This document shows, piece after piece, positions 1 through 64,000 of a stretch of 64,000 nt of DNA; the first letter of the stretch is position 1, and each line of letters begins with the position of its first letter. The translations under genes were made by a program, and so were the position numbers. Source of the stretch: Blasia pusilla (lineage: Eukaryota); assembly GCA_050084515.1 (NCBI GenBank), contig CM114271.1:3596001-3660000 (forward strand). The letters are read 5' to 3'. The notes below the pieces were generated by a model. The model saw only the letters and a list, made by a program, of their open reading frames with translations. It was not told where the DNA came from and did not search any database.

Positions 1-210
1 CAAAAGCGAAACGAAGATGTTTTTAAATGTGCAACAACTTACTCACAATTTCCAAGAATTGGACTCAATGTTGGAAGTAGAAATTAAATAAGATTGTGCT
101 ACTTACAAGTTCTACATCTTTGTTTTTTTTCAACTTGCATAGGGTATGATCTTGGATTTTTTCACTCTTTCAATTCCCACTATTTCTTATTTTCTTTTCT
201 TTACTTGACA

Positions 211-387
211 TCTATATTATTATTGGAGCGCGCCTTCTTGATTTGCAAACACCTCTATATTTGACACATGACAATTAGGCAGCAAGAAAATGTTTCTTAC
301 ACTACGGGCAACGAGAGTTTTTTTTTGAATTTGTATGTCACGTAATTAGCTTCTTCACTCTCGTGCATGGCACGCACTGTACACTAC
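211..387 (+). mobile_element. Short non-autonomous Helitron (copy 1)
   Basis: Starts A|TCTATATTATTATTGGAG. Ends with hairpin CGTGC-atg-GCACG, a short spacer and CTAC|T (degenerate CTRR). The 5' ~80 bp align with the copies at 45474-45604 (-) and 54935-55193 (+). Confidence 0.65.
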
Positions 388-793
388 TTTCCATAATTCC
401 CCGAACAATAATTGAAAGTAAGTACTTGTGAATGTTTTCACTACAAACTAATCATGACCAAATCTAATATTAGGCACTTTAAGTTTTTCAAATCATCTTA
501 TTGATTTCTCCATTGAAATCTCCCCACTTCCTCATGCATGGTATTTTTTTCAATTCCTAGGTGGAGTCCAAGAATGACAAAGAAAATATGACAATCACAA
601 GTACGACTTACATCCTAAGCCTATGATGAATGACTCATAGCCATGCACTACCACATACAAATTGCAATCAACTCTTGCATCGAATCTCCAAATCCATACA
701 CTCCTTTATTGCAACACTAGCATATTCTAAGTACAACGGCCTTTGGCCCAAGATTCCAATGGGTACAAGTCATGTCTCTAGCTTCTCCTCGTA

Positions 794-1375
794 CTAACGT
801 ATGTGCTTCGCTTGTGTTTGCTTGAAGTCTCGCAACAACTCTTGCGCGTGTTCCAAATCCGCCTCCGCAATCCAAGTCGCCTCCTTCACATGATAGCCCT
901 TCCATTTAACCAAGTATTCATACTTGTTGGCCTGACGCCTCGACCGTAAGATGGTCTCCACCTCAAACTCCGGCTCTTCATTTATGATCACCGGGTGCGG
1001 TCTCACCACCTGTCTTCGCTCGAAACGTCCATTATCTTGAAGATATTTCTTCAACAATGAAACATGAAAGGTCAGGTGAATCTTGAACTTGTCCAGCAGC
1101 TCCAATGTATATACATCCTCAAACGGGTTTGCCACTATCACATACGGTCCAACATACTTGGCAGACAGCTTCGCAGACAACTCTTTCGCAAGAGTGAGAT
1201 TCTTCACACTCAACCACACTTGGTCTCCAACTTGCAATCGTACTTGGCGCCGACTCTTGTTAACATGCTTAACGTACTTCATTTGAGCCTTTGCAAGACT
1301 TCGCCTTGATCGCTCTTCCCATTCTCGCATTTCTACCAACAAACCTTCTGCCGTCGCTTGTCGTATTCGTGCCAA
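794..1375 (-). pseudogene. Gypsy integrase C-terminus (GPY/F motif) plus chromodomain
   Basis: KLSAKYVGPY..IHLTFHVSLLKKY, then EFEVETILRSR..YEYLVKWKGYHVKEATWIAEADL (chromodomain). Separated from the upstream pol ORF by a disruption at ~1376-1420. Confidence 0.9.
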
Positions 1376-1420
1376 TGTAGTACCCTTCGAAAGGGCTAGG
1401 TCAAGAGGCCCTTCTGGCTC

Positions 1421-3325
1421 TCATCCATTTTCCAGGAGAAACGGAGATTCTCCAGTTGCAAAATATTTGGTCGAGTTGTAGCAGTACTCCTCCATGCTCA
1501 ACCACTTGACCCAATCTCGTTGATCAGCATTGACATAATTCCCTAAGTACTGATTCACGATTGAGTTTACCTTTTCAGTCTGTCCATCCGTCTGTGGGTG
1601 GAAAGCCGTACTGAAACTGAGCTTGGTCTTAAACCTCCTGAACAAGTGCTTCCAGAAAGCACTGGTAAACTTTGGATCCCGATCTAAAACAATGCTCCTC
1701 GGCAAACCGTGAGCCTGCCACCAGCTATCAAGAAACAGTTGCGACGTCGTATAAGCCGTTGCGGAATCCACCGTCGGCACGAATCTTGCCAACTTGCTAA
1801 ACTGATCAACAATCATAAGTATAGCGTTGTATCCCTTAGATTTCGGAAGACTCGTAATGAAATCCATACTCACACTTTGCAAGGGTCCTTCTGGGATCGG
1901 CAAGGGATGCAACAAGCCTTGTTTCTTATCATAAGAAACTCTATTCGCTTGGCAGGTCACACAAGTCTTCACATATTGAGCAACATCCTCTTTCATGTTG
2001 GGCCAAAAGAACCGCTTCGACAGAACAACCAGCATAGATTTCTCTCCTTTATGTCCTGCCAAGGGTCCGTTGTGACACTCCGCTAACACTTTGGTTCGCA
2101 TCCTGCCTTGCCCTACATAGATCCTACTGTGCTTGAACCTTAGTAAACCATGCCTCAAACTTATGTTGGCCACCTTCTCACCATGCTTCAACTTCCTCAG
2201 GTACTCCCCTGCGTGAGCATCCTTCATATATCCTTCACGAATCCTTTTTTCTAGGTCTATTTCTTTAGGGAACATTGCTCTCAAAACCTGTGTCGTCAAT
2301 GGCATGTGTTCCTCCTTGCGACTCAACACATCTGGAATCACATTATCTTTACCTGGCTTGTGAATCAACTCAACATCCATCAGCGCCAAGGTATCATGCC
2401 ATCGCAGTTGCTTCGGTGTCACTCGATCCCGGGTCTCAAAATACTTGAGTGATATATTATCGGTGAATACTTGAGTCTTGTGGAGCCCTAAATAATACCG
2501 CCACTTCCTCAAGCAATGTACCACCGCGAACAACTCTTTCTCGTGAGTGGGCCATCTCCTTTCAGTATTGCTAAGCTTCTTGCTCTCGTATGCTACAGGT
2601 CTCCCTTCTTGCACCAACATTCCTGCAACCGCGAAATCACTAGCATCGATATGCACTTTGAACGGTTTGTCAAACTCCGGCAGATTCAATACTGGTTCCT
2701 GTGATAGAATCTGCTTCACTCGGCTGAATGCCTCATTAACTTCATGGGTCCAAGTCGTGTTGGCAAACTTTGCTGTCCAATCCGTTAGAGGTCTCACAAT
2801 TCCCAAATTTTTTTTCACATAAGTGCGATAGAACTGCACCGCACCTATGAACCTCCTCATCCCCTTTTCAGTGGATGGGGGTTCCCACTCGACAATCGCT
2901 TTCACCTTCTCCATGTCAGGACTGACGCCATCTGCACTGACCACGTGACCCAAGAATTTGATCTTGCTCAAACCAAATTCGCTCTTCTCTACATTCGCAT
3001 ATAGCTGATTTGCCCTTAACTTAGACAAGACCGCTCTCACATGTCGAACGTGCTCCTCTAGTGACTTCGAATAGATAAGTATGTCATCAATATAGATGAT
3101 AACATACTCATCCATTTCCTTGTGAAAAATGGAGTTCATCAATGTGGTGAACGTCGAAGGCGCTTTACATAGACCGAAAGGCATCACTACAAACTCAAAG
3201 GAACCGTATCTTGTCCTACACGCAGTCTTCTCCACATCTGCCTCGGCAATCCGGATCTGGTAATATCCTGACTTCAAGTCAATCCTATTGAAACATCTCG
3301 CGCCTGCCAGCCTATCGAAGAGATC
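1421..3325 (-). pseudogene. Gypsy pol: reverse transcriptase, RNase H and integrase core
   Basis: DLKSGYYQIRI, MPFGLCKAPSTF, YIDDILIYS (RT); HIDASDFAVAG, EKELFAVV (RNase H); H..H..CVTCQ zinc finger, SMDFIT, DRDPKF, HPQTDGQTE (integrase). Confidence 0.95.
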
Positions 3326-4389
3326 CTATTACTAACCTTTGGTTTCGAACACACTTTCGCCCGGTGCCCCGGTTCGCCACAATTGTAGCATATGACCTTT
3401 CCATTCCCTGACTTCGAGTGCTGTCCTCCTCTTGGCTTTGCATGAAGTTCCACTCATTTTGCTGCCGGGGCAGACAACTCTCCTGGATCGTGCTGGCCCC
3501 CACTCCACACTCTTTTGAACGTCTCCTTATTTTTCGACTTCTTCAAAAAACCTTTTGGCTCAAAGGGTTTCTGGGTTTGGACCTCATCGTCCCCAATCCA
3601 CTTCGCTAGCTTCAGAAGATCCGCGCAGGTATCTGGCAAGGTCGACATTCGGTAAAGGGCCTTTTTAGCGCTCGGCTTGAGTCCACTAATGAAGATAGCC
3701 TTCTTCGCGTGCTCATCCATCTTTGGAAGAGAATTCAGTTTTGCACTAAACTCCCTCACATACGCGCTTAAGGAACCAGTCTGCTGCATCCGCACACATT
3801 CCACCGTGTCGCGCAACCCTTAGTACTCCGGAGTGAATAGATCCCCAATCAACACCTTAAACTCCTCCCAACTCAGAGGTGACTCGCCGGCCAACTATTC
3901 CTCTCGTTGAGCTGTCCACCATTGTAGCGCATGATCCTTCAGGAAAGTAACGGCTACCGTCACCTTGTCCTGCTCAGCTGCCCTCTGCGCCTCGAAGTAC
4001 AGTTCCAGTTCCGTAAGGAAATCCTTCACTTTCCGCGAGCGCCCCACCCCAGTGAATGGCGTAGGCAGGTTTATCTTGCAGAGCTTTTTGCCCGCACCCG
4101 GAGTTCGGGTGGCCTCTAACTCTGCAATCCGCTTGCTTTGCTGGGACATCTGCTCCACCAACAGCTTCAACAAGTCCAACATCTGGCTTGACTCGGTCGG
4201 TTATCTTCAGTTTGGGCCCGATGGCCCCGCGGAAGGATTCACCTCTGGAACGTCCTCACGTCTGGCGTTCAGCTCTTCGGGAGTCTCCGTCTCCTCCATA
4301 GCTTCACGGTCCGGCATTGGTTCCTCTCTTGGTTTGCGTCGCTTGATTGGGCGCTTCTTGGGTTGTTCTCCCTCGATTGCCATTTTCAA
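3326..4389 (-). pseudogene. Gypsy gag with CCHC zinc knuckle, fragmented
   Basis: ORFs 3895-4182 (PFTG..FLTELELYF..FLKDHALQWW) and 3454-3816 (QTGSLSAYVREF). The knuckle CYNCGEPGHRAKVC is read at ~3350-3390 on the - strand. Confidence 0.85.
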
Positions 4390-4518
4390 GCCAACTCACT
4401 CAGATCTCCTCCTTGTTTCTTGCGTCCCTCCTTGAGCGTCTGAGTCTAGCCGCTACCTTGGGTTTTCCCAAGCGTCCGGTTGATCCTACAACCCCAAGTT
4501 CTCGCTCACCAAGGATTA

Positions 4519-4530
4519 GCTCTGATACCA
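4519..4530 (-). other. Primer binding site, tRNA-iMet type (TGGTATCAGAGC)
   Basis: + strand reads gctctgatacca, 2 nt from the LTR terminus at 4533. Confidence 0.9.
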
Positions 4531-4532
4531 CT

Positions 4533-5531
4533 TGTCGCGCCCCTACTCTCCTTGAACGTCAATCTTTAGTGTTGCGGAAGCATACGTTCAGTAGGACACG
4601 ATCTCATTGCCGATCTGCACCCAAACACGCACTCTCATCAGCTGGGTCCGGGCCAACCAGCGTTCCAACCCACCGAGTTCTCAACTTGGCGTCTCATCAA
4701 GTTCAACCTCCTTAATTCTTAGTTCCCAAAACATGGCAAGTCCTTCAAGACTTGGAACAGACTTCCTGATTTGTCCAGGAACCTAAAATGGCACTTGCGC
4801 GCCTAGCGATCCCAACTGTTCAACGAACCTCGTGCGAGTTCCAAACCGAGACCCAAGTAATTGAGTCGCGGGGTGAAATCCAAGAGGGATGTCTAAAATC
4901 GCCTACGTAGACTTGGTTCAGGTTTTCCAACCCAACCCCAAACTCTCGATCCGTTCCATGCCCTTGAGCCGCCCCATGGCGCCCAAAGTAGGGTTCGAGT
5001 TCCAAGCACTCTCGGAGACCTTCCCCTTTACTAGTACTTCTGGGTTTCTCCAATAACCCCCCCCCTTTGGAAAAGGAGGGTCGGGCCCTTCATTGTGGCC
5101 CTCAACCCGACTCTACTTACAGTCGTTTCCGGGTTGTTTCTCAACCGCTGCTTATGCGTTTGCAGAGATCTTTAGTGCATTGAACGGATTTCCATAAGCC
5201 TTCCAACGCACCCTTGTTTAATCCAAACGCATCTTGGCGCTAAAATTTATGGTTATAAATACAGTCGGAAACTCTCAAACGCTAGTGGCGTTCCAAATCT
5301 AAATTCTTCCTTTGGCAACCCACTTCCTAGACTCAACTCCTTTCAAGTCTTGTTCCGCGTTTGGTCCAGGTTTCTCAGTCGCGACCATAACATCTGAAAC
5401 GCGAAGCCTCGCTGGCATCTCGTCTCTTGTCTCTTCTTCAAGACTACTCCAACGCGCAAACCATCTTAGCGTGAGCCCGCTAATGTTCCGATGTTCCGCT
5501 TGGAACTCGTTTGGTCATGAGGGTTGCGACA
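4533..5531 (-). repeat. LTR (~1.0 kb) of the chromovirus element
   Basis: Inverted termini TGTCGCGCCC...GGGTTGCGACA. Boundaries are confirmed by the homologous solo LTR at 57760-58776. Confidence 0.85.
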
Positions 5532-6258
5532 TTCACCTTCCTAAGTTGGTTGGTTGCCCTGGCGAGTCATTTCCGCTCCCTTTAAACTGCTGCGCCGCTC
5601 CATTTTTGGCTTCCAAAACCGTCGTGACGGTTCATTATTTACAATCTTGGCGCTCTTCGCAGTCTTTGTAGTCTTTATCTTCGCGCGAAGACTCTTCTCC
5701 TTTTGTCGCCGTGAAGAGTCCTCCTTTCTACTTTCTTTCAATCAATTGTATCCAAAGCATTCTGTGTCTTTCTACTCCTATTCTTAATATACCTTCCCGC
5801 TTTGTGAAGACTCTTTGACTTCTTCTGCTTCTTCCCCTTCCTTCTTTGAGTTCTTAGTCTTTGCTCTTGAGTCTTCGCTCTTTGTTCTTCATTCTTTGTA
5901 CCCAGTCTTCCCACAAACACTACCTTCATTCTTCTTTGCAAAGAAGCTTTCCAGTCTTTGTTGATTTTCTTTTATACTGTTCTTACTACGGTCTTCCTTG
6001 CGAAGCACCCGCGTCTATTCTTCTAACTTCTTTGTCTATCTTTCCTTACTTTTACACAATTCTCACTCTTCCAAGATAGTCCTTAATCTTTTAACATCTC
6101 TTGTCCTCTCATCAGAGTTCTATCAATCAATGTTTTCACACAATTTCAGTAAAGTAAGACTCTTTACTTCTGGTATTGAGTCTTTAGTCTTCGCTCAAGG
6201 AAGACTTCTGTACAAAAATTGATCTTTCTGTCAAAATTTCAAAAACATGGGCACTACA

Positions 6259-6911
6259 CTGTGTGATAGGGTCCGAGCATCGTTCAAGGCTCCGACTCCA
6301 CAGTTGCATCCACTTTCGATCATGGATTTAGGTTATAGATGGAGTTTGGATTTTGCAAGACCTTTACCATTGACCGAGCGCCATAGTCGTTATATGTTGG
6401 TGATGGTCTAGCACTTCTCGAAGTGGATAAAGTTGGTTGCGTTTCCTGATAAAGCGAGTGAGGGAGTAGCGTATGCCTTCCTAGATCAAGTGTTGAGTCA
6501 TTACGATGTACCAAGTCAGGTATTGACACACCAGGGTACGGAGTTTTGTGGGGAGTTTCAGGCCTTGTGTGAGCAGGCGTTGATCGACCACTTCACCAAT
6601 TCGCGAGATCATCTTGAGCCAGATGGACTAGCGGAGAGGGTTGTGCAGATGATGAAGAGAGGTTTATGCAAGTATGGCTTGTAGAGAGGTCATCTTCAGT
6701 TCCCGTGGTTGGCGATGGGATACAGATTCAACAGACAGGCATCCTTAGCGTATTTCTCATCGTACTTGCTGCTTTATGGTCGAGAGCCAGATTTACTTGC
6801 GGCCATTTGTCGAGATGCTGGTGAGGTGTTGAACCTTGATAACCCTCATGTATGGATGCAAGCATGTTCTCACAGGGCTGAGTTGTTTCGGAGAGTGATG
6901 TCCATGGCGTT
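6259..6911 (+). pseudogene. Integrase fragment of a different Gypsy-type element
   Basis: Reads CDRVRASF..LHPLSI..RWSLDFARPLP..HFSKWI..VAYAFLDQVL..VLTHQGTEF..DGLAERVVQ (DDE core) with stops. Interrupted at both ends by LTR-like termini. Confidence 0.85.
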
Positions 6912-9400
6912 TGATCATGGATAGGACATAGGAGCCAGCGGACTGTCTTGAGTGTAACTTTGTCCCGAGGTATCGAATGAGGTTGAGGATAGGTCCGTTG
7001 TGTTAGGAACATCGTTTCTGTCAACTTTCATGTTGAGATCTTTCACAACTTGGTGACTTGTTGAGCAGGTCACCCGCCCCTGATAACCTATGCGCGTAGG
7101 TTACCAAGAGGATAGCTATTTTTAGGGGAAGAACCCTTTGGCTCTTCCCAACCCTATATAAGTGAGGAAGATGGCTTTCCTAAGCCATCTTTCTCATGCT
7201 GGGCCTTTGGAGCACCTCTCTTGTTATGTGTGAGATAGGACCAAGGTGCTAGCGTCTAGATTTCCTAAGAGCACATGGTGGACAAAGCTCAATATGCCAA
7301 TGTAGATTGAGGAGTGGAGATTTAGGCCGGGTGTGCCATTTTCACTACTCTTTATTTTTACATGAGAAAGATGTCAGGGGGCAGGAGGGAATTCATTGTT
7401 TGCAGCTAGGCAAGCGAGTTGCCTCGATGGGGAGTCCTTGGAGACGCTGGTTGGCATTTTTTTGTCTTTTTCTTGTTCGAAAGGCCATGCGCGGAAGCGA
7501 TGTCCATTTTTATCGGATTTCTCTAGTGCCGGTTGACATAGGACAACGATTGGGCATAGCGCAAAGTGGGGCGGCAAGTATATTGACAAGAGTTACAAGA
7601 GAAGGAGAAGAGGAGTGTGAAACCTGACTTGCAGTTGTCAGGGGGCTATCAAGTAAAGGCGGCCAAGCTAGGGCGTAACCGCCTAGGGCTAGGGTTAGGT
7701 TGCAGGTCACGGCGAGCCGAGGCCATGACAGAGGTGGACGGAAGGTGGGATGGGGCGGAGGCGGAAAGAAGGCGGGACAGGGCGGAGGCGCACGAAGTCG
7801 GGGGCAGTGAGCCACGGTCCTTCCCTTCCACGTATCCACCTCCCCCCCCATATTAAAGGAGGGTCGCGTCAGGCGGTCCCCCCTCTCTCTTCCCCCCTAA
7901 GTTTTGGAGGCCCGCATAGGGCTGCGGGCGCCCCCCCTCTCCCCATAGGGACGCAAGCCAAGGGCCCGACCCCTTTTGGGCGCACGTGGTATGCAGGATA
8001 AACATGGTAAGGAGGGCAAACATAGTAGGCAAGGCAGACATGGTGGGTCGGGTGGACGTGGTAGAGGCGTATGTGACGTGATAGACGAGCTGACATGGTT
8101 GCATTTGGATGGGGTTGAGTTGAGGTTGCGAGGCGCGTCTGGGGGTGGGCAGAGAGATTTTCAAGACATGATGTTTCTCGGGCGTGGATGGGATTTGCGA
8201 GGATTCTGATGGAGACATACACGCCGATGCTGATGGGATGTTTGACGTGTTGGTTGAGGAGAGTGTTCTGCTGCGGAGGTTGATGTACCACATGGAGGAG
8301 TGAGTGTGGACAATGCGGTAGGTTGGAGGGCGTGATCAGGTTACCTATTCGATTCCCTTTTCCCGCACTTATCTTTTGTGATTGAGAGTGCTGGATATCG
8401 GGTTGTTGTTGGGGCTAGATGGATGTAGCGATGGTGACGAGTGTAGTCTCCATGCATGTGTGGCATGTCTGTGGATATACAACGATTTCCGAGTAGGGAT
8501 CATGTGTATGATGCGAGAGTGTTAGTGGTTTAGGTGAGATAGTTGGGAGGCTCATGGTGAGCCACAGTGTTGAGTGTACATGAGGCCGGGTGTTTCGTCA
8601 CGGGATTACCATTAGTGTAGGTGAGCTAGTGAGGAGTGTGGGATACTCTTGATGAGTCTGAGTGCTTGAGTGGATGAGACAGGGTTGTCATCACGACGTT
8701 CTTCCCGGGTTTGGAAAAAGGGGTAGTGCGAGCAATAGTAGTGGTGTGCCACGGAGTGGAGTGAGATACCGAGGGGTTACTAATGAGGAGCTACCTCAAC
8801 ATCCATTCGTGGCTGGATCGTCATCACTAGACAGCGGCTCTGTTGACGAGATCGCAGACGGAGGCAGTGTCACTTGGTAGGAGATGGACAACATGGGCCA
8901 TCGGGGCATGCATCGTTTCTCGAGTGCAGTGGGCACCATCGACTGAGATGACTTTATCCAAGAGTTCGACATGTGGTGCGATTTCCAGGAGATACGGACC
9001 TCGACATGGTTCAACCCTTTCATGGCATGGAAGGGGTTGTTCCTGCATTTGGAGGGTCCTGCGATGGATGATTATATGGAGTTTCGATCACTATAGTTAA
9101 TAGATATTGATGCATGGAGGATGTATTGGGCTCTAAGGTATGTGTTCACTAGTGGTCACGAGGCATATGATGGGATCGTGAGAGGAGAGAGACCCACACC
9201 ATAAGCCCGGAGACTAGATGGAGAAGAGGGCACTGAGATAGGCAATGTGGCAAAGACCTCTAGTGGTATAGGGCCACCCAACTTCAGTCCCACAATGGAG
9301 TTCTTCCGAAATTTGGGGAAGAGCTACTAGGGTGTACGCATCGACAAGCTGAAGAGTCTACAAGATTTTCAGCGATGATCGGGTGAGAGTCTGAGAGAGG
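6912..9400 (+). mobile_element. Truncated Gypsy-type element: putative 5' LTR (6912-8338) and gag relic (~8884-9400)
   Basis: Termini TGATCATG...CGTGATCA, TATA-like ctatataa at ~7155. The gag relic MDNMGHRG..DDFIQEFDMWCD..FNPFMAWKGLFLHLEG..EFF is homologous to 15953-16450. Confidence 0.65.
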
Positions 9401-11059
9401 TGTCACAACTTTCTAGGATAGATCAGATAGATCAGAGAGACCTGGTAGAGCGCCTTTGCAAGTAGAGGAGGACACGCTCATGAGGTTGAGGATGACCTGC
9501 TATCGTCCTGGGAAACATGAGAGAGCAGGTTTCCCTTTTGTTTCGGCTCATTTGGAGCCATATATAGAAACTCACTATTTTGGGTAAGTTTCTATGTTTG
9601 GTAGAGTTGATTTTCCACTTTTGGAAGTGGCCTTTGACCCGCTACAATAGGTCAAGAGCCAAGGAGGTGACCTGCGAGCATAGGTTACCGAGGAGAGAGC
9701 TTGGGAGGGGGAAGGGGGTATACCTTAAGGAGAGAGAGCTTGAGAGCTCATTCTCTCTTTGTTGAACCTCTTGGCATGAAGCGGCGGACCTATGGTCTTG
9801 CTTGCCTTGTGTGTATAACCCAAGCCTTTCATTAGGAGAGTGGGTTTGGTTTGACATGAGAGACAGTGCACACCATGGAGAGATTGGTGTGAGATGTTGA
9901 GAGAGATCCATTTGATTTAGAAAGAGAGAATGAGTGAGTGAGAGAGCTTCATGGGGAGCTTGCTGGTCACTTGCTAGTTTTGCAGGTTGGGGATTGTATT
10001 CCCCATGCAGCGGTTCATGGGAGTGCTCATCGGAGCAAGAGCCGCTCACTTTTGATGTTTCCTTTGCCGATTTTTTGTGTGGAAGAGCTGCCCAATTTTT
10101 AATAGGGATTGAGTATGGGGCTAGGTTGCCCCATGCCGGTGTAGCTTTCTGGTTTATTTTTTCATCGGTTTTCGATTTGCGTTGGGAGAAATCAGCGTGG
10201 AAGCGCTGCCAAATTTTGTGTAGGAGAAAGAGACGTTGGGCTCCATGACAGTCCCCGTCACTTTTTGGTGGAAGATCAAATGGATAAATCAACTTGATGA
10301 GGTTTTAGATCAAGAAGATGTGCACGGTGTGGAAGAAATGGTGCACAATTTCAGCATTTTAAAGAGAAGTTACAATAGTTCTTGTGTGGTTGCCATAGCC
10401 ACCATTCCAAGGTGTGAGTGAAATTGCAAAATCCTTGGTGATTTCTTGAGTGGTAGAGAAAAATAAAAAATGATTGTTATCTTAGTGGATAGGACAAGGG
10501 CACATGTCCCTGGAGGTAGAAGTTGAGTGAAAATATATCTTAGGGAGAAGTTGACCCATGTGGTGAGGGATATGTCAGCCAAATCTCATGCTGACCAGGT
10601 CTAGGAGGGTGGACCCCAAGTTACGGGGGGTTATTGGAGTAAAAGGCCAAAACTAGGTAGGGGGAAGTGGACCAAGTTAGGCTAAACACATCCGCCACAG
10701 CCGCCCATGGTGACCGCCGGACCCGAGGAGCCATATTAGCGGTCATTACTGCCGTCTTTGCCGCTTGACTCTCACCGTCGGCCACGCGCATGGTCCACCG
10801 CAGTTCACGACTGCGCAGTATTACCGCGGCCTGACCTTGCAGCCGTTTGTGCCTCCTTCGGCCGTGCCTTCCCCACAGCTGCAACCACCCTTTTTTTTTC
10901 TTTTTCTCTATGTCCTTATTATGTAGCTGTACACGTTCCTCGTTCACGTTTGACCCATGTTTTTCCTCCCTTATCCCACTCTATTCCCATCTATTTTTTC
11001 CATCTATTCTTTTTCCATATCACTAGTACCTCCATACTATCTCTACATTATTTTGGGAA

Positions 11060-14000
11060 GGGGTTGGGCCATACTTCATAGGTGAAGATGGTAGATGAGA
11101 GTTCATACTAGGGAGAGCATTTCCGTGGATGGGGAGAGAGTCGATTACCATTAGGGCTAGTTCGAATGGGGGTTGTGGGGCGGATTTTGGTGGGGTATGT
11201 CTCTCGAGTTTGACAGAGGGGATCATGTTCTCTTCTTGGTGAGAGATGTCCATGCCTCGACCCGCATCGGCCCCTCGCGTAGGGGCTTGTGGGTTGTCTA
11301 GCCGGGATACGAAATGCTTTTGTCCTGAATTCTTCACTTGTTCAGGAATTCGGAACCATTTAGCGGCTAAACATCCTAACTTTGATAGATTCGGATGGGT
11401 GGTTCCTCCAGTTGATCATGGATGCTCACCGGTGCTTCATGCATCATCGCCCCTTCTCGAGGCATGGGAGTGGTTGAGGTCCCACCTTGGCAGCATCACA
11501 AGTCTGTTTGAGACTCGTTTTCCTTGCCCGAGGTTGTTTCATAGGATCCCCCATGCTATTCGGGATGAGCTTCGCCAGTATTTCCTCCTTCCCTTATCTA
11601 GGATTGCACTTGATCCTATGGATGAGCTCTCGTGGTATCTACTACTTCTCCTTCCATGATGGTGTCTTCGCTATACCTCAGGAGGGAAGGCTGGCCATAG
11701 AGAGGTTGTGGCCCGATTGCGGCGATTCCGAGGAGGTGATTAGGAGTCTCTTTAGAGCGAGTTCGTGGCATATGCCAGAGGTAGCACTCCACGTGGTTTC
11801 CCAGTAGACGATCTTGTAGCTGTCAGATTGCGACGATGTAGGAGACTTGGGCGAGCCGAGAAGTACTCGCGAGCGGCTCGTGCGCTCCGCCCTATGGATA
11901 TGGCTCCTCCTTCCGATGTTACCATCGACGCCCTCTAGAGCCTACACCCTCGTCCAGTGGTTGACATCCCAACATTTGTACGTGACTTCCATCCTGACAC
12001 CACCTTATGCCGAGACCCGTCCCTCTTTGCACGGGCACTCGGGCGTTCCCCTAGGATAGCACCTGGAGGGTTGTCCGATATGATGTACGAACACCTTCGT
12101 GATTGCTTTCCCTCCGAGGACTCTGCTTGCGACTTTTCCGAGTTGCTTCAGGTTGCCTCTCACCTAGCTCATGGGAGACTGCCAACAGCAGTAGCCTAGG
12201 TATTGGGGGCGGGGCAACTTTTGGCGTTATCGAAGGAGGGTGGAGGGATCTGTCCGATTGCCATAGGGGAGGTGCTCTTGCGGTTGGTGAGTCGCACTAT
12301 CAATTTTTGCAGTTCCGTGAGGCTTTCCAATCACATCTGAGTCCGCACCAGTTCGGAGTTGCCACGCTAGCCGTTTGTGAGGTTGTAGCCTTAGGTTTGA
12401 GGGCTTGTTTAGATATACATCCCGAGTGGGTGGTTCTCCAAGTTAATGTGGAGAACGCCTTTAACTCAGTGTCTCGGGCAGCTATCTTCACAGAGCTGAG
12501 AGATGTAGGGGGTCCCATAGGGGGCCTGATTCCCTTCGTGCATGCTTTTTATGGGGCCCCCTCAGCTCTCTATTTTCACCACGGTAGGTTCGAGGAGGAG
12601 GTCACGGTCTTGGAGTCTGCTACCGAGACGCGTCAAGGTGATCCCTTGGGTGGTGCATTGTTTGCTTTGGCTCATTATGGAGCGGTTCTTTCTACGGTGG
12701 AGGCTTTCCTGGGTTGCATTTTCCCTTTGTTGGCAGATGATACGCACATTGTCGGCCCTGGAGACTTGGTTGTTCCTGCATTTCAGAACTTTTCAGCACA
12801 GTTGGCACACGTCGGCCTCGCGGTGAAGATGGGAAAGTGCAAGGCTTGGTCTTCATTAGAATTGTCAGTGGATATTCATTTACCCGACGGTTTTTTGACA
12901 CGTGCTGGAGGGCTTCGCGTCTTGGGAGTCCCACTCGGGAGCGAGGACTTTGTATCGAGTTTTGTGGCGGTGGCTCTTACCGAGGATCTTCTTCATGTCG
13001 ACGATCTCACGAGGATTGGTGACCCTCAAGTAGCTTATGGAATCCTCTGGTCATGTTTTGCCCGTAGACCTGGTTATATGTGTAGAACCGTGTGGGCGAC
13101 TAGCCATATTTCTTCCTTGTATAGATCCTTTGATAGAAAGATTATGCAGGGGTTTGGGGATCTTCTAGGACCTAGCTCATTAGAGTGCCCCGCGGGGGAG
13201 TTAGCTTGTAGACAGGCTTCTTGGCCGATTGCCTTTGGTGGAGTAGGTCTCATAGCGACTGAGCTAGTGGCGTCTTCAGCCTTTTTAGGGAGTTGGGCCA
13301 CTATAGCATCCCTCCTTTGCTCCCGATTTTTTATTAGGGATAGACCGCTACTTTTACACTATGTTTCCCAGGTTGAGGATGGTCTTTTCCCGCTTCAGTC
13401 TTCACTCACAGCTTGTAGAGACTCCCTTCTTGTTGAGGCTAGAGCACTTCTTCCCGCTTTCTCTTCCCTAGTTACCTCCGGACAGTCTGGGCTCCAATCT
13501 TCTTTGATGGAAGCCCACTTTGATGCATTATTTAGAGCTACTATGTCGGACGGGAATATCCCCATGGAGGTTCGGGCCCGTATTCGCTCTTGCTCCGGAA
13601 AGGGGGCATGCCCATGGGTGGGGGCTCGTCCCCTCATCCCGACTTTCCGCATCGCACCACTTACCTACACTATAGCGATGAGGTTCCAACTGGGCCTGCC
13701 CCAACCAACGGTGGTTGGTTCGACACATTGCGAGTGTCGCCGGAGTTTGGATCCACTTGGTGTGCATTTGGCACGGTGTCCAGTTGGGGGTGAGAGGATA
13801 GCCACTCACGATGCAGTGCGGGATATTATGTTCTCTATTGCTCGAGAGAGTGGATTCCATGTACAAAGAGAGAGGGACTACTCCATGCAGGATTCCCTTA
13901 TCCGTGCTGATCTCTACATGACGAGGGAGTCTGAGGTGGTGGTAGCGGATGTTGTAGTGACGGATCCTACGCGGGAGGCAGTGCGAGCCCAAGTGGTAGC

Positions 14001-14490
14001 ACAAGGGAGATTGCTACAAGGAGCGGCGGCGGTCAAGAAGACCCACATTTATAGTCGACTTCATGACGGACATCAATTTATCCCCCTAGCCATTGAGATG
14101 TATGGGGCGATGGGGGAGAGGTTTGACTCGTTCCTTACGGATTGCGCCCATCATCTCCAGTCGAGAAATGGGTTGTCCTTAGCCACTGCGATACTTTATT
14201 GTAGGCAACGGGTCTCCATAGCTTTGCAGCGCGCCCAGGAAAATGGGCTTCTGCGGCGGGCTCGGGCGGTTGGAGACACCAATGCTAGAGGCCCACTTAG
14301 CAGTAGCCATAGTTCTCTAGGTGTTGCTGATATTGTCTCTGTTGTTGGTGATTTTGGTCGCTAGGGCGGAAGGCCCCCTTCTTTCTCCTCGCGGCCGGTT
14401 GGGGCCTCTTGAGGTCTATTTTTTGGGTCTCCATGCCCCCTCTTTTGTATCGTGATGGGTTTCCCATCCTTTTTCTACATATACATATAT
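11060..14490 (+). mobile_element. CRE-like (RLE-type) non-LTR retrotransposon, near full length, degenerate
   Basis: N-terminal C2H2-like finger (KCFCPEFF..RNHLAAKH, ORF 11246); RT motifs QVNVENAFNSVSR, TRQGDPLG, LADDTHIVG, GLRVLGVPLG; C-terminal CEC..H..C knuckle, [29 protein letters not shown] (restriction-like endonuclease). Boundaries are approximate. Confidence 0.85.
12103..14364 (+). pseudogene. RT plus restriction-like endonuclease ORF of the CRE-like element (open from ~12300 to the stop)
   Basis: 753-aa ORF carrying RT and RLE motifs. The upstream part (11246-12300) is broken by stops and frameshifts. Confidence 0.85.
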
Positions 14491-15952
14491 TTTATTTTAT
14501 TTTCCTGACATCGTCGCCACAATCTTTGGAACCACTGCGGTTGCCTTCCGGACGTTGCTGCTACGAGATTACCTCCATCCGTGCCGGTTGTGTTGCCACC
14601 TACTGGGAAGTTGCGTTTGCAGCTAGGTCGAACGCACGTGTTGCAGCCTGCAACTAGGGACCCAAGAGCCACAACGGCCATGCCCATTTTTTTGGCCCGG
14701 ATTCATCCCTTCTCCCGTCTGTTGAACCAATTTCGTCCGTGGCTATTTCCGTCTGTTTTTTCGTCCATCCAGCCGCCTGTGCCGTCCGTTCAGTTTCGGT
14801 CCGTCCTCCGTCCGTTGCCGTTAGCTGCCACCCAATCCCGTCATTTAATTAAAGGTTATGATTAGCGACGGTCGACTCACCGAATTTACGTGCCGCCACA
14901 TACTCTGTTTTGGCCACCGTCTTTACACTGCAGTAGCTTGTCACCGATCGACTGTGAGTACTATCTTGGAGGGGATGTGACCTATTGATTTATGGGGTCA
15001 TGGGATTTATCTTGCTTTGCTATTTCTTGAGGTGGTACCCATTTGATGGCGATCGAGTACCGTGTCGTGACGCCCGTAACCGTAACGCGCCGCCGATTGC
15101 CGCGCCGTGTTGCTCGTGGCCGCACCGCACCATCTCGATCGCGGAGCTGCACCATCATTGTGGAGCAGAGCGTGTGTTGCTGTTGAGGGGGTATGCCAAA
15201 GGATTCCCCACCCTATTTTTGAGTGCCGTTTGTAGTCGTTCCGTGCTGCCAATGCCGTACCGTACCGCTGAACCCACATCGCGCATCGAGGAGATTTGAG
15301 CATCGTCAGTTCCACAGGAGTACGACTTGCTGCTTGGAGGGGTTGTCTTCATGCCCAAGTTGGGGTCAAGGTTCTTCAACTACTGAGGTGCGACATCGAA
15401 ATTAGTTCAGGTTACCCATTATGGTCCTTTGCCCTGTTGTGTTAGGGATTTCCGCATATTGGGTAGTTATTTGGGATATTGGGTTTTGTGCTAATGCTTA
15501 GAGCATCGATGATGTATGGGTTTAGGGGACATAGACCTGTGTGGGATATCTAGAGTTGAGGGTGTGTCATGTTGATGAGATGATAGGACAGTAGACGATT
15601 TGCCGTACCACCCCGCTTATTGCCGCACAACACACGTCTTAGTGAGAGAATGTAGCTTGAGTGCCGCATGTTAGATTGAGTGATTGCATGATTACTCGCG
15701 AGGTTGAGAGTGATCGTGTGAGAGGGGCATGAGGGTCATCATAGCGTCCTTTCAGGTTTTTGAGAGGCGAGATGGTGGACCTGAGAGTAGCTCTAGAGGG
15801 TTTACCCAGAGTGGTGCGAGGTTTCTAGAGTCTCCACGCGAGAGACCACCTCGATCTTCTTCTTTGTCGTCTTCAGACAAGGGGAAGAGTATAGAGGAGT
15901 GTGCTAGTGATCCATCTCACACATTGAGTGGTCCTTCTAATTGGGCGTACAA

Positions 15953-16870
15953 GATGGACGACCGGGATAGAGGACCGCGTAGGCTTTTGGATGCTATAGG
16001 CACTATAGAGTTACACGACTTCATTCCGGAGTTTAGAAGTTGGTGTGACTCACAACGGGCTAGGAACTCCAGAAAGTTCAACCCGTTTACAACATGGAAC
16101 GGAATGTTCCATCATTTAGAGGGGCACCCATGGACGATTATCATGAGCTCTCGCAGAGATATGCCCATGAGATTGCGTGGAGATTTTACTATGACCCAGA
16201 CTATATGACATGGACTGAGCCATTTCTAGATGAGGAGGAGGAGTCAGAAGAGGTTTCCTCCACTAGTGATGTTGTGGGAGGGGTGACTCACACTGGAGCA
16301 ATTGCATCGTCGAGTCAAGTGTGTCCCAAGTTCAACCCCGTGGTTGAGTTCTTTGCTAAGTTGAGGGCGAGCTACCAAGGGCTACAGACGGAGAAGTTGC
16401 GGAGTATCCACAACTTCTAGAGGCGCCTGGGTGAGAGTTTGCATGAGGCCTACACCCGCTTGGGTTGGTTGATTAACATCACTTAGGGAGTGACAGAGGC
16501 TCATGCTATCTAGTCATGGTACGCGATGCTGGACTAGACCCTGGGGACACGAGTGAGGGAGGGGGTGCTTCATATGAATACCTCGCCTACGTTGAGAGAT
16601 GTTTTTAGGACCGCCAAGAAAATTGAGCGCAACATGGTGGAGGAGACCGTAGCCACCATGGATTCTGGGCGAGAGCAGTCACGAGTGCCTGCACCACCAG
16701 TGCAACAACGTGGATTCCAAGATAGCTCTGTGGCACCATGAGTTCAGGGAGGATACCGGGAGGCCGTGCCACAGAGACCTGTGCCTTCATATGCGGCTCA
16801 TCAACATCCACCTACGATTACTTGTTGGTCATGTGATGGAGCCCATCATCAACGCGATTACACTTGTCAA
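15953..16870 (+). pseudogene. gag-like ORF relic with degenerate zinc knuckle
   Basis: MDDRDRGPRR..HDFIPEFRSWCD..FNPF..HLEGAPMDDY..FNPVVEFF..GESLHEAY; knuckle CWSCDGAHHQRDY at ~16820-16860. Confidence 0.7.
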
Positions 16871-16884
16871 GGTCATGGTCGCGT

Positions 16885-17445
16885 GCCTTAGCATGCTCAA
16901 CAACACTGCATCTAAGTTCTTTTCGCGGCACAGGGACAAAAGTGCTAGGAGGCTGCGTTGTAATGGATGGTTTGACTTTGAATGCAAGCAAGAAAGGGCA
17001 ATATCAGTTGATAAATCTTTGGATATCCAAAGTCGGCTTATTATGACGAGCCTTTACAAAGACTTGGTGAAATCTAAGAAAAGAACTTTCTTGCGGCGAA
17101 AGCAAGAGTCCTTGAAAAGGGAGCTGCATCAGGACCCCAAATCATTTTGGAGACGGTTAGTAGTACAGTCTTCAAAACCTACTCTTGATCCCAAATCTTT
17201 GATATCTTTTTCCGGAAAGCTCTATTTCTTCCCCGACGCTACATCTATGCCCCGTTGTGAAGGAATAGTTGGCTTATTCTCTGGAGCAGAGGTGATGACT
17301 CAACTAAGAAAATTAGCAAATGGTAAATGTGAGGATTTGGATAGTCTTTCTATTGAACTTTTCAAGTGGGGAGGAGATTGTATTGGACCGATCCTCACAA
17401 AACTATTTGGTGATGCTGCTATCTATGGTTTTCCTTCAACAAGAG
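16885..17445 (+). pseudogene. LINE ORF2 fragment (region just N-terminal to RT)
   Basis: DPKSFWRRL..FSGAEVMTQLRKLANGKCEDLDSLSIELFKWGG..LTKLF..GFPST matches the linker and start of RT in APE-type LINEs. Confidence 0.7.
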
Positions 17446-17521
17446 CGCGTAAGTGGAAGAAGCCAGGGTGGACATCGGGTGGTAGAGAGAGCATGGCAGG
17501 CACGGGCACGAAGATTGGACA

Positions 17522-18073
17522 GTGTTTTGGGAGATGTTGCGAGTAGTGGAACACTTGCAGGAGAGTCAGACATGTTCTCCGGTGTATATTTTGGAGAATG
17601 TGTCATTGTTGGGGGACACTCATGCACGTGTGATGACGAGTATGCATCAGGTCAGGTCTTGGTTAGGACCTGTTGTGTTGTTTGATACAGCGAGAGGTGG
17701 ATCATGCGCCCATCATCCAGGACTGTGGTGGACAAACCTAATATCATCAGAGGTATTGAGTGGAGCATACGATGGAGTTTAGAGATCACCACATCTCACA
17801 GTGAATACTATTCTGGGCTCAGGGCGTCGATCTCAGGTGGTGATGCGGGATGCTAGACCACCGTTGGCGATAGCCAATAGGGTGGGGGAGTTTAGGGCAG
17901 CCTTACTTATGTTGGTGAGCTTCCCAGCATCCCATGCCTTTTGTCACTGAGGGACAAGCATGATTTGGGATGAGGTGACCTGAGCATTGGAGGAGCCTAT
18001 GGGAGATGAGCGCGAACGCGCCATGGGGTTCGCTACGAGTACTACGTGTGGGAGAGGTGTTTGCAAATCATAA
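17522..18073 (+). pseudogene. C5-cytosine DNA methyltransferase fragment (C-terminal half), retroelement-associated
   Basis: One frame read through 3 stops: FWEMLRVV..VYILENV (motif VI, 17594)..FDTARGGSCAHHPGLWWTNL (motif VIII-like, 17708)..EEPMGDERERAMGFATSTT (motif IX-like, 18008). Motifs I and IV are not present. Confidence 0.75.
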
Positions 18074-18165
18074 AGGCTTTCTCCTTCATGGCAAGGGAGT
18101 GAAGGGACTAATCATGACACACAATATCATTCTTGCTGCCAAGTTGCATTTCGATCCTTCTTTCC

Positions 18166-18375
18166 TTTTCATTCCTACTGACTCTCTAGTGAGCGCCTAC
18201 ACGAGGAGCACTTCGATTCTCTGTCTCTTTCATGCATTTCTTTTCATTCCTACTGACTCTTCAGTGAGCGCCTAAACGAGAAGCAATTCGATTCTCTGTC
18301 TCTCTCGTGCGCTTCTTTTCATTCCTACTGTCTCTCCAGTGAGCGCCCAAACGAGGAGCAATTCGATCCTCTCTT
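18166..18375 (+). repeat. Tandem repeat, 75-bp unit, ~3 copies
   Basis: ATTCCTACTG recurs at 18171, 18246 and 18321, and the whole unit is conserved. Confidence 0.9.
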
Positions 18376-18427
18376 TATAAATGGTCCTGTGGGGTCCCCG
18401 TGAACAAGAAATCTGTTCTATTCATTA

Positions 18428-18430
<3 letters not shown>

Positions 18431-18476
<46 letters not shown>
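18431..18476. repeat. (TC)23 microsatellite
   Basis: Direct reading. Confidence 0.97.
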
Positions 18477-18478
<2 letters not shown>

Positions 18479-18479
<1 letters not shown>

Positions 18480-19450
18480 GCATCTGAAGTGTGGGGCCCC
18501 AGCTCCAAGGCTTGGCCCCAGGGCCTTGAGGCCCCCCAGAAACTCTTCATGCGTCAGAGTCTGGGCATTAGGAAAACCACTCCCCACGATATTCTATTGG
18601 CTGAGTTTGGGGAGGTACCAATGGAGATCCATGCTGTTAAGAATATGATCACATTTCTCCAACACCTTGAGGATATCTGTGAGGATGATCCCAATCGTCT
18701 ATCCGCCAGGGCCTACGTGGTTTCAAAAAGTAGTGCCACCCTTGGGGCTAAAAATTTGTACTATGACTGCACGGAGTGGCTCATGAAACGGGGAATATCC
18801 ATCGGTGACCTGCCTACGGCCACCCACCAGGACCTTGCTGAACAATTACACAACAATTACATTGCCATCAATCGGGGCCGACACGGCGCCTGGGAAAGCG
18901 GGGGAATTCCTCTCACAAAAATGGTGAAAGAATAAGGCGCTACCACACCCTCATGAACAACTGCAGATCCATGCAGCAAGCCTCCTACATCTCTGCCCCC
19001 ATTCCCACTAAGTTACGTCATACATTAGCGAGATTCACATGTGGCTCTACTGACCTAGAGATTGAGAAAGGAAAATTCTCACAGAAGAAAAGAGAGGACA
19101 GATTATGTAGATTTTGCAACTCGGGGCTTGTTGATGATGAACATCACTACCTCTTCGACTGTACCTTTCACGATCACATTAGGCTTGACTTCCCGGATCT
19201 CTTTGTTCACCGAGCTCCCAGGGTCCTCCCATTCATGATTAGGCAGACTCAGATTCAGATTCAGACTCAGAATCAGATTGCTAAATTCTTGCATAGTCGT
19301 GTGAAGACCAGGGACATTCACCTGGCTATGAGGACCCCTTAGGCCCTCGCTGGTGCTTGCTCTCTCTCCAAATTTGTTGTTAAGTGTCAAAACTAAGTCC
19401 CATGGCCCTGTGGGGTCCCGTGGAGAATAAATCTATTCATTCATTCATTC
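18479..19450 (+). mobile_element. 5'-truncated LINE (post-RT domain, CCHC finger, 3' UTR, (ATTC)4 tail)
   Basis: EVWG..LFMRQSLGIRKTTPHDILLAEFG; LARFTCGSTDLEIEKGKF..RLCRFCNSGLVDDEHHYLFDC (RTEX/L2-like C-terminus). Ends AATAAA-tct-(ATTC)4 and is flanked by TCTCTCTCTCTA on both sides. Confidence 0.8.
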
Positions 19451-19772
19451 TCTCTCTCTAGATGACAAAGTGACCAATTTACATACCCTCTCTGTATGTA
19501 GATGACAAAGTGCTGCAGTTGAAGTGACCAATTTACATAAGTGGGTACACTAGAAAGTGGACTGAGAAGGAGAGGAGTTGGATTGGATTGAGGTGCGCGT
19601 GTTGGTGGAGCTGAATCTGAAGAGGAAGGAAGGGAAGAGTGGGCTTCGTTGGAGGGACTGGACAGGAGACCGACTGCGCCCTGTTGACAGGGAGAGTGAC
19701 TCGTGAACTTCTTGGAGACAGTGGAGTAGAATTGGGGAGAGTCGGGAAGCGGATGGTGGAGAGCGGGAAGTG

Positions 19773-22700
19773 ATGGGTTCACTGGGATTGGATTCCGACG
19801 GCGTGGTTGCTGCTACTGCTGCGCTTGAAGGAGAGAAGAGATGCGAGGAAGAACCGATTCTGTACGTGAATGGAAAGCGCCGAATTCTGCCCAAAGATCT
19901 CGCCCACCTTACTCTCCTGGAGTACCTTCGAGGTGCGTACAAATCACGACTCACGAGTCCCATCTCGCGTCTCGGAGCTCGATTTCGCCTCCTCTTCATC
20001 CCCCCCAGTGTCACACCGGAGAGAAGGAGGTGACGGATCCGCCCAATTCAACTCCGACAGCTGTAGAGCAGCTTCAGAATTGAGCGCTGCGCTCAAATTG
20101 TGCCTGTCTCTGCATAAAACCTGGCAGTGATGGATCCAAGAGCTCAGTCTCGTGCTCTCTTAGTTTTGGCGGCTGCACAGGCCATAGGCTGTCCGCGTCT
20201 CTGTCTGCATGCTCCGCTTGTCTGCCAGACCTTCGAATTCTGCGGAGAGGATAGCGAGTTGTGGCCACTCTGAACAAGGCAAACTTGGGCATCTGAGGAG
20301 AGTTTCCTCAAGTTGGTTGACTCTTAGACATGGAATCGCTTCGAAAACAATACCGAAGGTGTTGAGAGCGTAATTCTCGTATGAGAATTGAATAGAGCGA
20401 AATGTAAGGAGCTTTGGAACTGGAGTCTTATGGTAGGCATCGAGTGTCTTCACGAAAATCATTGAAACCACAAGGATCCAGGAAAAATCCATCAGAAGGA
20501 AGTTTTCCCATCTTCTAGGTACAAGCTTGCCTGCGGATCTTGTTTGGGATTACAGATTCTTGTCTAGCATGCCATCTGAATGCTCCACAGCCATTCTCCC
20601 ATTTTGCCTGTGAGTCTCTGTAGTCCAATTCCAGCGCTTTCGAGTGGTGGTTGAAAGAAGAGAGCAGCTGATCTCCAAACCCTCTGCAGATTATTTCACT
20701 AGATTGGGATTTCACTGCCAGACACAGCTCTGAGCTGAACAGGATGCCGAGTCCGAGTGTAACATGGAAGGGGGTAGAGCTTGGCCCACCTCATCGCACA
20801 TCGCTGATGATTACAGCGACTCTGAAAACTCATCTGGAAGAAAGCCCCCTCATCTGTTTTTGTTTGGGCATCCCTTAACCATATCTGGTTAGTTTGATAC
20901 TCATTGTGAGTGTCACCAGAACTGGATTCCCTTGGTGTGCATGCAATACACTCTAGATGGGGGTGATAGGATTGCCACTCACGATGCTGTGTGTGTGCGG
21001 TGGTCCATGTCGTAGTTGCAGATCTTGTGTGAGAGTGGCCACGAGTGTTGGCACGAAGGAGATTGTGACAAGGAGGGGCGGCAAAGAGGAAGAACCAACT
21101 TTATAATTGTCTTGATGAAGGATGTCGATTTGTCCCGCTAGCCATAGAGATGTATGGGACTATGGGGAAGAGATTTGACACTTTCCTCACCATGGCTCAA
21201 GCAAGGTCAATCCAAATACTCCAAGTGTGCTCAAGGATCGACACAAGAGTCAAAAGTCGAAATAGAGCTCTACCGTCATGGCCATGCAAGTAAACTTGGA
21301 ATGGGTTTCATCGAGCAGAAGGTAGAAGTATCCTAGCATCCTCCGAGACAGATGGAATCCATGTAATGCTTCAATCTCAAATCACCCTTAGCTCTGGAAT
21401 ACATGGAAAATGTAGAGGGAAGAACCCAAAAGTGGGGTTTCAGTTTTGACCTCCCAGGGTTAATATGTGTGATGACTTGCGAGCACTGACTGAGAACAGA
21501 GAGGACGTCATCCACTGACCTCGATTACATAGAGCCGTCATCCACTAATTCGGCTTTCATGAAGATGGGTCTTCAAATATCGACACTTCTTCATAGATGT
21601 ATTGACACAGTCTTGTCTAGTAAGCATATCCGTGTGTTCAGTTCTTCCTACATTGTGTGTTGTATCTATCTTGCATCGATTTTATTCAAGTGTGTTCGCT
21701 CACTTAGAACTACCACTCTGTCGTGCTTCCTGCACCGAACCTTCTTCTTGATACCTACGTCTACATTCATCCTGCCACTGAAGTGTCTGTCTTTGCCTGT
21801 GATCGGATTCCTGGAGAATTCCCCAATCCTCTCGAAAAGAATTATTCGTTTTTGGGCTTCTAGGAAAGCTCTGGCTTCTACGTGTGCTCCTGCATAGGTG
21901 GAGTCTAAGTCAACCTTGCTGAGTGGTCTCTGCGCAGAAAAGGGTCTCACAGGAACGAAACTGGGATGTGGAGAGGGAGGATGTGGAGCTTGCACTGTCA
22001 TGGTCTCTCACTTCGACCTAACTGAACAGGCTGTCGTGTAGGGCTTCAGATCACATCCTTTGAATTTTACATCTATGCATAATTTCTAGAGATTTCAATT
22101 TATATGCGTGGGAGCTCTTTTCCCGTCTTGATACTGCCAGTTCCAGGAATTGCACTGGGGCCTTTACCAGTCTTGTATTGAATTGAACATGTCCTTTCGT
22201 TTGCAGTACCTTGTAATCTACGGTCTGGTTTTCCTGCTGCACAAAAAGTGCAGCAGGAAAACCAGACCGTAGATTACAAGGTACGACAGTGTTAAGTAAA
22301 ATCAGTTCTTGAATGCTCAGTTGGGTAGTATGAATGGTAGTACTGGACTATGAACATGGAATGTGACTGGCGATTGTTTCCACTCTTCACCACCCTGGTG
22401 ATGGGTGGTCTTGTGGAAGACTTCATGCCCGTTAGACAGACCTCATGGTCTCAAGGGAAGCTTCTGTCTTCCATTAAACGAGTGTCCAGAAGGGGGGATA
22501 GCGGTGCTGTAGAACTCATTGGCAGGCTTCATTTAATGATAACATAAGTGTACATGCTGCTGATTCGAGTGTCTACCCTTTTACATTCACCAGTATTTGG
22601 TGCACTCAAATGATATTTGGGCCACTTTGATCTCCATCTCTCTAAGCGAAGCCGTTGAAGCAATCATGAAGGTCCATAAGATTTTTCTTTGTGATCTCAT

Positions 22701-25700
22701 TTCATTTCTTACCGGTGTTTTTGGCTTGCGTATCTCATTTGATGCAGTCACAGGGCAGTCAACGCTTGTTTGGCGCCTTTGTACTCTGTGGAGGGTATGC
22801 ATGTGGTGACGGTTGAAGGTATTGGAAGTCGTCGAAAAGGTTTACATCCGGTGCAGGTATGACTGGAAAAATGCACTTACTGTCAGCACGAATGCTCCCA
22901 GTTATCCCATATCCTACTTGACGGGTATTTTCGTATGTAGTGGTAGTGCACTCGTGCTTTAGTTTAGTTTCATTTGACTCCTGCTATTGGTCGACAACGA
23001 GTGAATTGAATATATTTGGGCTGCAGTGGATTCACTGTCCTCTGCAGCTTCCACTCTCAATTGTCCCACTCTATGCTGTCCTCTTCTTCGTGTGCGGATC
23101 TTTTGGCTGTTGTGAATCCAGTTTGCGAATTCAAGCGATCCACTCCAGAATCAGTTCCATAGTTGTCCCGATGTGAGCAACAATGAAACGGAATGGATTT
23201 TGTGTGTAAGTGATCCAGATGTACTTTCGAAGTGATCGGTGAGTGAGAGAAAGAGTACAACGTTTCAGAATGAGATAGACTTGGAACAGACAAAGTGCCA
23301 AATGATCTGTAGAAGGCTCCCTTAAATTTCGTGGTCATCTCCCTTTCATACACCTCTTGTTAACCGCTTTGTGCTTTGAGAGCGTGTATCCGTGTATGAA
23401 CCTGTTAGACCTCTTGTTTGATCCTGCCTGCATGCTGAACTTGATTCCAGGACGCTCTGGCTACCTCTCATGGTTCGCAATGCGGGTTTTGTACACCAGG
23501 ATTCGTGATGTCAATGTACTCCCTCTTACGGGCTTCTAAAGGTGCTCCAACAGAGGATCAAATAGAAGAGGCTCTTGCAGGGAATCTGTGCCGGTGCACT
23601 GGATATCGTCCAATTCTGGACGCATTCCGTAGGTTTGCAAAGACTGACCCTTCTCCATACACTGAGGAAGCTATCAAAGCAAGCAGTGGACAGGCGTTAG
23701 ACAGTGCGGTGGTGGAGGTTGGGACCACAGTATGCCCTTCCACAGGAAAGCCTTGTAACTGTGGAAAAGTCTCAACAGTGGATGCTCAGAATAACGGCTC
23801 AAAGCAAGAGGTGAAGAGTAGCACAGGAGAGCCGATATTTCCACCTGAATTGCATACTAGAAAAACCCTTCCTTTGTATCTAAGAGGGCAAAAGGGGTTG
23901 AATTGGTTTCGCCCCACTACATTAGGTGATCTCTTGGACTTGAAAATGAAGTATCCAGATGCGAAGTTGGTGAACGGGAATACAGAAGTCGGAATAGAAA
24001 TTCGCTTCAAGAATCTCGAGTATCCGGTGCTCATTGCAACAACTCACATACCTGAGCTTAATGTAATAAAGTCCTCGGATGAGGGTCTAGATATAGGTGC
24101 TTCAGTTACTCTTACAAATCTCATGGAAGTTCTCAAAAAGAGTTCTAATGAACGGAAGGTTCATGAAACTTCAGTCTGCACAGCTTTCACAGATCAGCTG
24201 AAATGGTTTGCAGGAAGTCAGATACGAAATGTTGCCTCTGTGGGAGGAAACATTTGCACTGCAAGTCCAATCTCAGATTTGAATCCTCTGTGGATAGCTT
24301 CTGGAGCAACTTTCACTGTTCTCGGTCACGGCAGGGTGTCAAGGACGGTGAAAGCTGCTGACTTCTTCACTGGTTATCGCAAGGTGGACTTGAAAAGAGG
24401 AGAAATTCTTGCATCTGTTTTCCTCCCTTGGACTAAACAATACGAGTACGTAAAGGAGTTCAAGCAAGCCCACCGTCGAGATGATGATATTGCACTCGTG
24501 AATGCTGCTATGCGCGTGTCTCTAGCGAAAAATGAAGGAAGCTGGACTGTCCTGGAGGCATCCCTTGTCTACGGTGGAGTAGGTCCAACTTGTGTGATAG
24601 CAACAAAGACGGAGACGTATCTGCAGGGAAAGCCATGGACGCAGGAAACTGTAGAGAATGCCCTCTCTTACCTTCCAGAGGACATCAAAATAGGAGACAA
24701 TGCCCCTGGTGGTATGGTTGAGTTTCGGAGGTCATTGGTCACCAGCTTCTTTTTCAAGTTTTCTCTATATGTGATGTACAATCTTGAGCGTGAAGCAGAT
24801 TTTTGTCATGACCTGCCAGATAGTTACAGATCAGCGGTTGCACCGTATCATCGAGAGATGCCCCATGGGTTACAGATGTACGAGACCCAAATGTCCGACA
24901 CCAGTGTTGGCCAACCATTGATGCACATGTCTGCTCAGCTCCAGGTAAGTGACCTGCTGAAGATGATCAATTTGTAACACGTTGTAGTAGTATGTTTATA
25001 GCCTTCACTCGGTATACTCTGTTGGGTTTCTCTATTCTTACTGATTCTCCGTTCATAGCTTTCACCTTCTGTGAATGCAAGCACTGTAGATTGGACAGTT
25101 CTCAGGACCTGATATCTTGTTCTTTTGACTGGTGAAGTTTCTGTGTGATTTTTAGTGATTCTCCACCCATAACAGCCCGTTGAAACCGGGCTGTAGATGA
25201 TACCACTCTATTTGATGAATGGCAGTGCTTCATCTAATTTCTCGGAAATCCATAACAGGTGACAGGGGAGGCAGAATATGTAGATGACGTTCCATCCCTT
25301 ACAAATACTCTCCATGCTGCTCTGGTGCTTAGCACAAGGCCTCATGCTCAGATTTTGTCTGTGGTCTCGAAAGCAGCAGAATCACAACCTGGTTTTGAGG
25401 GGTTCTTTTCAGCCAAGGATGTCCCCGGAGGAAACGATGTTGGAGCAGCTATACATGACGAAGAGCTTCTCGCAACCAAATTTGTAACTTGTGTAGGACA
25501 GGTAAGAATCTATCTACACTTGTTTTAGACTCCGTACAGGTGATTGCCTCGTGGTTACATGGGGTGCCACTAATGAACCTCTACTTTTTCTCGCTTTTGA
25601 TCCCAAAATTACTCCAATTGTCTCCTGCTGTTACAAGGGAAACTTCCTGAAGAAGTCTGGTTCGAATTGGCGCCTATGAAGTGAGATCAGCATTGCTAAA

Positions 25701-28700
25701 ATGTGGGATAACCTGAAAATGAGAAAACATAAACGCAGGAAGGGAAGACTCAGCGGAAATGCAATCGTTAGTCCATGAACAGAATCAATTCCGGTGTCTG
25801 TCTATGGCTTAAAAGGCGATTCTGAGTGCCTCCCAGTTCCATCCCTTCTGGCATGTAATTTATTTCCTCACATTGGAAGGCTTTGACGAACGACCTCATA
25901 ATATATTCTTGTCTCGGGGGCAGGTGATCGGAGTTGTCGTAGCTGACACGCATCAAAATGCAAAAGCAGCAGCACAGAAGATTGTCGTCGAGTACAAGGA
26001 CTTGCCTGCAATTTTGACCATCGATGATGCTGTTGCAGCACAGAGCTTTCATGAAATCTTTCCAGCACGTAGGGAACCAGCAAAGCGGGTGCTACAAACT
26101 GGAAACGTGGATGACTGTTTTGCTAGTGGGGAGTGTGAACATGTCATAGAAGGTGTGGTGCAGATGGGTGGTCAGGAGCACTTTTACTTGGAACCCAACT
26201 CCTCTTTAGTCTGGACAGGGGATGGTAGCAATGAAGTGTTCATGATTTCATCCACACAGGTAAGTCTAGGCCTCGTTGAGGGCTTTTCACGAAGAACGTT
26301 GATACTGTATGCATGTTTAGGGTATTTCTAGTGCAGGCATTTGGTGAAAGCCAGCTAGGAATTTGAAGCGCACCAGGTGGGAATTGCGTTATCATAGTCT
26401 GTGCATGGGTACTTTTCCAGGAATTACTGAACAGTGTTTTGTATAGAATTGAGCGATTCTATTGATTGATGAACAGTCCAATGTGATGATTTTGAGAAAA
26501 GAGATATGTCTGTAGCAGGTCATGAAATTGATCAGCTTCCACAAGAATCCTAGAGGTCTGTCGCAGTTTGACCAAATTCGTTGATTTACATCTGGCTTTG
26601 GGGCAGATTCTTAGAACATTCAGAAGCCCATTTTAATTGCAGACCCATAAGTACGTCATCAATATTACGTGCAGGCACCTCAAAAGAGCCAGGCAGTTGT
26701 TTCCCATGTGCTCAACATTCCGATGAGCAAAATTGTGTGTAGAACAAAGCGAATTGGTGGTGGATTTGGTGGAAAAGAAACAAGATCAGCATTCATCTGT
26801 GCTTTGGCAGCTTTGCCAGCCTACATTTTGCAGAAGCCAGTTAAGATCACCTTGGACAGAGAGGTGGATATGGCCGTGACTGGGCAAAGGCACGCTTTTC
26901 TCGGAAAATACAAGGTATCTCCAAATAAACATCGCTTGTATGTCCTTGTTGTTGAAATTTGTTAATATCTAGTTTAGTCATGCCCTAAAAGTAGTTAGTC
27001 AGATACTAACTTAGTTGGATACTAATTTAATTAGCTAGAGATAACTTAGTGTTCCTCTATCTTTTTAGGGTAACCTTGAATTAGGGCAATTCTCGAGTTA
27101 GGGCTAGCCACCATCTGTTATCTGTTCAAGAAGATCTAAGGGCCAGAAGTGCTCACCCTCATGTATATAATGTTACTCAAATATCAAATAGAAGCTAATT
27201 CTACAGCATGCACAGTTTTGGTGAGGACTCCGGAGGTTCTTGGTCCTGCTGCAAAGCGATCAGAGAGTAGGAAGAGGAGATTGAGACTAATTGTTGTGCT
27301 TGCTAGAGCCTCACTGGAAGGCAGATTGTTTTGTCTAATATGCTGATGGAGATTGTTTATGCTCAATGAGGTGAGCCATGTCTGATTTCTGAGCTGGTGA
27401 CATGTGAGGATCTGTAGTGTGAGTGCAAGGTGTAACTGTGTAGAATCCTTCTTAGTATCTCTTAAATAATAATAAGAGTCACATCATGGTAGGGCTCTGA
27501 TTTGGCAAAAGAGATAGAAACTGATTTGCTGATTGTGTACAAGCTGAAATCATGGATGGTCTAGCTGATGCTAGCTCTGACTTTGTACAAGGAGATACTT
27601 CTGCTGGTCAATCATTTTCTCACTTGTTGGGTCACCTCCCTCCCTTCAAAAGGAAGAGAACTCATATTCAATTCCTCCCTGCCTTGCTGTTTCTTGTGTA
27701 CTGAAAGAATTCCAATGCCATGAGAGTTTCTGTCCGGCGGTTTATCCCAATCATAATAATCCAATACATAATTGGCAACTTCAAGATTGAGAAAGAGGTC
27801 TGATGAGCTTTCTCTTTATTTTCATCAGGTGGGATTCTCCAAAGAAGGGAAGGTACTTGCAGTGGACCTAGACCTTTACAACAACGGTGGTAACTCATTG
27901 GACTTGTCACATGCAATTCTTGAGAGGTCTATGTTCCACTCAGATAATGTATATGACATACCACACATGCGAGTTCGTGGCAAGGTTTGCCGCACTAATC
28001 AGCCCAGTCATACAGCATTCCGAGGATTCGGTGGCCCACAAGGAATGCTCATTGCAGAGAACTGGATAGAACACATTGCTCGCACTCTCAGACGGTCTCC
28101 TGAAGAAATAAGGGTAGAGTGCCTACGCTGGATCAGATGTGTATCACTACCAACATTACGTTCTTGTTTCAGAGATCATGATTATCGGATAGAGTCATTC
28201 TTGGTTTCATTTATCTCTTATCCGCATGGAACGTTAAAAGTAGTCAAGAGTAATGAGTAATTTTCTTTTATATCCATCTTTGAGTTTGGACTTCAGGTAA
28301 GACTGGAGGTCTTGTAAGAGCATTAGAAGTGAATACATACCCTCCTCCAAGATAGTTGTGCACCCTTTTGGCCCTCATAGGTATTATGTTCTACTAATGC
28401 ACAATGACGAAGACGTACAAACTTTGTGATAACAGGAGCTTAACTTTCATAAAGAAGGGCACATTTTACACTATGGACAACCAGTACTTCGGTGCAACGT
28501 GCAAAAGGTGTGGGAGGAACTGAACAGATCTTGTGAGTTTGAAAAAAGGCGAAAGGAAGTGGATGAATTTAATGCGTGCCATCGATGGAAGAAGAGAGGG
28601 GTGGCTATGGTCCCCACCAAATTTGGCATCTCCTTTACAACTAAATTCTTCAATCAGGTGAACTCTTTCAGGGGGTTTATGATAATGAAGATGTGAAAAG

Positions 28701-30819
28701 ATCATACTCGACTCCAAGGAAGATTTATCTTGACCAAGAAGCTTGTAATTCCAGGAAGAGATCCAACATGGTCCAAAAAGCTGACACACTTCCCTCTGGT
28801 TTCTGCAGGCGGGAGCGTTGGTACAAGTTTACACGGACGGAACAGTCTTGGTAACACATGGGGGAGTTGAAATGGGACAAGGATTGCATACAAAGGTGGC
28901 CCAAATTGCAGCAACAGCTTTCGGTTTACCAGCAAGTTCAATTTTCATCTCCGAAACCAGCACTGACAAGGTTCTTCCTTAACTTTTTCCGTTGGATTCA
29001 TCCTCTTTTATTTCTTGCTGAGGGACCAGGCTTAGCACCATGCCTGCAGGGTACAAATATGAAACACGAGATATAAGTTGAGTTCGCCAGCTTCTAAAAG
29101 ATGGGCAGAACTGACATCAGAAAAAGGAAATTTCCATCCATGGTCTTTTTACTCGATCTCTTTCACTCACTTATTTCACAGGGCATGGGATCAAGTTGAG
29201 CATGTATAAAATATCAGCTCAAAAGTGGATTTCAAGTGACTGACCCTCTCACCGAATGAACTCTATATATTTTCCAGGTGCCAAATGCATCACCCACAGC
29301 AGCTTCGGCAAGTTCTGACATGTATGGAGCTGCAGTTCTTGATGCATGCGAGCAGTTAAAGGCTCGCATGAAACCCATATCAGAGAAGATGCCTCAAGCC
29401 TCTTTTGCTGAGGTACATTCAAAGGGGACCTAGTGTGTTTTCAATTCTTGATTCACTTCATATACCTCTTGAAAAATGCCTTGGATCAGAGATTTAGGAG
29501 ACTGAAAAGTTTGACTACACTTCTCCAATGTTGCAGGTGGTGAGTGCAAGTTACATGGAAAGGATAGACCTTTCAGCCCATGGATTCTATATGACTCCCA
29601 ACATTGGTTTTGATTGGGATGTTGGCAAAGGCAAGCCCTTCAACTACTATACCTTTGGGGCTGCCTTTGCAGAAACTGAAGTCGACACCCTTTCAGGAGA
29701 CTTCCACCTCCGTCGTGTTGATATTGTCATGGACGTGGGAAAATCCTTGAATCCTGCGATCGATATTGGTCAGGTCAGTCTTAATCTCATGTCGTTCACC
29801 ACCACATCATGCTGCTTTTTCTATAGCCTGAGACACTGCAGTTTCTAGTTCCTGCTTTGGTGCTCCATCATAGGTGACAGATTTGTCAACCCCAAAAAGT
29901 TTCACCTTTTCTTGCAATGCAAGATAGGAAAGGCTTGGCAATGTCCTGGCCAAAGCTTATTATAAAGCCTCAGGCACAACCAGAAAGCAGATTACAAAAG
30001 GGGGGATGTCACCATGAGACTAATGTAGCGTGAGATTCCAATGGTGATGCTTCTTCATTGAAGGCGATGAATTACTTGTTAAGCTCACCAGGTTCTGACT
30101 TCATCCTGCAGATCGAAGGGGCATTTGTGCAAGGTCTAGGATGGATAGCTCTGGAGGAGCTTAAGTGGGGTGATTCAGCCCATCCATGGATAAGACCGGG
30201 TCATTTGTTTACACAAGGACCAGGAACATACAAAATACCAACATGTAATGATATTCCTTTGGACTTCCGCGTGGCAATTCTGAAGGTACAGCCTATTTAC
30301 ATCCTCCTTTGCATGACTTACCATCCACTCATCCCAATTCCCAATCACCTGTATTGCAGTCAAGAAGTTCATGAGTTCGTAGAACTCCGGGAAGTCAATA
30401 GCGATCTTTTTCAGTGGTGGGTTTCTTTTTGATCAAGTGCTCTTGAAGCCTTTGGAATGGCCACCAGTTTCCAAATCAGGATTGCTGGATGGAAAGCATT
30501 GCAATCTCCCCACATGATTGTTTAGGGAGAAGATGACCCAATGCTTGACTTGACTTGGAAAATGGCTATGATGCAGGATGTACCAAATCCTCTGGCAGTT
30601 CATTCTTCTAAAGCAATTGGAGAACCACCCCTTTTCCTTGCTTCTGCAGCTCTTTTCGCCATGAAAGATGCCATTTTATCTGCCAGAAGAGAGAGCGCTC
30701 TTGATGGCTGGTTTGTGTTGGATACTCCTGCAACTCCAGAGCGCATTCGCATGGCTTGTGCAGATCAATTTACAAAACCGCATGCGCCACATGACATTCG
30801 ACCGAAACTCAGTGTGTAG
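19773..30819 (+). CDS. XDH: Xanthine dehydrogenase (molybdo-flavoenzyme), 14 exons, ~1379 aa
   Basis: GT-AG exons: 19773-19932, 21938-22037, 22748-22856, 23451-24944, 25259-25501, 25924-26259, 26675-26914, 27829-28113, 28436-28657, 28809-28970, 29278-29412, 29537-29773, 30112-30285, 30577-30819 (4140 nt, in frame). Motifs: [27 protein letters not shown] (2Fe-2S); [11 protein letters not shown] (FAD); [33 protein letters not shown] (Moco and catalytic residues). Confidence 0.96.
20865..21195 (+). pseudogene. Degenerate, internally deleted relic of the CRE-like element in XDH intron 1
   Basis: cattgtgagtgtcac..cttggtgtgcat..gggggtgataggattgccactcacgatgctgtg matches 13727-13820. ctagccatagagatgtatgggactatggggaagagatttgac matches 14086-14130. 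Confidence 0.8.
22206..22284. repeat. Perfect 37-bp inverted repeat with 5-nt loop in XDH intron 2
   Basis: gtaccttgtaatctacggtctggttttcctgctgcac-AAAAA-gtgcagcaggaaaaccagaccgtagattacaaggtac. Confidence 0.95.
26960..27670. mobile_element. Possible solo LTR in XDH intron 7
   Basis: Begins TGTTAATAT, has tagtt-rich U3-like sequence and a TATA-like gtatataa at ~27163, and possibly ends ATATTCA. No clean TSD. Confidence 0.4.
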
Positions 30820-33800
30820 TTAGTCATGAAAGGCAGAAGCCAAAGCTATAAGAGTACAAAAGAGATTTTCTAATTTCGTTTCTTTGTTCACATCTGAGCT
30901 CTCAGAGTTCAAAATCTGCGTCTCCAAGTTCCAAGCCAACTATAAATGAGCAGGTATTCCAACTCCATGCCACTCTCCAAAGTTCGATCTTCTTTACCAC
31001 TCGGATTTTATGAATCTCTTGCTTCTTTTTGGACTAAAAATCTATGTGAATATACAACAATATGCAATGCAAGAGGATTTCAGTTTGGTTACGTCTATGT
31101 TTGACGTCATTTGGGGAATCGCAATGGGTGTTGTATAAGATGTATGGATAGATACACAAGATGAAATTGAAAATGGTAGACCACATTTACAAACTAATCA
31201 TGTTCATACGAGCACTTGAATTAAATTTATATGTCAATTGTTGAATCCTAGATGGATGACAAAATAGGAAGGCTATGGGAATTCTGAATAGCATTTCCTC
31301 ATATATGCCGCTCTTTAGCATTTACAAGCTCAACATATATTTACCATCATATGGTATCACAATGGCAAAAGTGACCAAAGTTTGGCAACTCTCCAGCTCT
31401 CAAAAGACACCTTCATGATCCGTCGGTCAAGATGACGAGGATACCCAACCTTTTGTATTATAGTGAAGGTGGGATAGTAGAGATCTGTAAACAAGCTTTG
31501 GTCCTACGGCAATATAGTAACATGGAATCCCAAACAAACTTTGGTTCTCCTATGGCAATATATAGCAAGATGGAATCCCACTTTAATCCTCCTCGATATC
31601 TATACAACAAACATTGGAGGAGAGTCTTTGCAAAGAGGAAATTACATGTGTTTAACGCCCAATCAGTCATGTATCCATGAGGACATTTTTGTTAGCAACA
31701 ACCACCGTAGCACATTTTGGTAAAATAACGTTTATCCAATTGAAGAATAAGTTTGCGAAAAAGTAGTTCTCCAAATAGGGATGAGAAAAATGCATCAATA
31801 GTTTGAGAATAGATATTATGAGTCATGATCATACTACCCAAATAGTCCTTACATTTCAGGAAATGATTTGAACATATTAAGAAAACTCCCCTAAAGGAAA
31901 TGATTTATAAATCTTAACAAATTGTAGAAAGCTTCAACTCAAAAAAAAAAATCAAGTATTTCTATAGTACTAAGATAATAAAGGTCTTATTTGCAGAACT
32001 ATGTTATATTAATACTTTAGAAAGATGTAAGACCTAGGTTATCTTAATTATGTAGATGATGAAGTATTTTCATTTTAAGAATGACTCATATTTTTTTAAG
32101 ATAGTTGATCAACATAATTTCCTTGGGGATGGTGAGGCATGCCCTAAGAGTTTGGCTTATGTCTCAAAGCTTTTTTAAGCCCTCACTTTCAAGATATGTT
32201 TATGGACTTTTTCATCCATATTTTCTTCAAGTAGACATGAAATCTAATAGAGCATGTTCTGCATTTGAAAATATGAAGAGATCGTGTCATTTTCCTTAAA
32301 AGCATCTTCCTTATGCATACAAAACAGAGAAAGTTGGATGGAAGACTAACCATCTTCTATATATGGATAAACTATCCCTCCATTTCCATGATATCTTGGA
32401 TCTTTTAGGATTGTATCCCATGGACTATAATGGGGGTCATGGAAAGCCTCTTTTTTCAAACAGATAATATAGTAAGTTGTTTTATGATAGGAAAATATAC
32501 CATAGACCATTGACTAATCCAATTTTCCAACCAATAGAGTTGGCAAGACGATAGCAATTTCCCGCACCCAAAAGATTTGTGCACAAGAATCAAATAGATT
32601 GTCTACACAATCATTTTGATTACTTATAATTGACTCAACTAGTAGAAGGTTAACAAAAGAGTTGCCAAGAAGCCTCAAAAACTCAATATAAACAACAAAT
32701 CCAAGTAATGGTTTCTTACGCTCTCAAAGCGCAGGCAAAGAACTAGTTTTTTTTCACTTGCAAAGTAGTTATTTCTACTTCTCTTTTGCTCTGTTTGGAC
32801 TCATTTTTGAATCACTGAAAAGGGGCATTTTATCATGCATGCAAAACACTTGCAATGTTGCAAGTGTTTTTTTAAGTATAATGAAGTACTCCTTTTTACT
32901 CGCAAAACATATGCGATATGTGGGAAGTTTCTTAATGTAGCACTTAACAAAATGCATTCCTATATTTTGCAGCTTGTTTGCAAGTCTTTTGTGATTGTAG
33001 GGACTCAAAATAAATTCTCAAATATACTAGAGAATTTGGTGCGTTCCAAGATATACAAAATCTAACTATACTTAGGATGGGTATGTTGAAAGGAAAAGGG
33101 CATGTGTTTATGAAAGGCATGTAGAAATCAATCCTTTAAAACTTGGATATTTGTTTGCCGATGGATAATATGAGACGATTATGAATTTCAAAAATCCATA
33201 ATACGTGCTTGGTTGAAAAAACTGGAATGGTTGTGATAGTTTGGACATATGGCTAAGGATGGTTTTTTTTTCTAGCTTGAACTAATTTTCTACTACCAAT
33301 GAAATTGCCTCAGTATTGTTCAAGGACTTGCAAGCCCTTGAATGTACTCATTGTTGGGGTGTGAATGCCAATAATTTAAAAAAGAAGGATCATTCAAAGT
33401 ACATTATAACAACTAAGCGGGGACCTTAGAAACTACCTTGTGTTTACTTATAGTAGTTTACGATAGGGCCTCAATAGGAAGAGCAATAGTGACTATGGCC
33501 AAGAAGTATCTCAACTTACTAGCTTTCCTCTCATTCTTTAAGATATATCTCTCTTCTGTCCGTAAAATTAGAATAAGAAAAGTGATGAAGTTTTCAATTT
33601 TTTTCTTCTTTTGCTTGCCTTTCAATTAGCATTTTGACATGCTCTAAAACCACACTAATAGGAATAGTTGAGTGACAAATAACAATGACACTCTAACCAT
33701 AGTTTAAAACTCTAAATATCACACTCGAATCTCTAAGGGCGTTGTTAATAAATGAGGATATCAATCTAATGAGTGTCTTTACGTAAAAAAGCAAAGGTTA

Positions 33801-36800
33801 GAGGAAAAGAAATATGTTTACTATTGTATGCACATGTCCATCTTAGGCACAGACATAAGTCCGCGGACACAAACTTTGTCTACATGCAACCTTATTAAAA
33901 AGTCGTTGAATATCTAAAATAATTTTATTCTCTATTCAAACCGTTGTGTCAATAATAATTTATTTAATTAAATCAAATGAATACTAATAATAGGAAACAA
34001 ATTAAAATTAAGGATTTTTTTAATTAATTATGGTTTTCTTAAATAATATGATAGTACTCAATAAGATTCACATATATATATACTCATTAGTTTGCTACAA
34101 CATGGAAAGTTATCCAAGCCTACCCCTATTTTCTTATTGATATTTTATTTTTTATTTTCCAAAGATATCTTCCTTTGAATCAATCATATTGAAAAACTAT
34201 TATCTTTAATATTTAAAGTTCTTATTGGTTTAATTTTCTAGATAAAGGGGAATTTTTTTTCAAGAGAATTAAATATCTGAAATTTTCTTTAATTTGTTTT
34301 AAAAGAGAATCAACGTTCCATAGAGTTTGAAATACTCCCTCATATTCCCATTTTCCACTTTTTAATCTAAAAAAGGTAGAGTTTCCTTAACTAGAATTTC
34401 ATTAAAAGAAGATAATCCTTAATTTTTTTTGCAGAAAAATTAAAATAACCTTTTTTATTATTTCAGGAATTTTTTTATGATTTAGATGGTAAAAGAAAAT
34501 TTTGAAGGGATAGTGAGAGATTCCTCCATGAGATATGAGTATAGCTTTTCTACTAAAGTTGAGATATTTATTTATATTTTGTAGAAAAACTACCCCATTA
34601 TTTCCTCGTTCCATCCTTTTTCTTTGACTTGGATTTATTTCATAAATTCCAATTACATTCATTATGAGTTTCTCTTTTTTATTATTTCTTTTGCTTTTTC
34701 TCCTTTATACCATTGGTAGCCACCATTGGGGTCCCACTTGCTTGGTGGCAAAGGGCAATGTGGAATGATGAAAAGATTTCTTTCTCTTTATGTTTACAAA
34801 GAATTTGTTCACATAAATAATAATTTCACTTTCCAAATATGAAAAATGGAATAAATTTAATTTTTGAATGAAAATCTAGTTCTAGGGACCTATTTGTGTG
34901 CCCCTTATACTATGGAAGAATATTTATATTTTAGATTCATTGATTTTATATGCTTGAATAGTCTATGTGTATTTTCTCACATAGGTATAATATTTTGTTT
35001 GAGAAATAGTTCACACATAGTTTTCCAAGCAAGTTTTCTTTTAACATTTTCTTTTGAGGAAATTTTCACAATGGGAATAATGTCTTGAATATCATATAGG
35101 TAATTTGTTGAGGACATAATATGCGGATGATAATGAATGAAAAGGGCATTATTTTCTACGAATTCTATGAACATTGCACATATTAACAAACAAAAGGAAA
35201 TACTTAAAATTTCTAGAATTATGAAAAAGAGAGAGAGAGAAAAAAAAATATTTATATATATCAATCATGAGTACGTATTGGACAAGAGCATGGAATGGCT
35301 AACTACAAAAGCGTGCATAAAAGATTAAAAATGAAGTAGAATAACCAAAAAAACTCACAAAGGAAGGAATAGGAAATCACACATAAATGCAACGATCTTT
35401 TGTATCGCTTAGCTAGTTTTGTAAATCTTTTAGAGATTATATATTCGATATACTCACGATTTCCTGTGATTCACTAGTAGAGAAGTAGAGACACAAACGT
35501 CATTTCCTTGTTATAACCTAAATAAGTTATCTAAGGAAGTATCTCCCATGGGGATAATAATGAAAATTTTAGGATATATTTTTATTTATTTATTTATTTA
35601 TGTGAATATGCATGAGTGGATGGCAAAGCTTATAACTTCTCCACCATACTTTTCCTTGTAAAGGGAGAAGTGAGTAGCCCTATTATCCACGTGGAAAAAT
35701 TATATTAGAGTATCTACACAATACATAAGTTGTAGTAAAGAAATAAGAAAGGAATTAGATCCATACCCTAAGGTATGGATCTAATTGAATTTCTCTATGA
35801 AGGCACAATTTTATGTTTTGGAATTTGTTTCTCCAAGGTTATTATTAAGTAATCTTTATCATTCTTTTTGTAAGGGATTAGACATTATGTTTCCATTTTC
35901 AAATATCAAAGCTAGTCATACAAATTCAAATTTTGAATTAGTAAGTTCAAGATTCTCTAATTAATGTGTTAAAATTTACTTATGGCATATTTAATGGTTG
36001 AGATTCTTAAAAGTAATTCTGTTAAATAAAATTTGATTTTGATATAAAATCAAATTTTATTGATATAATTTTAAATTTATATCCATTGAAATAAAAAATA
36101 GTTTAATAAGTATCTCATCATAATAATTTTACTATAATTAATTTAAATGAATTTTATGGACCATCAAATGCATGAAACTATAGGTTTTCTTTATTTTAAT
36201 TAAAAAATGAAATTCTATTATATAATTTCTCACATAATTTCCCATCTTCGATTTTATGGTTTTTTTTCTTGCATCGCACATGTCATTAAACCAAAATATT
36301 TACTATTCTCAATATTTGGGGTTAATTAAATTCAAACTTTCTAAGAGCATCATATGCCTTTTTTTATTATAAAATTAATTAATGTAAAATTTTCTCACTT
36401 AGACCTTCAAAACTAGTTGTGTTACATTCAAACATTAAAATTTAATTATTTTGGTTATTATCAAAGATAAGGTTGAATTTTCTACAAGAATGGAATAAAG
36501 AAAGAATTCAACTTCAAAAAAGAGAGAGAGAGAGAGAGAGAGAGATCTCGGAAGGAAAGAGAGGAAAGGATAAATTTTCATAAAAAAGGGACGAAAAAAA
36601 TATTTACAAGGAAGGACTTGCGAGGAATTTTTTTTAAATTTTTTACAAGAGAAGGAAAGAAAAATATGCAATTCTCATAGGGGAAAGGAAGGAGGAAAGG
36701 ATAAATCTATACTACTATTTGGGGAAGGTAAAGGAGGAAGGGATAAATTTTGAAGAAGGCATTGGAAGAATTGAGTTAGATTTCTAGTCCACTAAAACCT

Positions 36801-38511
36801 TAGAGGCCTATGGGACAACTCCTATCATTTTATGAATATGAGAGAAAGCGAGGACTTCGGAAAAAAATTAAGTGCTTAATTTTCAATAAGAGATTGAGAT
36901 GTGAAATTGGAAGAATTTTATGATGAATAAAGAACATATTCTAATACTCACTATTCATTGGTCATTTTAATTTTAATTTTATGTGATATTGCACTTTAAT
37001 TCTAGTATATAGGAAGTTAATCTACAATTATAATAAAAAAATCCTCATCCACCAAACGTCACTAGAGATACTGATTCCAATCGTCCACCTTAGGATGGGA
37101 TTCCAACTTACCTCGAGCCAACTCAACACTAATTATCAACTTCATTGGAACCGGATTCTTGTGCAAACTAATCACTTTCAAAGAACCTACCAAATTGTGG
37201 ATTGTGGGGAATATTTGTAGAATCATCTTAATACGTGCTTCATTCAAGATGCCATTATGAATGCTCGACTCAATTTTTCAATCAGATTGTAATGGTGAAC
37301 TCATTATCCTCCACAAACTCTCGCATTAGGGTTCCATGGCAAATTTTCCAAAAGAAAATTGCCATGTGCTTGATTATGTTTAAATCTTGCCAAATTTTGT
37401 ATAGTCACAAGCAAACAAAACTAGAAATCAGCAACAAAATATCCACATATTTGAAGATTTCCCTGACTCAATTACGATACAACAAGCATTGATTTCCTTA
37501 CTAGATTGCTCACAAGTGTCCTCACTTTCAAATTCAATCTCAGTTGTCCTTGCAATGGAGAAATTCTCACAAGAATTTTTAATGCCTACCCCGTTTAATT
37601 CGCATGATTAAGATTCAAAATAATAAGGCAAATCCAATTTTACAATGCACATAAAAATGATTCGTAACTTTCTCTTACTCATCAATCCTTGACCTTTTGA
37701 ATATAAAATATTCTCTTTGATATAGAACTACGATATTTCAAACTCCAACTTTGAATTAAGTGAAGGATAATATCTTTCAATGTTCTAGCACAACATTCAT
37801 TCCAAATTTGGCTCATATATATTAGAAATATACATTGTGCTTATAACAAAGAGATATAAATCAATACAAAAAAATTTATGATCTCAATAGCAATCCTAAT
37901 CCGCTCTTATCTTAAGAGAATCCAAGCTAAATACAAGAATAGAATATAGTTGCATTTTATCACGGATCTCAACTTTGAGTGTGATATCTAAAACATGAGC
38001 TTCATTGGGAATATATCCTCTCCTAGCAACTCCATGGTGACTTATGTACATAGATTATCTATCTACATTAAGTCATAATGGATATGGAGAATTCAGTGTA
38101 CTCTATCTCATCAAGAATGACCTTTAATCCTCTCCACATGAACCAAATATAACCATAGGAAGAAAAAGGCCTTATAAAAGATGATATTATATATCTCTGT
38201 TAACACATCTCACTTTGCCTCATAAGCACAAGTGACACCATTATCTACTACGACACCTAATTAATATACCATAAGACATATAGGAAATGAAGATCCCTCA
38301 AAGAATGATACTCACATAAGGAAAGGGTGATTGATACTCATGAGTCAACTTGGTGGTAGTAAGTTACTATGACCTCTTAAAATGGAAACTACACAGGATC
38401 ACTTGAGGCCTTAATATAATCTTGCTTAACTCTCTTATTTCATGACACACTTTATCATGTGAGATATGTTCAGACATTCACTAATATACTTATCAATTTT
38501 AATCCTCCTTT

Positions 38512-38824
38512 TATTGAAGGTTGAGTTACAATCAACCTCATGAGACACCTGAACTGCTACATTTGGTACTCACACGAAGTAGGGAAGCTTAATCTTGGTT
38601 AGTCAGTTAAGCGTGATTATCTTAACTAGGGTTAATAATCACACTTAGCCTAACTCGAGACTATGGTTAAGATTAGGGTTAGGGTTGCTTGTACATACCC
38701 TATATAATTGAGAAGGGGGCCAACCTCCACGCATTCTCTCATTGCAAATTTTGTTCTCCATGGTGGTGTGTGAGTGTGAGATCCGTTTCCCACTAGTTAT
38801 GCTTCTTTAGAAGTTTTTTCCACA
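38512..38824 (+). repeat. 5' LTR of Copia copy 1
   Basis: TATTGAAG...TTCCACA; about 94% identical to the 3' LTR by eye. Confidence 0.92.
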
Positions 38825-41800
38825 TCGTATCAAAGCTATAGGAGAACATCACTTGAAATTTTTTGTGTTTGAGGAGAGAAGAGAGACAAGCGAAGGCACA
38901 ATTTCAGTTTGGGAGAAGGAAATTTGTTCAGAGCTCAGTGGGTGCAGATTTCAGGTGGAGCTTTGATGGTGATAAAACTTTGGAGGCATTTTTTAAGGCT
39001 TTCTCGGTCAATTTAGCAGCTAGAACGACCCCGAAGGCGTGTTCTAGCCGTTGCCGTTGCGGCTAAACGGCTATAACGACTCCGAAGGCTTGTTCAAGCC
39101 ATCTTGTAGAGAGCTTGTTGAGAGCTTTCCAATCCACCCAAAATCGCTCAACTCTGGCATTTTGAACTCATGCAGTAGCAATTTCAGTGTAGGAAAGTGC
39201 AAGTAGTGAAGAAAAGTTGTGCAGTTTGATGTCTACACGCCAATTTTGACTAGTTTTTTCATGCTATTGATCAATTTTGGAAAATTTCAGGTCGATTTCT
39301 GTGTAGGAGTGATCTATGCTTCAATTGGAGCAGTAGAGAACCTGAAATTACATCTTTGTGAATGAAATTATTCGTCATGGAGTATTCCTCAGCAGCAATC
39401 ACATGCGAGAAGCTAGATAAGCAGAATTACAATATCTCATGGGTCAAGAATTATGAGAGCTTGTCACAGGTGATGAGGCCAAGCCAAAAGGTGACTCAAG
39501 TTGAATGTTCGCATCTGGAACAAACGTGCAAGGCAAGTTATCCACTACATTTCAATAACGATCAATTCTCCAATGATAGGTCACATTCAATGTGAGGAAA
39601 GGATCGTAGAGCATCAATGATTATATTTTAATTATCAAACATATTGTTGATCAGTTGAATAGCATTGGAGTGACGGTAGAAGATGATGATCTGATCTTGT
39701 TCATTCTTCAAGGTCTTCCCAAGGATTACAAGTCCTTTGAGACCTCTATCTCTGTAAGAGAGAAGTATCCAACCTTTCAAGAGTTAGTCCCACTGGTAAT
39801 CAGTGAAGATATGCGCCTAGTAGGCAGCGGTAGCTCGTCTAGTCTGGAAGAGAGTGCGCTATTTGCAGGTTATGGTTCAAAGAGAGGCAGGGATCATGGC
39901 ACAAGCTTCCGTGGTCGTGATGGATATCAAGCATATGGAGGAAGAGGCACTCAATAAAATGTCACTTAATCAACTATGAACCAGTACTAGACACAATCAC
40001 AAGGTGGTGATGGTGGAAAGCGTTGGGATCGAGATCAGCAACAGAGGGTCCTTGAATCTTGCAATTATTGTGGGATAAAGGGTCACTATGAAAAGTTTTG
40101 GTTCAAGAAGAACGCAGATATGAGAACATGAGCCTTACATCAACAAAACTATGTGGAGCAACAACACCAAGAGCACTACCAAGAACAACAACATTCACAA
40201 ACGGAGCATCTCTTGGTCATGACTCATCATATGGGAGCAATGGTCAAGAAAGACTCGAAAACAGATTGGTACATTGACTCTGATGCATTAAATTATATCA
40301 ACTCACAAGCTAAATGGTTCAGTAGTTTGGATCCGATGAAAGATCCTGCAATTGTGCTCACAGGAGATAACACTCAACATCATATCACACATACCGATAA
40401 AGTTCCAATAACATCAAATGGTCTTTGTGCTCTTGGAAATGTTCTCTATGGTCCTACCATTGCAAGAAACCTGATCTCTGTAGGAAAGATAGTAGAACAG
40501 GGTTATCAAGTGAAGTTTAACACAAATGATTGTTTCATTGAAACAATGGATGACCAGACTACTATAGCCAAAGGAACTAGATCTGGAAAAATGTTCAAAT
40601 TAGATGTTTCTATGCCAGAGATTCAAACAACAACGTATGATCAAATCGGCCAACAAGTTACACATCTAAATTTGTGGCATAAAATAATTGGACATATGAA
40701 TCTTCAAAGATTACAAAGTCCTATCTAATATAGTAATAAGACTCCCTAGATTAGCGAGTCTTGCTATGTTAGAGGTAGGTCTTGCTTGCCAATTTGGAAA
40801 ACAAGTTAGATTTTCTTTTCCAAAGCAAGGTAGAAGAGCATCTAAGATATTGGAGTTGATCCACAGTAATGTGTGGACAACATCACAACATAGCCTTAGT
40901 GGTTGCCAATACTTTATTTCATTTATTGATAACTTCTCTAGGTATATATGGATATACTTTCCGAAAAGCCAATTAGAGGTATTCTCAGTCTTCCAAATAT
41001 TCAGAGTTCTAGTAGAGAAGCAAACTAGAAAAAAAAATTTGAAATTGGGTTGTGATGGAGGAGGAGAGTATCTTTCAATAGAGTTTGATGACTATTTACG
41101 TTAGAATGGCATCCAACGTCAAGTGACTTGCCGTTACACTCCACAACAAAATGGAGTGGCTGAGAGGAAGAATCGACATATTGCTAAAGCGGCACGAGCT
41201 ATGCTGAATGAGAAGAACATGCCTAAGGTGTATTGGGTAGAGGCTGTAGCATGTGCAGTCTTCTTAATCAACCAAACTCTAATAGTAAGAGTTCATGATA
41301 AAACTCCATTCGAAGTCTTTATAGGAAGTGAACATGATTTTTCCTTCTTGGAAGTATTTGGCTATATTTGTTATGCTTATGTTCCTTCTGAGAGACGTCA
41401 GAAATTAGATCCCAAGTTTGAAAGATGCATCTTCATTGACAATGTTGATGGAACTAAGGGATATAAGTGCTACACTCCATCCTCTAGGCAGCTTATCATT
41501 CGTCGTGATGTTATCTTTGATGAGCTAAAGTCATGATATGCTCCATCTAAGCCTATTCTATCTCTAAACTTGTCTGTTGAGAGGGAGAATAGGATTGTAA
41601 ACCAACAGATATTGTCTTCAACTTCCCCAAGTACTAATGCAAGATTAGGAGAGATCCTAGATTCATCAGTTAAATCTGTGAGTCCATGGAGGGGAAGAGT
41701 ACGTATTCAGTCTGTTGACACTAGTCAGAGCTCGAGTCAGGTGTCACAAGCATCTACCTCTGAACAACAACTTCGTAGATCAAGTAGAGTTACACATCCA

Positions 41801-43411
41801 GTTCATAGATTCATAAATGAAGGTTTCCTTGCGACACATCATGCATATATGATGACTACCCTTCATGAACAAGAGCCGAATTATTTTGAAGAAGTTGTAA
41901 GTAAATTCGAATAGATTGAAGCTATGGAGGAAGAGCTTGTTGCATTAAGACATCAACAAACATGGAAGTTGGTACCAATACTTTCGGATAAGGAAGCTAT
42001 TGGTTGCAAATGGATTTACAAAATCAAGCGCAATCAAGATGGTACAATTAACATATACAAAGCGAGATTGTGGCTAAGGGCTATGCACAACAATATGATA
42101 TCGATTATGAGGAAACATTTAGCCTTGTTGTAAAGATGGCGACTACGACAAAAGTGGTTGCAGTTGCAGTAAGTAAGAAGTGGAGATTACATCACATGAA
42201 AGTCAAAAATGCCTTCTTGAATGGAGATCTATACGAGGAGGTATATATGACTCAATTACCTGGGTACGAGCATCTCAAGTTTCCATTTCGCGTATGCACG
42301 TTGAAGAAAGCTCTATACAGGCTCAAACAAGCTCCAAGCGCTTGGTATGGCAAGATTACATACGTCTTACAAGAGTTGGGCTCTAGGGTATGTGATTTTG
42401 AATCCTCGTTATATTTCTTGAGAGGACAAGATCATACAATTCTCATTGTGTTGTATGTTGATGATCTCTTGATTATTGGGAGAAATTGAAGAAATGGTAC
42501 AACAAGTCAAGCTTAAGTTACAAGCAGAATTTGATATGAAGGACTTAGGAGAACTCAAGTACTTCCTTGGTATTGAGTTTATCAAGGTTGGAGAGAGCAT
42601 GTGGTTACTACAATGACAATATGCTCTTCATATGCTTTCAAAATATGGTATGACGGCTTGTAAGCCAATCTCTACACCATTGGACCAGAGTGTGAAGCTT
42701 AGAGTGGATGAAGAAGATTCTAATATGTACAGGCCCATGGTTGGAAGTTTGATCTATCTAACTATAACCAAACCAAATTTGAGCTATGCTATTGGCCTAG
42801 TGAGCCAGTTTATGCAAGCACCTCGAAAACCTCATCTTGATGTTGTGAGGAGGATTCTGCGGTATGTGAAATTCTCTATTCAATTTGAATTTTAATTTGA
42901 ACCTTCTCTGAATTTTCAATTATAGTGCTTCACAGATGTTAATTGGGTAGGAAGCGTGTCTGATCGACACTCCACATCTGGTTATTCATTTATTTTGGGA
43001 AGCGCAACTATAAGTTGGGCTTCTCTTGAAGATAAAGCAACCTACAGTTGCTTTATCTTCAAGAGAGCCTGAGTACAGAGGAGCAACCAATACAGCATGT
43101 GAGGCGGTGTGGCTTCATCGATTACTTGTTGAGATTGGTGTTAGTAACTTAGGACCAAGTGTAATATATGCAGACAATATTAGTAGGATCAAGCTTGCTA
43201 ATAACCCTGTGTTTCATGCTCGTACAAAGCATGTTGAGGTGCACTATCATTTTATCAGAGAGAAAGTGTTTGCAGAAGAGATTGATCTTGTGTATATAGG
43301 TATAGATCAGCAAATTGTTGACATATTTACAAAGACATTGTCTAGAGATAACTTTGAGATGTTTAGAAATGATTTAGGCATTAGAGATATCGATATGAGC
43401 TTGAGGGGGAG

Positions 43412-43725
43412 TATTGAAGATTGAGTTGCAGTCAAGCTCATGAGACATCTGAACTGCTACATTTGGTACTCACACGAAGTAGGGAAGCTTAATCTTGGTT
43501 AGTCAGTTAAGCGCGATTATCTTAACTAGGGTTAGTTAATCACAGTTAGTCTAACTCGAGACTATGGTTAAGGTTAGGATTAGGGTTGCTTGTACATACC
43601 CTATATAATTGAGAAGGGGACCAACCTCCACTCATTCTCTCATTGCAAATTTCGTTCTCCGTGGTGGTGTGTGAGTGTGAGATCCGTTTCCCACCTGTTA
43701 TGCTTCTTTAGCAGTTTTTTCCACA
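43412..43725 (+). repeat. 3' LTR of Copia copy 1
   Basis: Follows the PPT and is followed by TSD CCTTT. Confidence 0.92.
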
Positions 43726-43730
43726 CCTTT

Positions 43731-43832
43731 TACAAATAAGCACCTTCAATGTCCGCTTACACACTCTAAGGGAAGGAATTTGATCTTCCGCAATATTTGT
43801 GATTGATGTTCAAGAGGAGTAGGCGCGCGACA
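43731..43832 (+). repeat. Degenerate 3' end of a chromovirus-family LTR
   Basis: The reverse complement of 43786-43832 (tgtcgcgcgcctactcctcttgaacatcaatc..ttgcggaag) matches 4533-4580. Confidence 0.65.
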
Positions 43833-44512
43833 CATCCCATGTCTACGTTATCTTCCAAATATCATTGAGAGGTCCTCCTTCATTACCTTGTTCTCAATGT
43901 AATATTTCTTCCGCTCAACGTTCTTCTTTCCCCCATGATTAATCCTATGTCGTGTTTAACGTACCTTCACCTTATGATGCTCTACATATGATGAGTCTTT
44001 ATGTTTATCTTACCTTCCTTACTTAGATAGGGTATAATATTTAATCGAGGGTATAGTCCTCTATGGAAAATCCATGATAGATACTTAATCTTAGTTATTA
44101 ACGTAAAGCATACTCATAGCAGATAAGTTAATGGGAGAAGAAAATAAGTTATGGTATGAGGATTCTCAATAGGATATAGAATCTTATCATAATAGATCTT
44201 CTCCTATATATCTTATCATATGCAATGGTTCATGCACTCGTCTTATAATTTTTTATATAGTTAGAAACTCATCATGCCACATATTTTGCTCTTAAAAAAG
44301 CTCTCTTGCATGCATTTAATAGATTTAATTCTAAATAAGAAATTTAATTAAGAAGATCCTACAATAATTTCCCATTTATTGGTATAAACCATGGCACTAG
44401 AATAATCTTGAAAATCAAGCAAAATTAAATGATAATTAACTAGAAATTTATGCCCACATGATGCATTGGGCCAGTAGGACCCTCTCAAGCTCTCCAAAGA
44501 GGATCCATCCAT

Positions 44513-44515
<3 letters not shown>

Positions 44516-44576
<61 letters not shown>
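44516..44576. repeat. (GA)~30 microsatellite
   Basis: Direct reading. Confidence 0.97.
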
Positions 44577-44577
<1 letters not shown>

Positions 44578-45473
44578 CCTTGAGATTCTATACATCTCCT
44601 TTCAAAAAATAGAAGGTTATTCAAGATCTATAATTTTCTCCTATGATATATCCATCAAACTCAATCTCTATCTCTATCTTTTTTATATTCTAAAGAGGAA
44701 TAAAGGGGATATTCTCTCTTTCTCTCTAAGCCAATTGTGGATGCGATGTTTATTCTCTCCAACCTTGTAATTACTTCCAAAGTTTCATTCCCCCTATTCT
44801 AATATATGAGATAGGAGAATGACATGGATGTCCTTATGATATCCATTTCAACCTTCTTTGCCTTGGTTCTATGCTAGGAGGTGTTCTCAAAACATGTAAG
44901 GAAATATCAAGATGTTAGTACCATTCAATAGGAATTAAAAAAGTAAGAGGCGAGATGTGTACTTAAGACACTTGCACCTCCTAAAGGGTAGGGCATTTTA
45001 AAACATAATCAATTTAGAAATGTACTCGAAATAATTTGATCACACAAACATCATATTGCTTGGTTTAGGTTCATAGTCTGGGTTGTGTAGCAATAAGAAG
45101 CCTCAATAGTCAAATATTTAATTACATGAGATCCACAAATTATTCTAGTTGGAAATATTTATAAATTGTAAATGGGGGAAGGAGATTGTTGTACTTGTGG
45201 TTGTATTCTTGGCATAATTTCTATGGGATCTTTTGGTTCTAGCAAGATACCATGGAGAAAATTCCTACTTCATGCATTAAGGATGTGAGAGGATTCCATA
45301 TCCTCTAATCAAAATTTGATTAAATCATTTTCTCTTAAATTTGTGATTGATTACATGAGTCTATATATTATTGTCATAGTGCGGATAATAAATCAAAGTT
45401 GGGAAAAAAATTTAAGCGCTCAATGTTTCCAACCTAAATTTGACTAATTCTATTGGGGTTGTAACAAGAACAA

Positions 45474-45604
45474 CTAGTGTACAACCCATGGCTTGCACAC
45501 GGTTGCACACGAATTCAAAAAAGAATTTTTGGTTGCCCTAGTGCCATGTGTTAAGCATTTAGATGTTTGCAAATAAAGAAACAACTCTCCAATAATAGTA
45601 TAGA
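45474..45604 (-). mobile_element. Short non-autonomous Helitron (copy 2, 131 bp)
   Basis: On the - strand: A|TCTATACTATTATTGGAG ... CCGTG-tgcaagc-CATGG hairpin ... CTAG|T. Confidence 0.8.
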
Positions 45605-47029
45605 TTGGGATTTTTTTAGTTGACATCCAAACTAATTGGATGTGTCTAACGTCTTTACGATCCCTACAGACACTCCTTGTGTTCTTTCCTCTCCATCTAG
45701 GCTATCCGCGTGTCCTCCACACATCTTCACTAATTACATTCTCTCCCATCCCTCTCAAAAGGCCGCAGACCGATTCTAAGAGGGGAGAATTTGATACCCA
45801 TGTAATCTCATTTGAAATTTTTTTGAACCGAAGTGATTCTCCTCTCGAAGTCCATAACCCGCTTTGCCCCTTCCTTACGAGAGATGGCCCTGCATAGCTC
45901 AAAAATTGTCTAGCTCCCTTATAAAGCCTCCTTTGTTATAGTGTGAGTGCCGCATAACCTACCCCGTTCATATTCGATAGACATGGATACGCCTCAATTG
46001 ATTGCCAAGAATGGATGATAATCGGCTTATTTCTACCATAAGAAATATTGCATGGGGCCCTAGCTCTCAAAAGGGCGAAGAAAAAAGACTAGATCCTCAC
46101 TAGCCACTCCACTCCACTAGGAACAAGTCTCATTTGTCATCTAGACATTCTCCCATCTCCTCTATATCCAATTCTATTATTTCCTAACATATTAAAGCAT
46201 AAAGATAGATAACATTAGTGACAACAAACAGTCGGAAAAGAATATTTCCACTTTTTGATCAGGTTCCTTCTTGCACCCCTAAGCCGCACCTTAACCCCGG
46301 TTAGATCACTCCCTCCCTCTCTCTCTCCTTCGCCGTCCCTGGAACCTTCCTCTAAGGGTCGATCCCGGATTGATCCTCCCTTCCCTCCTGTGGTCCCACA
46401 CTTCCAGTGAGTGTGCATGCGGAGCGAGCTCAGGGAAGCGGATATACTTCGTGCTGTGAAATGAATGGGGGCATCATGCGGAGACTGTGACAGCCAGATG
46501 TCGTGGATGGGCACTGAGTATGACACGTTTTGATTCCTCGGCGAACGGAGCGACAGTGCTGCCAGCAGCTATTATTACGGGCGGTGTTCAATGGCCCGGG
46601 AACACCCGTCCGACGGCGGCCGGGTGCCGGGTGCCGGATCCCGGTTACGACTAAAGCTCCCGGGAGTCTGTCCGCGTTCTCGTCGGCCGGTGCCGGTGCC
46701 GGGCGCGCCGTCGGGAACGAGCCGGGGGCGTAGTAGAGCGTCGTCGCCGGGGAAGCAAGTCAAGTCACGGCGAGAAGGTGCGACCCGCGATTCACAGCGT
46801 CCGCCCTACAGCAGCACGGAGGGAGAAAAAACTAGGCGACGGGCTCCCAAGGCGCATTCTCGATCGTCGATCGAGTTTGGCAGAACTATTCCGACGGTTC
46901 GTAATACACTCAAAACTCCTCTCAACGGTTCCCCGTTGTCTCATCGGCGACCATGGTCTGTCTAATAATTGTTGTTTGATCCATCCGATGGAGAGCTCTG
47001 GGTCTCTGAGGTCCTACGCCCTCAGCCGT

Positions 47030-47960
47030 GAGAGGCGCCACGTGTCAAAAGCTCAATTTCTTATCATACAGCCCAATCCGAGTAGTCCATCAGTGGTGGG
47101 TATTGTCCCTTTTTTTAATGGTTTCTCTCTTCTTTGCCCGCGATTTGTTTTCCATGGTGAGGGGGTATTCCGATCTCATGGTATTCCTATCTGATGGACG
47201 GGAAAAGAGACATCATCCAACGTGTCTCGCTGTGGTGCCAGGACGATGCGAAGCGAGCGAACAAAGATACCCGCTCCTGTAAAGAAGTGTCGCTTGTCGG
47301 TCATTTCAGGGTTGGTCACAACTGGCCATATTCCTGGGAGGCCATTGGCCATACGGGGGAAAATATCGTGACTCCGGTCACTGTCACGTCCTGGCGTACG
47401 CGACGATGCGGAGAGCAAGATGAGCCGGGCAAGTGAGGCCTGCCACGTGGTACGGGGTTTACATAGTTCCCCCCCCCCCCACGATGCGGGGAACTATGTA
47501 AGGCCGATCGCCTTGGTTCGCAGGGGCAGTCTCAAGAGCCGCCCCACATTCTTTTACGTGGTAACTGCGTGACGCATGGGTCGCAAGCGACTCGCGGATA
47601 TTCATTCCCCCAAGTGATAAGTTGAAATATCATTAGGAGTGTATGCACGAATGGAACGCGGACACGGGGACATGCTCTGAGGAAAACCGAAGGAGTTTGG
47701 GGCTGGGCTACTTCGCTTCATTAAAAAAAACAAACCAACCAACCAACCAACCATGCATGCAACAACAAACTCGCCTGGGGAGAAGAGAAGGGGGGCAAAG
47801 AAAAACGAACAGACAGACTTTCGGGTGCAGGACGACGCGCGCCGGGAACCCGGGGAATCTCCTCAGGTACCGGTTTCAGCAGGTCAATATCGGTCCACCT
47901 GGAGGCGCGCGACTCGTGGCCCACACCGACAGGACGCAGTCTGGAGCCGACACGTGCAGT
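47030..47960 (+). promoter_or_regulatory. GC-rich upstream region of GPT with clustered G-box/ACGT elements
   Basis: CACGTG at 47039, 47444 and 47951; TACGTG at 47555. CpG-rich compared with the flanking TE relics. Confidence 0.45.
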
Positions 47961-48455
47961 CCGCACTTGTGATCGCAGGTCGCCCTGTCGAGTTCCCGGT
48001 TCTCGCGGCCGCGCCACTTTCTCGGGAAAGGGAGCGTCTGGACAGCGCGCAGGATCGCTGAAGATCGGTGATGGACGAAGGCTTTGCCGGAGCGGAAGAC
48101 AGACCAGACAGAGTCGGAGTCGGAGTCGGAGTCAGAGTCAGAGATAGAGAGAGAGAGAGAGAGGGAGGGGGGATGGTCGTACGTAGGAAAGGATTAAGAG
48201 CCGCGTAACAACACAGCGCAGGTGCGGCAGAGCAGCAGCAGCTCTGCGTCTTCATCGTTATTTGTTGTTTTGTTTCTCGTTCTTCACCCGACCCCGGCGG
48301 GTTCCATCGGCGTCGGAGCTTCTCGCGACGCGAACGTTGTTCATCGGTACTTACGGACCACTTTCTTCCTTTCGGTTTCGCATTTTCGTCTTGCTCCTCC
48401 TGCGTCGCGTTCATGCTACGCGCTCCGTATCTGGTTCGGTTCAGTTTCGCGCGAG

Positions 48456-49401
48456 GTGAGATCGCGGTTCTGCATAGAGGAAGGAATTGCGGTCTTGCAG
48501 GTTCAGGACTTCTTTTTTCTGTTGCCTTTTTCGTGTGTTTGGATCTGGTGTACCGTCTATGTCCGGTGGCTTCACGCGCACTCATGACTGAGTACGTGCT
48601 TCGTCTTCGAATTCGTCTCACTGGCGGATGTCAATGGTTCTTTGTGATCGAGATGTCGATCCTGGCTTGTACGCGCCTAACGAGAGAGTTTTTCTTTGTG
48701 TGTGCTGTTTCCCGGAATGTGTTGTGACTGATTTTTCACTGACTGTTGGACAGTGTGTGCTTGGATCGCATTTCGCGGTGATATGATCCTTCCGACTTTC
48801 CTCCTCCTCACCTCCTTTCAGCTGCTTATCCCCGCTTCAAGATGATTGGCTTTGTCGACGTCTGTTTCACTTCTTGGTCTTTTTTTCCCTTCTGTAGCTC
48901 CTTCGTTGCCATCTTTTTGAATTGCTGTCTATAGCCCTCCTCCTCCTCGAATGATGTCACAGTGTTCTTCGTCTCGTGTAGCTCGAGATCATGAATATCT
49001 AAGTGGTGCGTACGAGCTGCGGCACTGATTTTCCCGTTTACCCGGTGTAGGGCCGACGGACGGACGAGACATCTTCCCTTCGTTCAAATTTTCAAGTCAC
49101 TCCGCATTTTTTTTTGTCGTCCCTTTAGAGTCTGATTGTCGAGTGAGGTTGTAAGTGACACTCAAATGCGTAGAAAATGGCGCCCTCGATGCACTGCAGG
49201 CGGTAATCATTGTCCTCACCCCGATCGTCGAATTGGTGGTTCCCTTGATTTCTAGCATTTTCCGCTGGGCGATTCGTCGCCAAATCCTTCGATCTCCCTC
49301 TCCGCTTGCAAGTTTTGAGTCGCAAATACTTTGCATTGGGCACTGCACTATTAGTGTTCTATGCCGGCGATTCTGATTCCTACGTGTTGTCATCATGTCA
49401 G
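48456..49401 (+). other. Probable 5' UTR intron of GPT
   Basis: Donor GAG|GTGAGA at 48455/48456; acceptor TCAG| at 49401, 3 nt before the ATG; T-rich interior. Confidence 0.6.
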
Positions 49402-49404
49402 GCG

Positions 49405-51919
49405 ATGGGAATCATGATGTTGCAGAGCCGGATGTCGGGGATTGTGGCGGTTAACCGAGGCGTCGCAGCTTCTATCAAGGGATGCGGCATCCGCCCTCTA
49501 GCGATCGCCAAACCAGTCACCGGATCTCGCCGATCTTGTCACTTGCAATTGAAGTCGGATGGTTTAGTGAAACCATTGGCGCTCACCGATTTGTCGCAAA
49601 AATCCCACTTATCTGGTCGATCTCTTGGTTTGGATTTCCCCCTACGTTTGGGCAGGGAGTCTAGGAAATCTGGATTGAAGGTTGAAGCCAAGGCTTATGA
49701 GGCTGCTGGAAATGCCGAACCGGGCAGTACAGGTGGAGCTGATAGCGCGGAAGTGGCGAAAGCGTCAGCGCAGAGGTTGAAGATAGGGGTCTACTTTGTC
49801 ACATGGTGGACTCTAAACGTGATTTTTAACATATATAACAAGAAGGTGCTGAATGTCTTCCCGTTCCCTTGGCTGACATCCACATTATCGCTGGCAGCTG
49901 GTGTGCTGATCATGGGGGTCTCATGGATCACAGGGCTGGCTGAAAAGCCTGATGTTGATCTCGACTTCTGGAAGGCCTTAGCACCGGTATGCGCTCTTTG
50001 CCTCGCCATGCTTGAGTTTGCATCCTGCCCGTCTGCTTGTCGCCTGCAATCGCGAGAACTTTTGTTTGGATTATTGACTTTCTTTGTAGAAGTCATGATT
50101 GTGGGGCAATGATTACCCTCCTACAGCGAAAGGTAGAGTAAGAAAGGTGCAATATACAGTGGTGGCTCCACTTCTTGATGCTCCTTGCTCATGAGCATGG
50201 GACTGAACTTTCTCAATTGCTTCTATTTGCTCCTGTAACACCGTTGCCTTCGAACCTCAACATCATTCTGTGGAGTCGTGGGTGCGATGACCATGGGGGG
50301 AAGGGTATCATATGGACCTTGTTTATTTCTGTCGTAATCATCTGTTGGGTTTGAGATATAGAGGGACTTGTCTCGGATCAAAACAGCCGAGTTTATGGTA
50401 GGATTGTCCCATGTAAATCAATGCATTCTTATTGGGCGGTCACTTGCTTAATGCAGGTAGCTCTTGCTCACACAATCGGCCATGTTGCAGCCACTGTCAG
50501 CATGTCCAAGGTAGCAGTTTCGTTCACTCACATCATTAAGAGTTCGGAGCCTGCTTTCAGTGTCATTGTCTCGCGTTTGCTCTTCGGCCAAAGTTACTCC
50601 TCCTCCGTGTACTTTTCTCTCTTACCCATCATTGGAGGTTGTGCCTTGGCGGCAGCAACAGAGCTCAACTTCAACATGACGGGTAACTGACACTCTTACA
50701 ATCTTGTTACTGTAACCAGTAGCCTTTTTATTTCTATCTTCCAGATCTGTATACCGGGTAAGTTAAATTGTGCCATGGGGCCACTGCATTGGCAGACAAT
50801 AGAAGGCAGATTGAAGGGTCCTATTCGCTTCCATTTCACGTGCCGAAAAGGAAATCAATGATCAAGGAATTTGCCGTATTTTTTCTATGACTGAAAGTTT
50901 GGTTAGTCACTTCACCGCCCAGTACTGCAGTCAAGAAGTAGGCAGGCTATATAGAGACGAAGGTTGGTGGGAACGGATGTTGCCTTTCGGTCCATGCTTT
51001 AATGTGAGCCTAACCTTCATGACATTGCCTTCGCAGGATTCGTGGGTGCCATGATCTCCAACATTGCTTTCGTTTTCAGAAACATATTTTCCAAGAAAGG
51101 AATGGTTGGAAAGTCGGTTGGAGGCATGAACTACTATGCATGTCTGAGTGTTCTGTCCCTCATCTTCCTTACACCTTTTGCCTTCATCATGGAAGGGCCA
51201 AAGATGTGGGCCCTAGGATGGGATACTGCCACAACCACCATTGGCCCACAGGTGTTCTGGTAAGTGTGGTTGGTTTCAGATTGCATTTGTATAACCCTTT
51301 CACATTTCTACCGCTATGATCCACATTACCTGAAACCTGTTTAATTGTAGTATTCTGCAGTGAATGTTACAGACTGGAATTTGGTGTGCCCACAGTCCTG
51401 CCTTGTTAGAGTTCATGATGATTTGTATGACTGTCTTTTGGATAAGAGAAATACTTCTGATCTAGCTGGGCTAATACTGTTTACTTTGATATACAGGTGG
51501 GTTGTTGCCCAGAGTGTCTTCTACCATTTATACAACCAGGTTTCCTACATGTCATTGAATGAAATTACACCTCTGACATTCAGCATCGGTAACACGATGA
51601 AGAGGGTCAGTGTCATTGTTGCATCAATCATTATCTTCCGAACACAATTGCGACCCGTCAATGCCGTTGGTGCATCTATTGCCATTCTTGGAACATTTTT
51701 GTATTCTCAGGTATGAGCTTGTCCTGAACACCATCATTTATTGCAGAAATAATACGTTGCAGATTCCTTTCATTAGAGGGTAGTGGAACTAAAGTTGTGA
51801 TATGGTGTACATATAATATGTCAGCTTGTTGAGTTTCTTGCAGGTCTTCTGCGGACAAAGTGTTTCTTGCTTGGTTAGCTGACTTTTTGATCTGTTCAAT
51901 TATGCAGGCTAAACAGTAA
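49405..51919 (+). CDS. GPT: Plastid glucose-6-phosphate/phosphate translocator, 5 coding exons, 418 aa
   Basis: Exons 49405-49986, 50457-50682, 51037-51259, 51497-51710, 51908-51919 (1257 nt). Ser/Arg-rich transit peptide; LKIGVYFVTWWTLNVIFNIYNKKVLN, VSMSKVAVSFTHIIKS, GMNYYACLS, TFSIGNTMKR; ends YSQAKQ*. The start could be one of the nearby downstream ATGs. Confidence 0.95.
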
Positions 51920-54900
51920 AAGATATTGAGGAAAAAGCTAGCAGACTTATGGACTCAAATTCAAAGCGATCATCGGCCACTCCCTCTTCCCGATGACTCT
52001 GCATCTATCTTGCTGTTGCAGCATTCTTCCTACTGCCGAGAAGATGTGCAGGAGCTTTGAGCTTTTAGCACGATCTTATTGAAAGACGAATGCCTTTACT
52101 TTCACTTCCCATGCAAAGACGTTTCATTGTTTTCCTCTCTTGCCACTTTAGATAGTGAGAAAGCAGATTCACCCCTGGTTTGTACCCAGAGGATCTTTGC
52201 GTCCTTCTGTCATGAAAGCCATCGAACTACCTGCACTAAGTCGGACTGTTGTGCATATCTGGAAAGGGAATTGGACGCCGTTGCTACTCTTGTAACATTT
52301 TGCAGTGTAGAATGATGTCGTCAGTAGCTGCAATACTGTTAACCATCGTTTTCGGAATTATTCTTTGACCGTAATTGATGAGATCATTTGACTGACGAGT
52401 GACAGCTTGATGATCATGTACCATGTGAAATTATTATAATTTTGTAGTGGGGGGTTTAGGGGGGGAAGTAGATGGGAGTTGCTAGGGCGGACATTATGTT
52501 CCTCTGGAAGACCGGAGCTTGGTTGTTACCCATTAAATATATTGACAGCTCTGGAGCTTCCGGCCCCAGTGACCTCCCGTGGACCTGTCAACGTTACGTG
52601 CTTTGTGCGTCATCATGTGCCCTTGAATTCAGAAAAAGGATCAAAAGCGTCCATACGTCCATATTCCCCCTCTTGTTTGGTGTTTGGAATTTGTCCGTGA
52701 CTTGTTTGTAGCGTCTGCCCAGTGAGACAAAAGCTTCCAGTGTCTAATAGCCCACGTCCAAACGTGCAAATTCCCTCTCCTGTTTGGTTTTTGGAATTCG
52801 TTGTGGATTTGTTTCTAGTGGTTGCCCAGTTAGACAAAAGCTTCCAGCGTCTAATGGCCCTCTGCGCATCATGCGTCACTCATGTGAATGTGGGCCACGA
52901 GATGACGATCCGAGCGATACGCTCTCTCACTCACGTGTGCAGCTTTGATCACCCACTGCGAAGGTTCTGCCCCCGTGAAAGCTGCCACCTTCAATTCTGC
53001 GGTTTCGTTTTCATCTCAGCCCCATGTGTCACTCGATGCCGCGAAACCGGTCAGCGATCGCATACACAACCAGCGACTGTCGCGATCGGGTCCCGCCGAG
53101 TTAATACTCATTCGCCGATGGCGAAAGCTTCTAGTTTACAACTCCTTAGACTCACGTACTCTAGTTGCATGAACGCTGCGCAGCCGTCCGTCCGCCGTCA
53201 CGGCGGAGCACTCCCGTCGGCCGGACTCTTGTATAGGGTCATCTGGCAAGACCCCCCCGGCCTACGAAGCTTTTATGTATCTAAACGTCAGGAACTGACC
53301 GGAGACAGTGGCTACCGACTCTCTCCTAAATATCGTGCTGCATTTCCACTATTCCAGTGTTATTTCCAGTCTTCCTAATTTATTCCAATACAAATGTTAC
53401 TCATAAGGTGTCTATGCCATTATCGTGTAATCCGGAAAGAAAGAGATATTATGTATGTTTTTTAGTAGCACGTCAAATATTTTCTTGCTATCATCGACAT
53501 GTTCGCGAATAAGAAGAACTTACTGTAAAAAAGAGTCGGGGAAAATAACATTCTTTTGTGATATCTCGGAAACTATTAAACATGTGTTTACTAGCCCGTC
53601 TCAGATTGCGCTCCATGGTGTGGAACATCCGTGTGTACTAATTTCTTAGAGTTATCCGCAGCTTCCTGCTAGATCCTCGAACCCTGCCCAACTCCAGAGT
53701 ATTTAACTCGGAGGGAGTCACAATTGAAAAAGACCCCATGTTGGAAAGCACGTTCATATTTGCACACTTTTTGAAAGAGCCTTAAACCTCTATGAAAGTA
53801 GAAGGGAACGAGAGCCCTAGCACACTCTTGTTTGTCTAATCTTTTCCATATTCCAATTCCATAGAAGCACACTCTCGTTTGTCTAATCTATTCGAATTCC
53901 ATAGTAAACCCACAAACTAGACTACTTTGTTCATTCAAGATTTATTCAATGATTTTTTCAGATTATATTTTTTCATAATATGATAGGTAACAATTTGTAA
54001 ATTCTTTGGTGCTATCTGTTGTATACAATCATCTGTAAATCATTACACGACGTACATCTTTGTGTAGTACAACATATCTCAAGGGTTCACAATGCTCACC
54101 AACACACCATGGGACCCCGCACCCATGTCCACAACATGTGCTCTTATCATATAGCTATTTGTAGGAGGTATAAACCTCCTGGTGTCTTATGATTTTGAAA
54201 CGGACTCTGCAATGACTCGGAATTCAGTACTTCCAATCCTAAAGTAGCAATCCAACCAAGCATTTGATTATGAGATTGTGCTCTAGAGTCCATTAACACA
54301 CACTTTAGATAATATACAATACTAGAAGGTAATAGCAAACAAAACACTCCCCTAGATTTGCATCATGTCTCACCAATGCATCAATTCTAGCTAATGTTGG
54401 AAAATGCATCATCATCACATCAACCATATGCCGCTCTACTCACATTACAAAGGCTCAAAGGCTACTTTCAATTGCGTCGTCTCTATTTCCTTACGGTTGG
54501 TGGTGGAACTCCACCGCCACCACTTGTCGTTTCTCACAAACCATATCCCGCTATATGTCAAATCACCACTACTAGTTCTTACGTCGCCATAACCTTTAAA
54601 AATTTTAGAGAATACACAATCACTAGTAGCAACTACATGCTCCTAATACTCACACACAACCACTCATCAATACATAGCAAAATCCTATACCTTGTGGACC
54701 ATTCTATGATGAAAATCAATTGGGAAACACACAATTGTATGAATCATGGAAGTGCCTGAACCAAAAACTACCCCTTATGTGAGGGAATCCATGCACCACT
54801 AATACCACCTTGCCCTAGCTTGTGAGCAGATGACCATTGATATTTTCGATAGGAAAGACTAAGCTTGTTGCTTGTAGAAACATACATAGCATGGTAGAGG

Positions 54901-54934
54901 GAATTGCCCTTTTTTAAAGCACGAAAGTGAGAAA

Positions 54935-55193
54935 TCTATATTATTATTGGAGAGCGCCTCTTTGATTTTCAACCAACTCTCCTTTGGACATGTGATATTT
55001 TTAACCAAGCATGTCTTGATAGGTGTGTTTGGCTAATTTAGAGTCAATTTTTGAGAGCTCAATTTAGCAACCGTGAGTGTCTATTCAAGGTAAGTTGGGG
55101 TACGTCATTGCACTGTAAGTGGCTAATGATGGGTAATTCAAACTTCCCATAGTTAGCCTAGAGTACCTACTAGTACACGGGCCACAAGGCTAA
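54935..55193 (+). mobile_element. Short non-autonomous Helitron (copy 3)
   Basis: A|TCTATATTATTATTGGAG start; ends CACGGGCCACAAGG-CTAA|T. Confidence 0.6.
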
Positions 55194-56527
55194 TATATAT
55201 TGTATGAGAAAAGCCATCCACTTACTTGTTTTGAGTAGCATTGATGGATAGCTTGGTGTAAAAGGTATTTACATTCTACTCCGAGATGCTCCAAGTCTTG
55301 GATGTTAAGAGGTAAGTTGTCACTCAACAAGCTCTGAATAGAGTTATTGGAGAGCTTGCAAAACAGTGAGCATGGGAAAGAGAATATTACCTATAATCTC
55401 ATTTTCTAGTAGCGCATATTTGATAGATATCATGTGGATTAAGAATATTTACCGATATTTTATATGGCTGAATTTTGTTCGGGCCCAATTTTCAAATTCT
55501 TGTATGCCCAATCTTCAATTAGAACCCCAAAACAGATACATCTTATGAGGGGGGCATCTTGTAGCGATTGACATCTTTTAAACATCATCGAGCCCATTAG
55601 ATGCCACTCAACCCGATCGTGTTGCATTTAAACTCGCAACCACCAAGGTACACCTATTTATCTCACAAATTTTTTTTCTTAACTTTCTAAAACCTGAATT
55701 TTTACAAAGACACTAGCTTCTCCATATCAATATCTCATTCAACAATTTTTGCGCCCATTCAAAAATCATGGGATTTACAAGATGACCTTACAAAGAATAC
55801 CCATTCCTAATGTCCATCTCAAACAACTCCTCCAAATATTTGTTGCTCGCTAGGACCCATAGACAAAATCCATACTGTTAAGGGAGGATGACTTCTTCAT
55901 TTTCAAACACTACATGGACCCTAAAAACATGGGTGGCATATTTTCTTTTTCCAAACCAATAAAACATGGTTATCCGTCTATTTCATATAGGTTGGACACT
56001 AGTGCACTAAAAGTCGCCACCTTTTCTTGCCAAAGAGGACCTATGAGGGTAGATCCCATGAATGTAACGTCCTCTTAACCCAAGGGCTTCACTAAATTTT
56101 CTGCCCCCAAAAGTTTTGGGCACAAGAAATGTCCAACGTCCTAGCAACCCTCATAGCCTGAAAATCCAGTTATACAACAACTTCTGCCATGAACATTGGT
56201 ATACTAAAAGGACTTGAATTTGCCACCTTATTTTTCCAAGAGGACCTAGTAAGGATACCATCTCATGGACATACCATCCTTGCAACTCGGGGTGTCGCTA
56301 AGTTTCACGGACTCAAAATTTTTGGGCAACAAATATGCGTAACATCATGACAACCCTCTTAATTGGAATATCAAATAAATTGAATTCTTTTGCCATTCGT
56401 ATCAAAAACTCGATCTCGACTGGCTATGTAGTCCGTCGATAAAATGAACTCTAATGTTATCGATATGAAAAATTTGGTCTGGACAAACCATGACATCCAA
56501 CCATAGACCCTTAAATTGCCCTATTGA

Positions 56528-59168
56528 CCGATTTTTTGTGTGAAAGAGTGGCACGCAGAAGCGCTGTCCAATTTTCGATAGGAATTGAGTATGGGGGTGG
56601 ATTGCTCCATGCTGGTGCTCTTGGGAGCACCATGTAGCTTGCTGATTTGTGTTCTCACAGGTTTTATATTTTCGTTGGAAAAAATCAGCGCGGAAGCGCT
56701 GCAAAATTTTGTGTAGGAGAAAGAGACATTGGGATTTACAACAATCCCTGTCAGTTTTTACTTGAATCTTTGATTCAAAATATTTTTGACTCTGTTGTAG
56801 ATCGTAAAGCTGTACACGCTGTGCATTAAACAGTGCACAATTTGGAGTTGCGAGCAAAAATTTATGGTCAATCTTGCAAAACTGCCATTGCTAGGCAATT
56901 TTTAGGGTTAAATTGTTCAAACCCTAAACCAGCTGCTGCCTCGACGGCGGCCGCCACCGCCTAGCGCTACTTCAAGCCGCGTCCAGCCTTTTTCCATCCT
57001 TGGTTGCCATTGCAGCCATTACAAAGTGGAGGGTCTTCCACGACCACCGTTGATTCTCTAACTTGCGCCGCCACCACCTACTTTGGTTTGGCGGCCACCG
57101 TCATTGCAGTTTCGCCATCAACCAATGATGGCAGGTGACCTCGGGTTATGGTGTTTGAGTTTTCATTTCATGTTGCTATGTTTTGATTGGTAGCCGCTCG
57201 ACGACGATCGAGAACCGTGCCGTGACGCCCGTAGCCGCAACGCGCCGCCGAATGTCGCGTCGTGTCGTTCATGGCCGCACCGTCTCGATCGCAGAGCCGC
57301 TCCTTCACTAAGGAGCATAGCTGATTAGTGAAGGAGCTGATGGAGGAGAGTATGCCGCCAAGTTCTGCACCCCATTCTTGAGTGTCGTGTCATTTGTAGC
57401 CCTTCCGTGCCGCTAGTGCCGCATCGGACCGCCGAACGTGCACCGCACATCGATGAGCAGCGTCAGTACGAGAGGAGTACAACTTGCTCATTGGAGGAGT
57501 TGTCTTCACAATCGAGTTGGGGTTGAGATTTGCAGTTGCTGAGTACCAACATTGACATTATTGTCAGGTTACCCATTCTGGTCCCTTACCTTGCACGTGT
57601 GAGGAATTTCCGAATATTGGGAAGTTATTTGGGATATTATTTCGTGCTAACGCTCTGAATGATGTATGGGTTTAGGGGACATAGACCTATGTGGGATGTC
57701 CAGAGTTGAGGATGGTTTGTCGATGAGACGATTGATCAGTTGATTTGCCGGACCCTGCCTAGCGTGCCCCTACTCTCCTTGAACGTTAATCTTGTTGTTG
57801 CGGAAGCGTGCATTCAGTAGGTCACGCTCTCAACGCTGATCTGCATCCAAACACGGACTCTAGTTAGTCGGGTCTTGGATCAATCAGCGGGCTAACTTTC
57901 CGAGTTCTCGTCTCGGTCTCTCATCAAGCTCAACCTTCCTTGTTTTGCGGTTTACAACACGGGCAAGTCTTGAAAGACTTGGGATAGACTTTCTGGTCGG
58001 TTTAGGAATCTCAAATGGCGTTTTGCGCTTGGCAGTTCCAACTCTCCGATGGACATCCAATGAGTCCCTAATTGAGACTCGCACAAAGTGAATCTCGGGT
58101 TGGAATCCAAGTGTGGCGTACAAAGTCCACTCCCTTGGATCACGTTTGGGTTTCGAGTTCCAACGCCAAACTCCTGTTCCATCCCGTGCCTATGAGACGC
58201 CGTTTGGTGCTCCAAGTGGGGATTCGTGTTCCAAGACATCTTGGAGAGACTCCTACCTTACTAGTACTTATGGGGATCTCCGGGGTTCCCTACATTAAGG
58301 GAAAGACACCCGGGCCTCTCCAATTGGCCCTCAACCCGATTGCTCTCGCAGCCGTTTACGGCCAATATCTCAGTATGTACTTATGCGTTTGCTAAGATCT
58401 TTGGTGCGTTGGAAGCGTCTCAAGATAAGATTTCCAACGCGCTCTTACTTGTCTTGAATGCATCTTGGGGCTAAACTTTATGGTCCAAAATACTATCAAA
58501 TTCCCCAAACACTAGTCGTGTTCCAAAACTTGTTCTCACCTCTTTAGCAACCAATCTTCCAAGACTCAACTCATCTCAAGTCTTGGCTCGCATTTGGTCT
58601 AGGTTTCCTGGTCGCAACCACTAATGCATGAAACGCACAACTCTGTTTTGCGTTTCGTCTCTTGGACTTTTCCAAGAGATCTTTCCAAACGCCTCTCCAA
58701 AGCGCGAACATCCACTTGAGTTATGATGTTCCGCTTGGCGCCTATTTGGTGGTGTTTGGTTATGAGGGTCGCGACAGTGCCGCTTGTTGTCGCACAGTAC
58801 ACGCCTCAGTGAGAGAGTGTAGATTGAGTGCCGCATGTTTAGTTTTAGTGATTGAGGGATTACTTGCGAGATTGATAGTGATCGTGTGAGAGGGGCACGA
58901 GGGCCATCATGGCGTGCTTCCGGAATTCTAAGAGGCGAGGTAGTGGACCTGAGAGTAGCTCTGGAGGGTTCACCCAGAGTGGTGCGAGGTTTCGAGGGTC
59001 TCCACGTGAGAGACCTCCTCGATCTCCTTCTATGTCATCTTCACACGAGGGGGAGCGTGTAGAGGAGTGTGTTAGTGATCCACCGTACATATTGAGTGGT
59101 CCTACCAGTTGGGCGTATGAGATGGACGACCGGGATAGAGGACAGCGTAGGTTTTCGGGTGTTATAGG
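56528..59168 (+). mobile_element. Second copy of the Gypsy-type family seen at 9401-16870 (5' region and start of gag)
   Basis: Collinear homology to 10066-10265 and 15040-16000. The gag start MDDRDRG (59122) is cut by the Copia insertion at 59169. Confidence 0.8.
57760..58776 (-). repeat. Solo LTR of the chromovirus family
   Basis: Aligns end to end with 4533-5531; flanked by CTGCC/GTGCC (5-bp TSD, 1 mismatch). The empty site is visible at ~15598-15630. Confidence 0.88.
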
Positions 59169-62100
59169 TATTGAAGATTAAGTTATAATCAAGCTCATGA
59201 GACACTTAAACTGCTACATTTGGCACTCACACGAAGTAGGGAAGTTTAATCTTGGTTAGTCAATTAAGCACGATTATCTTAACTAGGGTTAGTTAATCAC
59301 AGTTAGGCTAACTCGAGACTATGGTTAAGGGTAGGGTTAGGCTTGCTTGTACATACCCTATATAATTGAGAAGAGGACCAGCCTCCACTCATTCTCTCAT
59401 TGCAAATTTCGTTCTTCATGGTGGTGTGTGTGTCTGTGAAATCCGTGTTCCATCAGTTATGTTTGTTTCACAGTTTTCCACATGATATCAGAGGGGGAGG
59501 AGAACATCACTTGAAATTCTTGGTGTTTGAAGAGAGAAGAGAGGCAAGAGAAAGCACAATTCCAGTTTGGGAGAAGGAAATTTTTGAGGGCTTTCCCAGT
59601 CGATTCAGCCTTCAGGGTCAGCTTTGACTAGAACAATGCCGTTATTGGTTCTAGCCGTCTTGTAGAGCTCGTTGAGAGCTTTCCAACGCACCCAAAATTT
59701 CTCGATTCTGACACTCTCAGCTTATGTAGCAGTAATTTCAGTGTAGGAAAGTGCAATTAGTGAAGAAAAGTTGTGTAGTTTGCTCTCTACAAGCCAATTT
59801 CGACTAGTTCTTTCATACATTTGATCAATTTTGGCAAATTTCAGGTCGATTTTTGTGAGGAATGGTCTATGCTCCAACTGGAGCAGTAGAAAGCTTGAAA
59901 TTATATTTTTTGTGAGTGAAATCATTTATCATGGAGTATTCCTCATCAGGAATCACATGCGAGAAGCTAGACAAGCAGAATTACAATGTCTGGAAGTTTC
60001 GCATGAAAATTTTTCTCATGGATCAATAACTATGGGAGCTTGTCACACGTGATGAGGCCAAGCCAGAAGGTAACTCAACAGACTTGAATGTTCACGCTTG
60101 GAACAAACGCGCAAGACAAGTAATCCACTACATATCAATAACGATCAATTCGACAATGATAGGTCACATCCAAGATGTTGATACTCCGAAGGAGACCTGG
60201 GATGCATTGGTAAAGTTGTTCCAGACATCTACAAAGGCCAGAAAGCTTCAATTGAAACAACAGTTGAACAAAGCGAGGAAAGGATCGTAGAGCATCAATG
60301 ATTATATTTTGAGTATCAGACATATTGTTGATCAGTTGAATAATATTGGAGTGACAGTAGAAGATGATGATATGATCTTATTCACTCTTCAAGGCCTTCC
60401 AAAGGATTACAAGTCCTTTGATACCTCTATCTCTGTGAGAGAGAAGTATCCAACCTTTCAAGAGTTAGTTCCTCTGTTGATCAGTGAAGAGATGCGCCTA
60501 GTAGGTAGCGATAGCTCGTCTAGTCGGCAAGAGAGTGCGCTATTTGCAGATTATGGATCAAATAGAGGCACGGATCGTGGTAGAAACTTCCGTGGTTGTG
60601 GTGGATATCAAGCATATGGAGGAAGAGACACTCAATATAATGTCACTCAATCAACTACGAATCAGTACCAAACACAATTACATGGTGATGATGGTGGAAA
60701 CCGTTGGGCTCTAGGTCAACAGTAGAGATCCCTGGATCTTGCAATTACTGTGGGATAAAGGGTCACTATGCAAAGTTTTGTTTCAAGAAGAAGGCAGATA
60801 TGAGAGCATGAGCATTACAACAACAAAACTATGTGGAGCAACAACACGGAGAGCAGTACCAAGAACAGCAACATTCACAAACGGAGCATCTTTTGGTCAT
60901 GACTCATCATATGGGAGCAATGGTCAAGAAAGACTCGACAGCAGATTGGTACATTGACTCCGGTGCATCAAATCACATGACCTCACAAGCAAAATGGTTT
61001 AGTAGTTTGGAGCCGGTGAAAGATCCTGCAATTGTGCTCACAGGAGATGACACTCAACATCATATCATACATACCGATAAAGTTCCAATGGCATGAGATG
61101 GTCTTTGTGCTCTTGGAAATGTTCTCTATGTTCCTACCTTTGCAAGAAATCTTATCTCTGTAGGACGATTGTAGAACAGGGTTATCAAGTGAAGTTTAAC
61201 GTAGATGGTTGTTTCATTGAAACAATGGATAACCAGACTACGATAGCCAAAGGAACTAGATCGGGCAAAATGTTCAAATTAGATGTTTCTATGCTAGAGA
61301 TTCAAACATCAATGTATGGTCAAACCGGCCAACAAGTCACAGATCTAAATGTGTGGCATAAAAGAATTGGACATATGAATCTTCAAAGATTACATAGTCT
61401 TTCATCATCTAATATAGTAATAGGACTCCCTAAATTAGCGAGTCCTGCTACGTTAGAGGTATGTCCTGCTTGCCAATTTGGAAAACAAACTAGATTTCCT
61501 TTTCCAAAGCAAGGTAGAAGAGCATCCAATATATTGGAGTTGATCCAGAGTGATGTATGGACAACATCTTAACATAGCCTTAGTGGTTTCCAGTACTTTG
61601 TTTCATTTATTGATGACTTCTCTATGTATATATGGATATACTTTTTGAAAGCCAAGTCAAAGGTATTCTCAGTGTTCCAAGCATTCACAGTTTTAGTAGA
61701 GAAGCAAACTCGACAACACATTCTGAAATTGCGTTGTGATGGAGGAGGAGAGTATCTTTCAACAGAGTTTGATGATTATTTACGTCAGAATGGCATCCAA
61801 CGTCAAGTGACTTGCCGTTACACTCCACAACAAATTGGAGTGGCTGAGAGGAAAAATCGACATATTGCTGAAGCGGCACGAGCTATGCTGAATGAGAAGA
61901 ACATGCATAAGATGTATTGGGCAGAGGCTGTAGCATGTGCAGCCTTCTTAATCAACCGAACTCCAATAGCAGGAGTTCATGATGGAACTCCATTCGAAAT
62001 CTTCACAAGAAGTAAACATGATTTTTCCTTCTTGAACGTATTTGGCTGTATCTCTTATGCTCATGTTCCTTCTGAGAGACATCAAAAATTAGACCCCAAG

Positions 62101-64000
62101 TCTAAAAGATGTATCTTGATTGGCTATGCTGATGGAACTAAGAGGTATAAGTGCTACATTCCATCCTCTAGGCAGCTTATTATTAGTCGGGATGTTATCT
62201 TTGATGAGCTAAAGTCATGGCATGCTCCATCTGAGCCTATTCCACCTCTAAACTTGTTTGTTGAGGGGGAGAATATGACTATAAATCAACAGACATTGTC
62301 TTCAACTTCCCCAAGTACTAGTGCAGGATTAGGAGAGGTCCTAGATTCATCCGTTAAATCTGTGAGTCCATGGACGGGAAGAGTACATATTCAGTATGTT
62401 AACACTAGTTAGAGCTCGAGTAAGGTGTCAGAGGCATCTACCTCTGAAAAACAACCTCGTAGATCAAGTAGAGTTACACATCCAGTTCATAGATTCATAA
62501 ATGAAGGTTCCTTGCGACACATCATGCATATACGATGACTACCCTTCAAGAGCAGGAGCCGAGTTGTTTTGAAGAAGCTTCCAATAGATTGAAGCTATGG
62601 AGGAAGAGCTTGATGCATTAAGACATCAACAAATATGGGAGTTGGTTGATATACCTTCCGGTAAGGAAGCTATTGGTTGCATATGGGTTTACAAAATCAA
62701 GCGCAATCAAGATAGTATAATTAACAGATATAAAGCGAGATTGGTGGCTAAGGGCTATGCACAACAATTTGGTATCGATTATGAGGAAACGTTTAGCCCT
62801 GTTGCAAAGATGATGACTACGAGAACAGCGGTTGCAGTTGCAATAAGTAAGAAGTGGAGATTATATCACATGGACGTCAAGAATGCCTTCTTGAATGGAG
62901 ATCTATATGAGGAGGTATATATGACTCAACCACATGGATACGAGCATCCCAAGTTTCCATTTCGCGCATGCAGGTTGAAGAAAGCTCTATACAGGCTCAA
63001 ACAAGCTCCACGAGCTTGGTATGGCAAGATTACATACGTCCTACAAGAGTTGGGTTTTATGGTATGTGATTCTGACTCCTCGGTATATGTCTTGAGAGGA
63101 CAAGATTATACAGTTCTCATTGTATTGTACGTTGACAATCTCTTAATTACTGGGATTACTGAAGAAATGGTACAACAAGTAAAGCTTAAGTTACAAGCAG
63201 AATTTGATATGAAGGACTAGGGAGAACTCAAGTACTTCCTTAGTATTGAGTTTATCAAGGTTGGAGAGAGCATGCGGTTACTACAACGACAATATGCTCT
63301 TCATATGCTTTCAAAATATGGTATGACAGCTTGTAAGCCAATATCTACACCGTTGGACCAAAGCGTGAAGCTAAGAGTGGATGAAGGAGAGCTGCTTGCA
63401 GATTCTAATATGTACATGCGTATGGTTGGAAGTTTGATCCATCTAACTATAACCAGACCAGATTTGAGCTATGTTGTTGGCCTAGTGAGCCAGTTTATGC
63501 AAGCACCTCGAAAACCTCACCTTGATGCTGGGAGGAGGATTATGTTGTATGTGAAATTTTCTATTCAATACGGGCTAAAATTTAAACCTTCTCCGAGTTT
63601 TCAATTATAGGGATTCACAGATGGTGATTGGGCAGGAAGCGTGTTTGATCGACACTCCACATCTGGTTATTCATTTACTTTGGGAAGCGCAGCTATAAGT
63701 TGAGCTTCAAAGAAGCAACCTACAGTTGCTTTATCTTCAACACAGGTTGAGTATAGAGGAGCAACCAATGCAGCATGTGAGGCACTGTGGCTTCATCGAT
63801 TACTTGTTGAGATTGGTGTTAGTAACTTAGGACCTAGTGTAATATATGCAGACAACATTAGTAGCATCAAGCTTGCTAATAACCCCGTGTTTCATGCTCG
63901 TACAAATAATATTGAGATGCACTATCATTTTATCAAAGAGAAAGTGCTTGCATGAGAGATTGATCTTGTGTATATAGGTACAGATCAGCAAATTGTGGAC
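59169..64000 (+). mobile_element. Ty1/Copia LTR retrotransposon (copy 2), decayed, runs off the window end
   Basis: 5' LTR 59169-59482 homologous to copy 1; PBS TGATATCAGAG; gag, WYIDSGASNHM protease, integrase, RT and RNase H fragments. Confidence 0.95.

Follow-up and report, generated by a model that had tools for sequence, protein, structure and literature searches.

DNA methylation is the main weapon of the host against transposons, and a transposon endowed with a de novo methyltransferase of its own is therefore a paradox. The question is raised by a locus of Blasia pusilla, in which traces of a cytosine-5 (C5) DNA methyltransferase (DNMT) are found among pieces of retrotransposons. Is the methyltransferase part of a transposon, and of which type? 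The DNA analysed is a stretch of 64,000 nt (assembly GCA_050084515.1, CM114271.1:3,596,001-3,660,000, forward strand), here called the window. The interval 17453-18076 is, with high confidence, what is left of a DNMT3-like catalytic domain, dead and truncated, from a bryophyte retrotransposon family of the Ty3/Gypsy type. Its features are listed below; motif numbers (I, IV, VI, VIII, IX and X) follow the usual naming of C5 methyltransferase motifs.

17453-18076 (+): DNMT3-like methyltransferase fragment, truncated and riddled with stops (translation, tblastn, alignment, homology search)
17594-17602 (+): ENV of motif VI, kept (translation; column invariant in the family, which reads ILENV)
17708-17740 (+): motif VIII remnant AHHPGLWWTNL (translation and alignment)
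18008-18031 (+): ERERAMGF, equivalent of motif IX (aligns to EMERVFGF of DNMT3A)

Once stops are read through, the fragment (frame of 17447-18073) spans about 200 codons, along which FWEMLRV, YILENV, AHHPGLWWTNL and ERERAMGF follow each other in this order. The original prediction had singled out this motif run, together with the in-frame stops at 17780 (TAG), 17948 (TGA) and 17981 (TGA). All are confirmed, and a fourth stop is found at 17483 (TAG). Motifs I and IV had been thought to be missing: motif I is absent, but motif IV leaves a remnant, IGW*, beside stop 17483, where relatives read AGWPCQG in the alignment. Motifs VI and IX are intact. In motif VIII both arginines of the family sequence AHRxRLWWTNL are gone, and homology ceases about 45 bp past ERERAMGF, short of motif X. 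With four stops, no motif X and no motif VIII arginines, the copy is dead, as had been claimed, truncated and devoid of a function of its own. Directly 3' of the fragment, the interval 18165-18372 is made up of 2.8 tandem copies of a 75-bp unit (89% matches), and a (TC)23 run is found at 18431-18477.

The read-through translation had been expected to match the PF00145 profile. This was not borne out, as no Pfam match was obtained for the fragment at E <= 10, and phmmer similarly found no match to PDB sequences. The failure in both comparisons is due to the shortness and decay of the fragment, and not to a spurious likeness; the identity of the fragment as a methylase therefore comes from full-length relatives. 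A query of 196 aa, with stops masked, was compared to a database of 5.8 billion proteins. Among 523 candidates, 16 proteins match the fragment at E <= 0.01. In the best match (E 4.9e-57), 98% of the query is aligned at 54% identity, and the best relatives are 54-56% identical over 93-98%. The sources of these proteins are Marchantia polymorpha, Calypogeia fissa, Sphagnum and metagenomes. The family is hence not unique to the B. pusilla genome, and its relatives in Marchantia, Calypogeia and Sphagnum are annotated, but uncommented. The matching Marchantia proteins are 1,160-1,330 aa long. By tblastn, 17522-18076 corresponds to residues 993-1177 of one of the relatives (P0005), with 56% identity. 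PF00145 is found above the Pfam gathering cut-off in 10 of 13 scanned relatives, and again in 10 of 13 of a second set. Single relatives bear also Retrotrans_gag, aspartic protease or integrase core domains (Pfam). Gag is present in the alignment of 11 of the 16 proteins; the five lacking it (P0002, P0007, P0010, P0012, P0015) are shorter pieces, which align to the protease and/or DNMT part of the same proteins. No host DNMT3 or DRM protein is found among the 16.

When the DNMT region of a Marchantia protein was used as query, 79 matches were retrieved. Those at 46% identity or more, from Marchantia, Calypogeia, Sphagnum and metagenomes, share the order protease, DNMT, reverse transcriptase (RT). 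A profile search of 1.84 billion representatives yielded 412 clusters at E <= 1e-30, many of which are long polyproteins. The best 150 matches of this search are all of the transposable element type (E < 1e-56), and no host DNMT3 is found among these 150.

The abundance of the fragment was monitored in DNA runs of one organism. Thousands of contigs are at least 80% alike on the fragment region. In run X1, the DNMT piece is covered to a summed depth of 950-2,600 and the unique interval 18171-18321 to one of 3.5; summed depth is not to be read as a copy number. These data show that the DNMT piece is highly repeated in the DNA of the organism. The T of the stop at position 17948 is a G in each of the 20 contigs of run X1, which encode glycine there; the stop is therefore private to the window copy. 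No RNA run is among those listed as sharing the sampled words, and the DNA runs contain a small part of these words only. One contig from a run guessed to be RNA matches 17629-18013 at about 85% identity, and is not evidence of expression.

Other pieces of the same family are interspersed in the window:

15017-16000 (+): non-coding 5' region upstream of gag (self-blastn; repeated at 57173-57754 and 58780-59168, with 75% and 85% identity)
15969-16912 (+): gag fragment, same family, residues 9-330 (tblastn, E 2e-61 to P0003 and P0005)
16913-17449 (+): foreign spacer, 537 bp (gap in the collinear tblastn match)
57173-59168 (+): second copy of the gag 5' region (self-blastn; cut at 59169 by a Copia element)
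8902-9417 (+): diverged family gag fragment, residues 9-163 (tblastn)
6286-6918 (+): family integrase fragment, residues 1958-2173 of the polyprotein of metagenome locus L007 (tblastn, 61-68% identity, E 7e-73; rve match)

Four coding pieces of the family, all on the (+) strand, are thus mapped by tblastn in the window: integrase, gag, gag and DNMT. The gag located upstream of the DNMT piece had been predicted to be co-oriented with it and to belong to the same family, and it does match the same Marchantia proteins. Its final part is the first CCHC knuckle, and its read-through translation includes one frameshift (near 16115-16130) and several stops. The distance from the gag end to the DNMT piece is 540-610 bp. 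The two are similarly diverged from Marchantia by tblastn (40-59% identity for gag, 56% for DNMT). Between gag and DNMT some 670 residues (approximately 2 kb) are lacking, from the second knuckle through the protease to DNMT motifs I-IV. The view that the spacer in between is a LINE fragment finds no confirmation. The interval 16913-17449 has no Pfam match, and is at most LINE-like. A sub-threshold zf-RVT match (Pfam, E 0.009) is found on the other side of the DNMT piece, at 18429-19339; neither interval has relatives in the window or in the metagenome loci. Foreign, possibly LINE-derived DNA thus flanks the fragment on both sides. The gap separating the flanking pieces has approximately the size of an RT domain, and a template-switch chimera is conceivable, but unproven. 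The gag at 8902-9417 is 72% identical to the one at 16 kb over 80 bp only. No direct repeats were found in 1-30000 with a seed of 14. The gag and DNMT pieces likely decayed in place from one insertion, a point that does not lend itself to proof.

The organization of whole elements is apparent in relatives. The search pattern was matched 205 times in metagenome contigs; 110 of the matches were confirmed as relatives, and 80 loci were kept. In the polyprotein, gag, two CCHC knuckles, protease and a DNMT3-like domain are followed by an in-frame stop, and then by RT, RNase H, integrase and a PHD finger. The relatives feature the order of Ty3/Gypsy elements, namely gag with CCHC, protease, RT, RNase H and DDE integrase. 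In single protein models, DNMT is followed by RT and RNase H (P0017, P0019), and also by integrase (P0037). In one frame of locus L001, PF00145 spans residues 961-1031, RT 1404-1562 and rve 1974-2062. The L007 polyprotein includes also the PHD finger, at residues 2278-2322. Three gene models have a DNMT region that runs on into the start of a Gypsy-type RT. The claim of a Gypsy-type LTR retrotransposon family with a C5 methyltransferase of its own, in a land plant, is thus upheld, as domains from gag to integrase and PF00145 occur together in single relatives.

Of 62 matches that span the junction of DNMT and RT, 59 have a single in-frame stop there (41 TAG and 18 TAA; for example L001:13847-13849), and CAACCC follows the stop in 52 of the 62 copies. 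Marchantia and Calypogeia proteins terminate exactly at this position. The Marchantia fusions extending past the stop are gene models, several possibly spliced across it. The stop being located between DNMT and RT, the enzyme is placed in the Gag-Pro frame, and RT and integrase would need read-through. The conserved TAG/TAA and the adjoining CAACCC suggest, at the sequence level, that pol is expressed by stop read-through. The CAR-YYA read-through motif is known from plant viruses. It fits exactly 2 of the 62 copies, and is a lead rather than support.

Terminal repeats were sought in 22 loci with long flanks. Direct repeats of about 340 bp, 86-94% identical and approximately 8.75 kb apart, surround the coding region in five of these (L001, L007, L019, L032, L069). 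Intact metagenome elements measure about 9.2 kb (L007:8508-17718, L069:8369-17693, L019:1765-10974). The three share sequence only from the start of repeat A1 to about 115 bp past repeat A2. This tail (B2) repeats B1, the 115-bp segment located just before A2, and the resulting layout is A1, internal region, B1, A2, B2. The methyltransferase had been expected to be in frame with RT and integrase between paired LTRs. The frame is as expected in metagenome copies, with the conserved in-frame stop in between, but the element ends are split repeats of the A1...B1-A2-B2 type, not plain LTRs. No clear target-site duplication is found at L007, L069 and L019. Split repeats of this sort are DIRS-like, and they are found here in an element with a DDE integrase.

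The type of methyltransferase was assessed on the family. Motifs are in normal order (I DLFGGIST, IV GWPCQG, VI ILENV, VIII SRAHRxRLWWTNL, IX ERERAMGF, X RRQVLGQAMD), motif X is DNMT3-like, and the family alignment is not permuted as in DRM. The family profile matches 32 distinct PDB sequences, 29 of which are DNMT3A/B/C (best E 9.7e-11). The other three matches are far behind, and correspond to two chains named DNA methyltransferase (4onj, 4onq) and to one DNMT2 (E 1.4e-3). An AlphaFold model of an intact family domain (pLDDT 92.3, pTM 0.91) has DNMT3A/B/C as its top Foldseek matches, all at E 1e-19 and with TM 0.80-0.84 by target length. The DNMT3-type resemblance noticed originally in the fragment is therefore borne out by PDB profile and Foldseek matches; assignment of the domain to the DNMT3 type is supported by profile and modelled fold, as judged on the family and not on the fragment alone.

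Among 34 diverse family sequences, no variation is found at the catalytic Cys-Gln pair (C105, Q106), at the glutamate of ENV (E148) and at the motif VIII arginine (R188). The dN/dS ratio is 0.15-0.18 between distant copies, values that are rough as dS is saturated (1.7-2.4), and 0.97 between two close copies. [quoted passage not shown] A stop-free DNMT is found in 3 of the 80 loci only, most copies being decayed. Whatever its role, the DNMT domain of intact copies is predicted to be an active C5 methyltransferase, and this prediction is probably correct.

DNMT-bearing retrotransposons are reported, in the main text of de Mendoza et al. 2018 (PMC5890265), in Symbiodinium and Klebsormidium only, and Marchantia is absent from that text. 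The passages concerned in Sarre et al. 2025 (PMC12344493) and in a 2026 preprint (10.64898/2026.05.21.726589) say 'streptophytes', citing de Mendoza et al. 2018. The same preprint, which deals with 'EpiLTRs', describes a DNMT4-like domain at the pol 3' end in Cymbomonas, a further arrangement. In the main texts of the literature searched, no explicit report of such elements was found for land plants (liverwort, bryophyte, Sphagnum, Marchantia gene names); supplements may list sequences.

The closest described system is KnitGypsy-Dnmt3 of the charophyte Klebsormidium nitens, a freshwater alga, to which the legend of Fig. 4c in PMC5890265 assigns DIRS-like repeats and Gypsy-type domains. Judged against that paper's main text and legends, both families have an intronless, non-rearranged DNMT of the Dnmt3 type within a Gypsy-type coding region, key catalytic residues are kept in both, and dN/dS is low (below 0.2 there, 0.15-0.18 here). 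The A...B-A-B repeats are also shared, as far as the wording of the figure legend tells. The hosts differ, being here land plants (liverworts and Sphagnum) and not an alga. No Klebsormidium protein is found among the named matches of the fragment search and of the search with the Marchantia DNMT region. By comparison with the published description, the bryophyte family and KnitGypsy-Dnmt3 probably belong to one lineage, and we infer common descent. The likeness to the Symbiodinium elements SymbioDIRS-Dnmt3 and SymbioLINE-Dnmt lies in the carriage of a DNMT by a retrotransposon. In the main text of PMC5890265, SymbioDIRS-Dnmt3 features a Dnmt3-like domain, A-coding-B-A-B repeats and de novo CG methylation in yeast. 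The Symbiodinium elements described there rely on a tyrosine recombinase or are LINEs, whereas the bryophyte family has a DDE integrase, a protease and a CCHC gag.

Animal DNMT3A/3B/3C share with the family collinear motifs from I to X, including AHRxR-WxNL and the ExER-xGF...RQxLLG tail, but identity is about 21% only. In contrast to animal DNMT3, the family protein lacks PWWP and ADD, and the sole reader-like module is the PHD finger at the end of the integrase. A different layout is found in Gypsy elements of green algae (Hariotina, Haematococcus, Monoraphidium) and of metagenomes, with P0038, P0050, P0058 and P0067 among their polyproteins, which are organized as RT, RNase H, DNMT, integrase, PHD. 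The DNMT is hence located between RNase H and integrase in these, and between protease and RT in the bryophyte family. Bryophyte and green-algal elements are 35-42% identical in DNMT, 42-46% in RT-RNase H and 32-41% in integrase, and have the C-terminal PHD in common. The RT-RNase H similarity between the two types (42-46%) compares with 28% to a chromovirus of the window. These values would fit one DNMT capture followed by relocation of the module. In the literature searched, no description of the algal and metagenomic layout was found. The land-plant Gypsy carrying a DNMT3 is a further member of a published type. New details are the Gag-Pro placement with the conserved stop, the PHD on the integrase and the permuted algal relatives.

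An intact element starts with the 340-bp repeat A and a leader of about 1.15 kb, followed by a first frame encoding gag, two CCHC knuckles, aspartic protease and methyltransferase. RT, RNase H, integrase and PHD finger are encoded in the same frame after the conserved stop, ahead of the terminal B-A-B. The methyltransferase would be made at Gag-level amounts, and RT and integrase would be made only by read-through of the stop. The protease of the element would release the methyltransferase, which would methylate cytosines of the cDNA of the element or of the new insertion. The same has been put forward for the elements of Klebsormidium and Symbiodinium. We regard this putative role as tentative and rather doubtful. 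In the window copy, the approximately 2 kb between gag and motif IV would have been replaced by foreign DNA, and the 3' end is cut before motif X.

Alternative readings of the locus differ widely in probability. Lack of a direct Pfam or PDB match and the presence of several stops in the frame might point to a chance resemblance, but this is refuted by a match at E 4.9e-57 over 98% of the query among 5.8 billion proteins, and by the collinearity with the family; its probability is negligible. Hardly better is the case for a relic, or a processed pseudogene, of a host DNMT3 or DRM gene lying amid transposons, which we judge very improbable. Bryophytes do own host DNMT3 genes (as stated also in the main text of PMC5890265), and the fragment is intronless and lies in a region rich in transposable elements. 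Yet all the 16 relatives form one protein family, 11 of them have gag and none is a host DNMT3 or DRM. Moreover, solved DNMT3s are only about 21% identical to the family, the motifs lack the permutation of DRM, and the piece is highly repeated in DNA runs of the organism. An origin of gag and DNMT from two insertions, or of the DNMT by LINE-like template switching, in a locus that never hosted one intact element, is unlikely, but carries more weight. The DNMT piece has foreign DNA at both sides (16913-17449, and 18429-19339 with its zf-RVT match at E 0.009), and at least two other family fragments are found in the window. Against it, the gag piece (residues 9-330) and the DNMT piece (residues 993-1177) are correctly ordered and oriented, 0.6 kb apart and similarly diverged, and the searches with the flanking pieces identified them neither as parts of a single LINE nor as LINE DNA at all. 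Assignment to the family is the same in either case.

The family DNMT might be a pseudo-enzyme, or have a role other than DNA methylation in the particle, be it structural, nucleic-acid-binding or RNA-methylating. KnitGypsy-Dnmt3 gave no methylation in yeast, a result that the authors, in the main text of PMC5890265, call inconclusive as human DNMT3B failed too. The domain is located in the Gag-Pro frame, the usual place of nucleic-acid chaperone functions. The invariance of the catalytic cysteine, the ENV glutamate and the motif VIII arginine in 34 of 34 sequences would be needless for a pure scaffold, and fold and profile are closest to the DNA-methylating DNMT3s, with DNMT2 far behind (E 1.4e-3). 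A pseudo-enzyme or non-DNA role is, in our view, distinctly improbable.

A broader picture can be drawn, in which we see a real possibility, though we lean somewhat against it. Gypsy elements with a DNMT3 may form an old, species-rich clade of the green lineage, which survived the move to land and is abundant in bryophytes, with probably hundreds of copies here and near-intact ones in Marchantia. In the land-plant branch, the DNMT would have been moved to the Gag-Pro frame, before a leaky stop ensuring capsid-like amounts, and a PHD histone reader would have been placed on the integrase; reader and writer together may mark the insertions of the element. If this holds, what a transposon gains from a DNMT is directly testable, Marchantia being genetically tractable. 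Known so far from dinoflagellates and from a single charophyte alga, the phenomenon is extended to liverworts, including Marchantia, and to peat mosses, hosts in which it becomes open to genetics and methylome profiling. For annotators, some bryophyte genes labelled 'DNA (cytosine-5)-methyltransferase' are transposon genes.

The window hosts additional transposons and two host genes. A Ty3/Gypsy chromovirus at 797-4255 (-) features gag, RT, RNase H, integrase and chromodomain, with an open stretch of 634 aa, and is no relative of the DNMT family, from which it differs widely in RT-integrase (28% identical). Two Copia elements (+), 89% alike, are found at 38512-43725 and 59169-64000. The first has LTRs of 314 bp (38512-38824 and 43412-43725, 94% identity), and its 38512-38966 portion is similar to 59169-59627; the second sits, at 59169, inside a 5' region of the DNMT family. 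A 753-aa open frame at 12103-14361 (+) includes a reverse transcriptase domain of the non-LTR type, and related 3' pieces are found at 20865-21190. Intron-bearing host genes encode a xanthine dehydrogenase (21898-30429, +), whose closest homologs are from liverworts and which marks the window as DNA of a liverwort-like land plant, and a member of the triose-phosphate-transporter family (49249-51713, +). Identity of the xanthine dehydrogenase is highest with the Marchantia protein (68%), ahead of those of Calypogeia (67%), Riccia (65-66%) and a moss (60%).
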